This document shows positions 1 through 64,000 of a stretch of 64,000 nucleotides of DNA, piece by piece. Source of the stretch: an uncultured Gammaproteobacteria bacterium (GTDB taxonomy: Bacteria > Pseudomonadota > Gammaproteobacteria > Steroidobacterales > GCA-2729495); the NCBI GenBank assembly GCA_963717355.1, contig OY970328.1, positions 2,165,275 through 2,229,274 of the forward strand, in the 5' to 3' direction. Position 1 is the first letter of the stretch; each line of letters starts with the position of its first letter. Under the pieces are notes generated by a model. The model was given only the letters and a program-made list of their open reading frames with translations, ran no database searches and was not told where the DNA came from. The position numbers and the translations under genes were made by a program.

Positions 1-37
1 CGACGTCACCGACCTGGACCTCGTGGACTATCACTGA
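1..37 (+). CDS. higB: HigB-like toxin, C-terminal fragment (gene begins upstream of the window)
   Basis: Frame 2 reads ...[11 protein letters not shown] and stops at TGA 35-37, 11 nt before higA. A C-terminal ...VDYH is typical of the HigB/RelE-family killer proteins that precede HigA. Confidence 0.4.
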
Positions 38-48
38 GTGCGATCAAC

Positions 49-333
49 ATGCCGATGAAAAATCCGCCGCATCCCGGTCGCCTGGTGAAGAATGCCTGCC
101 TGGATCCGCTTGGCCTTACGGTCAGTGAGGCTGCGCGGGCGCTCGGCGTGTCGCGGCCCACGCTGTCGAGCCTGATCAACGGCCGGGCTGCCATCTCGGC
201 AGAAATGGCGATCCGTTTGGAAAAGGCCTTTGGCAGCAGTGCCGACGCGTGGATCCGGATGCAGGCGGCTCACGATCTTGCCAAGGCGCGGCGTGATTCC
301 GCACGTATCAAGGTGCGGCGCTGCCGGGGCTAA
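49..333 (+). CDS. higA: HigA-family antitoxin (XRE-type HTH)
   Basis: 94 aa. [55 protein letters not shown] is the canonical HigA HTH core. Confidence 0.85.
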
Positions 334-345
334 AGCCCCTCCCAC

Positions 346-1626
346 TCAGCGGGCGACGACGCGGAACCCGTTGTAGTAGAGCCGACTCGTGGGCGCGTAG
401 CGATCCCGCGTCGCGATGAAACAGACGTCCGGCTGGTTGTACCAGGAACAGCCGCGCAACACCTTCTCGTCGCCTTTCGACGGCCCCATCGGGTTTTTCT
501 TCGGCGCCGCCGCATAGTAATCGGCCTGGTACCAGTCCTGCGTCCACTCCCAGACGTTGCCGACCATGTCGTACAGGCCCCAATCGTTCGGCGGGAAACT
601 GCCGACGCGCGTCGTCATCGGCTGCGACTTCGACAGCCGGTCGCCCGTGCTGTCCCACCACGCCTTCCATTCGTCGCGGTTCACGAGCTTGCCGATGCGC
701 CAGATCGACGTGTTGCCGCCGTCCACCTGCCAGGTGTCACCGAAGACAAAGTTCCTGCCTTCGATGCCGCCACGCGCGGCGTATTCCCACTCTGCTTCCG
801 TCGGCAGCCGATAATTCTTCCCGGTCGTCTTCGAGAGCCACGCGGCATAGGCGGCCGCGTCGGCGAAATCGACGTTTACCACGGGGTGATTCGGAAAGCT
901 TCGTGCGTAATCGCCCCAGCCCTTCGGCGCCAGCAGCGGCTCGCGCTTCGTCGCATCGGCGAAAGTCTGGTATTGCGCGTTGGTGACGAGGAAGCGGCTC
1001 ATGCGAAACGCGGACACTTCGACTTCGTGTACGCGCGCGTAGTCCTCGCCGAACTCCGGTTTCACCGCCGGGCCGTTGTTGCCCATCTTGAAGCGGCCTG
1101 CCGGGATCTCGAGCATCTCGGGCAGCAGCACGCCGCCCTGTATGACGCCGAAGAAGTCCCCGGCGCTCGCGGCGACGATGCCGGCGCCACGCGCGGAGCC
1201 CTCGGGCTTCGCCTCGCCTGCTGCTGCCGCGCCCGGTCGCCGGCCGCGGTGGCCAGTGAACGTCGCGCGGCCGTAGAGGCCGAAGTCGATCGTGCCGGAC
1301 ATGCTGTCGCCCGCCACTTTCGCCTGGTACACGGCGGCCATGGGCTGGCCGCCGAATTCCAGCACGGCCGTGAACGCGACGTCCGCACCGTGCACCGAGC
1401 CCACGAAGCGTCCGCTCGCCGAATCGCTCTCGATGAAGCCGATGATGCGCTCGCCTTCCTGGCGGAACAGCACGTCGCGCCGCCCCGGACCGTTCTGCGA
1501 CTGCACGTCGAAGTACCACTCGCCGGAGAGATCGGTCGTCGCAGCCGAAGCGCCACTCTCTTCGGCCGCGCCCGCGACACCTGCCAGCAACGCGAGCACG
1601 GCAGCAACGATGGCGGCACGCATCAT
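346..1626 (-). CDS. Secreted FGE-sulfatase (SUMF1/EgtB/PvdO) domain protein
   Basis: Signal peptide MMRAAIVAAVLALLAGVAGAA. The C-terminal half carries FGE-family motifs (YRLPTEAEWEYAARGG, WGLYDMVGNVWEWTQDWY, LRGCSWYN). Its start overlaps the stop of the upstream gene. Confidence 0.8.
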   Translation of the reverse strand: MMRAAIVAAVLALLAGVAGAAEESGASAATTDLSGEWYFDVQSQNGPGRRDVLFRQEGERIIGFIESDSASGRFVGSVHGADVAFTAVLEFGGQPMAAVYQAKVAGDSMSGTIDFGLYGRATFTGHRGRRPGAAAAGEAKPEGSARGAGIVAASAGDFFGVIQGGVLLPEMLEIPAGRFKMGNNGPAVKPEFGEDYARVHEVEVSAFRMSRFLVTNAQYQTFADATKREPLLAPKGWGDYARSFPNHPVVNVDFADAAAYAAWLSKTTGKNYRLPTEAEWEYAARGGIEGRNFVFGDTWQVDGGNTSIWRIGKLVNRDEWKAWWDSTGDRLSKSQPMTTRVGSFPPNDWGLYDMVGNVWEWTQDWYQADYYAAAPKKNPMGPSKGDEKVLRGCSWYNQPDVCFIATRDRYAPTSRLYYNGFRVVAR

Positions 1627-2561
1627 GAGCTGTGCAGCAGCCGGATCTTCCAGCCGGCATCCGTCTTCAGGAGAACCGCGGTCTCGCGGCCGCTGCCGAA
1701 GTTCTTCTCCGGCCCTGTCTTCGGGAGGATATTGAACGCGAAGGTGGCGCCTGCCATCCCACCCACCACCTGCACGTGGAAATCGGAGAGACGGAAGCGC
1801 ACCTTGGCGAGATCGCCGAGCTCGCCCTTCAGGTGATTGTCGCGATAGTCGGACCAGCCGTAGTTGACGTGCGTGCCTTCGATCATCATGAAGCCGTCAT
1901 CGGGCAGCACGTGCGCCTCCACGGCCGCCACGTCGCCCGTCGTGAGCGCCTCGTGAAACGCCTGCAGCGCCGCGACGACCTCGGTCTCCTCGGGCGACAG
2001 CATTGCCGGCGGCGGTGGCGCCGCGGCCGCTTGCGCGCGTTCCCCGCCTTCCACCGCCTCGTCATGCGTATGCTCCGCTGCGCCGCCCGCGTGCTCATGC
2101 TCCTCGGACAGATTCGGCAGCGCCTTGACTCCCACGCCGTGACCAAACACCAGGTTCGCGCCGCGCAGCCCAGTGCTCGTCAGGCCGAAGAGCCCGACCA
2201 GGAGTAACGCGACGAAGGCGAGACTGACACTGCCGTGGCGGCGCACGCGGAACGCGTTCCATACCGCGAGCAGGGCGAAGAACGACGCCGTCCCGAGCGC
2301 CCAGTACTCGTGGTTCTCCATCGCGATGTGCGCGGGCTCGTCGTGTGCGACCGTGGCCTCGGCCTGGAGCCCGGCCGCGATCGTGAGCGCGGTCACGCCC
2401 ACGCCGAGCCAGAGATTCCAGTTCGCGACCGTCTCGAGCCCGCCCATCGGCCTCCTGCGGTTCGCGGTCACGAGGACGACGAACAGCAGCACCGCCGTCG
2501 TCAGCAGCGCGATGGTGAAGTGCACCAGGATCGGGTGCCAGTTCGGTACGAATTCCATCAT
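1623..2561 (-). CDS. Membrane protein: DUF2231-like N-terminus, His-rich loop, SnoaL/DUF4440-like C-terminal domain
   Basis: Four hydrophobic helices starting WHPILVHFTIALLTTAVLLF, then HEHAGGAAEHTHDE, then an NTF2-like tail (EALTTGDVAAVEAHV...WKIRLLHSS). Start and stop overlap the neighbouring genes, suggesting translational coupling. Confidence 0.6.
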   Translation of the reverse strand: MMEFVPNWHPILVHFTIALLTTAVLLFVVLVTANRRRPMGGLETVANWNLWLGVGVTALTIAAGLQAEATVAHDEPAHIAMENHEYWALGTASFFALLAVWNAFRVRRHGSVSLAFVALLLVGLFGLTSTGLRGANLVFGHGVGVKALPNLSEEHEHAGGAAEHTHDEAVEGGERAQAAAAPPPPAMLSPEETEVVAALQAFHEALTTGDVAAVEAHVLPDDGFMMIEGTHVNYGWSDYRDNHLKGELGDLAKVRFRLSDFHVQVVGGMAGATFAFNILPKTGPEKNFGSGRETAVLLKTDAGWKIRLLHSS

Positions 2562-5266
2562 GGCCTGTGGCCCTCCTGTTGAGCGAAATAGCGGCCGACC
2601 TCGTCGCGCTTCGCATCCGCGAGCGCGGCGCAGAGCTCGATGCCCTCGAGCGTCTCGGCGAGCGTGCGATCGGCGCCCTCGAGCCGGCCGACGAGCGGCG
2701 TGAACACGTCGCGCAGCTCGTCGCGCTCCGGCAAGGTGCAGAAGCCGGCACCGAGACGCGGCAGCCAGCGGTAGGCGAAGTGCGACAGCCGGCCGATGAA
2801 GGCTTCCTGGTTCGCCTTGAACCAGTCGAAGGTCGCGCGGCTCTGACTCACCCGGGACGCGAGCGAGAACGCCAGCGTGGTGGGCTCCCGGCCCTTCAGT
2901 TGCTGGTCGAGCAGGAGCTTCCGTACGCGCTCACCGAGCGCCGCATCGTCGGTGTTGCCGAGCGCGGCGGCAGCCTGCAGCCGGAACTGCGAGTCACCGG
3001 AGGCGAGCATGCGAGCGATCAGAGCCTCGGCGAATGGCGCGCCGAGCTCGCGCACGCCGGCGCGGAGCGCGATCTCCCGCAGGGCGGGCGGCACCGCACC
3101 CTCGTCGAGACCGTCGCCCGGCTCGCCCATCCGAATGTAGCGGCGGGCATCTTCCGCGAGGCCCGCCCGCAGCTCACGGTCGTCGGCCTCGAGCGCGAGG
3201 AGCCTCACGAGCTTCGTCCGGAAGAGCGCCTTGTCCACCGCCTCCGCCGTCTCGGCCGCGGGCATGGCCTTCGCGGGGCCGAGCGCATCGAGCCGCGGCC
3301 GGTAGAGCGTGCGCATCAGCGCGAGCACGGCCTCCCTGGAGCCCGCGGGCACGAGGTAGTCCCGCAGGCGGACGAGGTCGGCGCCGGGCTGCATCGCGGC
3401 CTGCAGGTAGGCGGACGCCGCGATCTCGCGGATCGCCGCGACGTAGACCTCGGTCGGCAGGCGGTTCGCCTGGTACGCCGCCGAGAGGCTGTCTGCCGTG
3501 GCGAGCAGCTCCTTCTGGTTGAGGCGGCCGAAGTTCGCCGTCAGCGCGTGCCAGCCGTCTCCGTCGAGCGCGAAGCGGTAATACCCGGCGCCGTCGGCAT
3601 TTGGCATGACGAACGTCGGACAGCCGCTCGATGCGAGATCCATCGTCGCCTGCTCTCCGGCGAGCAGCAGGCACTGCTTGGCCACGGTCTTGTCGTTGCC
3701 GTAACGCACGCACAGCGGCACCTGCCAGGTGCGCTTCGGGTCGCCGCGCGAGCCGATCGGCAGGTAGCGTGACTGGACGAGCGTCAGCGCCGGCGCGCCC
3801 TGTTTGCAGTCGAGCGTGGCGCCGACGAGCGGCACGCCGGGCTGCTCGATGAAGGTCCTGAATGCCGGCACGACGTCCGGGCGGCCCGAGCCCTGCGCGA
3901 GCGAGGCCATGAAGTCCTCGACGTCGGCGACGCCGTAGGCGAAGCGCTTCATGTGCTGGCGAATACCCGCGCGGAACGCGTCCTCGCCGAGGTATGCCTC
4001 GAACATGCCGAGCACGGCGCCGCCTTTCATGTAGGTGATGGCGTCGAAGGCGCTGTTGATGTCCAGGTTGCGGGTCACCGGCTGGCGGATCTGGCGGGCG
4101 GCGATGCGGCTGTCGAGGTCCATCGCGGGCGGCGTCATCAGCGCCGGCACGATGTCGATGCCGAGGCTCGGCTGCCAGGCGGCGCCGGCCTTGAATCCCA
4201 TCCAGTCGGCGAACGATTCGTTGAGCCAGATGTCGTCCCACCACTTCGGCGTCACCAGGTCGCCGAACCACTGGTGCGACACCTCGTGCGCATGGATGCC
4301 GCCGAAACCGCGACGGGTCTCGGGCGAGTCATCGGCATTGAGCAGACGTGCCTCGCCGTAAACAATCGCGCCCGCGTTCTCCATGCCGCCCAGCCCCGAA
4401 TCCGGCGAGGCGATCAGGTCGAGCTTCGGATACGGGAACGCAATGCCGAAATACTCTTCCAGATAGGTAACGATCGCGTTCGTGTTCTCGAGCGCGTACC
4501 TGAGCTTCGGGCCCTTGCCGCGCGCGGCCACGCCGCGCAGGGGCAGCGGCCAGTCGCGCACCTTGTTGGGCGGCAGTGGCCGCCACTCGACAACGTCGAA
4601 CGGCCCGACGGCGAGCGCCACGAGATAAGTGGGCAGCGGCTTCGTCGTCGCGAGCTCGACGCGCTTCATGCCCCCGCCGAGCGGCTTCTCGGCGCGCACG
4701 GGCGCGTTGCCAACGACTGCGTTTGTCGCGCGTGTCGTGACGGCGATGTCGAAGGGCACCTTGAACCCGGGCTGGTCGAACCCGGGGAACATCCGGCGCG
4801 CGTCGATCGCCTCGAACTGCGTGAGGGCGTAGGACTCGCCGTCCACGGTCAGGTGGTAGAGGCCCTCGGCGCCGATGCGGTACGGCGCCCGGTACCTGAT
4901 GCGCAGCGTGCCCCGGCCGGCGGGCACGGACACCGCGAAATCGAGGCTCGCGACGCCGGTGTCAGCGACTTGCGCGTAACTCGCGGGCAGGCGCGTGCCG
5001 GACGCCGTCACGAGCTCCGCGCTCGCGACGGTGAGCCCATTGCCATGGAGCCAGATCCGGCTCGTGCGCGCGGTGATCTCGACGTCGATCTCGGCTACGC
5101 CCGAAAACTCCGTCTGCTCGGGCAGCACTGTCAGATCCAGCCGGTAGGCGAGCGGGCGCACGGCCTGGCCGAGCTGGCCCTGTGGTGGCGCCTCGCCCGC
5201 GGCGAGCGCGGCTTGCGCGAGCAGGACTGCCAGCAGGAATGAGCGGGGCATCTGCACGATCCTCAT
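2558..5266 (-). CDS. M1-family aminopeptidase (aminopeptidase N-like), secreted
   Basis: GGMEN exopeptidase motif plus HEVSHQWFGDLVTPKWWDDIWLNESFADW (HExxH-18-E) and an ERAP1-like C-terminal domain. The ORF extends to 5335; the likely start is MRIVQMPRSFLL... at 5266, just before the signal peptide. Confidence 0.9.
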   Translation of the reverse strand: MRIVQMPRSFLLAVLLAQAALAAGEAPPQGQLGQAVRPLAYRLDLTVLPEQTEFSGVAEIDVEITARTSRIWLHGNGLTVASAELVTASGTRLPASYAQVADTGVASLDFAVSVPAGRGTLRIRYRAPYRIGAEGLYHLTVDGESYALTQFEAIDARRMFPGFDQPGFKVPFDIAVTTRATNAVVGNAPVRAEKPLGGGMKRVELATTKPLPTYLVALAVGPFDVVEWRPLPPNKVRDWPLPLRGVAARGKGPKLRYALENTNAIVTYLEEYFGIAFPYPKLDLIASPDSGLGGMENAGAIVYGEARLLNADDSPETRRGFGGIHAHEVSHQWFGDLVTPKWWDDIWLNESFADWMGFKAGAAWQPSLGIDIVPALMTPPAMDLDSRIAARQIRQPVTRNLDINSAFDAITYMKGGAVLGMFEAYLGEDAFRAGIRQHMKRFAYGVADVEDFMASLAQGSGRPDVVPAFRTFIEQPGVPLVGATLDCKQGAPALTLVQSRYLPIGSRGDPKRTWQVPLCVRYGNDKTVAKQCLLLAGEQATMDLASSGCPTFVMPNADGAGYYRFALDGDGWHALTANFGRLNQKELLATADSLSAAYQANRLPTEVYVAAIREIAASAYLQAAMQPGADLVRLRDYLVPAGSREAVLALMRTLYRPRLDALGPAKAMPAAETAEAVDKALFRTKLVRLLALEADDRELRAGLAEDARRYIRMGEPGDGLDEGAVPPALREIALRAGVRELGAPFAEALIARMLASGDSQFRLQAAAALGNTDDAALGERVRKLLLDQQLKGREPTTLAFSLASRVSQSRATFDWFKANQEAFIGRLSHFAYRWLPRLGAGFCTLPERDELRDVFTPLVGRLEGADRTLAETLEGIELCAALADAKRDEVGRYFAQQEGHRP

Positions 5267-5419
5267 CCGCGTCCGGCGGCGGCCGGCCGATGCCGATCTT
5301 AAATCAGGAGCGGGCATCCCATGAGGCTGTGGCAACGCGCCACAGGGCTCACCCGGCGCTCGGTTTCCAAGCCCCGCGAACTTTGCAAGAATCCCGCGAA
5401 ACCATAGGGGGGTCTTCCG

Positions 5420-6811
5420 ATGAGCGCGTTTCCGTCCGGCCGCCTGCGCGGCCTCCTGTCTCTGCCGTCTGCGCTACTGGCGCTCCTGCCGGCGCTGGCA
5501 CCCGCTCAGCCCGCGCCCGGCGGCCCGCCGCCCAAGCCCGATCACTACGTGCTCGTGCACGCGGGGACGCTCCTCGCCGTGCCGCGCCAGAAGCCGCAGA
5601 GCCAGGTGACCGTGATCGTGAAGAACGACCGCGTCGCCGGCGTTGCGAAGGGCTTCGTGACGACGGCGCCGGGGGCGCCCGCCGGCGCCGAGGTAGAGGT
5701 CGTCGATCTCTCCGACCGCTTCGTGCTGCCGGGACTCATGGACGCGCACGTGCACCTCGCCTCGGAGCCGAGCTTCTCCCGGCGCCGCGCCGGGCGCGGC
5801 GACCGCGACCCGCCGACCGGCGCCGAGCGCGCGGTCAACGCGATCGTGTACTCGCGCCGCACGCTCGCGGCGGGCTTCACCACCGTGCGCGACGTCGGCT
5901 CGGATGACCAGTCGGTCTACGCGGTGCGCAACGCGATCAACGCGGGGCGCATGATCGGCCCGCGCGTCCTCGTCTCCGGCGGGGCGCTGGCCGTCACCGG
6001 CGGGCACGCCGACGGGCTGCCGCTCGATCGGACCGGCGACCCGCAGGCGCGGCTCGAGGATGGCACCTGCGACGGGCCGATGGAGTGCCGTGGGGCAGTG
6101 CGCTACGCGTACAAGCTCGGCGCCGACGTCATCAAGTTCACCGCGACCGGGGGCTTCGGCGGCAACACGGGCACGGAGCCCGAGATGTTCCCCGACGAAA
6201 TGGAAGCGATCATCTCCACCGCGCACATGCTGGGTCTCAAGGTCGCGGTGCACGCCTACTCGCCCGTGGCGATCCGGCAAGCGGTCGCCGCCGGCGTCGA
6301 CTCGATCGAGCATGGCTTCCTGCTCGACGACGAGGGTATCAGGATGATGAAGGCGAAAGGCACGTGGCTCGTGCCGACGCTCTCGGCGAGCTATCCGCCG
6401 CCGATCTTCCGGATCCCGAACCCCGACTCCGTGCGCCTGCGCAACGAGTACAAGGCGTTCGAGCGCGCCTACGCCGCCGGCGTCAACATCGCCTTCGGCA
6501 CGGATGCCGGCACCTTCACCCACGGCGACAACGCCAAGGAATTCGAGCTGATGGTGAAGTTCGGCATGCCGGCGATGGAGGCGATCTACTGTGCGACGGT
6601 CTCGACCGCGAATCTCTTCGGCCTCGGCAAGGAGATCGGCACGATCGAGGAAGGCAAGGTGGCCGATCTCGTCGCGGTGAAGACGAGCCCGCTCGACGAC
6701 ATCTCGGTGCTCCGGCACGTGGATTTCGTCATGAAGAGCGGCAAGGTGGCGAAGCAGAACGGCGCCATGACCGAGCCGTTCACCTATCCGCCCGTCACGG
6801 TTTCGTTCTGA
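5420..6811 (+). CDS. Periplasmic amidohydrolase (dipeptidase / imidazolonepropionase-like subgroup)
   Basis: Signal peptide. Metal ligands are intact: PGLMDAHVHL (HxH), KFTATGG, VHAYS, IEHG, FGTDAG. Confidence 0.85.
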   Translation: MSAFPSGRLRGLLSLPSALLALLPALAPAQPAPGGPPPKPDHYVLVHAGTLLAVPRQKPQSQVTVIVKNDRVAGVAKGFVTTAPGAPAGAEVEVVDLSDRFVLPGLMDAHVHLASEPSFSRRRAGRGDRDPPTGAERAVNAIVYSRRTLAAGFTTVRDVGSDDQSVYAVRNAINAGRMIGPRVLVSGGALAVTGGHADGLPLDRTGDPQARLEDGTCDGPMECRGAVRYAYKLGADVIKFTATGGFGGNTGTEPEMFPDEMEAIISTAHMLGLKVAVHAYSPVAIRQAVAAGVDSIEHGFLLDDEGIRMMKAKGTWLVPTLSASYPPPIFRIPNPDSVRLRNEYKAFERAYAAGVNIAFGTDAGTFTHGDNAKEFELMVKFGMPAMEAIYCATVSTANLFGLGKEIGTIEEGKVADLVAVKTSPLDDISVLRHVDFVMKSGKVAKQNGAMTEPFTYPPVTVSF

Positions 6812-7084
6812 GCGGCACGCTCACGATGGCGACAAGCTCCCGCGCATCCGGAACCGGCAGCCGGGTCCAGGGTCGGGGTAAATCTCGCCGGCCATCCGTG
6901 GCCGGCGAGAAGCATATCGGGCTTTCCCGGACCGGTAGCCACACGCTTGAAGCGAGGCTTGCCAAGGAAGCCGCTCCGGCATCCTGCCTCGCTCGCCCTC
7001 AATGCCGCCCGACCCTGCCCCGGCCGCCGGTGCGATGCGCGGCCGGGCGACGCCACGGGCCGGTGACGGCTCGTCTCCCGGCGG

Positions 7085-7192
7085 GTGTGAGGAGCAAGCG
7101 GAGCAGGATGCGGAGCGATGCGACGACCCAAGCGAGCGGAATGCAGGGATGCATGCAGCGAGCGTCCCGCCGGGAGGCGGAGCCGGCAGCGG
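7085..7192 (-). repeat. ~105 bp MITE-like intergenic element, copy A (11 bp terminal inverted repeats CTCCCGGCGGG / CCCGCCGGGAG)
   Basis: The reverse complement aligns along its whole length with 20715-20817 and 32455-32606, sharing the core TTCGCTTGGGTCGTCGC..CGCTCCGC.CCTGCTCCGCT.GCTCCTCACACCC. Confidence 0.75.
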
Positions 7193-7251
7193 CCTCGTGC
7201 GCCGACGGTCGACGCGACGGCCCCAACGGCGATTCGGAGTAGGCGGTTCTT

Positions 7252-8676
7252 TTGAGAGGAAGCAGGATGATGATTCGTGCGGCCCGGCCTTCTTACACCC
7301 TTGCGGCGGTGGTGTGCGGCGCGCTCATCGCCGTGGCGCTCGTCACGGACACGGCGCGGGCGGAACGGCCGCGCGTCTATGCGATCACGCACGCGCGCAT
7401 CGTCACCGCGCCGGGCAAGGTCATCGACGACGGCACGCTCCTCATCCGCGACGACGTGATCCAGGCGGTCGGCGCCAAGGTGACGGTGCCGCCCGATGCG
7501 GAAGTCATCGAGGCGCAGAAGGGCTGGTCGGTGTACCCGGCCTTCATCGACGCGGCCTCCTCGGTCGGTCTCGAGAGCGAGGACGCTGCCGCTCGCGGCG
7601 GCGGCGCGCCGGAGCAGGGCAAGGGTCCGGCCCCGGTCGTCGGCGCCCATCACGAACTGAAATCCATACACCCGGAAACGGCGGTCCTCGACCAGATCGA
7701 TCCCGCCCACGCCAGCATCGCCCGCCACCGCGCCATGGGCTTCGCGGTGGCGAACGTGCTGCCGGCGAAAGGCGTCTTCCGCGGCGAGTCCGCCATCCTC
7801 ACGCTGCGCGCGGGCCCCGCGCGTAGCATCGTCGTGAAAGATCGCTTCGCCGAGGTCGTGGCGCTCGAGACGCAGAGCTTCATGGGCCGCCAGTATCCTT
7901 CCTCGCGGATGGGCGCGATGGCCGCCGTCCGGCAGGCGTTTCTCGACGCCACGCGCGACGGCGAATGGAGCCGCCGCTATGCCGCGAATCCCGCGGGCAT
8001 GGCGCCGCCCGAGTACCGTTCCTCCGACGTGCCGCTGCAAGAGGTTCTCGCTCGCGAGCGGCCCGTGATCTTCGTCGCCGTGACGGCGCTCGACCCGGGG
8101 CGCTTCGCGAGCCTCGCCGCAGAGTTCAACCTCGACGCCATGACGATGCTGCGCGGCCTCGCCGACCGCCCCGAGGACATTGGCGAGAAGGGCATGCCGC
8201 TGCTGTTGCCTCTGGAGTTGCCCGAGAAGGCCGACACCAAGGACGAGGACGCCATGCTCGACACGACGCTCGAGCAGATGCAGGCGAGCGTCGGCGCGCC
8301 GCGCCTGCCGAAGACCCTAGACGGCGGGCGCAAGCTCGCGTTCGTCACGGCCGGCATGAAGGACCCGAAGAAGTTTCCCGAGAACCTCGCCGCCGTGGTC
8401 AAGGCCGGCCTCGACCCGGCGCGCGCGCTCGCGGCGCTGACGACGACGCCCGCCGAGCTCCTCGGCGTCACCCGGATCATGGGCACGGTCGAGGCCGGCA
8501 AGCTCGCAAACGTCATCGTCGTCGACGGCGAGCTGTTCACCGACAAGCCCGTCCTGCGGCACCTGTTCGTGCAGGGCTACCACGAGAAGATCGATCCGGA
8601 CAAGAAACCAGACGACAAGCCGGGACGGCCGAGCCCCATGCAGGACGAGGACGTGGACCTGGAGGCATTCCAATGA
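7252..8676 (+). CDS. Amidohydrolase-fold protein with degenerate metal site (probable pseudoenzyme or accessory subunit)
   Basis: 474 aa with an N-terminal TM/signal segment and an amidohydrolase-like layout. The HxH position reads YPAFIDAASSVG (no histidines). Paralogous to the C-terminal half of the next gene. Its stop overlaps the next start (ATGA). Confidence 0.75.
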   Translation: MRGSRMMIRAARPSYTLAAVVCGALIAVALVTDTARAERPRVYAITHARIVTAPGKVIDDGTLLIRDDVIQAVGAKVTVPPDAEVIEAQKGWSVYPAFIDAASSVGLESEDAAARGGGAPEQGKGPAPVVGAHHELKSIHPETAVLDQIDPAHASIARHRAMGFAVANVLPAKGVFRGESAILTLRAGPARSIVVKDRFAEVVALETQSFMGRQYPSSRMGAMAAVRQAFLDATRDGEWSRRYAANPAGMAPPEYRSSDVPLQEVLARERPVIFVAVTALDPGRFASLAAEFNLDAMTMLRGLADRPEDIGEKGMPLLLPLELPEKADTKDEDAMLDTTLEQMQASVGAPRLPKTLDGGRKLAFVTAGMKDPKKFPENLAAVVKAGLDPARALAALTTTPAELLGVTRIMGTVEAGKLANVIVVDGELFTDKPVLRHLFVQGYHEKIDPDKKPDDKPGRPSPMQDEDVDLEAFQ

Positions 8677-11588
8677 GCACTTCCGCACGCTTGATTGCCG
8701 GCGCACTCGCCCTCGCCGCCTTGCAGGCGATGGCCGCCCCTGCCGGCGCCCCCGGGATGGACCTCGACGCCGCGCTCGCCGCGGACCCGTATCCGCAGCC
8801 GCCGTCGACGCCACGCCAGGTGCTGATCCGCAACGCCACGGTCTGGACGATGGCCGAGCCGGGCATCGAGGAAGGCACCGACGTCCTCATCGACGACGGC
8901 GTCATCGCCGCGGTCGGGAAGAACCTCGCGGCCGGCGGAGGCGCGCTCGTGATCGACGCGACCGGCCGGCACGTGACACCGGGCATCATCGACGCGCACA
9001 GCCACAGCGCGACCGAGGCCATGGACCTCAACGAGGGCGTGTACAGCCTCAGCTCGGAGGTGCGCGTCCGCGACGTGCTCGATCCGCGCGCTCCCTCGAT
9101 CTACCAGCAGCTCGCGGGCGGCGTGACGACCGCGCACGTGCTGCACGGCTCGGCGAACGCGATCGGCGGTCAGAACCAGATCGTGAAGTACCGGTGGGGG
9201 GTTCAGCAGCCCGCTGACCTCGTGATGGTGGATGCCCCTCCCACGATCAAGTTCGCGCTCGGCGAGAACCCGACGCAGGCGGGCTTCAAGGGCATGCCGG
9301 GCCGCGAGCAGCGCTATCCGGGCACGCGCCAGGGTGTCGCCGCCTTCATCCGCTCGAGCTTCGAGCGGGCCAAACAATATCGAGACGAATGGGCGCGCTA
9401 CGACAAGCTCTCGAAGGGCCAGCGCGAGAAGACCGTGCCGCCGCGGCGCGACCTGCAGCTCGACGCGCTCGTCGCGGTCCTCGACGACAAGCGCTTCATC
9501 CACGCGCACAGCTATCGCGCGGACGAGATCCTGATGCTCATGCGTGTGGCCGATGAGCTCGGCATCCACGTGACGATGTTCCACCACGTGCTGGAAGGCT
9601 ACCGCGTGGCCGACGAGATGGCGGCGCACGGCGCGGCCGGTACGACGTTCTCCGACTGGTGGGCCTTCAAGATGGAGGCCTACCAGGCGATCCCCTACAA
9701 CGCCGCGATCATGGCGAAGCGCGGCGTGCTGGTGAGCCTCAACTCCGACGACGGCAATCTCGCGCGGCGCCTGAACCTCGAGGCGGCGAAGACGGTGCAC
9801 TACGGCGGGCTGGACCGCCAGCAGGCGCTCGCGATGGTGACGCTCAACCCCGCGAAGCAGCTCAAGATCGACAAGCGCGTCGGCTCGCTCGTCAAGGGCA
9901 AGGATGCGGATCTGGTGATCTGGAGCGGCGATCCGCTGAGCGTGTACAGCGTCGCCGACCTGACCTTCGTGGACGGCAAGATCCGCTTCAGCCGCGAGCT
10001 CGACGTCGCGCATCGCGCCGAGGTCGCGCAGGCGCGCGAGCGGCTCACGGCCGAGATGAAGGCGGCGGCCGACAAGGCGAAGGCCGAGAAGCCGGCGGCG
10101 GAGCCGGCGCCGGCGGCAACCACTGCCGAAGCGAGCCCGCCCGTCGTCGTGCCGCCGGGCACTGTCCCCGACACCGTCAGCACCGCCTCTCCCTCGCGCC
10201 CGGCTGCACCAGCCGCACCGGCCGGGAAAGCGCAGGCGGCGCCGGCTCCGTCGGGCGACGCAGCGAAACCGGAAGCCGCGAAGATCCCGGAGGACTGGGT
10301 GAACCCGCCGGCGCCGAAATTCAACTACACGTTCGCGCGCGGTGCGACGGCGACGCCGGTCGCCATCGTCGGCGCCACGGTTCATACGCTCGAAGGGCCC
10401 GCGATCGCAAACGGCGTCGTCGTCTTCGAGCGTGGCCGCATCACCGCGGTCGGCGGCGCGGACACGCCCGTACCGGCCGGCGCCGAGCGCGTGGACGCCG
10501 CGGGCAAGCACCTCTGGCCGGGTCTCATCCACGCCTTCACGGTGCTCGGCCTCATGGAGATCGACACCGTCGCGGGCTCGGTGGACACGACCGAGACCGG
10601 CGAGATCAATGCGGACGCCGACGCCCTGGTCGCGGTCAATCCCGACAGCGAGCACTTCCCCGTCGCCCGCTCCGCCGGCATCACGCAGGCCATGCTCGTG
10701 CCGAACGGCGGCACGATCTCAGGGATAGCCAGCCTGCTCCGCACCGACGGCTGGACCTGGGAGGAGATGAGCGCGGTGCGCCAGCATTCGCTGGTGTTGC
10801 GCTGGCCGGACCCGATCGCGCCGCAATTCACGGTGTTCCTCGGGCCGTCGAAGAGCCTGCCCGACCGGAAGAAGGAAGACGCGGAGCGCGTGAAGACGCT
10901 CAACGATCTCCTCGACGATGCGGAGGCCTACGGCCGCGCGAAGAAGGAAGCGGTGTCGAGCGGGCGCAAGTGGGAGTACGACGCCGAGCTCGAGGCGCTG
11001 CAGCCCGTAATCTGCCGCGAGCGGCCGCTCTACGCGAGCGCGCGCGAGAAGATCGCGATCGAGGCCGCGGTCGAGTTCGCCGCGAAGCGCAACCTACGGC
11101 TCGTGATCACCGACGGGCGCGACGCCTACCTCGTCACCGATCTGCTCGCGAAGCACAAGGTGCCGGTGATCCTCACGAACATCGCCGGCGACGTGCCGCG
11201 CGCCGACGACCCTTACGACGTGCTGTACTCACTGCCGGCGAAGCTCGAGGCCGCGGGTGTGCCGTTTGCCATCGCGAGCGGCACGCGCACGGGCGGCTCC
11301 GGCAACGCGCGCAACTTCACGCTCTTCGCCGGCCTCGCGGCGGCCCACGGGCTCGACCGCGAGGCCGCGTACAAGTCCGTCACGCTCTATCCCGCGCAGA
11401 TCCTCGGTGTCGACGACGTGCTCGGCTCGATCAAAACGGGCAAGAGCGCGAGCCTCGTGCTGACCGACGGCGACCTGCTCGAGGCGACGACCAACGTCGA
11501 GCAGGTGTGGATCGACGGCACGAAGCCCTCGATGGACGACGTGCAGAAGGCGGCGTGGCGGAAGTGGAGCGCGCGGCCTGAGCCGTAG
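8673..11588 (+). CDS. Two-domain secreted amidohydrolase: active-looking N-terminal domain, Ala/Pro-rich linker, degenerate C-terminal domain
   Basis: Starts MSTSARLIAGALALAALQAMA at ATG 8673. The 7965-8672 part of the listed ORF overlaps the previous gene and is spurious. Domain 1 has PGIIDAHSHS. The linker spans ~10060-10300. Domain 2 has PGLIHAFTVLG, so the HxH is lost. Confidence 0.8.
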   Translation: MSTSARLIAGALALAALQAMAAPAGAPGMDLDAALAADPYPQPPSTPRQVLIRNATVWTMAEPGIEEGTDVLIDDGVIAAVGKNLAAGGGALVIDATGRHVTPGIIDAHSHSATEAMDLNEGVYSLSSEVRVRDVLDPRAPSIYQQLAGGVTTAHVLHGSANAIGGQNQIVKYRWGVQQPADLVMVDAPPTIKFALGENPTQAGFKGMPGREQRYPGTRQGVAAFIRSSFERAKQYRDEWARYDKLSKGQREKTVPPRRDLQLDALVAVLDDKRFIHAHSYRADEILMLMRVADELGIHVTMFHHVLEGYRVADEMAAHGAAGTTFSDWWAFKMEAYQAIPYNAAIMAKRGVLVSLNSDDGNLARRLNLEAAKTVHYGGLDRQQALAMVTLNPAKQLKIDKRVGSLVKGKDADLVIWSGDPLSVYSVADLTFVDGKIRFSRELDVAHRAEVAQARERLTAEMKAAADKAKAEKPAAEPAPAATTAEASPPVVVPPGTVPDTVSTASPSRPAAPAAPAGKAQAAPAPSGDAAKPEAAKIPEDWVNPPAPKFNYTFARGATATPVAIVGATVHTLEGPAIANGVVVFERGRITAVGGADTPVPAGAERVDAAGKHLWPGLIHAFTVLGLMEIDTVAGSVDTTETGEINADADALVAVNPDSEHFPVARSAGITQAMLVPNGGTISGIASLLRTDGWTWEEMSAVRQHSLVLRWPDPIAPQFTVFLGPSKSLPDRKKEDAERVKTLNDLLDDAEAYGRAKKEAVSSGRKWEYDAELEALQPVICRERPLYASAREKIAIEAAVEFAAKRNLRLVITDGRDAYLVTDLLAKHKVPVILTNIAGDVPRADDPYDVLYSLPAKLEAAGVPFAIASGTRTGGSGNARNFTLFAGLAAAHGLDREAAYKSVTLYPAQILGVDDVLGSIKTGKSASLVLTDGDLLEATTNVEQVWIDGTKPSMDDVQKAAWRKWSARPEP

Positions 11589-11634
11589 ACGCGCTCGCGC
11601 GTCGCGCGAAGAGCCTGCCGTACATCGCCGCGGA

Positions 11635-12438
11635 CTAGGACCGAGCGGGCGCCAGGGGTACGCTGGCCGCGATCTCGAGCAGCGCGCGCAGGACCTCGCG
11701 GATCCGCGCGGCCGTGTCGGGCAGGTACTCGCCCGAGGCCTCGTCCATGTAGCTGCGCTGGGCGAGCTCGAGTTGCACGGCGTGAATGCCGCTTGACGGT
11801 TCGCCGTAAGTGCGCGTGATCGCGCCGCCGGTGAAGCGGCCGTTCAGCACGGCGCTGAGAGCCGAGCGGTCGCGCGCGTAGGTCCAGAGCCGGTTCTCGA
11901 GCGCGGGATCGCAGGAGCGGCCGTTGAACGTGCCGATGTTGAGCACGGGCAGCTCGCCGTCGAACAACGCGGGCACGCGGCTCGCGATCGAGTGGGCGTC
12001 CCACAGCACGGCGCAACCGTGGCGTTCGCGGAGCGTACTCGAGCTCGCGCCGCAGGCGGTCGTGGTAGGGCTGCCAGTACTCGCGGATGCGCCGTTGCAC
12101 CTCCGCACCGGCGGGCGCCGCGCCCTCCCGCCAGATCGACTCGCCCGCGAACGTCCGGAGCGGACAGAGTCCGCTCTCCGACCTGGCCCGGGTAGAGCAC
12201 CGAGCCGTCCGCCGGGCGGTTGAGGTCCACGACGTAGCGCGAGTGCGTGGCGACCAGCACGCTCGCGCCCATCCCGGCGGCGAAGTCGTAGAGCCGGTCC
12301 ACGTGCCAGTCGGTGTCCGGCAGCGCGAGGGCGGCCGTGCTCATGTCGGCCGTCGAGCGCCGGCGGCATGAACGTCCCCGCGTGCGGGATGCTCACCAGG
12401 AGGCGGGTGGACCCGGTATGAAACCGGTACGTGTCCAT
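11635..12438 (-). pseudogene. hutG: N-formylglutamate amidohydrolase, at least 3 frameshifts in this assembly
   Basis: Family segments lie in three frames: MDTYRFHTGSTRLLVSIPHAGTFMPP; LPDTDWHVDRLYDFAAGMGASVLVATHSRYVVDLNRP; RRIREYWQPYHDRLRREL; AVLWDAHSIASRVPALFDGELPVLNIGTFNGRSC... Confidence 0.75.
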
Positions 12439-12441
12439 GGC

Positions 12442-13963
12442 TCAAGCGAACAACGTGACACGCCGCCGGTAGTGGCCGGCAAGCATCATCCCCTGCACCG
12501 CCGCGATGTCCTCGGCGAGCGGGCGGTCGCGCTCGTAGCGCGGGCTGACGGCGCGGATGCCCGCGAGCGTCTCTTCGAGCGCCGCGGAGCTGCGCAGTGG
12601 CCGGTGGAACTCGATGCCCTGGGCCGCAGCGAGCAGTTCGATGGCAACGATTGCCGACGTGTTGTCCGTCATGCGGTGCAGGCGCAGCGCCGCGGCGGTC
12701 GCCATGCTGACGTGATCCTCCTGGTTCGCGGAGGTAGGCAGGCTGTCGACGCTCGCCGGGTGCGCGAGGGACTTGTTCTCCGAGGCAAGCGCCGCCGCGG
12801 TGACCTGCGGCACCATGAATCCCGAGTTGAGCGCCGCTCTCCTCCACCAGGAACGGCGGCAGGCCGCTCATGCGCGGATCGATCAGGAGCGCGATGCGCC
12901 GCTCGGAGAGCGCGCCGATCTCGGCGATCGCGGTCGCCAGGTAGTCGCAGGCGAGCGCGACGGGCTCGGCATGGAAGTTGCCGCCGGAAAGGATCACGCC
13001 ATCGGCGCTGAACACGAGCGGGTTGTCCGTCACTGCGCGCGCCTCGGCGAGGAAGACCTGGCCGACGTGGCGCAGCGTCTCGAGACAGGCGCCCATCACC
13101 TGCGGCTGGCAGCGCAGGCTGTAAGGGTCCTGCACGCGGTCGCAGGCGGCGTGTGAGGCGCGGATTCCGCTCCCGGCGATGAGATCGCGGAAGAGCGCCG
13201 CAACGTCGCTCTGCCCGCGGTGCCCGCGCACGCGGCTGATGCGCGCGTCGAACGGCGTGTCGCTGCCGCGCGCCGCATCCACCGAGAGCGCGCCGGCGAC
13301 GCAAGCGGCGGCGAAGACGCTCTCCGCCTGGAACAGCGCGCCGAGCGCGAGCGCGGTCGACACCTGCGTCCCGTTGAGGAGCGCGAGGCCCTCCTTCGGC
13401 TGCAGCGTGAAGCGGCCGAGGCCCGCGAGCCGCAGCGCCTCGGCGGCGCCGTGCTCGACTCCCGCGTGGCGCGCGCGCCCGACGCCGAGTAGCACCGCGC
13501 CGAGATGCGCGAGCGGCGCGAGGTCGCCGGAGGCGCCGACCGAGCCCTGCGACGGCAGCACCGGATAGATCTCGTGATTGACAAGCCGGCAGAGCGCGTC
13601 CACGAGCTCGGGCGTCACGCCGGAATACCCCTGCGCCAGGCTCAGCACCTTCAGCACGAGCACCAGCCGCACAACCCGGTCCGGCAGTGGCGCGCCGACG
13701 CCCGCGCAGTGCGAGAGGATCAGGTTCTCCTGAAGCTGCACGAGGCGGTCGGCGGGGATGCGCACGTTGGCGAGCAGCCCGAAGCCCGTGTTGATGCCGT
13801 AGATCGGGCGGTCGCCGGCGAGCGCCTCCGTCACGGCGCGCTGGCCCTCGCGGATGCGCGAGCGCGCCGGCTCGTCGAGCGTGAGCGTGACCGGCCCCTG
13901 CCAGACCTGGCGCAGCGCTTCGAGGTCGATGGCGCCGGCGTCGGCGTTGATCTGCGCGGTCAT
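12442..13963 (-). pseudogene. hutH: Histidine ammonia-lyase, single frameshift near 12820-12835
   Basis: MIO motif GSVGASGDLAPLAHL. The N-terminal ~380 aa are in one frame (MTAQINADAG... to ...PPFLVEES). The C-terminus ([21 protein letters not shown]...) is in the frame of ORF 12442-12816. Confidence 0.9.
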
Positions 13964-13999
13964 AAAGGTTCCAAATGTGCCGGGTTCATGAGTTACGCG

Positions 14000-14083
14000 A
14001 AAAAGGGTGTCAGACTGGGTTTTCCGCACACCACGTTTGCCCTGCGAGACGGGTCACCGGAAAACCCAGTCTGACCCCCTTTT

Positions 14084-14084
<1 letters not shown>
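14000..14084. repeat. Intergenic hairpin: 27 bp arms with 1 mismatch, 31 nt loop, GTCAGAC-type REP-like element
   Basis: AAAAAGGGTGTCAGACTGGGTTTTCCG (14000-14026) pairs with CGGAAAACCCAGTCTGACCCCCTTTTT (14058-14084). It lies between the hutU stop and the hutH start. Confidence 0.85.
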
Positions 14085-15771
<1,687 letters not shown>

Positions 15772-15775
<4 letters not shown>

Positions 15776-16483
15776 GGTGACTTTCCTGGCGGAGCGCCGG
15801 CGGTGAGCTCGTAACGCGAGCCCGGGTGGTAGAGAGCGGCGACGCTGACCGGCTGCCCCGCCGACCAGCTCCTGCGGTGAATGACGAGACAGGGCTCGTC
15901 GAGCCCCATCTTCAGCATCGCGCGGATGCGCCGCGTGGGAATCTCCGCTCGGATCAGGTGCTCGACGGTCTGCAGCGGCGCGATCCGCTGCAGGTATTCG
16001 TTCGGCGTGATGAGCGTGAAATCCTGCTCGATGTATCCGGGCACGGCGTGCGCGCAGACGAAGCGGTCTTCGACCTGCACCGGCAGGTCGTTCTCGAGGT
16101 GGGTGATGAGGGAGTGATACACGGTTGCGCCGGGGCGCAGGTGCAGGCGCACGGCGACCTCGCTCGCCGCCGCGATGCGCTCCATGACGGCGACGCGCGC
16201 GCCGTGCGCGTGGCCGCGCTCGCGGATCTCGTCCGCGATGTTGCGAACGTGCAGCGCGTGCGAGCGCGCGGGGATGTCCGCGACAAACGTGCCGACGCCG
16301 GTGTGGCGCACGACGCACGCCGTCGCGCGCGAGCTCGCGCAGCGCGCGGTTCGCCGTCATGCGTGAGACGCCGAACTGGCGCACGAGCTCCTGCTCGGAG
16401 GGCACGCGGTCGCGCGGGCGCAGCCGCCCGTCCTGGATCTCCTCCAGGATGTGGGCCTTCAGCTGCTGGTAGCGCGGCGTCAT
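15772..16483 (-). pseudogene. hutC: GntR-family histidine utilisation repressor, one frameshift near 16315
   Basis: The N-terminal w[58 protein letters not shown] is in one frame. The UTRA domain ([14 protein letters not shown]...[10 protein letters not shown]) is in ORF 15772-16311. Confidence 0.85.
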
Positions 16484-17801
16484 GCGCCGCCCGCGCCGGC
16501 GACCCAGCGGCCGGCGACCATGACCGAGCGGACGTGGCGCTCGCTGCCGGCGAAGATCCAGCGGTCGAGGATCTCGTCGGGGTCGTCCGCCGGGGCGTCC
16601 GCGAGCAGCGGATCGTCCGCGTCGAGCACGATGAAGTCGCCGCAGCAGCCGGCTGCGATCCGGCCTACCGGCTGGCCGAGCGCGCGCGCGCCGCCCGCGA
16701 GCACCGCGCGGTAGAGCCGCGCGCCCGTGTGCGGCTCCTCTGCGGTGGCGGCGACGTTGCGCCGGCCATGCACCAGGCGCTGTCCGTATTCGAGCCAGCG
16801 CAGCTCCTCGACCGGGCTCACGGAGACGTTGCTGTCCGAGCCGATGCCGATGCAGCCCGCCCGCCTCGAGGAAGGCCGGCAGGGGGAAGAACCCGTCGCC
16901 GAGGTTGGCCTCGGTCGTCGGGCAGAGCGCCACGACGGCGCCGGTCGCGGCGAGCGCGCGCGTCTCCGCCGGGGTCATGTGCGTCGCGTGCACGAGGCAC
17001 CAGTGCGTCTCCGGCAGGCCGTTGCCGAGCAGCCACTCGACCGGGCGGCGGCCCGACCAGGCCTCGCACTGCGCCACCTCGGCCGGCTGCTCGGCGACGT
17101 GGATGTGCACCGGGCGCCCTGGCGCGACGCGTGCGCGGTGCGCGAGCACGGCGCCCAGGCCCGCGGGGTCCACGGCCCGCAGGCTGTGAAAGGCCGTCCC
17201 GATCCGGAGCGTCCCGTGCTCGCGCCGGACCAGGCCGTCGGTGAGCGCGAGGTATTCGCTCCGACGTGCAGACGAAGCGCGCCTGGTGGGGCTCGGCGGG
17301 CCGGCCGCCGAAGCCGCCGTAGGTGTAGAGCACGGGCAGCAGCGTCAGGCGAATGCCCGCCGCCGCCGCGCCCTCGATCAGGGCGAGGCTCATGGCGGCC
17401 GGCTCGGCGTAGGGCCGGCCGCCCGCGCCATGGTGCAGGTAGTGGAATTCGCAGACGGCCGTGTACCCCGCGCGCAGCATCTCCGCGTACAGGCCGGTCG
17501 CCATCGCCCGCAGCGTCTCGGGGGTGACGGACTGGGCGAGCTCGTACATCCGCTCGCGCCAGGACCAGAACGTGTCGGCTGCCGGGCCCGCGCGCTCGGC
17601 ACGCCCCGCGAGAGCCCGCTGAAACGCGTGGCTGTGCAGATTCGGAATGCCGGGCAGGAGCAGCCCGACCCGCTCGCTCGCGCCGTCCGGGCGCGCTCCG
17701 GGACGCACGTGCGCGATCAGGCCGTCCGCGCCGATCGCGATCTCGGCATCGGCTGCCCAGCCATCGGGCAGGAGGGCGCGGTCTGCGTGCAGAGTCTTCA
17801 C
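16480..17801 (-). pseudogene. hutF: Formimidoylglutamate deiminase, at least 2 frameshifts
   Basis: N-terminus MKTLHADRALLPDGW...PGIPNLHSHAFQR (ORF 16818-17801); middle [29 protein letters not shown]...HATHMTP (frame of 14084-17173); C-terminus [15 protein letters not shown]...VMVAGRWV (ORF 16480-16821). Confidence 0.8.
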
Positions 17802-17881
17802 GGCTCGTCTGCGGTCCGCTCGCTACTTGTATAGACAACCATAGGTAAAATATCATCGCGCCGCCATTAAGGACAAGCAAG

Positions 17882-19124
17882 ATGACCCACTGGGACTCAC
17901 TCTGGATCGACGGCCACCTCGCCACCATGGTCGCGGGCGCCGCGCCTTACGGCACAATCCGCGACGGCGCGCGTCGCCATCGCCGGAGAGCGCATCGCCT
18001 GGGTCGGCCCGCAGAAGGAACTGCCCGCCCCGCCCGACCGCTGCGCGGCGCGCGTGCACTCGATGGGGGGCGGCTGGCTCACCCCCGGGCTCATCGACTG
18101 CCATACCCACCTCGTCTTCGCCGGCAATCGCATCGCGGAATTCGAGCAGCGCCGGAACGGCGCGACCTACGAGGACATCGCGCGGCGCGGCGGCGGCATC
18201 CTGGCGACCGTGGCGGCGACGCGCGCGGCCAGCGAAGAAGCACTCGCCGCCGAATCGTGGCCGCGAGCGGTGGCCCTCGCGCGCGAAGGCGTGACGACGC
18301 TCGAGGTGAAGTCAGGCTACGGGCTCGATCTCGACACCGAACGGCGCATGCTGCGCGTCGCGCGCAGGATCGGCGGCGCCCCGGCCGCGAACGGCGTGCG
18401 CGGCGCGGGGCCCGACGTCCGCACCACTTACCTCGGGCTGCACGCGCTGCCGCCGGAGTTCGCCGGCCGCTCCGACGCCTACGTGGACTTCGTCTGCGAG
18501 GAGGCCCTGCCGGCGCTCGCCCACGAGGGGCTCGTGGATGCCGTGGACGCGTATTGCGAGAAGATCGCCTTCGATGCGGCGCAAACCACCCGCTTCTTCC
18601 GCCGCGCGCAGGAGTTGCGGATCCCGGTCAAGCTGCATGCCGATCAGCGCAGCGACTGCGGCGGCGCCGCTCTCGCCGCCTACCACGCCGCGCTCTCCGC
18701 CGATCATCTCGAATACACCACGGCCGAGGGCGTCGCGGCTCTGCACGCCGCCGGCACGGTCGCGGTGCTGCTGCCCGGATCCTTCTACACGCTGGGCGAG
18801 AAGCGGCTGCCGCCGGTCGCGGAGCTGCGCCGCCGGAGCGTGCCGATCGCCATCGCGAGCGACTGCAATCCCGGCACTTCGCCCACGGTCTCGCTGCTGC
18901 TCATGCTGAACATGGCCTGCCACCTCTTCGGCCTGACGCCGGAGGAATGCCTCGCCGGCGCGACGCGCGCGGCCGCGCGCGCGCTCGGCCTGCACCGCGA
19001 TCGCGGCATGCTGGCGGCGGGCCAGCGCGCCGACCTCGCGCTCTGGGACATCGCCGAGCCTGCCGAGCTCACCTACTGGCTCGGCGGCAACCCGCTCCGC
19101 CAGGTCATCAGGAACGGCGTGTGA
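17882..19124 (+). pseudogene. hutI: Imidazolonepropionase, one frameshift near 17960
   Basis: [29 protein letters not shown] is in one frame. The remaining 356 aa ([14 protein letters not shown]...[10 protein letters not shown]...) are in ORF 18054-19124. Confidence 0.9.
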
Positions 19125-19152
19125 GCTGCCCGTTGGCATGATGTCGCGGTAC

Positions 19153-19243
19153 GGTGCCGGGCTTTCGGCTTCGGAAACGCCGTCGTTGAACGGCAGCGTG
19201 GATCAGGCCGCCTCCATTGTTTCCGAAACCGAAAGCCCGGCAC
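19153..19243 (+). repeat. ~91 bp hairpin element, copy 1 (25 bp arms)
   Basis: GTGCCGGGCTTTCGGCTTCGGAAAC ... GTTTCCGAAACCGAAAGCCCGGCAC. The loop is homologous to the reverse complement of the copy 2 loop. Confidence 0.85.
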
Positions 19244-19357
19244 GTCTCCCACGGACGCTCGCGGCGAGCAGCACCCGGGGCCGGTAGTTGGCGCGCATTC
19301 GCGGCCATGCCACCACTTGGGCGGCAGCATCCGCTACGGCGAAGCCTCGGGCTGTTA

Positions 19358-19451
19358 GTGTGTCGGGCCTGGGGTTTCGGAAACAATGGAGACGGCCTGA
19401 GGAAAGATGACGCCGAACGACGGCGTTTCCGAAGCCCCGGGCCCGACACAC
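19358..19451 (-). repeat. ~94 bp hairpin element, copy 2 (27 bp arms), inverted relative to copy 1
   Basis: GTGTGTCGGGCCTGGGGTTTCGGAAAC ... GTTTCCGAAGCCCCGGGCCCGACACAC. Loop reverse complement GCCGTCGTTCGGCGTCATC..CAGGCCGTCTCCATT compared with copy 1 GCCGTCGTTGAACGGCAGC..CAGGCCGCCTCCATT. Confidence 0.85.
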
Positions 19452-19474
19452 CACAACCCGAAGGAGTCGTCCGG

Positions 19475-20695
19475 ATGAAGACTGTCCGCTCGCTGGTCAC
19501 CGCGGGTCTCGCAACGATGCTGCCCGGTGCGCTGCTCGCCGGCCAGGCCATGCTGCACATGGAAATCGGCGACCCGGCCCGCAAGGGCCGCGAGGTGCCG
19601 GTCGTGCTCGACGGCATCACCGACACCGCGACCGGCACCGTGATCACGCCCGCCGAGATGGCGAAGCGGCTCGACGGCGTCGGCATCCTCTTCATCGGCG
19701 AGAACCACACCAACCAGGACTTCCACGACGTGCAGTTCCGCGCGATCAAGGCGCTGCACGAGGCCGGCCGCGAGGTGATGGTCGGGCTCGAGATGTTCCC
19801 GTACACCGAGCAGCCGGTGCTCGACAACTGGAACGACGGGCGCTACACCGAGGACGGCTTCGTGGAGCTCGGCCGCTGGTACGACAACTGGGGCTATCAC
19901 TGGAATTTCTACCGCAACATCTTTCTCTACGGCCAGAAGCACGGCATCGACTTCTACGCGGTGAACAGCCCGCGTGACGTCGTCAAGTCCGTGCGCGCCA
20001 AGGGCTTCGAGAACCTGACGCCCGAGGAGGCCGCGCACCTGCCGCCGAAGCTCGCGCCCGAGAACGACGAGCACCGCGCGCTCTATCGCGCCTCCTTCGA
20101 CCCGGACGACGCGCTGCACATGAACGAGCAGCGCTGGACGGCATGTACCGCGCGCAGACGATGTGGGATGCGACGATGGGCTGGAACGCCCTGCAGGCGC
20201 TGAAGGCGCACGGCGGGCCGAAGGCGATCATGGTGGTGCTGATCGGCGCCGGCCACGTGACCTACGGCCTCGGCGCGCGCGCGCCAGATCGCGCCCTGGT
20301 ACAAGGGCAGGATCGCGGAGCTCGTGCCGGTGAGCGTGCGTGGACGACGACGACAAGCCGGTCAGCGAGGTCCGCGCCTCCTACGCGACCTTCGTCTGGG
20401 GCGTGCCGCAGGAGATCGAGCCGCTCTACCCGAGCCTCGGCGTGTCGCTGATGGGAGCCATGGGCAAGGAACCGACGCAGATCATCCAGGTGAGCGAGAA
20501 AGGTGTGGGCGAGCGCGCGGGCCTCAAGGTCGGCGACGTGCTGCCTGTCGCTCGACGGCACGACCGTCACCGCCGACAACGCCCTGCGCGCGCCTGATGG
20601 CGGATTACCGGTGGGGCGACGTCGTCACCGTCGGCATTCGCCGCGACGGCAAAGAGCAGACGGTCCCGGTGCCGCTCCGGCGCGCACCGCAATAG
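19475..20695 (+). pseudogene. ChaN-family (haem-binding uptake / Tiki superfamily) protein with C-terminal PDZ domain, at least 3 frameshifts
   Basis: MKTVRSLVTAGLATMLPG signal, then ILFIGENHTNQDFHDVQFRAIKAL...GLEMF (ChaN). It continues in other frames: YRAQTMWDATMGWNALQ..VVLIGAGHVTYGLG; SVVDDDDKP...VSEKGVGERAGLKVGDV (PDZ); DYRWGDVVTVGIRRDGKEQTVPVPL. Confidence 0.7.
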
Positions 20696-20714
20696 CTGTC
20701 GGGACCGATGGCGA

Positions 20715-20817
20715 CTCCGCCTCCTGACGGGACGCTCACTACGGCCATCCCTGGCCTTCGTTCGCTTGGGTCGTCGCTGCGCTCCGCTCCTGCTCCGCTC
20801 GCTCCTCACACCCACCA
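20715..20817 (+). repeat. ~105 bp MITE-like intergenic element, copy B (termini degenerate)
   Basis: Aligns end to end with the reverse complement of 7085-7192 and with 32455-32606. Confidence 0.75.
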
Positions 20818-20888
20818 GAAGGCGAGCCGCCATCGGTCTGCTGCCAGCCGAGCACCACGTGCGGGCGCGGGGGGCGCGCGACGGGCGT

Positions 20889-21165
20889 CCAGCCGCGGGC
20901 CGGTGTAGCCCATAGGGCCGGCTTGCCTGCGCGGCGCAGCGAGCGAGGGCTGCGCGCAGCGTCGCCGGCAGGGATGCCGGCGATCCGCCGCGGCTTCCTG
21001 GCAGATGAGCTGCCTGTCTTGCAGCAGCACGTCCGGGTGCGACGAGCCAGGGATGGCGAGTGCGGCGGACACCGTGGCGAGCAAGCCGCGCAGGGTTCCC
21101 GCCGCACCGTCGTTCCACGGAGCGCATGCGCATCAGGCGGGCAAGCCGGCAGGGCACACCGGGGC
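20889..21165 (-). repeat. ~280 bp repeat, left flank of the accessory locus (inverted relative to 30340-30563)
   Basis: The reverse complement shares long identical blocks with 30340-30563: 31/31 GCGGCGGATCGCCGGCATCCCTGCCGGCGAC and 30/31 CGGTGTCCGCCGCACTCGCCATCC.TGGCTC. This copy has an extra ~49 bp internal insertion. Confidence 0.8.
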
Positions 21166-21222
21166 GGCTGGACGCCCGAGTCGCAGCGCTCGCCGCGCGC
21201 CCACGTGGCGATTAGCTGTGCC

Positions 21223-21253
21223 AAAAAAAGAAACCCCGCCGAGGCGGGGTTTC
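21223..21253 (-). terminator. Rho-independent terminator of the cohesin-like gene operon
   Basis: On the minus strand GAAACCCCGCC-TCG-GCGGGGTTTC is followed by TTTTTTT, 30 nt after the stop at 21283. Confidence 0.8.
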
Positions 21254-21282
21254 CGTTCATCCGGACTGGAGGATCCGGATTA

Positions 21283-21900
21283 TCAGGCGGCCTTGCGTCG
21301 GCGGCTGAAGCGGCCGGCGGCGAGAATCGCCGGGGCGATCAGCCAGGCAGTGGCCGGAAGCGGTACCACGCCGACATCGGCCTGCGAGTAGGTGACGGCT
21401 ATGGCGCCCGCGTCCTGGTCGGTCCAGCTGTTGTCGACGCCGTCGTCGAACACGTTGATGTTTGCGGTGGCGCCGCCCGCCGCGCTGCCGAGGACCTGGA
21501 AGTTGATCCGGTACGCGTCGAAGTCGCCGTGCGCATAGCCCGTCGCGTTACGCAGCACACTGATGATCACCGTGCTCGGATTCTGCACCGTCGGAGGGGT
21601 GATGAAGTCGAACGGCGTTCCCGGCGCCAGCGTGGCGCTGATCAGTGAGACCACTGAGTTGTCATACGTGATCGTGAGCGTCGAACCGGTCGTGCCCGTG
21701 GCCGTGCCGTCGCCCGGGAAGGCGATCCCGTGCAGCGTCACGAAAAACGAGTCGCCCGGGTTCACGACCGCGTCGCAGGTCGCCGGCGGCCCGCCGGCAT
21801 CGACGCACGTATCGTTCGGCCGCACCTCAACTGACGCCGCCATGGCGGCGGAGGAGCCGAGGAGCGCCAGCGCTCCGAGTGCAGAAATGGTCTTTTTCAT
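21283..21900 (-). CDS. Secreted cohesin-like beta-sandwich protein with VPLPA-CTERM (PEP-CTERM variant) sorting signal
   Basis: Signal peptide MKKTISALGALALLGSSAAMA. The body follows a cohesin-like pattern (PGDSFFVTLH...GSTLTITYDNSVVSL...LAPGTPFDF...GDFDAYRINFQVL...ANINVFDD). The C-terminus is GVVPLPATAWLIAPAILAAGRFSRRRKAA. Confidence 0.6.
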   Translation of the reverse strand: MKKTISALGALALLGSSAAMAASVEVRPNDTCVDAGGPPATCDAVVNPGDSFFVTLHGIAFPGDGTATGTTGSTLTITYDNSVVSLISATLAPGTPFDFITPPTVQNPSTVIISVLRNATGYAHGDFDAYRINFQVLGSAAGGATANINVFDDGVDNSWTDQDAGAIAVTYSQADVGVVPLPATAWLIAPAILAAGRFSRRRKAA

Positions 21901-21930
21901 GTTGTTATACCTCGGTATCGGTGGCGTGCG

Positions 21931-22539
21931 TTACACCCGGCGCAGGCGCTTGATGCCCGCGAGGCTGCCGAGCGCGCTCACCAGCATCCAGACCGCTGCC
22001 GGCACGGGGATGGGCGGACCGCCGCAGGAATTGACGCAGACGTTGGCCTGGTTGTAGCTCATCGGGATCGAGGCCGCATCCTGGTCGGTCCAGGCGTTGT
22101 CCGCCCCGTCGTCGAACACGACGATGTTCGCAACGCCATTCGCGATGGTCGCGAAGTTGATCTGGAAGGCATCGAACGTGCCGACCGCATAACCCGCGGC
22201 GTTACGCAGCGCGCTGACTTTCACCGACCCCGGGCCATTGGGAGTCAGAGGGGTGATGAAGTCGAGTGGTGAGCCGGGGCTCAGCGCCGCACCCGTCACG
22301 TTGACGATGGCCGGGTCGAAATTGATGGTCAGCGACGCACCGGTCGAGCCCGTGTTCGTGCCGTCGCCCGGCATGTCTGCGACATGCAAGGTCACGAAGA
22401 AATTGCCGGAAGGCACAGTGGCCGTGCAGCACGGCGTGGTGATGCCCGTGCTCGGAACCACTGACACCGTCGCCGCCATGCTCGCCGCCGAGCCAAGCAA
22501 CGCCAGCGCCCCCAAGGTCGTCACTATTGTCTTTTTCAT
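21931..22539 (-). CDS. Secreted cohesin-like protein with PEP-CTERM-type sorting signal (paralogue of 21283-21900)
   Basis: Same architecture: MKKTIVTTLGALALLGSAASMA...GNFFVTLH...ASLTINFDPAIVNV...GTFDAFQINFATI...ANIVVFDD...PIPVPAAVWMLVSALGSLAGIKRLRRV. Confidence 0.6.
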   Translation of the reverse strand: MKKTIVTTLGALALLGSAASMAATVSVVPSTGITTPCCTATVPSGNFFVTLHVADMPGDGTNTGSTGASLTINFDPAIVNVTGAALSPGSPLDFITPLTPNGPGSVKVSALRNAAGYAVGTFDAFQINFATIANGVANIVVFDDGADNAWTDQDAASIPMSYNQANVCVNSCGGPPIPVPAAVWMLVSALGSLAGIKRLRRV

Positions 22540-22623
22540 GTTGGCTTCTCGCTGTGTAGTTGGTAGTTGGTTGAATGAATAGTCAGTCGTCGATTTCCGA
22601 TTCTTCCCCCGGAAACCCGGACC

Positions 22624-24177
22624 TTACGGTCCGGGCGCCGTGTTCAGCCGATTGCGCAGCAGCGTGTAGTCCGCCGTCGTCACCGAGCCGGTGCCATTCA
22701 TGTCGGCCTTGATGATATTGCCGACCACGCACGGCGACGTGCACGACACCTCGTTGTCCAGATGGTTCAGCACGTTGCGCAACAGGGTGTAGTCGCTGGT
22801 GTTCACACCGCCGCTGTTATTGATGTCCGCATCGCACCAGTTGCCGAATGCGTCCGCTCCTCCGTCGGCGTTGAACTGCGACTTGGGAATGCTTGCCGTA
22901 TTCGGCACGTTGCCCGCCTCGTTGTTCGGCACCCAATCGCAGTTGTCGGTGACGTCGAGGATGGTGTCGTTGTCGTCATCGGTGTCACAGGCATTGCCCT
23001 GGCCGTCGTTGTCGACGTCGAACTGGTTGGCGTTGGCCACGTTGACGCAGTTGTCGACCGGGTCGCCAACGGTGTCGCCGTCGGCATCCAGGGCGAAGAT
23101 CATGTAGCTACGGCCGCCGAGGTTGGCGTTGTTCGGGCAGGCCGGTCCCTGGCCCGTTCCGAACAGGTAGCAACCGCCGCCGGGCTCCGGGCCGCCCTGG
23201 TTGGGGACGTCTGCCGGATCGGCGAGATCGTCGCTGTTGGACAGGACCAGGTAGTTGGCATCGTCCTGGTACTTGATGTTGAGGTCCAGCGCGCCCGAGG
23301 TCGCGGCGCAGCCGGGGCCCGCCTGGCCGAGGGTCTGAATCTCGAGGCCGCGGGGCTTCTCGGTGCCCTCGTGATAGGTGTTTTCAGGAGGCGTCGCACC
23401 GACGGTGCCGGGCCAACCGTCGTTCACCGTATCCAGCGGCTTCGGCGGCGCCTCGTCCGGACCGTAGTTCAGGCTGTAATCGTCCAGCGGCAGGGCGGGT
23501 GGGCCACCGGCATACGCCGTGCCCCCGTTGATGGTCTCGGTCACGCACTTCGGATTGCCGCCGACGTTCCATGAGGCAATGGTCTCGTCGGTGAGATTGC
23601 CAGTGTACCCGTTCGAGGTGTTGTTGCTCGAATTGAAATTCACGTTCTTGCAGCCACTCGCATACACCGAGGCGAGGAACACGCCCTCGATGCATTCGTA
23701 GGTGCTGGCGTTGGCGGCCGGCGTAGGGCCTACCGCGTACGTGAGGTTCGTAATCTTGTCGCTGATCACCTGCGTGCTGTTCGGGTTGCTGCCGATGTAC
23801 GACGTCGCCCACAGCATGCCCGTGGCCGTCATCGACGCGCCGGTCCAGTTCCAGGTGGCGATGCCGGCGCCGGTGATGGTGGCGATGACATTGTTGGTGA
23901 CGAGCCAGGAGGCCTGGCCGGAGGTATTCGGGGGCGTCGGGTTATAGCAGGGTTGCTTGTAGATCGCCGTCGTCGGCGTGTTCGAGGCGCCAGTCATCGT
24001 CGCGAGGTTCGGACAACCTTGCGCGGCGCCGGCTCTCCACGCGAGTGCACTCAACGCTCCGCCACTGCTTCGCTGATACCAGCCGACGAGCACAACGGGC
24101 CCGGTCGGTAACGCCATGGCAGTACCCCATACCGCCATTGATGCCGCCATCGCGGCGATCATTGCAACTTTCTTCAC
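22624..24177 (-). CDS. Secreted protein: novel 8-Cys N-terminal domain, thrombospondin type-3 Ca-binding repeats, C-terminal dockerin (two EF-hand-like repeats)
   Basis: TSP3 repeats: [50 protein letters not shown]. Dockerin repeats: [22 protein letters not shown] and [21 protein letters not shown] (D-x-N-x-S/T-G-x-V-x-x-x-D plus helix). Signal peptide [22 protein letters not shown]. Confidence 0.75.
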
Positions 24178-24933
24178 TTAACTATCCTCCAGAACGACAC
24201 GGTTGTTGGCAGACATTTCCGGTCTGGAAAGGTGTTGTCCTGTGGTCTTCCCCTTATCTCTCGCTCTCAAAATTCGCTTGTCGATTTTCGAGAGAGCAAG
24301 ACCTTGGACTTTCATTACTCTGCAGCCGCTGTAACACGACTGCAGGCGATCCCTTTTCGTCCGGTCGGGAGCCAGTCTACGCCCGCGAGGGGTGGGCGCA
24401 AGGCCTCCCTTAACATAATTTTCGAAATTGTCCGCAGCCTGAAGAACGGCCCTCGCGTCCGATTTTCCAGCGCATTTTTGCATCCGCAGCAGGAGCGAAT
24501 GGCATGCCCCGTCCAGACTCGGCAACTTGCATCGGACGGCGTCCCGAGACGCGCGTCCGGGCCAGGCGCTGCGCGGGCCGGCCGCACCTGCCAGCCGCGC
24601 CACCTATATATATGTGTCGAGGCCGGGCGGCATCGGCGCCGCCAGCAGCCGGAAACCCCTTGTGCCCCTTGACTGTTGCGCGACTTTACGGCACACGGGT
24701 CGCCAGCCCCGTACCGGGCGCTTTCGGGCACGGCCGGCGACTTGCCCGCGGGGACACTGTTACTGTAAGTTTGACCGGCATTCGCGAGGGGGTGTCGCGG
24801 GCGATGGAGGTCTGCCCGGCGACAATGACCAAGAGTGAAGGAGCTTCACGGCCACGCCGTGCGAGATTCCCGCCTGAAGTCCTGATGCAGTCCCCAAGCA
24901 CGATGCACAAGAGTAACTGGGGGATTCCCGGGC

Positions 24934-27099
24934 GTGTTCGCCGCCGGGATCCGTGTCAAGCGTGCTGAGGATCATTTCGTGGGAAAAGCAATACTCTCCT
25001 TCTTCTTCCTGGGCCTGCTCGCCGTCTCGAACTTCGCCGATGCCGCGACCTACAACCTGAAGCTGATCGTTCATAACCAGCGAAGCAGCAGCGGCACGCG
25101 CAGCACGCTCGTCTGGAAAGAATGCACGCCGAGCACCAACCTCGCGCCCTGCATTGCCTCGCCCACGCCGCAGTGGAACATCGACAACAACGTGGTCGGC
25201 TCCGACGCCGTGTGGACCTGGACGCCCGCGAGCGGCCTGGACGGGACCCTGGCAGAGACCGGCCAGTACTGGGTGACGTCCTACATCAACAGCAATCCCC
25301 GGGGCACGCCCGTGATCAGCGACCGCGTCGTGGATCTTGTCGTCGACACGCAGGCCCGCACGACGACGTTCGCATCGTACGACTGCATCGAGGGCACATT
25401 CCTCGCCGGCGTGAATGCGAGCGGCTGCAGGAACGTCAACCTCGGCTTCAACACCATCCTCGACAGCATCTCGGAATGGAATGTCGGCGGTGATCCCTAT
25501 TGCGTGACGCTTGAAATCGTCGACGACGACTTCAGCCTGCTCGACGGCAACAACGTCCCGATCTACAAGCCGGGCACGCCGAACCCGCGAGGCGGCCATG
25601 CCGTCAACCCCGGCGACCCGGGCCTGGCTCCCGGGTGCACCAAGACCTCGGGCGGATTCGACATCTGGTCGATGATCGATCCGGCCGTCGCGACCGCGCC
25701 GATGATCCCGACCAACCCGCTGACGAATCAGCCCTACGACCACTATGACCTCCTGTTCATCTCCAACGGCGTCGACGTCATCGGCTGCACGCTGCCCGTA
25801 GACATCGACTGCCAGGGCGCCAACTGGATAACGTTCGCGTACGCGCCGACCGCGAGCGACGACCCGGTCGATGTGCCGCAGGGCGTGGCGACGCCGGTCG
25901 ACGTGCTCGCCAACGACACCTACCTGACGCCGAACACCGGCGCCAGGACGATCAGTTTCGCGGCGCCCATCACGCTGACCATCGAGACGCAGCCCATCAA
26001 GGGCACCGCGCAGGTCACCGGCTCGACGATCACCTACACGTCCAATCCCACGGCGACCGGCAGCGACAGGATCGTCTACAAGGTGGTGGACGCCAACGGC
26101 GACAGCGATACCGCGACGGTTGATATCCACATGGATGTGCCCGGCGCCAGCGACGACACCGCCGTGGTGCTCATCAACGGCCCGGCGACGGACATCAACG
26201 TCGGCGCCAACGACACCGGGCTCACCGACCCGGTGACGGTCACGATCGAGACCCCGCCGGCCCGCGGCACGGCCACGGCCGGGCCTGTCGGGCCGAGGGC
26301 GGATGCCACCGTCAGCTTCACGCCGGACACGGTGCCTTATAACGCGGCGTCCTACGACGTGGAATTCAGCTACCGGATCGCAGACGGCACCGGCTTCAGC
26401 AGCACCGCCTTCGTGACGGTACACGTCAGGAAACCGCTCGAGGCGACGAGGACCATCACGACCCAGGGTCACGACCCGCTTGGCAGAACGGCCACTTTCA
26501 CGCCGTTCGGCAGCGACGTTACGATCCTGACGCAGGGCACGAGAGGCACCGTCACACAGAGTGGCAACCTCCTCACGTACACGATCACGGATCCCACCTT
26601 CTTCACGGGGTCCGACACGTTCACCTACCTGGTGACGGTTGCCGGCGAGGAGGTCTTCGGCCTGGTGACGGTAACAGTGCCGGATGCTCTCGCCGCTCCG
26701 CGAATGGAGGACGGCGTCATCCGGATGGACCAGGACACATCTGGCACCATCCTGCTCGGCATCGTGCCGGGCAACGGCACGCTGTCCCAGCACAACGTCA
26801 CGATCAGCACGCCGGCTGTCAGCGGCGACTGCACACTCAGTGGCGTCGGGACGCAGGTGATCTCGATCACCTATACGCCGGACCCGGGTTTTACGGGCAC
26901 CGACGAGTGCGTCGTGACGGCAACGGACGCCGACCTGGACTCGGGCCAGGCCACGATGCGCATGACGGTCCTTACGGCGACCAGCGGTGGCAGTGCCTCT
27001 CTGCCGGGCGGTGGCGGGTCGGTGGACCTGTGGAGCCTCTCGCTGCTCGCGGGGGCGTGGTCACTGCGGCGCCGCCTTCGTGGCCGGGGCAACGGGTAG
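24934..27099 (+). CDS. Secreted protein: the same 8-Cys N-terminal domain, tandem cadherin/Ig-like repeats, GlyGly-CTERM sorting signal
   Basis: The likely true start is GTG 24979 (VGKAILSFFFLGLLAVSNFADA). Repeats of the type DDPVDVPQGVATPVDVLANDT / DDTAVVLINGPATDINVGANDT. C-terminus SGGSASLPGGGGSVDLWSLSLLAGAWSLRRRLRGR. Confidence 0.75.
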   Translation: MFAAGIRVKRAEDHFVGKAILSFFFLGLLAVSNFADAATYNLKLIVHNQRSSSGTRSTLVWKECTPSTNLAPCIASPTPQWNIDNNVVGSDAVWTWTPASGLDGTLAETGQYWVTSYINSNPRGTPVISDRVVDLVVDTQARTTTFASYDCIEGTFLAGVNASGCRNVNLGFNTILDSISEWNVGGDPYCVTLEIVDDDFSLLDGNNVPIYKPGTPNPRGGHAVNPGDPGLAPGCTKTSGGFDIWSMIDPAVATAPMIPTNPLTNQPYDHYDLLFISNGVDVIGCTLPVDIDCQGANWITFAYAPTASDDPVDVPQGVATPVDVLANDTYLTPNTGARTISFAAPITLTIETQPIKGTAQVTGSTITYTSNPTATGSDRIVYKVVDANGDSDTATVDIHMDVPGASDDTAVVLINGPATDINVGANDTGLTDPVTVTIETPPARGTATAGPVGPRADATVSFTPDTVPYNAASYDVEFSYRIADGTGFSSTAFVTVHVRKPLEATRTITTQGHDPLGRTATFTPFGSDVTILTQGTRGTVTQSGNLLTYTITDPTFFTGSDTFTYLVTVAGEEVFGLVTVTVPDALAAPRMEDGVIRMDQDTSGTILLGIVPGNGTLSQHNVTISTPAVSGDCTLSGVGTQVISITYTPDPGFTGTDECVVTATDADLDSGQATMRMTVLTATSGGSASLPGGGGSVDLWSLSLLAGAWSLRRRLRGRGNG

Positions 27100-27188
27100 A
27101 ACGCGGCTCGAGGTGGGGCCGGTAGCCAACAAATGCCCGTGACGGCCGGTCGCGGGCATTTTCGTAGGGGATTCTCGGGGGACAAGGC

Positions 27189-30100
27189 ATGACGATGGAT
27201 AAGAAAGAGATCTGCAACGGGGCAGGCAGCGCGGCCGCCATCCTGATGGCTCTGATGGCCGGGGTGGCCCTACAGGCCATACCAAACGGCGCCCTCGCCC
27301 AGGAGATTGAGGAAATCACCGTCACGGCGCGCCGCGTGGAGGAGAAATTGAAAGAGGTGCCGCTCGCGATCACCGCGTTCGACGAGAAGGCGATCGAAGC
27401 GGCCGGCATCACGAATCTCAGCGACGTGGCCGCCCTCACGCCTGGTCTCTCGTTCTTCAACGCCTTCGGCGAAGCCCTGCCCGTGCCAATCATCCGCGGC
27501 ATCGTGCCCCAGGACATCTTCGGCCAGAATGCGGCCGCGATCTTCGTGGACGGCGTGTACGTGTCCGGCCGCGAAGGTTTGAACTTCAGCCAGCTCGACA
27601 TCGAGCGCATCGAGGTGCTGAAGGGCCCGCAGAGCGCCATGTACGGCCGCAACGCGTTCAGCGGCGCCATCAACTACGTCACCAAGAAACCGAGCGACGT
27701 CTTCGAAGCGAAGGGCAGCGTCGGCCTCGGCAATTACGGCCGGCAGAAGGTCATCGGCTCCATCAGCGGCCCGATCTTCAGCGAGAGCTTCACGGGCCGC
27801 ATGTCGGCGCTCTACGAGGATTGGGACGGCTCGTACGACAACACGCTCGGCTCCACCGACATCGGCGGCTACCGCTATCGCAGCTTCCAGGGGCGGCTGC
27901 GCTGGGTAGCGGCGGATAACCTCGAATTCAACCTCGGCGCCTATTACTCCAAGGACCACATCGACGATCCGGCCACGAGCAGCATTCCGGTCAACTGCGA
28001 GGACCGCGTGGAGCAGACGAAGGATAACCAGCTGACGCGGCCTTATCCTCGCTTCCAGACCTGGTGCGGCAAGATCCCGGATCTCGCCGCCCTGCCGGAC
28101 AGCCTGGACCGCGAGGCCCTGATCAACCAGCAGTTCGTGACGCTGCCGGGCTCGGTCACCGGTGATTCGATGCCGGCGGAGGACCAGGCAGTCGGCGAGG
28201 CCCGCAACCTCACGCGCGCCAATTTCAGCATCGCCTGGGAACCCGGTGACTGGGGCAGCTTCGCGAGCCTCACCGGCTACTCGAATCTCAAGAACTCCAG
28301 CGTGTTCGACTTCGAGCGTGGCGCGGGCAACACGGTACCCATGGTCTACTGCCCCAACATCGGGACAACGGGGAACTCCGGTTTGCCCCAGTGCCTGAAT
28401 CTAGACGGCAGCGGCGGGGCCGACAACTACTACACGCAGCTCTGGCCGATGGGTTTCATCAACTACAACCGCGGCTCCACAACCGAGGAATGGAGCCAGG
28501 AAATCCGCTTCACGAGCCCGCAGGATCAGCGACTGCGCTGGACGGCCGGCGCCTATTATTTCGACTCCAACGAGGTCGGCTACCAGGGCGGGCTGATCAC
28601 GACGACGCCGCTGCCGTCAGTCTCGGATCCGGATATTCCGGCTTATCTGCAGTTCGGCCTGGGTCCGATTCCGAGTACGACGAACCTCGCCATCGGATCC
28701 TTCATCTTCGGGCCTGGCATAACGCCGGACGGCGCCAGGGATCCGCTGGACCGGAAGAGGTCAGAAGAGGACATCAAGTCCTGGTCCGTCTTCGGCGGCG
28801 GGGATTTCAAGATCACGGAGGAGTGGGAGCTCCACGGCGAGCTGCGCCTGACGCAGCAGTACCAGGAGCAGTTCGCCTACAGCTACAAGCGCTGCGCCCA
28901 GTCGTTCAACCCCGATCCGAACAGCGAGTTCAACGGCCAGATTCCCCCGATCTACCGTACGAACCAGTTCCCGTTCAACACTCCGCCGTCCGACCTCTGC
29001 GGCGACGATTATTTCGACCTGCGTACGGCCTACGACCCGTCGACCACTCCTTACGACAACGGGCCGTACACCACCGGGCCGTGCGAGCCCTTGCTGGACG
29101 AGATCGGCCAGGAGCTCAACAACGGCGTGTGCGTGCCCGGCGCCTTCACGGGCTCGACGCGCTTCGAGACGGTCACCGGACGCCTCGGCATCAAGTGGAT
29201 GTTCAATCCGGACTGGATGGTGTACGCCTCCGTAGCCTACGGCGAGAAGCCGGGCGGCATTCAGCTCCTACGTCCGAGCGTGTTCACCGCGAACCGCTCG
29301 GTCATCCCCGAGCCCATCTCTCACACCTTCGACCCGGAGAAGATCACGGCCTACGAGGTCGGCATCAAGGGCACGACCGCGGACCGGCGCATCAGCATCG
29401 ATCTCGCGGCGTTCTACAACGACTGGACCGACATCGTGCTCCGCCAGTTGACGGAGCTCTCGCCGAAGAGCGGCCTGACGTACACCAGCCTCGTCGGCTT
29501 CAACATCAACTCGGGCGATGCCGGGGTCTGGGGCTGGGAGGCCACGACCGACCTCGCGATCACCGAAAATCTGACCGGGCGCCTGACCGCGGCCTGGACC
29601 GACTCGACGATCAAGAACGCGCGGCAGGACACCTTCGCCCTCTTCCCGAGCTTCTACACCGATGAGCCGAGCTGCGCGCCGGAGGCCATCGCCGGCCTCC
29701 CGGACCCGACGCCCTTCATCGACGACGCTCCCGGCCAGCCGGGCACCGGGTATCCCAACAAGGAGGGCAACGAGGCCCAGACCAACAAGGCGAAGCAGTG
29801 CCAGGCGATATCGGGCGATGTCTCCGGCAACACGCAGATGCGCCAGCCGGAGTGGACGGCCAGCGCCTCTCTGACCTACGACCACTCGCTCGCCGGCGAG
29901 TGGAACTGGTCGGCGCGTGCCGACGCCAACTATGTCGGCAAGATCTTCCTCGGCAACGACAACCTCGGCTGGATGCCGGCATACTACAACGTGAATTTCC
30001 GGATGGGGGTCAGCTCGCCGCGCTACTCGGTGGATTTCTGGGTGCGCAACCTCCTCGAGAACAACAACCCCACCGCGGCCTTCCGCGACATCTACTGGTC

Positions 30101-30254
30101 GAACAACAGCAACCTGACGGGAATGGAGAGCGGCGATCCGGCGCAGTTCTCGAACTTCGACGACTTCCCGCCGTTGCGGCTGTCCGTCAGCTATCCGAGC
30201 CTGCGTACGTACGGGCTCGAGGCGAAGATGCGGTTCGGCGGCGCCGAGCGCTAA
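27189..30254 (+). CDS. TonB-dependent receptor (large, ~1020 aa)
   Basis: Signal peptide, then a plug domain (EEITVTARRVEEKLKEVPLAITAF...IERIEVLKGPQSAMYGRNAFSGAINYVTKKP) and a long beta-barrel ending YPSLRTYGLEAKMRF. Confidence 0.9.
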   Translation: MTMDKKEICNGAGSAAAILMALMAGVALQAIPNGALAQEIEEITVTARRVEEKLKEVPLAITAFDEKAIEAAGITNLSDVAALTPGLSFFNAFGEALPVPIIRGIVPQDIFGQNAAAIFVDGVYVSGREGLNFSQLDIERIEVLKGPQSAMYGRNAFSGAINYVTKKPSDVFEAKGSVGLGNYGRQKVIGSISGPIFSESFTGRMSALYEDWDGSYDNTLGSTDIGGYRYRSFQGRLRWVAADNLEFNLGAYYSKDHIDDPATSSIPVNCEDRVEQTKDNQLTRPYPRFQTWCGKIPDLAALPDSLDREALINQQFVTLPGSVTGDSMPAEDQAVGEARNLTRANFSIAWEPGDWGSFASLTGYSNLKNSSVFDFERGAGNTVPMVYCPNIGTTGNSGLPQCLNLDGSGGADNYYTQLWPMGFINYNRGSTTEEWSQEIRFTSPQDQRLRWTAGAYYFDSNEVGYQGGLITTTPLPSVSDPDIPAYLQFGLGPIPSTTNLAIGSFIFGPGITPDGARDPLDRKRSEEDIKSWSVFGGGDFKITEEWELHGELRLTQQYQEQFAYSYKRCAQSFNPDPNSEFNGQIPPIYRTNQFPFNTPPSDLCGDDYFDLRTAYDPSTTPYDNGPYTTGPCEPLLDEIGQELNNGVCVPGAFTGSTRFETVTGRLGIKWMFNPDWMVYASVAYGEKPGGIQLLRPSVFTANRSVIPEPISHTFDPEKITAYEVGIKGTTADRRISIDLAAFYNDWTDIVLRQLTELSPKSGLTYTSLVGFNINSGDAGVWGWEATTDLAITENLTGRLTAAWTDSTIKNARQDTFALFPSFYTDEPSCAPEAIAGLPDPTPFIDDAPGQPGTGYPNKEGNEAQTNKAKQCQAISGDVSGNTQMRQPEWTASASLTYDHSLAGEWNWSARADANYVGKIFLGNDNLGWMPAYYNVNFRMGVSSPRYSVDFWVRNLLENNNPTAAFRDIYWSNNSNLTGMESGDPAQFSNFDDFPPLRLSVSYPSLRTYGLEAKMRFGGAER

Positions 30255-30277
30255 GCCGCGAGAGGGCTGATCACGAC

Positions 30278-30301
30278 GGGGCCAGGCGAAAGCCTAGCCC
30301 C
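30278..30301 (+). terminator. Possible terminator hairpin after the TonB-dependent receptor gene
   Basis: GGGGCCAGG-CGAAAG-CCTAGCCCC (1 mismatch) followed by GTTCGCTTTG. The T-tract is weak. Confidence 0.35.
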
Positions 30302-30339
30302 GTTCGCTTTGCACCAGCCACCCGGCATGGCCCGCCAAC

Positions 30340-30563
30340 CCGGTTTGCCCTGCCGGCTCGCCCGCTTTCCTGCCTTCACGCGAAGAGGCTACTCCCCGAA
30401 AGGCGGGTTCCCTCACAGGCTCGCTCGCTGCGGTGTCCGCCGCACTCGCCATCCTTGGCTCGTGGCGGCGGATCGCCGGCATCCCTGCCGGCGACCAGTA
30501 GGCAAGCCTTGCTCGCATCGCCTGTTCGGCGAACCGGCCGATGGGCTGCACCGGGTCGGCGGG
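30340..30563 (+). repeat. ~225 bp repeat, right flank of the accessory locus (inverted relative to 20889-21165)
   Basis: See 20889-21165. A shorter degenerate relative also lies at ~6930-7010. Confidence 0.8.
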
Positions 30564-30697
30564 CCACACCGCGCGCCGCCGCAAGCGACGGTACCGAAAG
30601 CGGCGCTCCGCTCACGCCGGCGCCGCCTAGCCGGACCACTCGCGGCATGCTTCCCGGCGAGCGCGTGCCGCCGTCCCGGAGGCCACGGTAGGGCTCG

Positions 30698-32432
30698 TCA
30701 GGTGAGCACGAGCAATTCGGCGCCTTCGTCCACGAGATCGCCCACGGCGAAGCGCACCTCGCCGACGACGCCGTCCGCCGGCGCGGCGACCGTGTGCTCC
30801 ATCTTCATCGCCTCCAGCACCATCAGAGCCTCGCCGCGCCGCACGACCTGGCCCTTCGCCACCTGCACCGCGACGACGCGCCCCGGCATCGGCGCGACCA
30901 GCGGACCGCGGAGGGCGGGGTCGGCTTCCGTGCCTGCCTGCGATGGCCCGCCGCGGGACCGTGTCACGGACGCGTCGCGCTCGCTGCTGCCGAGGCGCCA
31001 GCCGCGAACGTCTTCCCAGGGCGAGGCGAGCGCCGGACTGGTGTCGGCGCCCGAGGCGGCGGGCCGACTCGCGTCTGCGAGCAGCTCGTCGCGATGGCGC
31101 TCGATGAAGCCCGTGTCCACCGCGCCGCGCGCGAAGGCCTCGTGTCCCGCGACCGCGGCGAGGAGTGCGAGATTGGTCTTCACGCCGGCGACGCGAGTCG
31201 CACCGAGCAGCTCGCGCAGGCGCGCGAGCGCCGCCGCGCGGTCCACGTCCCAGGCAACGAGCTTCGCGAGCAGCGGATCATAGTGGATGCTGACGGCGTC
31301 GCCTGCCCGGTAGCCCGAGTCCACGCGCAGATGCGGGCTCGCCGCGGGAAAGCGGAGATCCGTCAGCGTGCCGGTGGCGGGCAGGAAGTCGCGCGCCGGG
31401 TCCTCGGCGTAGAGGCGCGCCTCGATGGCGTGGCCCGCTGAGCGCGAGATCGGCCTGCCGGGCGGGCAGCGGCTCGCCGGCCGCGACGCGGAGCTGCCAT
31501 TCGACGAGGTCCAGCCCCGTGATCGAGCTCGGTCACCGGGTGCTCCACCTGCAGGCGCGTGTTCATCTCCAGGAAGTAGAAATTCCCCGCGCCGTCCGCG
31601 ATGAACTCGACGGTGCCTGCGCCCAGGTAGTCCACCGCGCGGGCGGCGGCGACCGCCGCCGCGCCGATGCTGCTCGCGTCGCTCCGGCGTCATGCCCGGC
31701 GCGGGCGCCTCCTCGATCACCTTCTGGTGGCGACGCTGCACGGAGCAGTCGCGCTCGAACAGGTGCACGGTGTTGCCGTGGGCATCGGCGAACACCTGCA
31801 TCTCGATGTGCCGCGGCGTGGTCAGGTAGTTCTCGAGCAGCACGCGGTCATCGCCGAACGCCGAGCGCGCCTCGCGCCGCGCGGCCGCCAGGCGTCGGCG
31901 AACTCGCCGGCTGCGCTCACGATGCGCATGCCCTTGCCGCCGCCGCCCGCCGTCGCCTTGATCAGCACCGGGTAGCCGATGCGCGCGGCTTCCCCCGCGA
32001 GCCTGTCGTCTGCCTGGTCCGCGCCGTGGTAGCCCGGCACGACCGGCACGCCCGCCTGCTCCATGAGCGCCTTCGCCGCGCTCTTGTCGCCCATCGCGCG
32101 GATCGCGGCGGGGCGCGGGCCGACGAAGACGAGGCCGGCGGCGGCGCAGGCCTCGGCGAAAGCGGCGTTCTCGGACAGGAACCCGTAACCCGGGATGGAT
32201 CGCCTCGGCGCCCGTGCGCTTTGCGGCCTCGACGATGCGGCCGATGTTCAGATAGCTCTCGCGCGCGGGCGCCGGGCCGATCGCCACGGCCTCGTCGGCG
32301 AGTGCGACGTGCACCGCGCCGCGGTCGGCGTCGGAATACACGGCGACGGTGCGCGATGCCCAGCCGCTTCGCGGTGCGGATGACGCGGCAGGCGATCTCG
32401 CCGCGGTTGGCGATCAGGATCTTGCCGAACAT
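30698..32432 (-). pseudogene. 3-methylcrotonyl-CoA carboxylase alpha subunit (biotin carboxylase + BCCP), multiple frameshifts
   Basis: N-terminus [29 protein letters not shown]-grasp segments are scattered over three frames. The C-terminal biotinyl domain has [12 protein letters not shown]. Confidence 0.85.
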
Positions 32433-32454
32433 CGCTGGGTCCAGCCGGGGCGCC

Positions 32455-32606
32455 TCCGCCTCCCGGCGGGACGCTCACTACGGCCATCCCTGGCCGCTTT
32501 CCTCGCGAGGTAACCGCTTGATTGCGACTCGCCGTCTCCGTGAGGCGTTCGCTTGGGTCGTCGCATCGCTCCGCTCCTGCTCCGCTCGCTCCTCACACCC
32601 GCCGGG
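32455..32606 (+). repeat. MITE-like intergenic element, copy C (with ~50 bp internal insertion), between mccB and mccA
   Basis: CTCCGCCTCCCGGCGGGACGCTCACTACGGCCATCCCTGGCC ...insertion... TTCGCTTGGGTCGTCGCATCGCTCCGCTCCTGCTCCGCTCGCTCCTCACACCCGCCGGG. Confidence 0.75.
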
Positions 32607-32640
32607 CGACGAGCCGCCCCGGCTCGACTCCCGCGTGTTC

Positions 32641-34255
<1,615 letters not shown>

Positions 34256-34267
34256 CGAGGCCACCTC

Positions 34268-35174
34268 TCAGTGCGGGCGATCGAGAATCCCGAGCGAGGC
34301 GGCGCGCTCGAGCATGCGCCGGGCCTGCACGAGGTGCGGGCGGTCGAGCATTCGGCCGTCGAGCGCCGTGACGCCCGCGCCGGGCATCGTGGCGAATGCC
34401 TCGACGACGCGGCGGGCATGGAGCACCTCGGCCGGCGACGGCGTGAAGGCCGCGTTGATCGGCGGGACCTGGTCGGGATGGATCGCGAGCTTGCCGGTGA
34501 ACCCGTCTTCCTGGGCGCGCGCGGCGAACGTCGCGAGCCCGGCATCGTCGCGGAAATCAGGGTACAGCGTCTCGATGGCCGCCATGCCCGCGGCCGCCGC
34601 GGCGATCAGGCAGAGGCCGCGCACCATGCGGTAGGTGAAGCAGAACTCGCCCGCCGCGTCGCGGTTGCCTGACCGCGCCGAGCTCGGCGGCCAGATCTTC
34701 GCCGCCCCAGGTGAGCGCCAGCAGCCGCTCCGGCGATTTCGCGTAGCCCGCGAGCGCCGAGCACGGCGAGCGCGGTCTCGGTCGCGATCGCGAGGATGGC
34801 GGTCTTCCCGCCAGCATCGCGCGCCACGCCCTTCTCGCGCTCGATCCTGTCGAGCGTCTCGTCGAGCGCCCAGACGTCATCGACGGAATCCGGCTTCGGC
34901 AGCACGATGCCGGCGGGCCCGGCCGGCATGACGCGCGCGACGTCGTCGTGCATGAGCCCCGAGGCGAGCGAGTTGACGCGCACCCACAGCGCCGGCGCGC
35001 TCCGGCCGTGGTGGGCGGCGAGGAACGCGGCAGCGGCCTCGCGGGCCACGTCTTGCGCTCGGGGCTGACGGAGTCCTCGAGATCGAGGATCACCGCGTCG
35101 GCGCCGCAGTCGAGCGCGCGCGCGAGCTTGCGGTCGCTGTCGGCCGGCACGAACAGCCAGCTCCGCGGGATCAT
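34268..35174 (-). pseudogene. CitE/HpcH-family beta-hydroxyacyl-CoA lyase-like gene, frameshifted
   Basis: N-terminus [42 protein letters not shown]-terminus GFTGKLAIHPDQVPPINAAFTPSPAEVLHARRVVEAF...GRMLDRPHLVQARRML. Confidence 0.75.
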
Positions 35175-35230
35175 GCGGACACTGCCTTGCGGGTCGTCGC
35201 GAGCAATGGACTCGGGCCCGTCACGCGACC

Positions 35231-35676
35231 GGCCTCTTCTCGACGAGCGCGATGCGCTTGCAGCTCGCCACTTCCTCGTTCGCGCTGGTTGCAGGCGCGG
35301 TGGATGAAGGTGACGATGCCGGCGTCCGGCCGCGAGCGGCTCTCGCGCATCTCGTGCACCTCGGTCTCGGTGCGCAGCGTGTCGCCGACGTGCACCGGCT
35401 TCGGAAAGCGCACCTCGTCCCAGCCGAGGTTCGCGACCATCGTGCCGAGCGTCGTGTCGTGCACGGAGACGCCGACCATGAGGCTCAGCGTGAAGCAGCT
35501 GTTGACGAAATGCGGCCGAACTCCGTGCCTTTGCAGTACTCCGCGTCGAGGTGCAGCGCCGCCGGGTTGTGCGTGAGCGTCGTGATCAGGAGGTTGTCGG
35601 TCTCGGTGACGGTGCGATGCAGCACGTGCTCGATCCTCATGCCCACCTGGAATTCCTCGTAATAGAGCCCGCCCAT
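35231..35676 (-). pseudogene. MaoC-like (R)-specific enoyl-CoA hydratase, about 2 frameshifts
   Basis: [44 protein letters not shown]...; [51 protein letters not shown]; C-terminus [18 protein letters not shown] stop at 35231. A GGAGG ribosome-binding site precedes ATG 35676. Confidence 0.75.
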
Positions 35677-35691
35677 GATGCTTACCTCCAA

Positions 35692-35759
35692 TGGTGCCGG
35701 GTCTCAAGTTATTGAGTTGTTGCGGCCGCAACAACTCAATAACTTGAGACCCGGCACCA
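35692..35759. repeat. Perfect 68 bp palindrome centred on GCGGCCGC, between ivd and the maoC-like gene
   Basis: TGGTGCCGGGTCTCAAGTTATTGAGTTGTTGCGGCCGCAACAACTCAATAACTTGAGACCCGGCACCA. It is visibly more AT-rich than its surroundings. Confidence 0.95.
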
Positions 35760-35763
35760 CCAT

Positions 35764-36940
35764 TCAGGCGGTCTCGTCGAAGAGCTCGCGGCCGATCAGC
35801 ATGCGGCGGATCTCGCAGGTGCCCGCGCCGATCTCGTAGAGCTTGGCGTCGCGCAGGAGACGCCCGGTCGGGTAGTCGTTGATGTAGCCGTTGCCGCCGA
35901 GGATCTGGATGGCGTCGAGCGCCATGCTGCGTCGCCCGCTCGCTCGCGTAGAGGATGCGCCGGCGGCGTCCTTGCGCGTCGTCCCGCCGGCGTCGCCGGC
36001 GCGGGCGACGGCGTAGACGTAGGCGTTGCAGGCGTTGAGCGTCGTGTACATGTCGGCGAGCTTGCCCTGCATCAGCTGGAACTCGCCGATCGGCTGGCCG
36101 AACTGCCGGCGCTCGTGCACGTAGGGGATCACGACGTCGATGCAGGCCCGCATCAGGCCGAGCGGCCCGCCGGCGAGCACGACGCGCTCGTAGTCGAGCC
36201 CGCTCATCAGCACGCGCACGCCGCCGTTCACCTCGCCGAGCACGTTCTCGCGCGGGCACTTCGCAGTTCTCGAACACGAGCTCGCAGGTATTCGAGCCGC
36301 GCATGCCGAGCTTGTCGAGCTTCTGCGCGGTCGAGAATCCCGCGAACCCCTGCTCGACGATGAACGCCGTGACGCCGCGGGGCCCGGCGTCGGGCTCGAT
36401 CTTCGCGTAGACCACGAGTGACGTCGGCCTCCGGCCCGTTGGTGATCCACATCTTGGTGCCGTTCAGCACGTAGCCGTCGTCCGCGCGCTCGGCCGTGCA
36501 GGCGCATGCTCACGACGTCGGAGCCCGAGCCGGGCTCGCTCATGGCGAGCGCGCCCGACGTGCTCGCCCGAGACGAGCTGCGGCAGGTAGCGGCGCTTCT
36601 GCGCTTCGTTGCCGCAGCGCTGGATCTGGTTGACGCAGAGATTGGAATGCGCGCCGTAGCTCAGGCCGACGGAAGCCGAGGCGCGGCTGATCTCTTCCAT
36701 CGCGATGACGTGCTCGAGGTAGCCCATGCCGGCGCCGCCGTACTCGCGCTCGACCGTGATGCCGAGCAGTCCGAGCTCGCCGAGCCGCCCCCAGAGTCCG
36801 TCGGGGAACTGGTTGGTCGCGTCGATCTCGGCGGCACGCGGCGCGATTTCGGTGGCGGCAAATTCCCGGACCGCGTCGCGCAGCATCGTCGCGGTATCGG
36901 GCAGATTGAAGTCCAGGAAGTCCGGGGTCATGGCATTCAC
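35764..36940 (-). pseudogene. ivd: Isovaleryl-CoA dehydrogenase, several frameshifts
   Basis: N-terminus [37 protein letters not shown]...[16 protein letters not shown]-terminus ...[24 protein letters not shown], with middle segments in other frames. Confidence 0.85.
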
Positions 36941-36954
36941 ATAATCCTGATAAT

Positions 36955-36971
36955 GTTGACGCTTACGTCAG
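36955..36971. promoter_or_regulatory. Candidate LiuR (MerR-type) operator in the ivd promoter
   Basis: The imperfect palindrome GTTGACGCTTACGTCAG overlaps the liuR stop, ~15-25 nt upstream of the ivd start. It is related to the perfect site at 37385-37400. On the minus strand CTGACG-19 nt-GATTAT could be a MerR-style -35/-10 pair. Confidence 0.5.
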
Positions 36972-37369
36972 TTTGTGCCGATCCGGGGCTCGGCCGTGCG
37001 CAGCAGCTCGGCCAGGCACTTCGCCTCCACCTCGCCCATCGCCACGAGCGTCGCCTCGATGTCGCGCAGCTTCTCCAGCAGCGAGGCGCGATGCTCGCGG
37101 ATCTTGTCGCAGAGGCGCAGGAGCTGGCGCGAGCCGCCGGGGCGGGAGGGGTCGTAGAGATCAATGATTTCGCTGCATTCCTGCAGGGAAAAGCCGAGCC
37201 GCTTCCCGCGCAGCGCGAGCCGCAGGCGCGTGCGGTCGCGGTCCGAGTAAAGGCGTGTGCTACCCCGGCGCGCCGGGGCGAGCAGGCCCTTGTCCTCGTA
37301 GAAACGCAGCGTCCGGGGCGTAATCCCGAACTCGCGCGACAACTGCCGGATGGAATAGACGCCGTCCAA
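36968..37369 (-). CDS. liuR: MerR-family transcriptional regulator of leucine catabolism
   Basis: Intact 133 aa. YSIRQLSREFGITPRTLRFYEDKGLL is a MerR HTH. It sits immediately upstream of the ivd/mcc operon. Confidence 0.8.
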   Translation of the reverse strand: MDGVYSIRQLSREFGITPRTLRFYEDKGLLAPARRGSTRLYSDRDRTRLRLALRGKRLGFSLQECSEIIDLYDPSRPGGSRQLLRLCDKIREHRASLLEKLRDIEATLVAMGEVEAKCLAELLRTAEPRIGTN

Positions 37370-37384
37370 AAGCAGGCACCATGG

Positions 37385-37400
37385 TTGACGTTAACGTCAA
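37385..37400. promoter_or_regulatory. Candidate LiuR autoregulatory operator
   Basis: Perfect 16 bp palindrome TTGACGTTAACGTCAA, 16 nt upstream of the liuR start codon. Confidence 0.55.
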
Positions 37401-37587
37401 CTATAGCGCCGCGCCCCACGCGAAAACAATACCGGGCTCACAGAACGGCCGGATCGCACAGAACGGGGCGTCCGCTGATTGCAAAACGGCAGGCCGGGGA
37501 GTACCAATTTGGCTAACCGCCGCGGCTTCGGCCGCGCGCAGAAGAACAACGGGGCGCTCCGCGGCGGCCCCAAGGGGAGCAACAATC

Positions 37588-39591
37588 ATGAGAAGAATCG
37601 TGGTCGGTAGCGTACTTGCGCTCGCTTTCTTCATCCCTGCGCAGCAGGCCTTGTCCGCCACGGCGGCCGATGCCGCCCGCGCCCGCTTCACGGAGCTGCA
37701 GTCGCGGCTGAAGACGGGCACCGCGCGCAGGATCGGCCCGCAACTCGCGGCCATCGACGCGGCGGCGGCCACGGCGACGCTGCAGCGGCGCTCGGCCGGC
37801 CAGGCCGCGCTGATCTCGAAGCTGAGGGGCCTGCGCACGAAGGACGGTTACGTGAGCGTCAGCGCCTATCCCGAGGACGTCGCGAACGTCGCCGCACTGC
37901 GGACCGCCCTCGTGTCGAAGGGCATGGTAGACGCCAGGGCGCACGAGAACGGCGTGAGCGGCCGCGTGCCGCTGGCCGCCCTCGGCGACATCGCGGGCAC
38001 GCCCGGGCTGAGATTCCTGCGGCCGGCGATTCCACTCACCCATGCCGGCCTCGTCACGACGCAGGGCGACCATGCCATGCGCAGCGACGTGGCGCGGCGG
38101 CGCTTCGGCGTCACGGGCAGGAACGTGCGCGTCGGCGTCATGTCGGACAGCTACAACTGCCTCGAGGGCCCGCTCATCGAGGGCGGGCCGTACACGACGG
38201 CCGCCGACGACATGGCGAGCGGCGACCTGCCGCGCGACGTGATCGTGCTGAAGGACCTCTCCGACGTGCCGAGCCCCGACTGCACCGACGAGGGCCGCGC
38301 CCTCATGCAGCTCATCCACGACGTCGCGCCGGGCTCGACCTTCGCGTTCTACACGGCGTTCGAGAGCCAGGAGGATTTCGCCGATGGCGTCCTCGCGCTG
38401 GCGAAGGCCGGCGCCAACATCATCGTGGACGACGTGATCTACCTCGAGGAGCCGATGTTCCAGGACGGCGCGATCGCGCAGAACGGTGCGCAGGTCGTCG
38501 CCCGCGGCGGCGCCTACTTCTCCTCGGCCGGCAACGAGGCCCGGCAGTCCTATCAGGCGCCGTTCCGGAACTCGGGACTCGTTGGACTGAGCGGCAGGCA
38601 GCACGATTTCGATGCCGGCCGCGGCGTAGACACGCTGCAGTCGGTCACGGCCACGTCGGGCTCGGTGTCGATCCTCTCCCTGCAGTGGGACCAGCCGTTC
38701 TTCTCCGTGTCGGGCAAGACGGGGTCGGCGAGCGACGTGGACGCGTACTACCTCGATGCGGACGGCGTGCCGATCGAGCTTTGCACCGACGATCCCGAGC
38801 AGGTCGTGTGCCAGATCCCGGGGTTCGAGGCCAACATCGGCGCCGATGCGCTCGAGGAGCCGATCCTCGTCAACTTCTCGGATACGGACCTCGAGGCACA
38901 GCTCGCGATCGAGCTCTATGCGGGACCGAGGCCACAGCTCCTGAAGTACGTGTGGTTCGACTTTGCCGGCGGCATATTTATCGTGAACGAGTACGACACG
39001 GAGAGCGCGACGATCTTCGGGCACGCGAACGGGCCGGGCATCGAGGCGGTCGGCGCCGCCGGCTTCTACAACACGGCCGTGTTCGGCGGCGGGAACCATC
39101 CGGAATGCGCCGTCGGGGCATGCCTGCAGAACTTCTCCTCTGCCGGCGGAGTGCCGATCCTCTTCGACAAAAAGGGCCGGCGTCTGCCCTTCCCGGAGGT
39201 GCGCGTGAAGCCCGGCGTCACCGGCCCGGACGGCGGCGACACGACGTTCTTCTTCGCCGACCTGAGCGCGCCCATACCGGGCACGGACGAGCCGAACGGC
39301 AACCCGAACTTCTTCGGCACCTCGGCCTCCGCGCCCCACGTCGCTGGGGTGGCTGCGCTGATGATTGAGAAGCGCCACCGTGACAGCGACGCCAATCGCA
39401 GCTGGTCCGGGCAGCGCGAGCTCTCGGCCGACGCGATATACCGCGCGCTGCGGTCCACGGCGGGCGACGTCCGCTTCCGGGCCGGCATCACCTCCGGGCC
39501 GTTCTACATCGCACACGGCCGCGGCTACGACTTCGATTCCGGCTTCGGTTTCGTGGACGCGGCGAAGGCGCTGCAGGCGATCGGCGACTAA
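37588..39591 (+). CDS. Secreted S8-family serine peptidase
   Basis: Starts MRRIVVGSVLALAFFIPAQQALSA (ribosome-binding site AAGGGGA). Asp region VRVGVMSDSYN, His region LMQLIHDVAPGS, Ser motif FFGTSASAPHVAGVAALM. Intact. Confidence 0.8.
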   Translation: MRRIVVGSVLALAFFIPAQQALSATAADAARARFTELQSRLKTGTARRIGPQLAAIDAAAATATLQRRSAGQAALISKLRGLRTKDGYVSVSAYPEDVANVAALRTALVSKGMVDARAHENGVSGRVPLAALGDIAGTPGLRFLRPAIPLTHAGLVTTQGDHAMRSDVARRRFGVTGRNVRVGVMSDSYNCLEGPLIEGGPYTTAADDMASGDLPRDVIVLKDLSDVPSPDCTDEGRALMQLIHDVAPGSTFAFYTAFESQEDFADGVLALAKAGANIIVDDVIYLEEPMFQDGAIAQNGAQVVARGGAYFSSAGNEARQSYQAPFRNSGLVGLSGRQHDFDAGRGVDTLQSVTATSGSVSILSLQWDQPFFSVSGKTGSASDVDAYYLDADGVPIELCTDDPEQVVCQIPGFEANIGADALEEPILVNFSDTDLEAQLAIELYAGPRPQLLKYVWFDFAGGIFIVNEYDTESATIFGHANGPGIEAVGAAGFYNTAVFGGGNHPECAVGACLQNFSSAGGVPILFDKKGRRLPFPEVRVKPGVTGPDGGDTTFFFADLSAPIPGTDEPNGNPNFFGTSASAPHVAGVAALMIEKRHRDSDANRSWSGQRELSADAIYRALRSTAGDVRFRAGITSGPFYIAHGRGYDFDSGFGFVDAAKALQAIGD

Positions 39592-39610
39592 GCCGCAACA
39601 GTTAACTTAA

Positions 39611-40291
39611 TTAGTCCGGAAACGAGCGCACTGCAACGTCTGGTTGCGCCTCCGGTGCGGCCTGCCGGAAGGCGTCGAGCTCGCGGCACGCCGCATCGAT
39701 CCGCGCGATCGTGGGATAACGGCTGACCTCGATCCCGAAACGCGCCGCCGCATAGCACTGCGGCACCAGGCAGGCATCGGCGAGCCCGGGCTCGTCGCCG
39801 TGGCAGAAGCGCCCGGTCTCGTGGTTCCCCGCGAGTCCCGCCTCGAGCGCCGCGAGCCCGCGGCCTATCCACTCCTCCAGCCACGCGGTCACGGCCGCAT
39901 CGTCGAAGGCATGCCGCCCGCGCAGGTACTGCGTGACGGCAAGGTTCTGCAGCGGCTGGATGTCGCAGGCGACGATTCCCGCGAGCGCGCGCACGCGCGC
40001 GCGTCCGAATGCATCCCGCGGCAGGAGCGGTGGCTCGGGATACACCTCTTCGAGATACTCGAGAATCGCCAGCGATTGCGTGAGCACGCGCCCGTCCATT
40101 TCGAGCGAGGGCACGCGGCCCTGCGGGTTCACGGCGCGGTACGCCGGCTGATTCTGCTCGCCGCCGCCAGCGGCGAGATTCACGGCCACGTACTCGGCGC
40201 GCAGGCCCTTCAGCGCAAGCCCGATCCGCACGCGGTATGACGCCGAGCTCCTCCAGTACGAGTACAGCCGCAGCCGCGTTTCAGATGCCAT
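39611..40291 (-). CDS. maiA: Maleylacetoacetate isomerase (GST zeta)
   Basis: MASETRLRLYSYWRSSASYRVRIGLALKG...NPQGRVPSL...; 226 aa, intact. It is the C-terminal part of the artefactual ORF 39611-40918. Confidence 0.85.
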   Translation of the reverse strand: MASETRLRLYSYWRSSASYRVRIGLALKGLRAEYVAVNLAAGGGEQNQPAYRAVNPQGRVPSLEMDGRVLTQSLAILEYLEEVYPEPPLLPRDAFGRARVRALAGIVACDIQPLQNLAVTQYLRGRHAFDDAAVTAWLEEWIGRGLAALEAGLAGNHETGRFCHGDEPGLADACLVPQCYAAARFGIEVSRYPTIARIDAACRELDAFRQAAPEAQPDVAVRSFPD

Positions 40292-41296
40292 GGACAGCCT
40301 CGCGGGTGGCGTGGGAGATGCAGACGCGCTGGTCGATCGCGCCGAAGATGGAGCGCCCCTCCGCGTCCAGCATCTCGATGCGCACCCGGTCGCCGAAGCC
40401 GCAGGAACGGCGTGCGCGGCGCGCCGTGCTCGATCTGCTCGAGCGCCCGCAGCTCGGCGATGCAGCACGAGCCGGTCGCGCGGTCGCGATTCGACACCGT
40501 GCCCGAGCCGACGATCGTGCCGGCGCGCGCGTTGCGCGTCCGCGTGACGTGCGCGATCAGCCGCGGGAAGTCGAAGGTCATGTCGACGCCGGCATCCGGG
40601 CTGCCCGAACACGCTGGCCGTTGAGCGTGCGACACGAGCGGCAGGTGCACCTTGCCGCCGTCCCAGGCGGCGCCGAGCTCGTCGGGCGTCACCGCGACCG
40701 GCGAGAACGCCGTCGCGGGCTTCGACTGGTAGAAGCCGAAGCCCTTCGCGAGCTCGGCCGGGATCAGGTTGCGCAGCGACCAGTCGTTCACCAGCATCAC
40801 GAGCTTGATGTGCGCCCGCGCGGCCTCGCGGCGTAGTGCCCATCGGCACGTCGTCGGTGATCACCGCGACTTCGGCCTCGAAGTCGATGCCGCCGGCCTC
40901 GCTCCACGAACGACGCATCGTCCATCGGCCCGAGGAAGTCGTCGGAGCCGCCCTGGTAGACGAGCGGATCGGTCCAGAAGCGACGGCGGCATCTCGGCGC
41001 CGCGCGCCTTGCGCACGAGCTCGACGTGGTTCACGTAGGCCGAGCCGTCCACCCAGTGGATAGGCGCGCGGCAGCGGCGCCGTGCGCCGCGCGCGGCTCG
41101 AACGCGAAGCTGCCCTCGGCGCGTCCCGCCTCGAGCGCCGCCGCCGTGCGCGCGAGCAACGGGGCCGCCGCCGCCCAGTCGTCGAGCGCGGCCTGCAGCG
41201 TCGGCGCGATGCCGGCGGCGGCGACCGCGCGCGCGAGATCGCGGCTGACGACGACGAGGCGGCCGTCGCGCGCGCCGTTCCGCAGCGTCGCGAGCT

Positions 41297-41300
<4 letters not shown>
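40281..41300 (-). pseudogene. Fumarylacetoacetate hydrolase-family protein, several frameshifts
   Basis: N-terminus VKLATLRNGARDGRLVVVSRDLARAV...; middle MMLVNDWSLRNLIPAELAKGFGFYQSKPATAFSPVAVTPDELG...MTFDFPRLIAHVTRTR..AGTIVGSGTVSN; C-terminus FGDRVRIEMLDAEGRSIFGAIDQRV. Confidence 0.75.
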
Positions 41301-43575
<2,275 letters not shown>

Positions 43576-43579
<4 letters not shown>

Positions 43580-44454
43580 GCGGGTTGCCCCGGATGGCCG
43601 CGCGTGACGACGCGATCCGTCGGCAGCAGGGTGCCGGGCGGTATCGCCTCCGCCGCACGAAACTTCTCGTAGAGCGGCGCGAAGTCGGTACCGTAGCCCG
43701 ACCGGAACAGCTGCTCGAAGTCGTCGAGCACGAAGTAGATCCGCTGGAAGTCGTCTATCAGGTACTGCGTCCGCATCACGCGCTCGAGATCGAACCCGAC
43801 ACGATGCGGCACGGGGCTCTCGATGCTGTACACCGTCTCGCCTTTCGACGAGAGGATGCCCGCGCCGTAGGCCTTCAGGCCGGCGGGGGTGTGGATCAGG
43901 CCGAACTCGACGGTGTACCAGTACAGGCGCGCGAGCATGGGTATCGCGCCGTTCGCGATCGCCTTCGGCCCCGCGGCGCCGTAGGCCTGCATGAAGCGCG
44001 CGAACACCGGATTCATGAGGAGCGGCACGTGGCCGAAGAAGTCATGGAAGAGATCGGGCTCGGCGAGATAGTCGAGCTCGCTCCGCTCGCGCATCCACAC
44101 GGAAACGGGGAAGGAACGGTTGGCGAGGTGCTGGAAGAACTGCGCCTCCGGTATCAGGCCCGGCACCGCGACGATCCGCCAGCCGGTCGCCTGGCCGAGC
44201 GTGCCGTTGATCTCGGCGAAATCCGGGATCGTCGTCTCCGTTGCGCCCAGCAGACGCAGCCCCGCGAGGACTTCCGGCGCCGCGTATTTCTCGGCGAGCC
44301 GGATCTGGCGCAGGAACAGCATGCGCCAGATGTCGTGCTCCTCCGCGTCGTACTCGCCCCAGTGCTGCTCGACGGTGTAGTCCGCAGCGACGCCGGCGTA
44401 GTTGCCGCGTAGCTTCAGACGTTCCCGTGTTGGCGCGCTCGGAGGTTGCACCAT
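43576..44454 (-). CDS. phhA: Phenylalanine 4-hydroxylase
   Basis: Intact. The likely start is MVQPPSAPTRERLKL. Iron-ligand region DLFHDFFGHVPLL...YWYTVEFGL. Confidence 0.85.
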
Positions 44455-45005
44455 GGCCACATCCTGGTTCCGCTGCTCACGCCGGCTGGGCGCGCGCGGG
44501 CCCGACCTCGCCAAGCATACACCTGCGCGCAGGCCGCATCGTCGCCCGTCAGAATCAGGAAAAAAGAAAGGCGCAGGCGGAACAAGCAAGCAAGTGGGGT
44601 CTTCGCACTAGAGGTAGCTTTGGCTCGATCCCGCCGCGCCGAAAACGACGTCACTACACCACATTGGTCGCCCGACCGAAATTCTGAATCGGCCCGCCCT
44701 CGAGTCAGCATCCTCCTACAGGCTTTTTCGGGTCCGGAGGCCGTAGCAAATCTTCCAATGGGGTCTCGCAATTTTTTGCGAATGGAGGCCTGGCATGATC
44801 TCCCGGGTGATCCGGTTCCGGCGCCAGGCGAAGGCGCACTGACCCCGCACTGACCCGGGCGTTCCGACATCACCTGATCGATCCCGCAGAGGAGCATTGC
44901 CTGAATGGCAATGTCTCCCCTGTATTTTCTTGCGTTCTGCTGAAGCCCCGGAAAGGGTCGTTCAACGCAGCGGCGCTGCGCGCCGCGATCGAGCTGTCTG
45001 GTTGA

Positions 45006-45413
45006 TCAGTGCCCGTTGCGCCGGTCGGTCTCGAGATGCTGCCTGCGCGCGACCGAGATCGCGGACCAGAGGTTCTCGGGCTCGAACGGTTTGGAGAGAT
45101 AGGGCGCGTCGCGGAAGGCGTCCGGCGCATAACGCATTCCGTAACCCGTAGAGAAGACGAATGGAATACCGCGCCGCCGGAGCTCATCGGCGACACCGAA
45201 GACTTTCTCACCCTGCACGTTGATGTCGAGCACGGCCACGTCGAGGTCGCCATGACGGGCGATGTCCAGCGCCTGGTCGATCCTGCCCACGGGGCCGATG
45301 ATCTCGCAACCGGCCTCGTGCAGCATGTCCTCGAGATGCATCGCCACGAGCGCCGAGTCCTCGACGAGGAGGACTTTGAGGCCCCAGAGATCAGGCTGAG
45401 CCTGGATTTTCAT
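45006..45413 (-). CDS. Single-domain response regulator (CheY-like receiver)
   Basis: MKIQAQPDLWGLKVLLVEDSALVAMHLEDML...DVAVLDINVQGE...FSTGYG...LSKPF. No output domain and no adjacent kinase. Confidence 0.8.
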   Translation of the reverse strand: MKIQAQPDLWGLKVLLVEDSALVAMHLEDMLHEAGCEIIGPVGRIDQALDIARHGDLDVAVLDINVQGEKVFGVADELRRRGIPFVFSTGYGMRYAPDAFRDAPYLSKPFEPENLWSAISVARRQHLETDRRNGH

Positions 45414-45777
45414 GTTCGTTACCGGCCGCGCCGAGTGCTCCCGGGTCTCGGCCCGGGTTCGCAGGATTATATAGCCCGACGTGGTGGAATCCACAACACT
45501 TTTCCCCGGCGCGGCAATACTCACTGCCTGCTCCCGGCAGGAATTACGCGGCAAGAGAAAAGGGTCGCAATGAGCGGTGTGCGCCTACTCCTGCGGCATC
45601 TCGTCCTCGTCCCCGCGCTCCTCGCTGTCGCGATCGCGCGTCATGCCGTCGTCACGCTCACGGCCACGTTGTCCGGTTTTACTACCTGGCCCGGCCTTCT
45701 TGCCGCCGCGCCGGCTGCCGGCAGCCGGCCCGCGCGGCTCCTGGCCGGCGCGAAGCCGCGGACCGCAACGCGTCGCA

Positions 45778-45996
45778 CTAGAGCAGGGTCGACGCCGCCT
45801 GCGGGAACTGGCTTGCGGACGCCCGCAATCCGGTGGTCTGCACCTCGCCGTTCACCAGGTCCTTCCATCGGACGCTGGTGCCCTTGCGGCGCCGTTTCTG
45901 CGCCAGGACGAAACCGTTGGAAGTGAGCGTGAGCGTGTAGGGCTTCTGGTCGATCCACACCTCACGCCGCAGCGGCCTGTCGAGCCGAGTGGTCAT
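45778..45996 (-). CDS. Hypothetical small basic protein (72 aa)
   Basis: ORF only, with no recognised family. A different frame downstream encodes a charged tail, so a frameshifted longer gene is possible. Confidence 0.25.
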   Translation of the reverse strand: MTTRLDRPLRREVWIDQKPYTLTLTSNGFVLAQKRRRKGTSVRWKDLVNGEVQTTGLRASASQFPQAASTLL

Positions 45997-46319
45997 CGTG
46001 GTTCTCCGTCTGGTGATGCAACTAATGGGATGCCGAACGCTGGCTCGACCCGCCGGCCGAGGAGCGTCGCGAGCTGCCGCTGCTCCAGGAGCTGGCAGAG
46101 CGACGAGTAGTGATGCCGCGGCGATCGTCGGGGCGCTCGGGCCCGTTCGTTTCGGCCACGAGCACGTCCCCGTTCGGCAACACGTGAAGCCAGCGCTCTG
46201 CGCGGTTGCAGCGAGCTTTGCATCCGCTGCTGTGTTGCGCAGCGCACACGCGGAACCCCGGCCCGCCGCCGCCGGTCCGATTCCATGTCGACGCTTTCTG
46301 GCCTGCGTCGTTTAGTCCC

Positions 46320-46757
46320 ATGGAGATGAACGCGTTCCGAAGGATTGCTGGAGCGGTACTCGCGGTGGGCGTGCTCGCGGTGAGCGGTTGCGCCACGACC
46401 GAGCGCAGTCAATACGAGTACGGCTACGGCGGCGGCTATGCGCCCTATCGCCGCCCGCCGCCGTTCGACCCCTGGTACTACGGTGGGGATTATCCCGGCT
46501 CTTACGGCTACTACGGTCCGGGCTGGCAGCCGATCTATCGACCGCCGCCTTACTGGTACTATCGCCCACCGGTGGTGGTACCGCCGAAGCCGCCGCCGGT
46601 CAGGCCGCCGCCCCCTGTGAGACCGCCTCCCGTGCACAAGCCCCCGCCGGTGCACACGCCGCCGCGCAATCCGCACAACTCGCCCCCGCCGCAGTGGCGC
46701 CAGCGCACGAACGACGACGATCGCGCGCCGGGGCGTGCGCGTCCGCGGGAAGACTGA
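46320..46757 (+). CDS. Lipoprotein with Tyr/Gly-rich and Pro-rich low-complexity regions
   Basis: MEMNAFRRIAGAVLAVGVLAVSGC (lipobox), then YGYGGGYAPYRRPPPFDPWYYGGDYPGSYGYYGPGW and PPKPPPVRPPPPVRPPPVHKPPPVHTPP. Confidence 0.65.
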   Translation: MEMNAFRRIAGAVLAVGVLAVSGCATTERSQYEYGYGGGYAPYRRPPPFDPWYYGGDYPGSYGYYGPGWQPIYRPPPYWYYRPPVVVPPKPPPVRPPPPVRPPPVHKPPPVHTPPRNPHNSPPPQWRQRTNDDDRAPGRARPRED

Positions 46758-46826
46758 GGGCTACCGCGTCCGCAGCCTCCGTCAGGCCCATGCCCAACCT
46801 CGCGCGTGGCGAAGCCCGACTCCGCG

Positions 46827-48071
46827 TCAGGCGGCCCTGGCCACGTCGGCGCGCAGGGTCCGAGCGGCCAGCGCGTAGTGGGCGAGCGGCCAGGTGCTGC
46901 CGATGATGAGCACGATCAGCAAGGCGTGGCGCAAAGACTCCATGCCGTAGGCCGGCGCGAACGTATCGCTGAGCATGCCGACCGCCAGCGGCCCGAGCCC
47001 GCTGAGCACGGCGGTGACGAACAGCATGGTGGCGGAAGCGAACGCGCGGATCTCCGGACGGGCGAGCGCCTGCGTCGTCGCGTAACAGGGCGCCGGCCCC
47101 ATCGCGATGAAGAACGAGGGCACGAAGTAGAGTACGAACGCCGTCGTCGGGCTCGACGCCAGCAGGGTCATGCACACGAAAGGCAGCGCGATCAGCATCC
47201 CGACGGATGGCACTCCCATGTACCAGCGCAGGTCGCGGCGGCCGAGGCGGTCGGCCAGCCAGCCGCCGGAGAATGTGCCGGAGCCGCCCACGATGCCGAC
47301 GGCCAAGGCGAGCCAGCGGCCGGTTTCCGCGGTGCCGAGGCCGTGGCTGCGCTCGAAGAATGACGGCAGCCAGAAGATGGCGCCGATGTAGCAACCGTTC
47401 GCTAGCGCGTTGGCGAGGCACAGGTGCACGAAACTGCGCTGCGAGAGCAGGAACCCGAGCGCTGCGCGCACGGGTGTCGTGCCCGTTCCGCTGTTCGCCA
47501 CGCGCGAGCGCGGGATCGTGACCCAGCCCAACAGGGCCAACAGGATGCCGGGCGCGCCGGCGTACACGAAGGCGCTTCGCCAGCCGACGTTTTCGCCGAT
47601 CCAGCCGCCGGCGGAAAAAGCGATGAGCACGCCGAAGGAAAACCCGGTCATGTAGACGCCCATGGCCTTGCCGCGTTCCTCGCGCGGAAAGTTCTCGGCG
47701 ATGATCGCGTGTGCGGGCGGCGTGCACCCTGCCTCGCCCACGCCCACGCCGATGCGCAGCAACAGCATCTCGAGGAAACTGTGCGCGAAGCCGGTCGCCG
47801 CCGTCAGGAAGCTCCAGAGAAAGACCGCGATCGACAACACCTCGCGCCGCCACCCCCGGTCGGCGAGCCAGGCGGCCGGGATACCGAGGGTCGCGTAGAA
47901 CAGGGCGAACGCCGGGCCGGTGAGAAAGCCGAGCAGCGTGTCGGAAACCGCCAGGTCCCTCTTGATATAGGGCAGCAGGATGGCGAGCAGTTGCCGGTCG
48001 ATGAAATTGAAAATGTAGATGAGGAGGACGACGGCGAGGATGTGGTAGCGACGGTGGACGCTGAACGGCAT
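46827..48071 (-). CDS. MFS transporter
   Basis: 414 aa with ~12 predicted TM helices. MFS loop motif DRGWRRE / GRRDLR. Confidence 0.8.
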   Translation of the reverse strand: MPFSVHRRYHILAVVLLIYIFNFIDRQLLAILLPYIKRDLAVSDTLLGFLTGPAFALFYATLGIPAAWLADRGWRREVLSIAVFLWSFLTAATGFAHSFLEMLLLRIGVGVGEAGCTPPAHAIIAENFPREERGKAMGVYMTGFSFGVLIAFSAGGWIGENVGWRSAFVYAGAPGILLALLGWVTIPRSRVANSGTGTTPVRAALGFLLSQRSFVHLCLANALANGCYIGAIFWLPSFFERSHGLGTAETGRWLALAVGIVGGSGTFSGGWLADRLGRRDLRWYMGVPSVGMLIALPFVCMTLLASSPTTAFVLYFVPSFFIAMGPAPCYATTQALARPEIRAFASATMLFVTAVLSGLGPLAVGMLSDTFAPAYGMESLRHALLIVLIIGSTWPLAHYALAARTLRADVARAA

Positions 48072-48134
48072 GGATATCCCGCCACGAACGACGCAGGTCG
48101 CCCGTCACTATATCCTGCCCTATGAGGCGCCGGA

Positions 48135-48335
48135 TCAGACGTAGGGAGGCGCTGCCGCTCGCAGTCGTAGCGCGTAGGAGCGGATGCGCTGCGCCACCGC
48201 GCGCACCATCTCTGCGGTGACCGGCTCTCCCGCATCCAGCCGGCTATCCAGCTTTCGCGCGAGGTTGTAGAGGCGCGCCGAAATCTCTTCCGGCGTACGC
48301 GCCGGTAGGTTGCCCTGGTTGGTGGTCGAGTCCAT
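48135..48335 (-). CDS. Hypothetical small protein (66 aa)
   Basis: ORF only: MDSTTNQGNLPARTPEEISARLYNLARKLD... It is helical-looking with no recognised family. Confidence 0.3.
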   Translation of the reverse strand: MDSTTNQGNLPARTPEEISARLYNLARKLDSRLDAGEPVTAEMVRAVAQRIRSYALRLRAAAPPYV

Positions 48336-48348
48336 GTCCGCGTCCCTG

Positions 48349-49057
48349 CTAGCTTATGTCGCAACTACAGCACGGGCCCGCTGCACGAGCCGTGACGCGC
48401 GTCACGGCCGCGTTGGACAGCGGAAAACGTTCCCCCGCCATTCCCTGATCGGCGAAGTGTGCCACGGAGCCGTTCCGCCGCACAACCGCGCATTCACGTG
48501 CCGCCACCCTCCGCTGGGTTTTCGGGAGGTGGCCTTCGGCGCCTTTCTGCCCGTCCACGAAGAGGGCGGACCTGCCGCCGGAGCCGGGCTTGGAGCCGTC
48601 GCTCACGAACTCGTACTTGATCGTGCTTGCCCGCGGAAGCCGCCGCAGGTCCCGAAATTCTGGTGCGCTCGGCGCCGAAGAAGTTGTACTCGTGAAGTAC
48701 CCGGCCCTCTTTCATGTAGAGGGTCCAGCCGCCGAAGGCGCTCGACTGGCCGAAACCGATGTCGTCGAGCAGAACGATCACGACGTTAGGCGCACCACTG
48801 GGCGCCCTCACCTCGAAGCGCGGCGGCGCCTTGGCATTGCGCGCATCGAGCTCCGTGAAGGCCGGCGCAACCGGCTCCGGAATCGGCAGCATGGTGCGGT
48901 CGAGCTCCGCCGCAGATCGTTGCACGACCTCCTGGGCCATGACTGCTGAGACAGGCGCGAGGAGCACGCTTAGCGAGATCCACGTCAGTGCTCTCGCGCA
49001 TGAATCTCGTTGGCGGATGTTAGGATTGCCGATGTCATGAGCCACAAGCGCGTTCAC
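48349..49057 (-). pseudogene. Arylsulfatase remnant with a large internal deletion and a frameshift
   Basis: A signal region plus PNVVIVLLDDIGFGQSSAFGG (the N-terminal sulfatase motif) is fused directly to the C-terminal-domain sequence WTLYMKEGRVLHEYNFFG. It then continues in another frame, IKYEFVSDGSKPGSGGRSALFVDGQKGAEGHLPKT. The CxPxR active-site region is absent. Confidence 0.7.
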
Positions 49058-51253
49058 GCTGGCATCGTCGCGCTCCTCATCGTCGCCGCGGTACTCGGAG
49101 CATGGGCCTGGCAGCGAAGCGCCTACGCGCCGTCGCCCCCGCCGGCGTTCGTCGGCTCATCCGCGTGCGTGTCCTGCCATGCCGCCGAGCACGCCGCGTG
49201 GTCGGCGTCCCAGCACGCCCTCGCCATGCAGCCCGTCACCGACAAGTCCGTGCTCGGGCGCTTCGATGGCGAGGCTTTCACCGTGGGCGGCGTCAGCTCG
49301 ACCTTTTCCCATGACGGGGGCCGCTACCTCGTGCAAACCGATGGCGCCGATGGCAAGCCCGCCGACTTCGAGGCGAAGTACACCTTCGGCGTCTACCCGC
49401 TCCAGCAATATCTCCTGCCCCTGCCAGGCGGGCGCCTGCAGGCCCTGGGGATCGCGTGGGATGCGCGGCCCGCGGCGTCCGGCGGCCAGCGCTGGTTTCA
49501 TCTCTACCCGGATGCGCCGCCTGAAGCCGGCGGCCCGCTGCACTGGACCGGCACCGATCAGAACTGGAACTACCAGTGCGCCGACTGCCATTCGACCAAC
49601 GTCCGGAAGAACTTCGACGCGCCCGCCGGCACGTTCGCGACGACCTGGTCGGAAATCAGCGTCGGCTGCGAGGCCTGCCACGGGCCGGCCTCGAACCACC
49701 TCGCCTGGGCGCGCCGCGGGAAGGGATGGCGCGCACTGGGCGAGGCCCGCGGGCTCACCGTGACTCTGGACGAGCGACGCGGCGCCGAGTGGCGCCGCAC
49801 CGATGCGCCCACCGCGACGCGTTCCGGGCCACGAACGACCTCGCGCGAGATCGACACCTGCGCCCGTTGTCACTCGCGCCGCGGCCAGTATTCGGATGCC
49901 ATCGCCGCCGGAGGCAACTGGCTCGACGCATTCCGCCCCGCGTTGATCGAGCCCGGTCTCTACTATGCCGACGGCCAGCAGCGAGACGAGGTCTACACCT
50001 GGGGCTCGTTCGTGCAGAGTCGGATGCACGCAGCCGGCGTTACCTGCGCCGATTGCCACGAGCCGCACTCGGGGAAGCTCCGCGCTGCCGGCAATGCGGT
50101 GTGCGCCCACTGCCATGCGCCGGAGACCTTCGACGTGCCTGCCCATCACCACCACGCCGCGGGCTCGCAGGGAGCGCAATGCACCGCCTGCCACATGCCC
50201 GCCAGCACCTACATGGTGATCGACCCGCGGCACGACCACTCGCTGCGCATCCCGCGACCGGACCGCAATGCCGCGACCGGCGCGCCGGACGCCTGCACGG
50301 CGTGTCACGCCAATCGCGACCCGGCGTGGGCGGCGGCGCAGATCCACGCCTGGTATCCGCAGCCCGGGCCCGGTTTTCAGACATTCGCGGACGCCTTCGC
50401 CGCAGCGGATCGAGGCGAGCCGGCAGCCGCGGATGCGCTGGCGACGATCATCGCCGACCCCGCACAGCCATCGCTCGTGCGCGCGAGCGCCCTCGCCCGG
50501 CTGCTTCGCTTCCTCGATCCGGAAAACCTGACGGTCGTCGCCAACGCGCTGCGGGATCCGGATGCACTGGTGCGCGCCACCGCCGCGGATGCCTTCAGCC
50601 TCGTCCCGCCGGCCGAGCGCACGGATCGGCTCTCGCCGCTGCTCTCCGACCCGGTGCGCCTGGTGCGCATGGCGGCGGCGCGCTCGCTCGCCGGCGAAAG
50701 CGAAAGCCGGCTCGTCGGCGAGGAGCTCAGCGCTTTCGCGAGCGCGCTCGGCGAGTGGACGGCGGCGCAGGAATTCAATGCCGATCGCCCCGAGGCGCTC
50801 ACGAACCTCGGGACGCTGCAAACCGAGCGCCAGAACTGGAACGCGGCGATCGCGGCGTATCGGAAGGCACTCGCGCTCGATCCGACGTTCGTGCAGGCCG
50901 CCGTGAATCTCGCCGACGCCGATCGTGCGCTCGGCGACGAGGCTGCCGCGGAGAAGGTGCTGCGTGAAGCGCTCGCGCGCAATCCGCAAGCGCCTGCGGC
51001 CCGCCACGCGCTCGGGCTCGCGCTCATCCGGCAGGGCCGGGTGAAGGAGGCGCTCGCAGAACTGCGCCGCGCGGCCGAGCTCGAACCCTCGCAGCCGCAC
51101 TTCGCCTTCGTCTATGCCGTGGCCCTGCACGACACGGGCGATGCCGATACCTCCATCGCTACTCTGCGCCGGGCGATCGCCGCGCACCCGTACGAGCGCG
51201 AGCTCGTGCAAGCTCTCGCTGCCTACCAGGGCGAATTGAAGGCGCCTCGCTGA
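49010..51253 (+). CDS. Octaheme c-type cytochrome fused to HEAT-like and TPR repeats
   Basis: Eight CxxCH motifs (CVSCH, CADCH, CEACH, CARCH, CADCH, CAHCH, CTACH, CTACH) in the N-terminal ~430 aa, then HEAT-like (DPDALVRATAADAF, DPVRLVRMAAARSLAG) and TPR repeats. The probable start is MSHKRVH at 49037, with an N-terminal TM anchor. Confidence 0.85.
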   Translation: MADVRIADVMSHKRVHAGIVALLIVAAVLGAWAWQRSAYAPSPPPAFVGSSACVSCHAAEHAAWSASQHALAMQPVTDKSVLGRFDGEAFTVGGVSSTFSHDGGRYLVQTDGADGKPADFEAKYTFGVYPLQQYLLPLPGGRLQALGIAWDARPAASGGQRWFHLYPDAPPEAGGPLHWTGTDQNWNYQCADCHSTNVRKNFDAPAGTFATTWSEISVGCEACHGPASNHLAWARRGKGWRALGEARGLTVTLDERRGAEWRRTDAPTATRSGPRTTSREIDTCARCHSRRGQYSDAIAAGGNWLDAFRPALIEPGLYYADGQQRDEVYTWGSFVQSRMHAAGVTCADCHEPHSGKLRAAGNAVCAHCHAPETFDVPAHHHHAAGSQGAQCTACHMPASTYMVIDPRHDHSLRIPRPDRNAATGAPDACTACHANRDPAWAAAQIHAWYPQPGPGFQTFADAFAAADRGEPAAADALATIIADPAQPSLVRASALARLLRFLDPENLTVVANALRDPDALVRATAADAFSLVPPAERTDRLSPLLSDPVRLVRMAAARSLAGESESRLVGEELSAFASALGEWTAAQEFNADRPEALTNLGTLQTERQNWNAAIAAYRKALALDPTFVQAAVNLADADRALGDEAAAEKVLREALARNPQAPAARHALGLALIRQGRVKEALAELRRAAELEPSQPHFAFVYAVALHDTGDADTSIATLRRAIAAHPYERELVQALAAYQGELKAPR

Positions 51254-51309
51254 CGGGCTCCGGCAAAGACGAGCTATGATGTCCCGCGCTGTTGCGGCTG
51301 GAGGTTCGT

Positions 51310-52035
51310 ATGCGTTGTCCGATCGGAGTCCTTGCCTTGGGCGTCGCCGCGATGCTGCTCAGCGCGCCGGCAGGGACTGCACAAACAGATGAACTGAGCG
51401 CGGCTCTGAAGCTGAAACCGGATTACGAACACGGGCGTGCGCTGTACGAAACCTGCGCAGCCTGCCATCAATCGCACGGCGCCGGTGTGGCGGAAGGCGG
51501 CATTCCCAACATTGCCGGCCGGCAATACGAAGCCATTCTCAAACAGCTGGTGGACTTCCGCGACGGCAAAACGGCCGACCCGCGCATGGAGCAGTTCACC
51601 TCGAAGCATCATCTGAAAGGCCTGCAGGATCTTGCCGACGTGGCCGCATTCATTTCGCGTCTGCCTGTCCAGCCAACTCAGGCTGGTCACTCGCAGCCGT
51701 TCACGAGCTACAGCGGCGCCGAGCTTTTCCAGCAATTCTGCGCCAGTTGCCACGGCCCCTCGGGCTACGGGGATGGCCCGGTGGCTCCCTCGCTCAAGGT
51801 GCTCGTGCCTGACCTCACCGGGTTGACGCTACGCGCCGGTGGGCATTTTCCCGCAGAGCGCGTGCAGAAAATCATTGACGGGCGAGCCGTTCTGCCCGCA
51901 CACGGCACCCGAGCGATGCCGGTCTGGGGCTACGAGTTCGAAGCGCAGGTGCCTCCTGATCAGCCGGCTAGAGCAACTGCCCAGCTTCTCATCGACAGGC
52001 TCATCGACTACCTGAGCTCAATACAGAGAGGCTAG
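51310..52035 (+). CDS. Diheme class-I c-type cytochrome
   Basis: Signal peptide MRCPIGVLALGVAAMLLSAPAGTA. Two CxxCH motifs (CAACH, CASCH), each followed by a distal Met region. Confidence 0.8.
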   Translation: MRCPIGVLALGVAAMLLSAPAGTAQTDELSAALKLKPDYEHGRALYETCAACHQSHGAGVAEGGIPNIAGRQYEAILKQLVDFRDGKTADPRMEQFTSKHHLKGLQDLADVAAFISRLPVQPTQAGHSQPFTSYSGAELFQQFCASCHGPSGYGDGPVAPSLKVLVPDLTGLTLRAGGHFPAERVQKIIDGRAVLPAHGTRAMPVWGYEFEAQVPPDQPARATAQLLIDRLIDYLSSIQRG

Positions 52036-52115
52036 CCGGGGCTCACCGGAAACCGACTCTGCGTCTGTGATAGTGGCGGTGATGGGGATCTCCCACAAAT
52101 CCCCCACAGTCCAAA

Positions 52116-52688
52116 TCAGCGCAGCGACCGTCGGGCCGGTGTCCGGGCACCACGCCGGGTGCTGAGCAGACGACGACGAAACTCTTCGAATTGCTCCGCA
52201 TGGCCCTCGGCGCGGGCCCAGCGCGCGAGTTCCTTCATTGAGACACGATGGCTACGGCCAACCTGCAAAGCCTGCTCCAGGCTCTGGCTGTCGCGCCAGT
52301 GAAAAAATGCCGCCAGCCGGTCCTTGATACATTGCGTAGGCGTCAGAATCTGCAGCGTTCCCGCCGGCGTGCGGATGCGCGCCCACCTCTGCACAATTTC
52401 ATCGCCAAGCGTCGGCGGCCAGGCGACGAACTCTACCACCAGCGGGCTAGCAGGGTGCTCGAAGTGCCGGCCGGCGCCCGGTTTGAATCCCATCGTGCCC
52501 ATCACTGCGGCAAGATCTTTTCTCGCGGCAGCACTGACGAAGTCAATGTCGTATGACCGGTACTTGTTTGCAGAATAGATAGAAACGGCGCCACCACCGG
52601 TCAGAACGGCTGTAATCCCGGCATCGGTGAGCGCCTGGGACACCTGCGCCGCCACCTCGCGGATGGTTGATCGACGGGTGATGGCCAT
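52116..52688 (-). CDS. Small nucleotidyltransferase-fold protein (AbiEii/minimal-NTase-like), putative toxin
   Basis: VLTGGGAVSIYSANKYRSYDIDFV matches the Pol-beta NTase signature hGG.A...S.DlDF. Its start overlaps the wHTH gene stop by 1 nt (TGATG). Confidence 0.55.
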   Translation of the reverse strand: MAITRRSTIREVAAQVSQALTDAGITAVLTGGGAVSIYSANKYRSYDIDFVSAAARKDLAAVMGTMGFKPGAGRHFEHPASPLVVEFVAWPPTLGDEIVQRWARIRTPAGTLQILTPTQCIKDRLAAFFHWRDSQSLEQALQVGRSHRVSMKELARWARAEGHAEQFEEFRRRLLSTRRGARTPARRSLR

Positions 52689-53017
52689 CAGTGGGGCTTA
52701 CCTGCACGCCGTGGCCTGCGGCGTGCCTCCGCAAAGGGACTGCGCTGCTCCGGCGGAAGATTCTCCAAAATCACCTGCAGCAGCTTCCGAAACGGGATAA
52801 CGAGCACGCTACGCGGGTTCCAGCCGTAGACTCGGGTACGTCCCATCATCCGGCTCACCAGCAACCCGCCGCTCTCGAACTTGCGCAGCTGCTTCTGGAT
52901 CTCGCTGACGGGAACGCCAAAGGCGACCGCGATCTGGCGCCCGTAGGCCTCGTCATAGCGATGCAGGAACAGGAGCACTCGTTCCGCGGTAGGACTTCCG
53001 AAGGCAGCTTCAAGCAT
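52688..53017 (-). CDS. Winged-helix transcriptional regulator, putative antitoxin
   Basis: 109 aa. RVLLFLHRYDEAYGRQIAVAFGVPVSEIQKQLRKFESGGLLVSRMMGRTRVY is an ArsR/MarR-like wHTH. An AT-rich region with inverted repeats lies upstream (53018-53075). Confidence 0.6.
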   Translation of the reverse strand: MLEAAFGSPTAERVLLFLHRYDEAYGRQIAVAFGVPVSEIQKQLRKFESGGLLVSRMMGRTRVYGWNPRSVLVIPFRKLLQVILENLPPEQRSPFAEARRRPRRAGKPH

Positions 53018-53139
53018 AGCCGCTATTATAGCCTATTTTATAGGTTATATGACCTACTTATTAGGTATCCTTGCCATTCAGAACCCCCACCGGCTACGCC
53101 AGAGCACGTAGCCGTCGGACTACAGCGAGGAGGACAATG

Positions 53140-53184
53140 TGGTGGTGATGGGTGGACTCGAACCACCGACCTCAGCATTATGAG
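53140..53184 (-). repeat. Duplicated 3' part of tRNA-Met (att-type direct repeat; distal island boundary)
   Basis: 44 of 45 nt identical to 59337-59381: TGGTGGTGATGGGTGGAC(T/C)(T/C)GAACCACCGACCTCAGCATTATGAG. Identity ends in the anticodon loop. Confidence 0.85.
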
Positions 53185-53539
53185 CGCGATCCATGCGTTT
53201 CTCCGATTGACCGTCGCATCAACGCATTAGAACCCACTAAGTCCTAACCGACTGTTCTGTTGAAATTTTTCGAATAGTAAGCGACGCGCTGAGATTCGCC
53301 AGACTACGCCGGCATTACATTGCAGTTGCACTTATAAGTGCACTACCCTCAGGGCACGATTTGGAGGGTTTGGTGTGCGTGCGATCATCGGAGCGCGACT
53401 GCTGGCGAGCGCCGCGCGGAGATCACGATGGTATCGGCGCAAATGCGCGGCATCGCCAACTTAAGGCCCTCGCCGTGCAGCAACACGCCACCGACGTTGA
53501 ATCGCTATCTGAGTTTCCCAAGGTTTCCCGGACACCTGC

Positions 53540-54406
53540 CTAAGCAAGACCGAACTGCTTCTCGAACTCCATCGGGCTGATCCCGCCCAGCGTCGAATGC
53601 CGGCGCCGGGGATTGTAGAACCGCTCGATGTAATCGAACACTTCGGCCCTGGCCTGATCTCGAGTGCTGAACCGTTGTCGGTTGACGCACTCGATCTTCA
53701 TGCTCGAGAAGAAACTCTCCATCGGTGAATTATCCCAGACGTCGCCACGGCGGCTCATGCTGCAGGTGACACCGTGCGCGGCAAGCAACTGCTGGAACTC
53801 CTCACTCGTGTACTGGCTGCCCTGGTCGGAGTGGTGGAGCAGCTCCCGCGGCTGACCGCGCCGCCAGATCGCCATGAGGAGCGCGTCGATCACGAGCTCG
53901 GCGGTCATTCGGGTTCTCATGGCCCAGCCGACTACGCGACGTGAGCACAGATCGAGAACCACGGCCACGAACAGCCAGCCCTCGCCGGTCGGCACATACG
54001 TGAAGTCAGCGAGCCAGCTGCGGTTCGGTTCCTCGGCGGTGAACCGCCGATCCAGTACGTTCGGTGCGATCGCCGACACCGGCCGCTCGCCAATGTCCAC
54101 CGGTTGCCTACGTGGCCGCGAACGGCCTTGAATCCCAGCCTGGCGCATCAGGCGCGCCACCCGATGCACGCTGCAGCGATAGCCCCAGTTGTAGAGATCA
54201 AGCCACACCCGCGGGCTACCGTAGGTCTTCCTGCTTTCCGCGAAGCTCGTGCGAATCACGCCGAGCAGGTCCCGGTCATCCCGGGCGCGGGCGCTCTCGG
54301 GCCTGCTCAACCATTCGTAGAAGCCGCTAGCCGAAACCTCCAGCACGCGGCACATCATCCGGACCGGCCAGATGTCCCGATGCTTCGCCATGAACCGGAA
54401 CTTCAC
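53540..54406 (-). CDS. IS3 transposase OrfB (DDE integrase core), expressed by -1 frameshift from OrfA
   Basis: WLADFTYVPTGEGWLFVAVVLDLCSRRVVGW...HSDQGSQYTS...DNSPMESFFSSMKIE (DDE motif). Confidence 0.9.
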   Translation of the reverse strand: MKFRFMAKHRDIWPVRMMCRVLEVSASGFYEWLSRPESARARDDRDLLGVIRTSFAESRKTYGSPRVWLDLYNWGYRCSVHRVARLMRQAGIQGRSRPRRQPVDIGERPVSAIAPNVLDRRFTAEEPNRSWLADFTYVPTGEGWLFVAVVLDLCSRRVVGWAMRTRMTAELVIDALLMAIWRRGQPRELLHHSDQGSQYTSEEFQQLLAAHGVTCSMSRRGDVWDNSPMESFFSSMKIECVNRQRFSTRDQARAEVFDYIERFYNPRRRHSTLGGISPMEFEKQFGLA

Positions 54407-54693
54407 CGCGGTTCCTTGGCGAAGTAGGCGATCGTCTTTTTTAAAATGTCGCGCTCCATGCGGGTCTTGGACAGCTCCCGCTTCAAACGCGCCACCTCGG
54501 CATCATCCGGCTTCATCTTCCCGCGCCCCGGGAATGCCTGCTTCGGATCGCCTCTGACTTCTTTGACCCAGCGGCCCAGGACGCCCTCGTGAATCCCCAG
54601 ATCCGCTGCCGCCTGCCGGATCGCTACCCCGCGCTCACGCACCAGGGCCACTGCTTCCCGCTTGAACTCGGCGCTGAATACTCGCCTTCCCAT
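54403..54693 (-). CDS. IS3 transposase OrfA (HTH)
   Basis: MGRRVFSAEFKREAVALVRERGVAIRQAAADLGIHEGVLGRWVKE... is a typical IS3 OrfA. Confidence 0.9.
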   Translation of the reverse strand: MGRRVFSAEFKREAVALVRERGVAIRQAAADLGIHEGVLGRWVKEVRGDPKQAFPGRGKMKPDDAEVARLKRELSKTRMERDILKKTIAYFAKEPR

Positions 54694-54799
54694 CGGACAC
54701 CTCCGGTTGCATCATTACACCTAACTTGGTGTCCGGAAATCCCTGGGAAACTCAACTAAGCGCGAGCGATTACAAGCCGGCAAAACACAAAGCCATGAA

Positions 54800-55732
54800 G
54801 TGGTGGTGTTGGGCGGAAAGGAGTTGCTGCTCCGCCCGTTTGGGACCGCTTCGGGATATCCACTGGTGCTGGAGAACCCGGAGTACCGCATTCAGTGCGG
54901 CGAATTTAACAACCCGAGCTTCTTCGTTACTTTCCGCAGCGAAGCGTTATGGCGGTATGGTGCGCAGACCCTTCACGATACCTTCTTGGCCTGGGCCGCC
55001 GATGCAGGTCTCATTGCTCTGCAATCCGAGCGCGTTTCGCGCATCGATTTCACGTTCGACTATGAGGTGGCAGCGCCGCTTTTCCAGGTAGAGCGGGTAG
55101 TGAGCTTGGCGGCAAAGGATGCCACGCACCGGGAAGATGGCGCCGTTCAAACCATTAGCTTCGGAACCGGCGACGTAAGACTCCGGATCTATGACAAGGT
55201 CGCCGAGATTGCTCAAGAAAGCGGCAAGATCTGGTTCTACGATTTGTGGGGCGTACGAACCAACGTATGGCGCATCGAGTGGCAAGTCCGCAAGCCGTTA
55301 TTGCGGCGTTTTGAGATTCAGACATTCGCGGATTTTTTCGCGCACCAAGGAGACGTGGCCCGTTATCTGGCGAACGAGCACGACAGCCTCCGAGTGCCGG
55401 GCGCCGACACCAATCGCTCCCGCTGGGCAATCGATCCACTCTGGGTTGACCTACAGCAGCAGATCGAGGATATCGAAGGCCAGGGACCGTTCCGCAACAT
55501 TGACGACCGCGCAATTCTGCGCGAGCGCATGCGACGGATCGCCATTAGCGTCGATGGCTATCTCAATCGGGTTGCCGCGATCATGTGCATTCTCGAGGGA
55601 AGGAAGAATGTGCCGTCGCTCGGTGAAACTGAAACACGGGTGGCTGCGGAGATCCGGACGATTCACGACCCTTACAGGTGGCCCCTAGAAGCGGCCCGCA
55701 AACGGGACAGCATGCGCCTGGGGGGCAAGTGA
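54800..55732 (+). CDS. Replication-initiation (Rep_trans / phage CRI-like) protein, probably 5'-truncated by the IS3
   Basis: VSRIDFTFDY, VRLRIYDK and NVWRIEWQVRK blocks resemble rolling-circle Rep proteins. It has a GTG start only, and the frame stays open upstream to the IS end at 54755. Confidence 0.5.
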   Translation: MVVLGGKELLLRPFGTASGYPLVLENPEYRIQCGEFNNPSFFVTFRSEALWRYGAQTLHDTFLAWAADAGLIALQSERVSRIDFTFDYEVAAPLFQVERVVSLAAKDATHREDGAVQTISFGTGDVRLRIYDKVAEIAQESGKIWFYDLWGVRTNVWRIEWQVRKPLLRRFEIQTFADFFAHQGDVARYLANEHDSLRVPGADTNRSRWAIDPLWVDLQQQIEDIEGQGPFRNIDDRAILRERMRRIAISVDGYLNRVAAIMCILEGRKNVPSLGETETRVAAEIRTIHDPYRWPLEAARKRDSMRLGGK

Positions 55733-55896
55733 TGGCAGTCGAACAGACGACATCCCTGCGGATTGCTGTACGCTGGCGCCAGGAATTACCGCCCGATGCG
55801 CTGACGGAACAAGAGCAAGACGTGTTACATCGCCATTTGGCGGAGTTGCTCCGAGACTTCCTGCTGCTACAAGAACCAGAATCACTAGCGGAGTGA
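55732..55896 (+). CDS. Hypothetical small protein (54 aa)
   Basis: Its ATG overlaps the rep stop (GTGATG): MAVEQTTSLRIAVRWRQELPPDALTEQEQDVLHRHLAELL... No family recognised. Confidence 0.35.
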   Translation: MAVEQTTSLRIAVRWRQELPPDALTEQEQDVLHRHLAELLRDFLLLQEPESLAE

Positions 55897-55902
55897 TCGA
55901 CG

Positions 55903-57645
55903 ATGCCGGTTGCCCTGTACGCGCGCGTGTCGACCACGCGGCAGGCCGAACAGGACCTGTCTATCCCTGACCAGCTCCGACAGATGCGGGAATGGTGCAA
56001 GGCTAACGGTCTGTTGATTGGGCATGAATATGTCGAGCCAGGCGCCTCTGCGATGGACGACAAGCGGCCGATCTTCCAGACCCTCATTGCCGATGCGCTG
56101 CGTACGCCGGCACCTTATGAGGCCATTCTGGTCCATAGCCTCTCACGCTTTTTCAGAGACGTAATCGCATTCGGTATCTATGAGGGCAAGCTAAAAAAGC
56201 ACGGCGTCCGCGTGACATCAATAACGCAACAGACCAGCGATGACCCCACCGGAGAAATGGCGAGGCGCATTTTTTCGGTGTTCGATGAGTACCAGAGCAA
56301 GGAGAATGCGAAGCATACCGCCCGGGCGATGCGCGAGAACGCCCGACAGGGCTTCTCCAACGGTGCACCAGCACCCTTCGGCTATCAGGCCGTGGCGACT
56401 GAGCGACGGGGCAACCGTGGCAGGCCCAAGAAGCGACTGGCCATATACGAAGCCGAAGCCGCTTTGGTTCGGCGCATCTATCAGCTGTACCTGGATGGCC
56501 TGGAAGGTCGTTCGCTTGGGCTAAAGGAGATCGCCAAGCACCTCAACGCCAGCGGCCAGACCATGCGCGGCAGTGCGTGGAGCATCCAGAAGGTGCACAA
56601 ACTCCTGTCGAGCCGCACCTATGTAGGGGAACACTCATTCAATGTGCGGGATTCCAGGACATTGAAAAGACGTCCGGCAGCGGAGTGGATCCTAACCGCT
56701 ATCGAACCCATCGTTGACGCTGAGACGTTCGAGCGCGTACGTCAAAGGCGCGCGGCGAGGGCGCCAGCGGCGACCCCGCCGCGCCGCCTGTCGTCACCAG
56801 TGCTGCTTACCGGGCTGCTCGGTTGCGGACATTGCGGTGCGGCCATGACCCTAGCCACCGGCAAGAGCGGCCGCTACCGCTACTACAAGTGCACGACTCG
56901 GGCTAGTAAAGGCGGGTCGTTATGTGTGAGCCGCAACCTTCCAATGGACAAGGTCGATTCCTTGGTCCTGCAGGAACTGGTTGAACGGGCTTTCACGGCG
57001 CCACGATTGGCACTTTTGCTAACCGAGGCACGCCGACAAATGCAGGACCGCAAAACTCTTGATCGGCAGGAGCTGGGGCGGCTGCAGGCCGAACTGGCAA
57101 AGGCCGAGCAGCGCCTCGGCCGACTGTACGAGGCGATCGAACAAGGGGTAGTAACCCTGGACGACACCTTCCAACGCCGAATCGGAGCCGCTCGTAACGC
57201 CCGCGAGGCCGTTCTGGTGCAGATGGCGGGTCTGCGACGTGTGCAGGCACTGCCGATCGAACGGGTGCTACCAAGCCAAATCGAAGCGTTCAGCCGCGCA
57301 ATTCGGGCGAAGGTGCAGGATCGCGGCTCGACGTTCGCCAAGGACTACTTGCGCGCCCTGGTAGACCAAATCACCGTTTACGACGGCACGGCAACGATCG
57401 TAGGCAGCAACGCAAAGCTGCTGCATGCGGTAGCCCAAACAAAAAAGGGCACCATTCAAGTGCCCAGTTTTGTACGTGAATGGCGCGCCCGGACGGAATC
57501 GAACCGCCGACCCCCGCGTTCGAATGGTTGGGCCGCAGCCCTAGTGTTCCAAGCCTCAGTCGGAATCCATGGCTCCAATAGTCAGTTGCGCAAATATCGC
57601 GCGGGCGTGACACCTGGTTCACTTGTGCGGAGAACTGAAGCGTAG
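55903..57645 (+). CDS. Large serine recombinase
   Basis: Resolvase catalytic N-terminus MPVALYARVSTTRQAEQDLSIPDQ, a recombinase domain, a zinc ribbon CGHCGAAMT...YYKC and a coiled coil. The last ~55 codons run through a tRNA-like fragment (WRARTESNRRPP) and are probably not native. Confidence 0.85.
   Translation: MPVALYARVSTTRQAEQDLSIPDQLRQMREWCKANGLLIGHEYVEPGASAMDDKRPIFQTLIADALRTPAPYEAILVHSLSRFFRDVIAFGIYEGKLKKHGVRVTSITQQTSDDPTGEMARRIFSVFDEYQSKENAKHTARAMRENARQGFSNGAPAPFGYQAVATERRGNRGRPKKRLAIYEAEAALVRRIYQLYLDGLEGRSLGLKEIAKHLNASGQTMRGSAWSIQKVHKLLSSRTYVGEHSFNVRDSRTLKRRPAAEWILTAIEPIVDAETFERVRQRRAARAPAATPPRRLSSPVLLTGLLGCGHCGAAMTLATGKSGRYRYYKCTTRASKGGSLCVSRNLPMDKVDSLVLQELVERAFTAPRLALLLTEARRQMQDRKTLDRQELGRLQAELAKAEQRLGRLYEAIEQGVVTLDDTFQRRIGAARNAREAVLVQMAGLRRVQALPIERVLPSQIEAFSRAIRAKVQDRGSTFAKDYLRALVDQITVYDGTATIVGSNAKLLHAVAQTKKGTIQVPSFVREWRARTESNRRPPRSNGWAAALVFQASVGIHGSNSQLRKYRAGVTPGSLVRRTEA
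57481..57525 (-). other. tRNA 3'-half-like fragment (T-arm + acceptor + CCA, Arg-like acceptor), probable relic att site
   Basis: The reverse complement reads GGGGGTCGGCGGTTCGATTCCGTCCGGGCGCGCCA. There is no matching 5' half, D-arm or anticodon arm upstream. Confidence 0.6.
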
Positions 57646-57769
57646 ACCGGCAAAGTAGAGCGCGCTCCGAAAGGCGCGACTCGTTATCCCACTTGCGTCG
57701 AGGCGTTTGGGACAGTATCTAGATGGACGCCCGCACTCCGGTCGAGTGCACCACAAGAATGAGGCGTCC

Positions 57770-57959
57770 ATGTTGCAAGCACAAAAGTCCCTCCCGCAGA
57801 TCCGCTTCGACCTCAACGAGGCGGCGCAGATTCTCCGAATGAGTCGCGCGACGCTCCACGAGCGAATTCGGGATGGACTCATCAAGTCGCACGAAGGATG
57901 GCCGGCGGAGCTACATCACGACTGCCGAGCTAGAACGCTACGTCGCCGAGAAGGGGTGA
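57770..57959 (+). pseudogene. Excisionase-family HTH protein, one frameshift near 57895
   Basis: MLQAQKSLPQIRFDLNEAAQILRMSRATLHERIRDGLIKSH is in one frame and DGRRSYITTAELERYVAEKG (then stop) is in the next. Confidence 0.6.
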
Positions 57960-57992
57960 CATCGAGTTCTCGCGACAAGACGGGGACCTGAC

Positions 57993-58325
57993 GTGGCTGA
58001 CCTGGCACGCCTGTACCGGAGACCTCATGCCGCGAAATACCTCGGCATGAGCGTGTTTCTCTTCGATCGGGAAGTGCGCCCCCACCTGACAGAGATTCCT
58101 ATCGGGAATCACGGGGTTGCCTTCGACCGGCTTGATCTGGATTCCTGGGCCGATCAACATAGGCAGGCCAACGGGCGTCCGCCGGAAAGGAGGACGCTAT
58201 GGCTGGAAAGGGAGTCGGCCTCACCAAACGCGGTGGGGTTTGGTGGCTCGAGAAACTCATTGACGGACGGAGAATACGAGAAAGCACGGGAACAGGTGAT
58301 CTTGCCGAGGCGAAAAGGTATCTAG
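57993..58325 (+). CDS. Putative second small DNA-binding (xis/AlpA-like) protein; 3' end uncertain
   Basis: VADLARLYRRPHAAKYLGMSVFLFDREVRPHLTEIPIGNHGVAFDRLDLDSWAD. The ORF overlaps the integrase start by ~125 nt, so the true stop may be earlier. Confidence 0.35.
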   Translation: MADLARLYRRPHAAKYLGMSVFLFDREVRPHLTEIPIGNHGVAFDRLDLDSWADQHRQANGRPPERRTLWLERESASPNAVGFGGSRNSLTDGEYEKAREQVILPRRKGI

Positions 58326-59257
58326 CCTTTCGCCTAAACGAGATCCGACGGGTCACGATCTACGGAGAGAGACCGCACCGCAGCTTCGAGCAAGCGGCGG
58401 CGCGATATCTTCGAGAGAACGCTGACAAGCGCTCGCTGGACCGCGACGATCAGGCTCTCCGCCTGGCAATGCCTCACTTGGGCCACCTGGAACTTGGCGA
58501 AATACATTACGGCAAGTTGCAGACGTTTGCGGACGCGCGCCTTGCAGACGGAGTCTCCAAATCGACGGTAAATCGGGATATGGCCGCCGCGAAACAGGTT
58601 CTCAAAGCCGCTGCGAGGTGGTTTCACGAGAACGGCCAGCCTTGGCTTACCGCCGTGCCGGAGGTGCCGCGCTACAAGTTGCGATGTACCGCGACCGAGG
58701 AGCGTGCGATCACATGGGAGGAGCAGTGCCGGCTGAGTCAAGCACTGCCCGCCTATCTGGCGAGTATGGCGCTCTTCGCGGTGAATACAGGAGCTCGGCG
58801 AGGTGAAGTCCTGGGCCTACGGTGGAGCTGGGAAGTGCGCAACCATTCGGCCTTCCTGATTCCGCCGCAGTTCCACAAGACGGGTGCATCGATTGGCAGC
58901 CGACTGCTGGTCTGCAACTCCGTTGCGTGGGCTGTTATTGAAGAGGCCCGAGGACGGCACGCGGAGTTCGTATTCACACATCGCGGCAAGCCGGTGCGGA
59001 CATTTTACGGCCGGGCCTGGAAACAGGCACGCAGCCAGGCGAATCTGAGTCGAGTGCGAGTGCACGATCTGCGCCACACATTTGCCACGCGGCTGGAAGC
59101 CGCAGGCGTTTCGCGATCGGATGTTGCCGAGTTGCTGGGACATGCCACCAGCAGTGTCACGCGACGTTACATCGCACCCGACATCACCCGCCTACTGCAG
59201 GAAGCCGAGAAAGTGGTCGCCAGGGGACGCGAACCGGTGCTGAGAATTGTGGGGTGA
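58199..59257 (+). CDS. Tyrosine-type site-specific integrase
   Basis: Catalytic-domain motifs ARRGEVLGLRW, HDLRHTFATRLEAAGV and LLGHATSSVTRRY. It lies 80 nt from the tRNA-Met 3' end. Confidence 0.9.
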   Translation: MAGKGVGLTKRGGVWWLEKLIDGRRIRESTGTGDLAEAKRYLAFRLNEIRRVTIYGERPHRSFEQAAARYLRENADKRSLDRDDQALRLAMPHLGHLELGEIHYGKLQTFADARLADGVSKSTVNRDMAAAKQVLKAAARWFHENGQPWLTAVPEVPRYKLRCTATEERAITWEEQCRLSQALPAYLASMALFAVNTGARRGEVLGLRWSWEVRNHSAFLIPPQFHKTGASIGSRLLVCNSVAWAVIEEARGRHAEFVFTHRGKPVRTFYGRAWKQARSQANLSRVRVHDLRHTFATRLEAAGVSRSDVAELLGHATSSVTRRYIAPDITRLLQEAEKVVARGREPVLRIVG

Positions 59258-59336
59258 TCCCCCACAAAATCCCCACAGTGCGAAAAGTTATCGCGCACTG
59301 CGAAAGCCAGAAGTCACTGATCGAAAAGTGATTGAG

Positions 59337-59413
59337 TGGTGGTGATGGGTGGACTTGAACCACCGACCTCAGCATTATGAGTGCCGCGCTCTAACCAGCT
59401 GAGCTACATCACC
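59337..59413 (-). tRNA. tRNA-Met (anticodon CAT), elongator-like
   Basis: The reverse complement GGTGATGTAGCTCAGCTGGTTAGAGCGCGGCACTCATAATGCTGAGGTCGGTGGTTCAAGTCCACCCATCACCACCA folds as a cloverleaf: 7 bp acceptor stem, T-arm GGTGG/CCACC, CT-CAT-AA anticodon loop, encoded CCA. A lysidine-modified tRNA-Ile2 cannot be excluded from sequence alone. Confidence 0.9.
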
Positions 59414-59531
59414 ACGCGAAGAGACGCCAGAAAGTGCCGGTCGGCTGATTGCCTGCGATCTGCCCGACTCAGGTGCCGCATTTTCTGGTCCCGCCCCGAC
59501 CCTGTCAAGAAAACCACCGGCGCCTCCTGCA

Positions 59532-60425
59532 CTAGGGCTGCCGCGCGTCGAACGCACGGCCGACTTCCGAGATCACCGGCTTGTCGCTCATCTTCCGCAG
59601 CGCCTCCACCATGTCGTAGCAGAACAGGAGCTCGCGCGCGTCGGGGTCCCAATAGGCATTGGGCGAGGCGCAGGGCTTGACCCGCACCTCGAACGGCTTG
59701 GCAAAATCGAACCGCGTGTCAACGAAGGCGGCGACCTTCTCGAGCACCCTGCTCTGCTCGAGAAATGCGCGCGCTTCCTTCTGGGCCGGTGTGCGCGGGT
59801 TCTCGTACTTCACACTGATGCGGCCGTGGGCCTTGTGCTCCCCGGCGCCGTAGTTCTTGATCAGCCAGTCGACGCCCTGGCGAGCGACGTTATATTCGTC
59901 CTCGCACCAGTCGGCCCGGATGTCCGGCATCTTCGCCGCGTCGGCAACCCATTGGAACCGGGCAGCGTCGCTGCCGTATATCAGGCACGTGACGCGGGCG
60001 AAGCGCTTGATGCTGAGACTGTGCTGCGCCCAGACCGCGACCTCGGCGTTGCTCTTCTCGAGCCCAGCCTGCCAGGTCAGCATGTTGCCGAGGGCCGCCA
60101 TCGTCAGGAGTTCCGCGAGCGGCTTCTTCTCCGGCGGCGGTGTCTTGTCCAGCTCGAGCATCGTGATGGCCGCGATGGTATCGGCGGAATCCTCCTCGAG
60201 TCCAAGCAGCGGCACGTGGAACTCGCGGATGACCGCGTGACCGAACTCGTGGAACACGATGAACCCGACGTTGCCGATCACGAAATCGTCGGCGTGTTGG
60301 GACGACGCGGCAGCCGGCGTTGCCGGAGGCGCATTCGCGGGCGGCGGATCCGCCAGGGCGCGCCGCATGAGCAATGCAACGACCGCAAGCGACACGAGGA
60401 ATCGCGAGCAGGTACCGATCATCAT
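59532..60425 (-). CDS. Putative secreted metallopeptidase (DUF4344-like, HExxH)
   Basis: Signal peptide, then FIVFHEFGHAVIREF (HExxH). Confidence 0.65.
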   Translation of the reverse strand: MMIGTCSRFLVSLAVVALLMRRALADPPPANAPPATPAAASSQHADDFVIGNVGFIVFHEFGHAVIREFHVPLLGLEEDSADTIAAITMLELDKTPPPEKKPLAELLTMAALGNMLTWQAGLEKSNAEVAVWAQHSLSIKRFARVTCLIYGSDAARFQWVADAAKMPDIRADWCEDEYNVARQGVDWLIKNYGAGEHKAHGRISVKYENPRTPAQKEARAFLEQSRVLEKVAAFVDTRFDFAKPFEVRVKPCASPNAYWDPDARELLFCYDMVEALRKMSDKPVISEVGRAFDARQP

Positions 60426-60611
60426 TTATGTCTTGCTCACGGGTGAAAGAGTATTGCGGTCCCCCGACCGACCAGGCGGGCGATCGCTGGACCTACGACC
60501 GCGGACCGGACGAGCTCCTCATCGTCCTCCCCATCTAGGCCGATGGTACCGTCAGCTCCATCGAGGCGCAGCGATCTCCTTGCTCACATGAGCCTTCTTC
60601 GACTGCACGGC

Positions 60612-61412
60612 TCAATTCTTCTTTGGCGTGGCCGCTTCGCGTGCCGCCCGCGCCTTGGAATCCAGGCAGTCGATCTTCCCGGCCGCGGGCATGCGGGCGT
60701 TGTCGAGACGGCAGCGGAACCGCGAACTGAACTCCTGCATCATTGCGTCGAGCTGATCGAATTCCATGCGCACCGGCTTCTCGCCGCCACCCCGGATGGC
60801 GACGAGCTGTGCGAGAACCTCCTTCGACTCGCTGTCGACGAGCTCCCCCTGTAGCGTCATGTGCATGATGTCGTACTTCTCCATCATGTCCCTCATCGAA
60901 TCCGCACCGAATTTCACCACCGCTCCGACGGGCGTGTAGGCGAGCAGCCGGCGCGACTTTCTCTTGAGGTCGAGATCGGTCAGGGCCACTCGCACGTAAA
61001 TGATGCCCGGCCCCGGCGCGTCCACCGTGTTGTACCCCCCCGCGGTCAGCCGGTCATCGAGCGCCTTGCGGAGCATTTCCGCGATCTGCCCGAGGTCATT
61101 CGGCTTGGCGCCCTTGTATTCGGACTGCGGGCTGACCAGCACCTCCGGCTGGTCCACCAGGATCCCGGTGTACTTGCCCACCTTGTCGAAAGCGCCCGGC
61201 GCGAGATATACGAGGTCCGTGTCCTTGCCGTCCGCCGATGGCCTGGCCTGCAGCTTGCTGTAGTCGGTCAGGAATGTCTTGTCGTAGGTCTGAGCCGGCG
61301 CCTGAGCCTGGGCTGGCGCCTGGGACTGGGCCGGGGCCTGGGTCGCGCAACCCGACAGGCCGCAGGCCAGTACGGCAACCGCCGAGATCGTTGCGATGCG
61401 AGTCGTGCTCAT
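60612..61412 (-). CDS. DUF3313-like lipoprotein
   Basis: MSTTRIATISAVAVLACGLSGC (lipobox), an AQ/AP-rich linker, then YDKTFLTDYSKLQ... The upstream 19 codons of the listed ORF are unlikely to be translated. Confidence 0.6.
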   Translation of the reverse strand: MSTTRIATISAVAVLACGLSGCATQAPAQSQAPAQAQAPAQTYDKTFLTDYSKLQARPSADGKDTDLVYLAPGAFDKVGKYTGILVDQPEVLVSPQSEYKGAKPNDLGQIAEMLRKALDDRLTAGGYNTVDAPGPGIIYVRVALTDLDLKRKSRRLLAYTPVGAVVKFGADSMRDMMEKYDIMHMTLQGELVDSESKEVLAQLVAIRGGGEKPVRMEFDQLDAMMQEFSSRFRCRLDNARMPAAGKIDCLDSKARAAREAATPKKN

Positions 61413-61550
61413 GGGAAAACCCTTCTTTGTATGGATGAGTGGCAGCCACCACCGCCGCCTTGTGGGCAAACGACGCAGCCGCTGACGCCGATAGTGTACT
61501 GGATACTATACTGCCGTCTCGTTTTCCTGGTGACGGTGGAGCGCTCCCAG

Positions 61551-63815
61551 ATGCCACTGCGACAACATTCGCGCCGGCTCGCACTGCACCTGGCAATCAC
61601 CATCGCCGTTGCCGTCTCGGGGACGGCGCTTGCCCAACAGCCGCCCGATGCACCGGCGCCACGGCCGCGCATCGGCCTGGTGCTCGGCGGCGGCGGCGCG
61701 AAAGGCGCCGCGCACATCGGCGTGCTGCGCGAGCTCGAGGACCTGCGCATACCGGTGGACTGCGTCGCCGGCACGAGCATGGGCGCGCTCGTTGGCGCGA
61801 CCTTCGCGGCCGGCGTGCCGCCCGAGGAAATCGAGGCCGCGGTCCTCGCCGTCAACTGGTCCGCCACCGTGGGCAGCCAGGGGCTGCGCGACCGGACGCC
61901 GATTGACCAGAAACTGCAGGGCGTCACCTATACCAACAACCTCGATCTCGGCCTGAAGGGTGGCCAGATCAAGACACCGGGCGGCTTGCTCAAGACACAG
62001 GACATCGAAGCTCTGCTGCGGACCCTGGTGGCGGGCGCGCGCTACGTCGACGATTTCGACAAGCTGCCCATTCCCTTCCGCGCCGTCGCAACCGACATGA
62101 TGGCCGGCGAAATGGTCGTGCTGGGCGAGGGCGACCTCACGGTGGCGATGCGCGCCAGCATGGCCGTGCCGGGAGCGTTCTCGCCGGTGATCATGGGTAA
62201 CCGGGTGCTCGCCGACGGCGGCCAGATGCGCAACGTCCCCGTGGATATCGCGCGCAATCTCTGCGGCGACGTGATCATCGCCGTCTCGCTCGAGTCGCCG
62301 CCGCCGAAGGCCGAGGAACTGACCTCGGCACTGGCCCTGGTGGGCCGCTCGGTGGACGTCATGATCGACGCCAACACGAGGGCGCAGCTCGCCACCCTCA
62401 CGGACAGGGACGTCAGCATCGTCGTGCCCATGAGCGACATCGGCTCGGCTAGCTTCGATCGTGTGCCGGACGCCATCCCGCTCGGCCGCGCGGCGGCGCT
62501 GGCGCAGGCTGCCAGTCTCTCCCGCTATTCGGTGAGCCCGGAGGAGTACAGCGCCTGGCGGAAGTCGGTCGACCGCGGTTTCGAAAAGTCTTTCCGGGTG
62601 GCCGGCGTGCAGATCGCCGGCCTGCAACGCGTGAATCCCGAGTACGTGCGCGGCCAGATCAGGTCCACGGTGCCTGGCGGGGAAGTTACGCCGGCCGGCA
62701 TTGCCGCCGACACCAGCCGGATCTTTGCGCTCGGCGATTTCGAGAAAGTCGAATACGAAATCGTCGACAAGCCGACATACCCGACCGTGGAGTTCACCGC
62801 CATCGAGAAATCATGGGGCCCTGATTTCCTGCGCTTCGACCTCGGGCTGGCGGCATCGGGCGGCGGGGACTTCTCCTTCGCCGTGCGGGGGGAGCACGCG
62901 CGCACCTGGGTGAATTCGCTCGGTGGCACCTGGCACAGCGCGCTCCAGCTCGGCCAGACCGCGCTGGCCGAGACGGCCCTCTACCAGCCGCTCGATGTCC
63001 TCCATCGATTTTTCGTCGAGCCCATCGCCAAGATCAACCGCACCCGGGAAGACGTTTACGACGACGGCGAACGGGTGGCCGAGTACGAGTTCAGCGAAGG
63101 CTATGGCGAGCTCGATGTCGGCATGAACTTCGGCACCCGCGCCCAGCTGCGCGCAGGCATACGCCGCTCCGAAGCGCAGGCGAGCCGGCAGACGGGCGCC
63201 TCCGATCTGCCGGAGCTCGATTGGACCCGCGAATCGGACCTGCTCTTCAAGGCCATCTACGATACCCGGGACTCGGTGGCGCTGCCGACACGCGGAGCCA
63301 TGCTGCTGGGGCGCTACATCAGTTCCGGATCGTGGCTGGGCGGCGAGCAGTCCTACGCCGCGGTCGATGCCCTTGTCGCGAAGGCCTTCCCGTTCCGGGG
63401 CGACACCCTGTACTTGCTGGCGGCTGGCGGTGACGAGTTGAACGGCGAGCTGCCGCCCTACCGCCAGTTCCGCCTGGGAGGCATCCGCAGCTTCCCGGGC
63501 CTCGAGCGCGAGCAGTTGCGCGGCACCCGGTACTGGCTCGGCTCAGCGAGCTACAACTGGAAGGTGGCGGACATCCAGGCACTGTTCGGCCAGGCACTCT
63601 ACGGCGGACTGCGCCTGTCTGCGGGCCAGATGTACGACCGGGTGGACGGCGTGGATGACGGCGTCATGTACGGCGCTGCGGTCAGCGGCAGCGGCCGCAC
63701 GCCGATCGGGCCGGTGACCCTGTCGCTCGGCGGCACGAGCGACGGCTTCTGGCAGCTCCAGTTCGCGCTCGGCCGGCCGGTCGAGGAAGGCTCGATCATC
63801 GACGAGATCTACTAG
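61551..63815 (+). CDS. Patatin-like phospholipase fused to an Omp85-type beta-barrel (PlpD/type Vd secretion-like)
   Basis: Starts MPLRQHSRRLALHLAITIAVAVSGTALA. Patatin motifs GGGGAKGAAHIGV, GTSMG and DGG. The C-terminal ~350 aa have beta-barrel character ending in the FALGRP region. The 60861-61550 part of the listed ORF is spurious (antisense to the lipoprotein gene). Confidence 0.8.
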   Translation: MPLRQHSRRLALHLAITIAVAVSGTALAQQPPDAPAPRPRIGLVLGGGGAKGAAHIGVLRELEDLRIPVDCVAGTSMGALVGATFAAGVPPEEIEAAVLAVNWSATVGSQGLRDRTPIDQKLQGVTYTNNLDLGLKGGQIKTPGGLLKTQDIEALLRTLVAGARYVDDFDKLPIPFRAVATDMMAGEMVVLGEGDLTVAMRASMAVPGAFSPVIMGNRVLADGGQMRNVPVDIARNLCGDVIIAVSLESPPPKAEELTSALALVGRSVDVMIDANTRAQLATLTDRDVSIVVPMSDIGSASFDRVPDAIPLGRAAALAQAASLSRYSVSPEEYSAWRKSVDRGFEKSFRVAGVQIAGLQRVNPEYVRGQIRSTVPGGEVTPAGIAADTSRIFALGDFEKVEYEIVDKPTYPTVEFTAIEKSWGPDFLRFDLGLAASGGGDFSFAVRGEHARTWVNSLGGTWHSALQLGQTALAETALYQPLDVLHRFFVEPIAKINRTREDVYDDGERVAEYEFSEGYGELDVGMNFGTRAQLRAGIRRSEAQASRQTGASDLPELDWTRESDLLFKAIYDTRDSVALPTRGAMLLGRYISSGSWLGGEQSYAAVDALVAKAFPFRGDTLYLLAAGGDELNGELPPYRQFRLGGIRSFPGLEREQLRGTRYWLGSASYNWKVADIQALFGQALYGGLRLSAGQMYDRVDGVDDGVMYGAAVSGSGRTPIGPVTLSLGGTSDGFWQLQFALGRPVEEGSIIDEIY

Positions 63816-63833
63816 GCCGTGACATGCGCGCCG

Positions 63834-64000
63834 TCCGCGGCCTGTTGATCACACTGGTTATTCTCGCGCTGGCGGTGGCCGTCGGCGCAGGTGCGCTGCT
63901 GTCGCCGCCCGGGCAAGACTACCTTCGCAACCGGTTCGTGACCTGGGCCAGCCGGGAGCTTGGCCGCGAACTCGCCGTGGGGCAGCTCCGGATCGAGCCC
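63834..64000 (+). CDS. Start of an AsmA/TamB-like protein (partial; runs off the window)
   Basis: MRAVRGLLITLVILALAVAVGAGALLSPPGQDYLRNRFVTWASRELGRELAVGQLRIEP: an N-terminal TM anchor followed by an AsmA-like start. Only 55 codons are visible. Confidence 0.35.

Follow-up and report, generated by a model that had tools for sequence, protein, structure and literature searches.

A cohesin-dockerin gene pair with exosortase-type sorting tails suggests a protein-tethering system in Gram-negative bacteria

In the textbook account, the Gram-positive cellulosome is built by cohesin-dockerin assembly. In a 64 kb stretch of DNA (the window, by which we mean the whole stretch that was analysed), we identified an operon encoding a secreted protein with a double dockerin repeat and two small paralogues that join a predicted cohesin fold to an exosortase-type C-terminal tail. 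Judging from the sequences and a structural model, this operon probably specifies a tethering pair of cohesin and dockerin that is adapted to diderm cells. Together with its relatives, the locus provides a concrete diderm architecture, in which a cohesin body of ~150 residues carries an exosortase-type tail and the other partner carries a TSP3 and dockerin tag, along with operonic cognate pairs and genomes holding dozens of tagged exoenzymes.

Results

A three-gene unit closed by a terminator

In agreement with the original prediction of a minus-strand operon of three genes followed by a terminator, three ORFs are present on this strand (Table 1), separated by 84 bp and 30 bp, and a hairpin directly past the last of them, that of the 205 aa protein, ends the unit. 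The GC3 of the three ORFs (0.85-0.86) is usual for real genes of the window's genome, and the gene of the 517 aa protein P0161 has a GTG start with a GGAGGA Shine-Dalgarno sequence upstream. The divergent intergenic region presumably carries promoters for both of the gene sets that flank it; a sigma-70 scan of this region returned 0 promoter-like sites. We also considered whether the lower G+C content at 21-30 kb marks a foreign island and rejected this. Because GC3 is unchanged there (0.85-0.89), the dip was ascribed to Thr/Asn/Ser/Gly-rich secreted proteins rather than to foreign origin.

Table 1. Features of the dockerin/cohesin operon and its divergent neighbours, in window coordinates
Feature	Position	Strand	Basis
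Terminator-like hairpin	21229..21254	-	11-bp stem, 7 GC pairs, T run after
Cohesin-like protein B (P0004), 205 aa	21283..21900	-	ORF, paralogy, family HMM
P0004 VPLPA-type tail VPLPATAWLIAPAILAAGRFSRRRKAA	21286-21366	-	TIGR03370, below cut-off
P0004 beta-sandwich body	21367-21834	-	
P0004 signal peptide	21835-21900	-	
Cohesin-like protein A (P0001), 202 aa	21931..22539	-	ORF, family profile, AlphaFold2, Foldseek
P0001 VPLPA-CTERM tail IPVPAAVWMLVSALGSLAGIKRLRRV	21934-22011	-	TIGR03370
P0001 beta-sandwich body	22033-22470	-	
P0001 signal peptide	22471-22539	-	
Dockerin-bearing secreted protein P0161, 517 aa	22624..24177	-	Pfam, family profile
P0161 double dockerin repeat	22627-22833	-	
P0161 TSP3 Ca-binding repeats	22939-23088	-	
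P0161 Cys-rich N-terminal domain, function unassigned	about 23158-24102	-	
P0161 signal peptide	24112-24177	-	
Divergent intergenic region, between dockerin operon and Big_9/TonB-receptor genes	24178..24933	.	
Cargo-domain paralogue, 721 aa	24934..27099	+	N-terminal match to P0161, Big_9, GlyGly-CTERM
GlyGly-CTERM tail of the 721 aa protein	27007-27096	+	TIGR03501
TonB-dependent receptor, 1021 aa	27189..30254	+	Plug + barrel

P0161 ends in a type I dockerin

Residues 451-512 of P0161 match Pfam Dockerin_1 (E 8.4e-8, 32.7 bits against a cut-off of 22.9), the PF00404 match that had been anticipated for this C-terminus, and the TSP3 repeats foreseen ahead of it score 30.7 bits with Pfam TSP_3 (cut-off 25). 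The dockerin consists of two loop-and-helix repeats of ~22 residues, as in type I dockerins (PF00404), with two 12-residue EF-hand-like loops and the motif YTLLRN after each. The P0161 family profile matches the solved type I dockerins 4fl4_A, 5nrm_B, 2ccl_B and 1ohz_B. The same profile suggested a relationship to RecA that we judged spurious, the RecA matches having no accepted matched stretch. The N-terminal cargo domain had no relative in Pfam, NCBIfam or PDB sequences.

The two small proteins have a predicted cohesin fold

P0001 and P0004 are paralogues (49% identity, E 5e-62), each having a signal peptide plus a beta-sandwich body as first read, and the family HMM covers the full span of P0004 (E 6e-54). 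A direct match of both proteins to PF00963 had also been expected and is absent. Pfam and NCBIfam scans gave no direct Cohesin match (in Pfam, even at E<=1), and no NCBIfam model spans the body of the family. A profile of 5 close family members retrieved no cohesin from PDB sequences, its sole match, a peroxidase, being spurious. The link to cohesins comes instead from broader family profiles and from structure. A word-indexed homology search had returned 5 close relatives, and 13 with the 80-sequence profile; an exhaustive profile search extended the family to 392 representatives. Against the PDB, the 80-member profile matched cohesins 3l8q (E 1.9e-9), 5lxv (3.8e-7) and ~20 more cohesin entries. 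Homology to PF00963 is thus seen at profile level only, through this profile and through the 17 of the 80 members that match PF00963 independently; NCBI names one family member "cohesin domain-containing protein".

An AlphaFold2 model of P0001 (pLDDT 89.2) has an all-beta body at residues 23-169 that corresponds to the PF00963 fold, a nine-stranded beta-sandwich jelly roll of ~140-150 residues; an earlier model from 5 sequences (pLDDT 66) was too uncertain for use. Searching the PDB with this model, Foldseek gave 54 matches at E<=1e-3, of which the best 50 are nearly all cohesins. Probability was 1.0 for ~50 cohesin structures, with an E of 2.7e-6 for 6kge_A and target TM-scores of up to 0.82 (2vo8), at a sequence identity to solved cohesins of only 10-17%. 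A CBM2 (6qfs) and the CLIPPER domain of a Gram-negative adhesin (9ifr) were also returned. Profile and structure searches therefore point to cohesins rather than to an unrelated fold, and support the prediction that the ~200 aa proteins of the window have a cohesin fold.

Exosortase-type tails

The assignment of exosortase-type tails to both small proteins held for P0001, which exceeds the TIGR03370 VPLPA-CTERM cut-off of 25.35 both as a whole protein (26.4 bits) and with its tail alone (31.7 bits). P0004 has the same tail architecture but stays below this cut-off (13.2 bits whole, 18.6 tail alone). Among the 80 family members, PEP-CTERM is found in 38 and VPLPA-CTERM in 60. No exosortase or T2SS gene is present among the main ORFs of the 64 kb window. 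The phrase "covalently sorted to the cell surface" claims more for these cohesins than is known of PEP-CTERM proteins, which are not necessarily retained, since the PEP-CTERM protein ZepA occurs released in the exoproteome (PMC10957091).

Dockerin and cohesin-like genes are paired across distant lineages

We fetched related loci with a dockerin-protein alignment as query, which biases them towards dockerins; look-ups from cohesin-like proteins were added to offset this bias. The loci fetched with this alignment come from genomes other than the source genome of the window. A dockerin ORF is present in 76 non-redundant loci, and 24 of them have a complete cohesin-like ORF no more than 10 kb away on either side. 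The two are immediate neighbours on one strand in 20 of these 24; the dockerin gene usually comes first, the cohesin-like gene following 4-120 bp downstream. This pairing occurs in Gammaproteobacteria, Aquabacterium, Cellvibrionaceae, Pseudomonadales and Nitrospirales. The look-ups from cohesin-like proteins likewise show an adjoining dockerin gene in Nitrospirales (L003), Sulfuricaulis (L006) and L086. Family member P0012 is flanked by no dockerin gene, but its contig is only 965 bp, and the short contigs L001 and L087 hold upstream fragments without a dockerin end. Conserved adjacency across lineages strengthens the case, made here from gene order, that dockerin and cohesin-like genes are functionally linked. 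In the remaining 52 of the 76 loci, a cohesin-like gene is missing from the 10 kb on either side, which fits equally well with one receptor for many cargos and with independent modules.

The cargo encoded beside cohesin-like genes is diverse and comprises Peptidase_C25, Peptidase_S8, GH16, a GDSL lipase, a beta-propeller, an RHS toxin and a purple acid phosphatase plus EEP nuclease; a TSP_3 and Dockerin_1 module is common to all of these types. One MAG encodes at least 32 dockerin modules that share a mean identity of 81% on otherwise unrelated proteins, against 42-64% dockerin identity between genomes. In three proteins, a single chain holds both a cohesin-like module and a dockerin. The window's genome encodes a third cohesin-like protein, P0006, in which four choice-of-anchor D domains, followed by a C-terminal transmembrane/Arg tail, have the module at their tip.

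The unit belongs to a cassette with a TonB-dependent receptor

The locus is larger than the "minimal" scaffold first proposed, as the unit belongs to a five-gene cassette and to a far larger family. The divergent 721 aa protein begins with an N-terminal domain that matches that of P0161 (E 2e-27), continues with four Big_9/cadherin-like Ig domains (Big_9, 89.5 bits) and ends in a rhombosortase-type GlyGly-CTERM tail (TIGR03501, 18.6 bits, above the cut-off of 15.5). The gene beyond it encodes a TonB-dependent receptor with Plug (68.7 bits) and TonB_dep_Rec_b-barrel (82.7 bits) domains, for which every match to an NCBIfam subfamily is far under its cut-off. The cassette with the TonB receptor is kept in four lineages, and orthologues adjoin in L008, L010/L018 and L035. 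The N-terminal cargo domain occurs with TSP3 and dockerin, with Big_9 and GlyGly-CTERM, or with a direct VPLPA-CTERM tail. These domain arrangements make the dockerin look like an anchor, seemingly interchangeable with GlyGly-CTERM or VPLPA-CTERM on the same cargo domain.

Discussion

We propose that the Sec pathway would export all three operon proteins, each of which has an N-terminal signal peptide. Each ~200 aa protein would be one cohesin-fold module with, immediately behind it, a VPLPA/PEP-CTERM tail of tripartite build (motif, transmembrane helix and Arg/Lys cluster). Going by other PEP-CTERM proteins, this tail may be cleaved by an exosortase whose gene lies elsewhere, and the cohesin could then be passed to the cell envelope or to the exopolysaccharide matrix. 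The TSP3 repeats and the two-repeat dockerin of P0161 would fold around Ca2+, after which one or both cohesins could capture the protein. This would keep the N-terminal domain of P0161 at the surface of the cell or matrix, near the co-conserved TonB-dependent receptor, which may import whatever this domain binds or releases. Across the family, single-module exosortase-tagged cohesins could serve as receptors for a genome-specific TSP3 and dockerin tag found on many exoenzymes and toxins that are unrelated to one another, with the cohesin-dockerin fusion proteins as possible adaptors.

A wider reading, which we regard as evenly balanced between right and wrong, is that many Gram-negatives (Gammaproteobacteria, Burkholderiales, Nitrospirales) possess an undescribed cellulosome-like display composed of exosortase-processed cohesins, exoproteins tagged with TSP3 and dockerin, and fusion adaptors, coupled in the window to a TonB receptor. 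The tagged proteins would then number in the dozens, among them proteases, lipases, nucleases, glycosidases and even RHS toxins. In the window, a tethered capture or enzyme domain would feed TonB-dependent uptake.

Other explanations of the locus have to be weighed. It is very improbable that the ~200 aa ORFs are mis-annotated, that is, generic beta-sandwich PEP-CTERM proteins into which "cohesin" has been over-read. Such an error would fit the missing direct Pfam Cohesin match and the 10-17% identity to solved cohesins, yet it has to contend with the profile match to the PDB at E 1.9e-9, the predominance of cohesins among significant matches, the independent PF00963 matches of 17 members and the NCBI name of one member, the Foldseek probability of 1.0 for ~50 cohesin structures, and the conserved pairing with dockerin genes. 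Deserving more weight, although still unlikely, is that the modules are genuine without being partners. The cohesin-fold PEP-CTERM proteins would then be matrix or adhesin parts that bind exopolysaccharide or each other, as the floc protein PepA and further beta-sandwich PEP-CTERM proteins do, and TSP3 and dockerin would form a Ca2+-stabilised domain or a secretion or matrix tag, with gene adjacency reflecting co-regulation of envelope and secretome genes. The CBM2 and CLIPPER structures in the Foldseek list are in line with this, as are the weak matches of 43 of the 80 family members to the PepA model, probably via the tail, and the majority of dockerin loci without a nearby cohesin-like gene. 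A passage in PMC5244752, citing Peer et al. 2009, describes the role of non-cellulosomal cohesin and dockerin modules as unknown. Co-regulation alone, however, hardly explains same-strand adjacency in 20 of 24 loci from distant lineages with unrelated cargo. Within a genome, moreover, dockerins are much more conserved than the proteins that carry them, the best structural and profile matches are cohesins of known dockerin-binding function, and cohesin-dockerin fusions occur.

Binding might also serve a different end. The cohesin-like protein could, while still in the periplasm, engage the dockerin encoded next to it and escort it through an exosortase-linked pathway. The pair would then be a device for export or maturation rather than a static surface anchor, and both proteins might be released. 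The tight gene-by-gene pairing, with the dockerin gene usually first and short spacing, would suit such an escort, as would the lack of T2SS genes nearby within the 64 kb window, and ZepA shows that release of PEP-CTERM proteins is possible (PMC10957091). We nevertheless judge this piggy-back export to be improbable, for those genomes that hold dozens of dockerins and few cohesin-like genes suit a shared receptor better, and P0006, with its module atop a long Ig-domain stalk that has its own anchor-like C-terminal tail, resembles a protein built for display. The GlyGly-CTERM paralogue, in addition, marks surface retention as a selected outcome for the cargo domain (10.1101/2023.06.07.544157).

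If the tethering that we favour is real and cohesin and dockerin bind, one PEP-CTERM protein family gains a function. Binding would also explain how secreted hydrolases and toxins are kept at the cell or biofilm surface in some environmental Gram-negatives, and would yield orthogonal cohesin-dockerin pairs of natural origin with which proteins could be displayed on the surface of Gram-negative hosts.

The system may work like a cellulosome though it is not one. Where a cellulosome has a multi-cohesin scaffoldin with a CBM and plant-cell-wall glycoside hydrolases, the window proteins are single-cohesin and lack a CBM, Pfam finds no glycoside hydrolase domain in the window cargo, and a single GH16 occurs among related loci. 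ScaE of Ruminococcus flavefaciens (PDB 2zf9), which combines a cohesin with an LPXTG sortase signal, and OlpA, OlpC and SdbA of Clostridium thermocellum, cohesins with an SLH anchor, similarly join one cohesin to an envelope-anchoring device and are presumed receptors for the dockerin of secreted proteins. ScaE further resembles the window proteins in its C-terminal sorting signal, which in ScaE is processed by a membrane transpeptidase. Unlike in these Gram-positive proteins, the anchor in the window is VPLPA/PEP-CTERM in a diderm rather than LPXTG or SLH, and the cohesins are only ~200 aa, with neither X-module nor linker. Compared with Gram-positive cellulosomes, the cargo of the window family does not consist of plant-cell-wall enzymes and sequence similarity is remote. 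The anchoring-scaffoldin cohesins 2zf9, 3ul4 and 4dh2 are among the Foldseek matches of the P0001 model.

The locus also resembles non-cellulosomal modules, in which cohesin and dockerin occur outside cellulose degradation; the Archaeoglobus fulgidus cohesin 2xdh and the Clostridium perfringens glycoside-hydrolase cohesins 2vo8 and 2jh2 match with target TM-scores of 0.70-0.82. In the literature that our search covered, to which the survey of Peer et al. 2009 does not belong, we found no link of cohesin or dockerin to PEP-CTERM or exosortase. One paper names dockerin and exosortase, separately. The "planctosome" of freshwater Planctomycetes, a bioinformatic hypothesis, combines cohesin and dockerin with thrombospondin type 3 repeats (PMC6461901). 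Like the system proposed here, it would be a cellulosome-like complex in a non-Firmicute that tethers peptidases rather than cellulases. Anchoring there is assigned to the lamin-tail domain of a 2,210 aa protein, together with an adaptor, and unlike the window the model has no exosortase-type tails or small single-module cohesins (PMC6461901).

PepA of Zoogloea, ZepA of Anabaena and VesB of Vibrio cholerae share with the window cohesins a Sec signal and a tripartite C-terminal tail. In those three the tagged protein is itself the effector, whereas in the window it is proposed to be the receptor for a separately secreted protein. VesB-type GlyGly-CTERM tails lead to surface retention following T2SS transit (10.1101/2023.06.07.544157), and the neighbourhood of ZepA contains TonB-dependent transporters and more PEP-CTERM proteins (PMC10957091).

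Dockerin and cohesin-like genes form one operon

As originally predicted, three minus-strand genes form a single operon. It encodes a 517 aa dockerin protein and two cohesin-like proteins of 202 and 205 aa, with intergenic gaps of 84 and 30 bp. A GGAGGA ribosome-binding site precedes the GTG start of the 517 aa gene, and a strong terminator-like hairpin follows the last gene. The anticipated TonB-dependent receptor lies nearby.

Coordinates of the operon, its neighbours and related loci (L, loci from other genomes or contigs)
Feature	Locus	Coordinates	Strand	Remark
Operon	Window	21283-24177	minus	three ORFs
Dockerin protein gene, 517 aa	Window	22624-24177	minus	ORF
Cohesin-like gene, 202 aa	Window	21931-22539	minus	ORF
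Cohesin-like gene, 205 aa	Window	21283-21900	minus	ORF
Terminator-like hairpin	Window	21254-21229		
721 aa protein	Window	24934-27099	plus	upstream, divergent from operon
GlyGly-CTERM tail of 721 aa protein	Window	27007-27096		
TonB-dependent receptor, 1021 aa	Window	27189-30254	plus	upstream, opposite strand to operon
747 aa protein	Window	49010-51253	plus	
IS-type integrase ORF	Window	53540-54406	minus	rve, HTH_21
984 aa protein	Window	60861-63815	plus	
Cargo domain with VPLPA-CTERM-like tail, ~275 aa	L010	5936-6790		
Cargo domain with VPLPA-CTERM-like tail, ~275 aa	L040	5756-6589		
Cohesin-like+dockerin fusion	L009	14059-15816		P0010
Cohesin-like+dockerin fusion	L017	9197-10363		
Cohesin-like+dockerin fusion	L082	13996-15744		
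RHS-repeat toxin	L079	6473-10972		adjoins cohesin-like gene

The double dockerin repeat that had been read at the C terminus of the 517 aa protein, and the thrombospondin type-3 repeats before it, were both recovered with Pfam: Dockerin_1 scores 32.7 bits (cut-off 22.9) over residues 451-512, and TSP_3 scores 30.7 bits (cut-off 25) over residues ~364-413. The paired dockerin repeats show near symmetry, with YTLLRN as the helix residues, and the homologue profile of the protein matches the solved type I dockerins 4fl4_A, 5nrm_B, 2ccl_B and 1ohz_B. The ADYT[LR]LRN signature of this dockerin is also found in P0193, a second dockerin protein encoded by the same genome outside the window.

The two small paralogues are predicted to be cohesins

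The 202 and 205 aa proteins are paralogues (49% identity), each consisting of a signal peptide, a C-terminal tail and, between them, an all-beta body at about residues 24-170 and 23-178, respectively. Close relatives are rare, with only five among 5.8 billion clustered proteins; an exhaustive profile search recovered 392 family representatives at E<=1e-3, mostly 180-220 aa long. A direct PF00963 Cohesin match had been expected for both proteins, and the Pfam scan gave none. Across an 80-member alignment of the family, PF00963 was matched unaided by 17 members, PEP-CTERM by 38 and VPLPA-CTERM by 60, and NCBIfam holds no model spanning the body. What was already known is that one member is labeled by NCBI as a "cohesin domain-containing protein."

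The 80-member profile matches solved cohesins (3l8q, E 1.9e-9; 5lxv, 3.8e-7; also 1qzn, 5g5d, 4ums, 1tyj and others), which dominate its significant matches. An AlphaFold2 model of the 202 aa protein built with this alignment (pLDDT 89.2, pTM 0.76) gave 54 Foldseek matches in the PDB at E<=1e-3, with target TM-scores up to 0.82; the best 50 of these 54 are nearly all cohesins, covering types I, II and III and the non-cellulosomal cohesins of A. fulgidus and C. perfringens. On the profile matches and the structural model, we accept a predicted cohesin fold and remote cohesin homology for both proteins, in agreement with the beta-sandwich bodies originally proposed.

Exosortase-type anchors had also been proposed for both. 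The 202 aa tail exceeds the TIGR03370 VPLPA-CTERM cut-off of 25.35 (26.4 and 31.7 bits); the putative anchor of the 205 aa protein shares this layout and falls below the cut-off (13.2 and 18.6 bits). The tandem pair is kept across species, each member with its own tail type, which may point to separate fates or sorting enzymes for the two paralogues. The two types read …SALGSLAGIKRLRRV and …APAILAAGRFSRRRKAA (window 21286-21366 versus 21934-22011); the comparison also drew on L001 and on alignment A3 of the family.

Cohesin-like and dockerin genes pair across genomes

We further investigated the functional link between the two genes by comparative genomics from both directions. Starting from cohesin-like genes, we found one 95 bp downstream of a gene for a 952 aa PPC/GDSL-lipase/TSP3 protein in a Nitrospirales MAG. 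The C-terminal dockerin of that protein scores low in Pfam (17.3 bits) but stands out with an HMM specific to the clade (E 6e-15). Another lies 35 bp downstream of a gene whose 1029 aa Lcl_C/PKD product exceeds the Dockerin_1 cut-off at 23.4 bits, in a Sulfuricaulis MAG, and in L086 the gene of a 770 aa Dockerin_1 protein sits 91 bp downstream of the cohesin-like gene. Look-ups at L001, L002 and L087 (very short contigs) and at the stalked paralogue P0006 were uninformative or negative on pairing.

The dockerin-side search scanned one genome per species and found 426 relatives, from which 73 loci were fetched. With HMMs for both modules, a dockerin ORF was present in 76 non-redundant loci, 24 of which also carry a full-length cohesin-like ORF. 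In 20 of these 24, the dockerin and cohesin-like genes are immediate neighbors on one strand, usually with the dockerin gene first; by our estimate, random placement within +/-10 kb would make them adjacent only a few percent of the time. Among the lineages represented are Aquabacterium, Cellvibrionaceae, Pseudomonadales and several Gammaproteobacteria MAGs.

One cargo domain carries three alternative C-terminal devices

The Cys-rich N-terminal ~300 residues of the 517 aa protein, here called the cargo domain, gave no relative in searches of Pfam, NCBIfam and PDB sequences. They are homologous to the N terminus of the divergent 721 aa neighbor (E 2e-27), where four Big_9 domains and a GlyGly-CTERM tail follow (rhombosortase-type TIGR03501, 18.6 bits, cut-off 15.5). 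For this neighbor, translation probably begins downstream of the annotated GTG, since the signal peptide starts ~17 residues in. In ~275 aa proteins, the cargo domain is fused directly to a VPLPA-CTERM-like tail. These architectures therefore represent one domain with three C-terminal devices: a dockerin, a rhombosortase signal and an exosortase-type signal. Judged by its sequence relatives, the cargo domain appears to act as a "choice-of-anchor" domain to which any of three anchors can be joined, a pattern that an anchoring role of the dockerin would predict.

The full cassette of Big_9 protein, TonB receptor, dockerin protein and two cohesin-like genes recurs at 40% identity in a Gammaproteobacteria MAG (L010) and in the syntenic metagenome contig L008; its Big_9/receptor/dockerin part recurs in L035.

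Dockerins are shared by unrelated cargo proteins

Dockerin proteins beside cohesin-like genes carry Peptidase_C25, Peptidase_S8, GH16, GDSL lipase, purple acid phosphatase plus EEP nuclease, beta-propeller or RHS toxin modules, and the TSP_3+Dockerin_1 module is common to all these unrelated catalytic and toxin proteins. In L079, the RHS-repeat toxin has TSP3+dockerin inserted immediately ahead of its RHS core/C-terminal region; the neighboring cohesin-like gene suggests a polymorphic toxin docked at the surface.

Dockerin modules are nearly identical within each of two genomes, SOY_4_C_metabat_98 (at least 32 modules; L014, L020-L028, L031-L035, L038, L040, L043, L044, L047) and ATF_17 (at least 13; L010-L013, L015, L017, L019, L029, L041, L060), often in tandem arrays, such as five genes in L022. 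Mean identity is 81% for 32 modules on different proteins of the former; it is 70% within ATF_17 and 90% within Aquabacterium, versus only 42-64% between genomes.

Three proteins are single chains that have a cohesin-like module at the N terminus, TSP3+dockerin at the C terminus and no PEP-CTERM tail, a putative adaptor-scaffoldin-like design; L009 also contains a run of four dockerin genes. In the window genome, which so far has at least two dockerins and three cohesin-like genes, the third cohesin-like paralogue, P0006 (653 aa; on a Logan contig of ERR12036778, not in the window), resembles a stalk-mounted cohesin: the module forms the N-terminal tip, followed by four choice-of-anchor D / ASH-HYDIN Ig domains and a transmembrane/Arg tail, GLAGGSSLDVETLLGLGILGYAIKRRRRH.

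A proposed tethering model and its precedents

The best explanation, which we consider reasonably probable, is a four-step tethering model. In it, all three operon proteins are exported by Sec; an exosortase would process the cohesins, which would be delivered to the envelope or matrix; they would capture the dockerin protein in a Ca2+-dependent manner; and the TonB receptor would cooperate. PEP-CTERM is cleaved by exosortases, and the floc phenotype of PepA favors surface anchoring; GlyGly-CTERM is cleaved by rhombosortase, after which the T2SS takes the protein to the surface (10.1101/2023.06.07.544157). However, the PEP-CTERM protein ZepA, whose neighborhood includes TonB-dependent transporters, is released into the exoproteome, which speaks against a simple anchoring picture (PMC10957091).

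Our literature search across about 8 million papers found none with "dockerin" or "cohesin" beside "PEP-CTERM"; a 2009 survey of non-cellulosomal modules, outside this search, may list such proteins. One paper treats dockerin and exosortase separately in ANME archaea, and in a 2025 review of cellulosomes Gram-negatives figure solely as hosts engineered for display. The nearest published idea is the likewise hypothetical "planctosome" (PMC6461901). New here is the proposed cohesin-dockerin binding as a tether with an exosortase-type anchor, in diderm bacteria and with non-cellulolytic cargo.

Genomic surroundings

The 64-kb window contains no exosortase gene; its remaining genes are ordinary metabolism (hut genes, leucine-catabolism carboxylases, amidohydrolases, M1 peptidase). 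G+C is ~0.63-0.65 across 21000-30300 versus ~0.70 in the flanks. Foreign DNA was ruled out as the source since GC3 stays at 0.85-0.89 (0.85-0.86 in the operon genes, as in neighboring housekeeping genes), and the dip thus reflects Thr/Asn/Ser/Gly-rich secreted-protein composition. Elsewhere, an 8-kb stretch at G+C ~0.60 (52000-60000) contains an IS-type integrase and may be an insertion sequence or small island. The window also encodes a 747 aa protein in which multihaem cytochrome c motifs (Cytochrome_C7, paired CXXCH) occur together with HEAT and numerous TPR repeats, and a 984 aa protein joining a patatin-like phospholipase domain to an Omp85 barrel domain.
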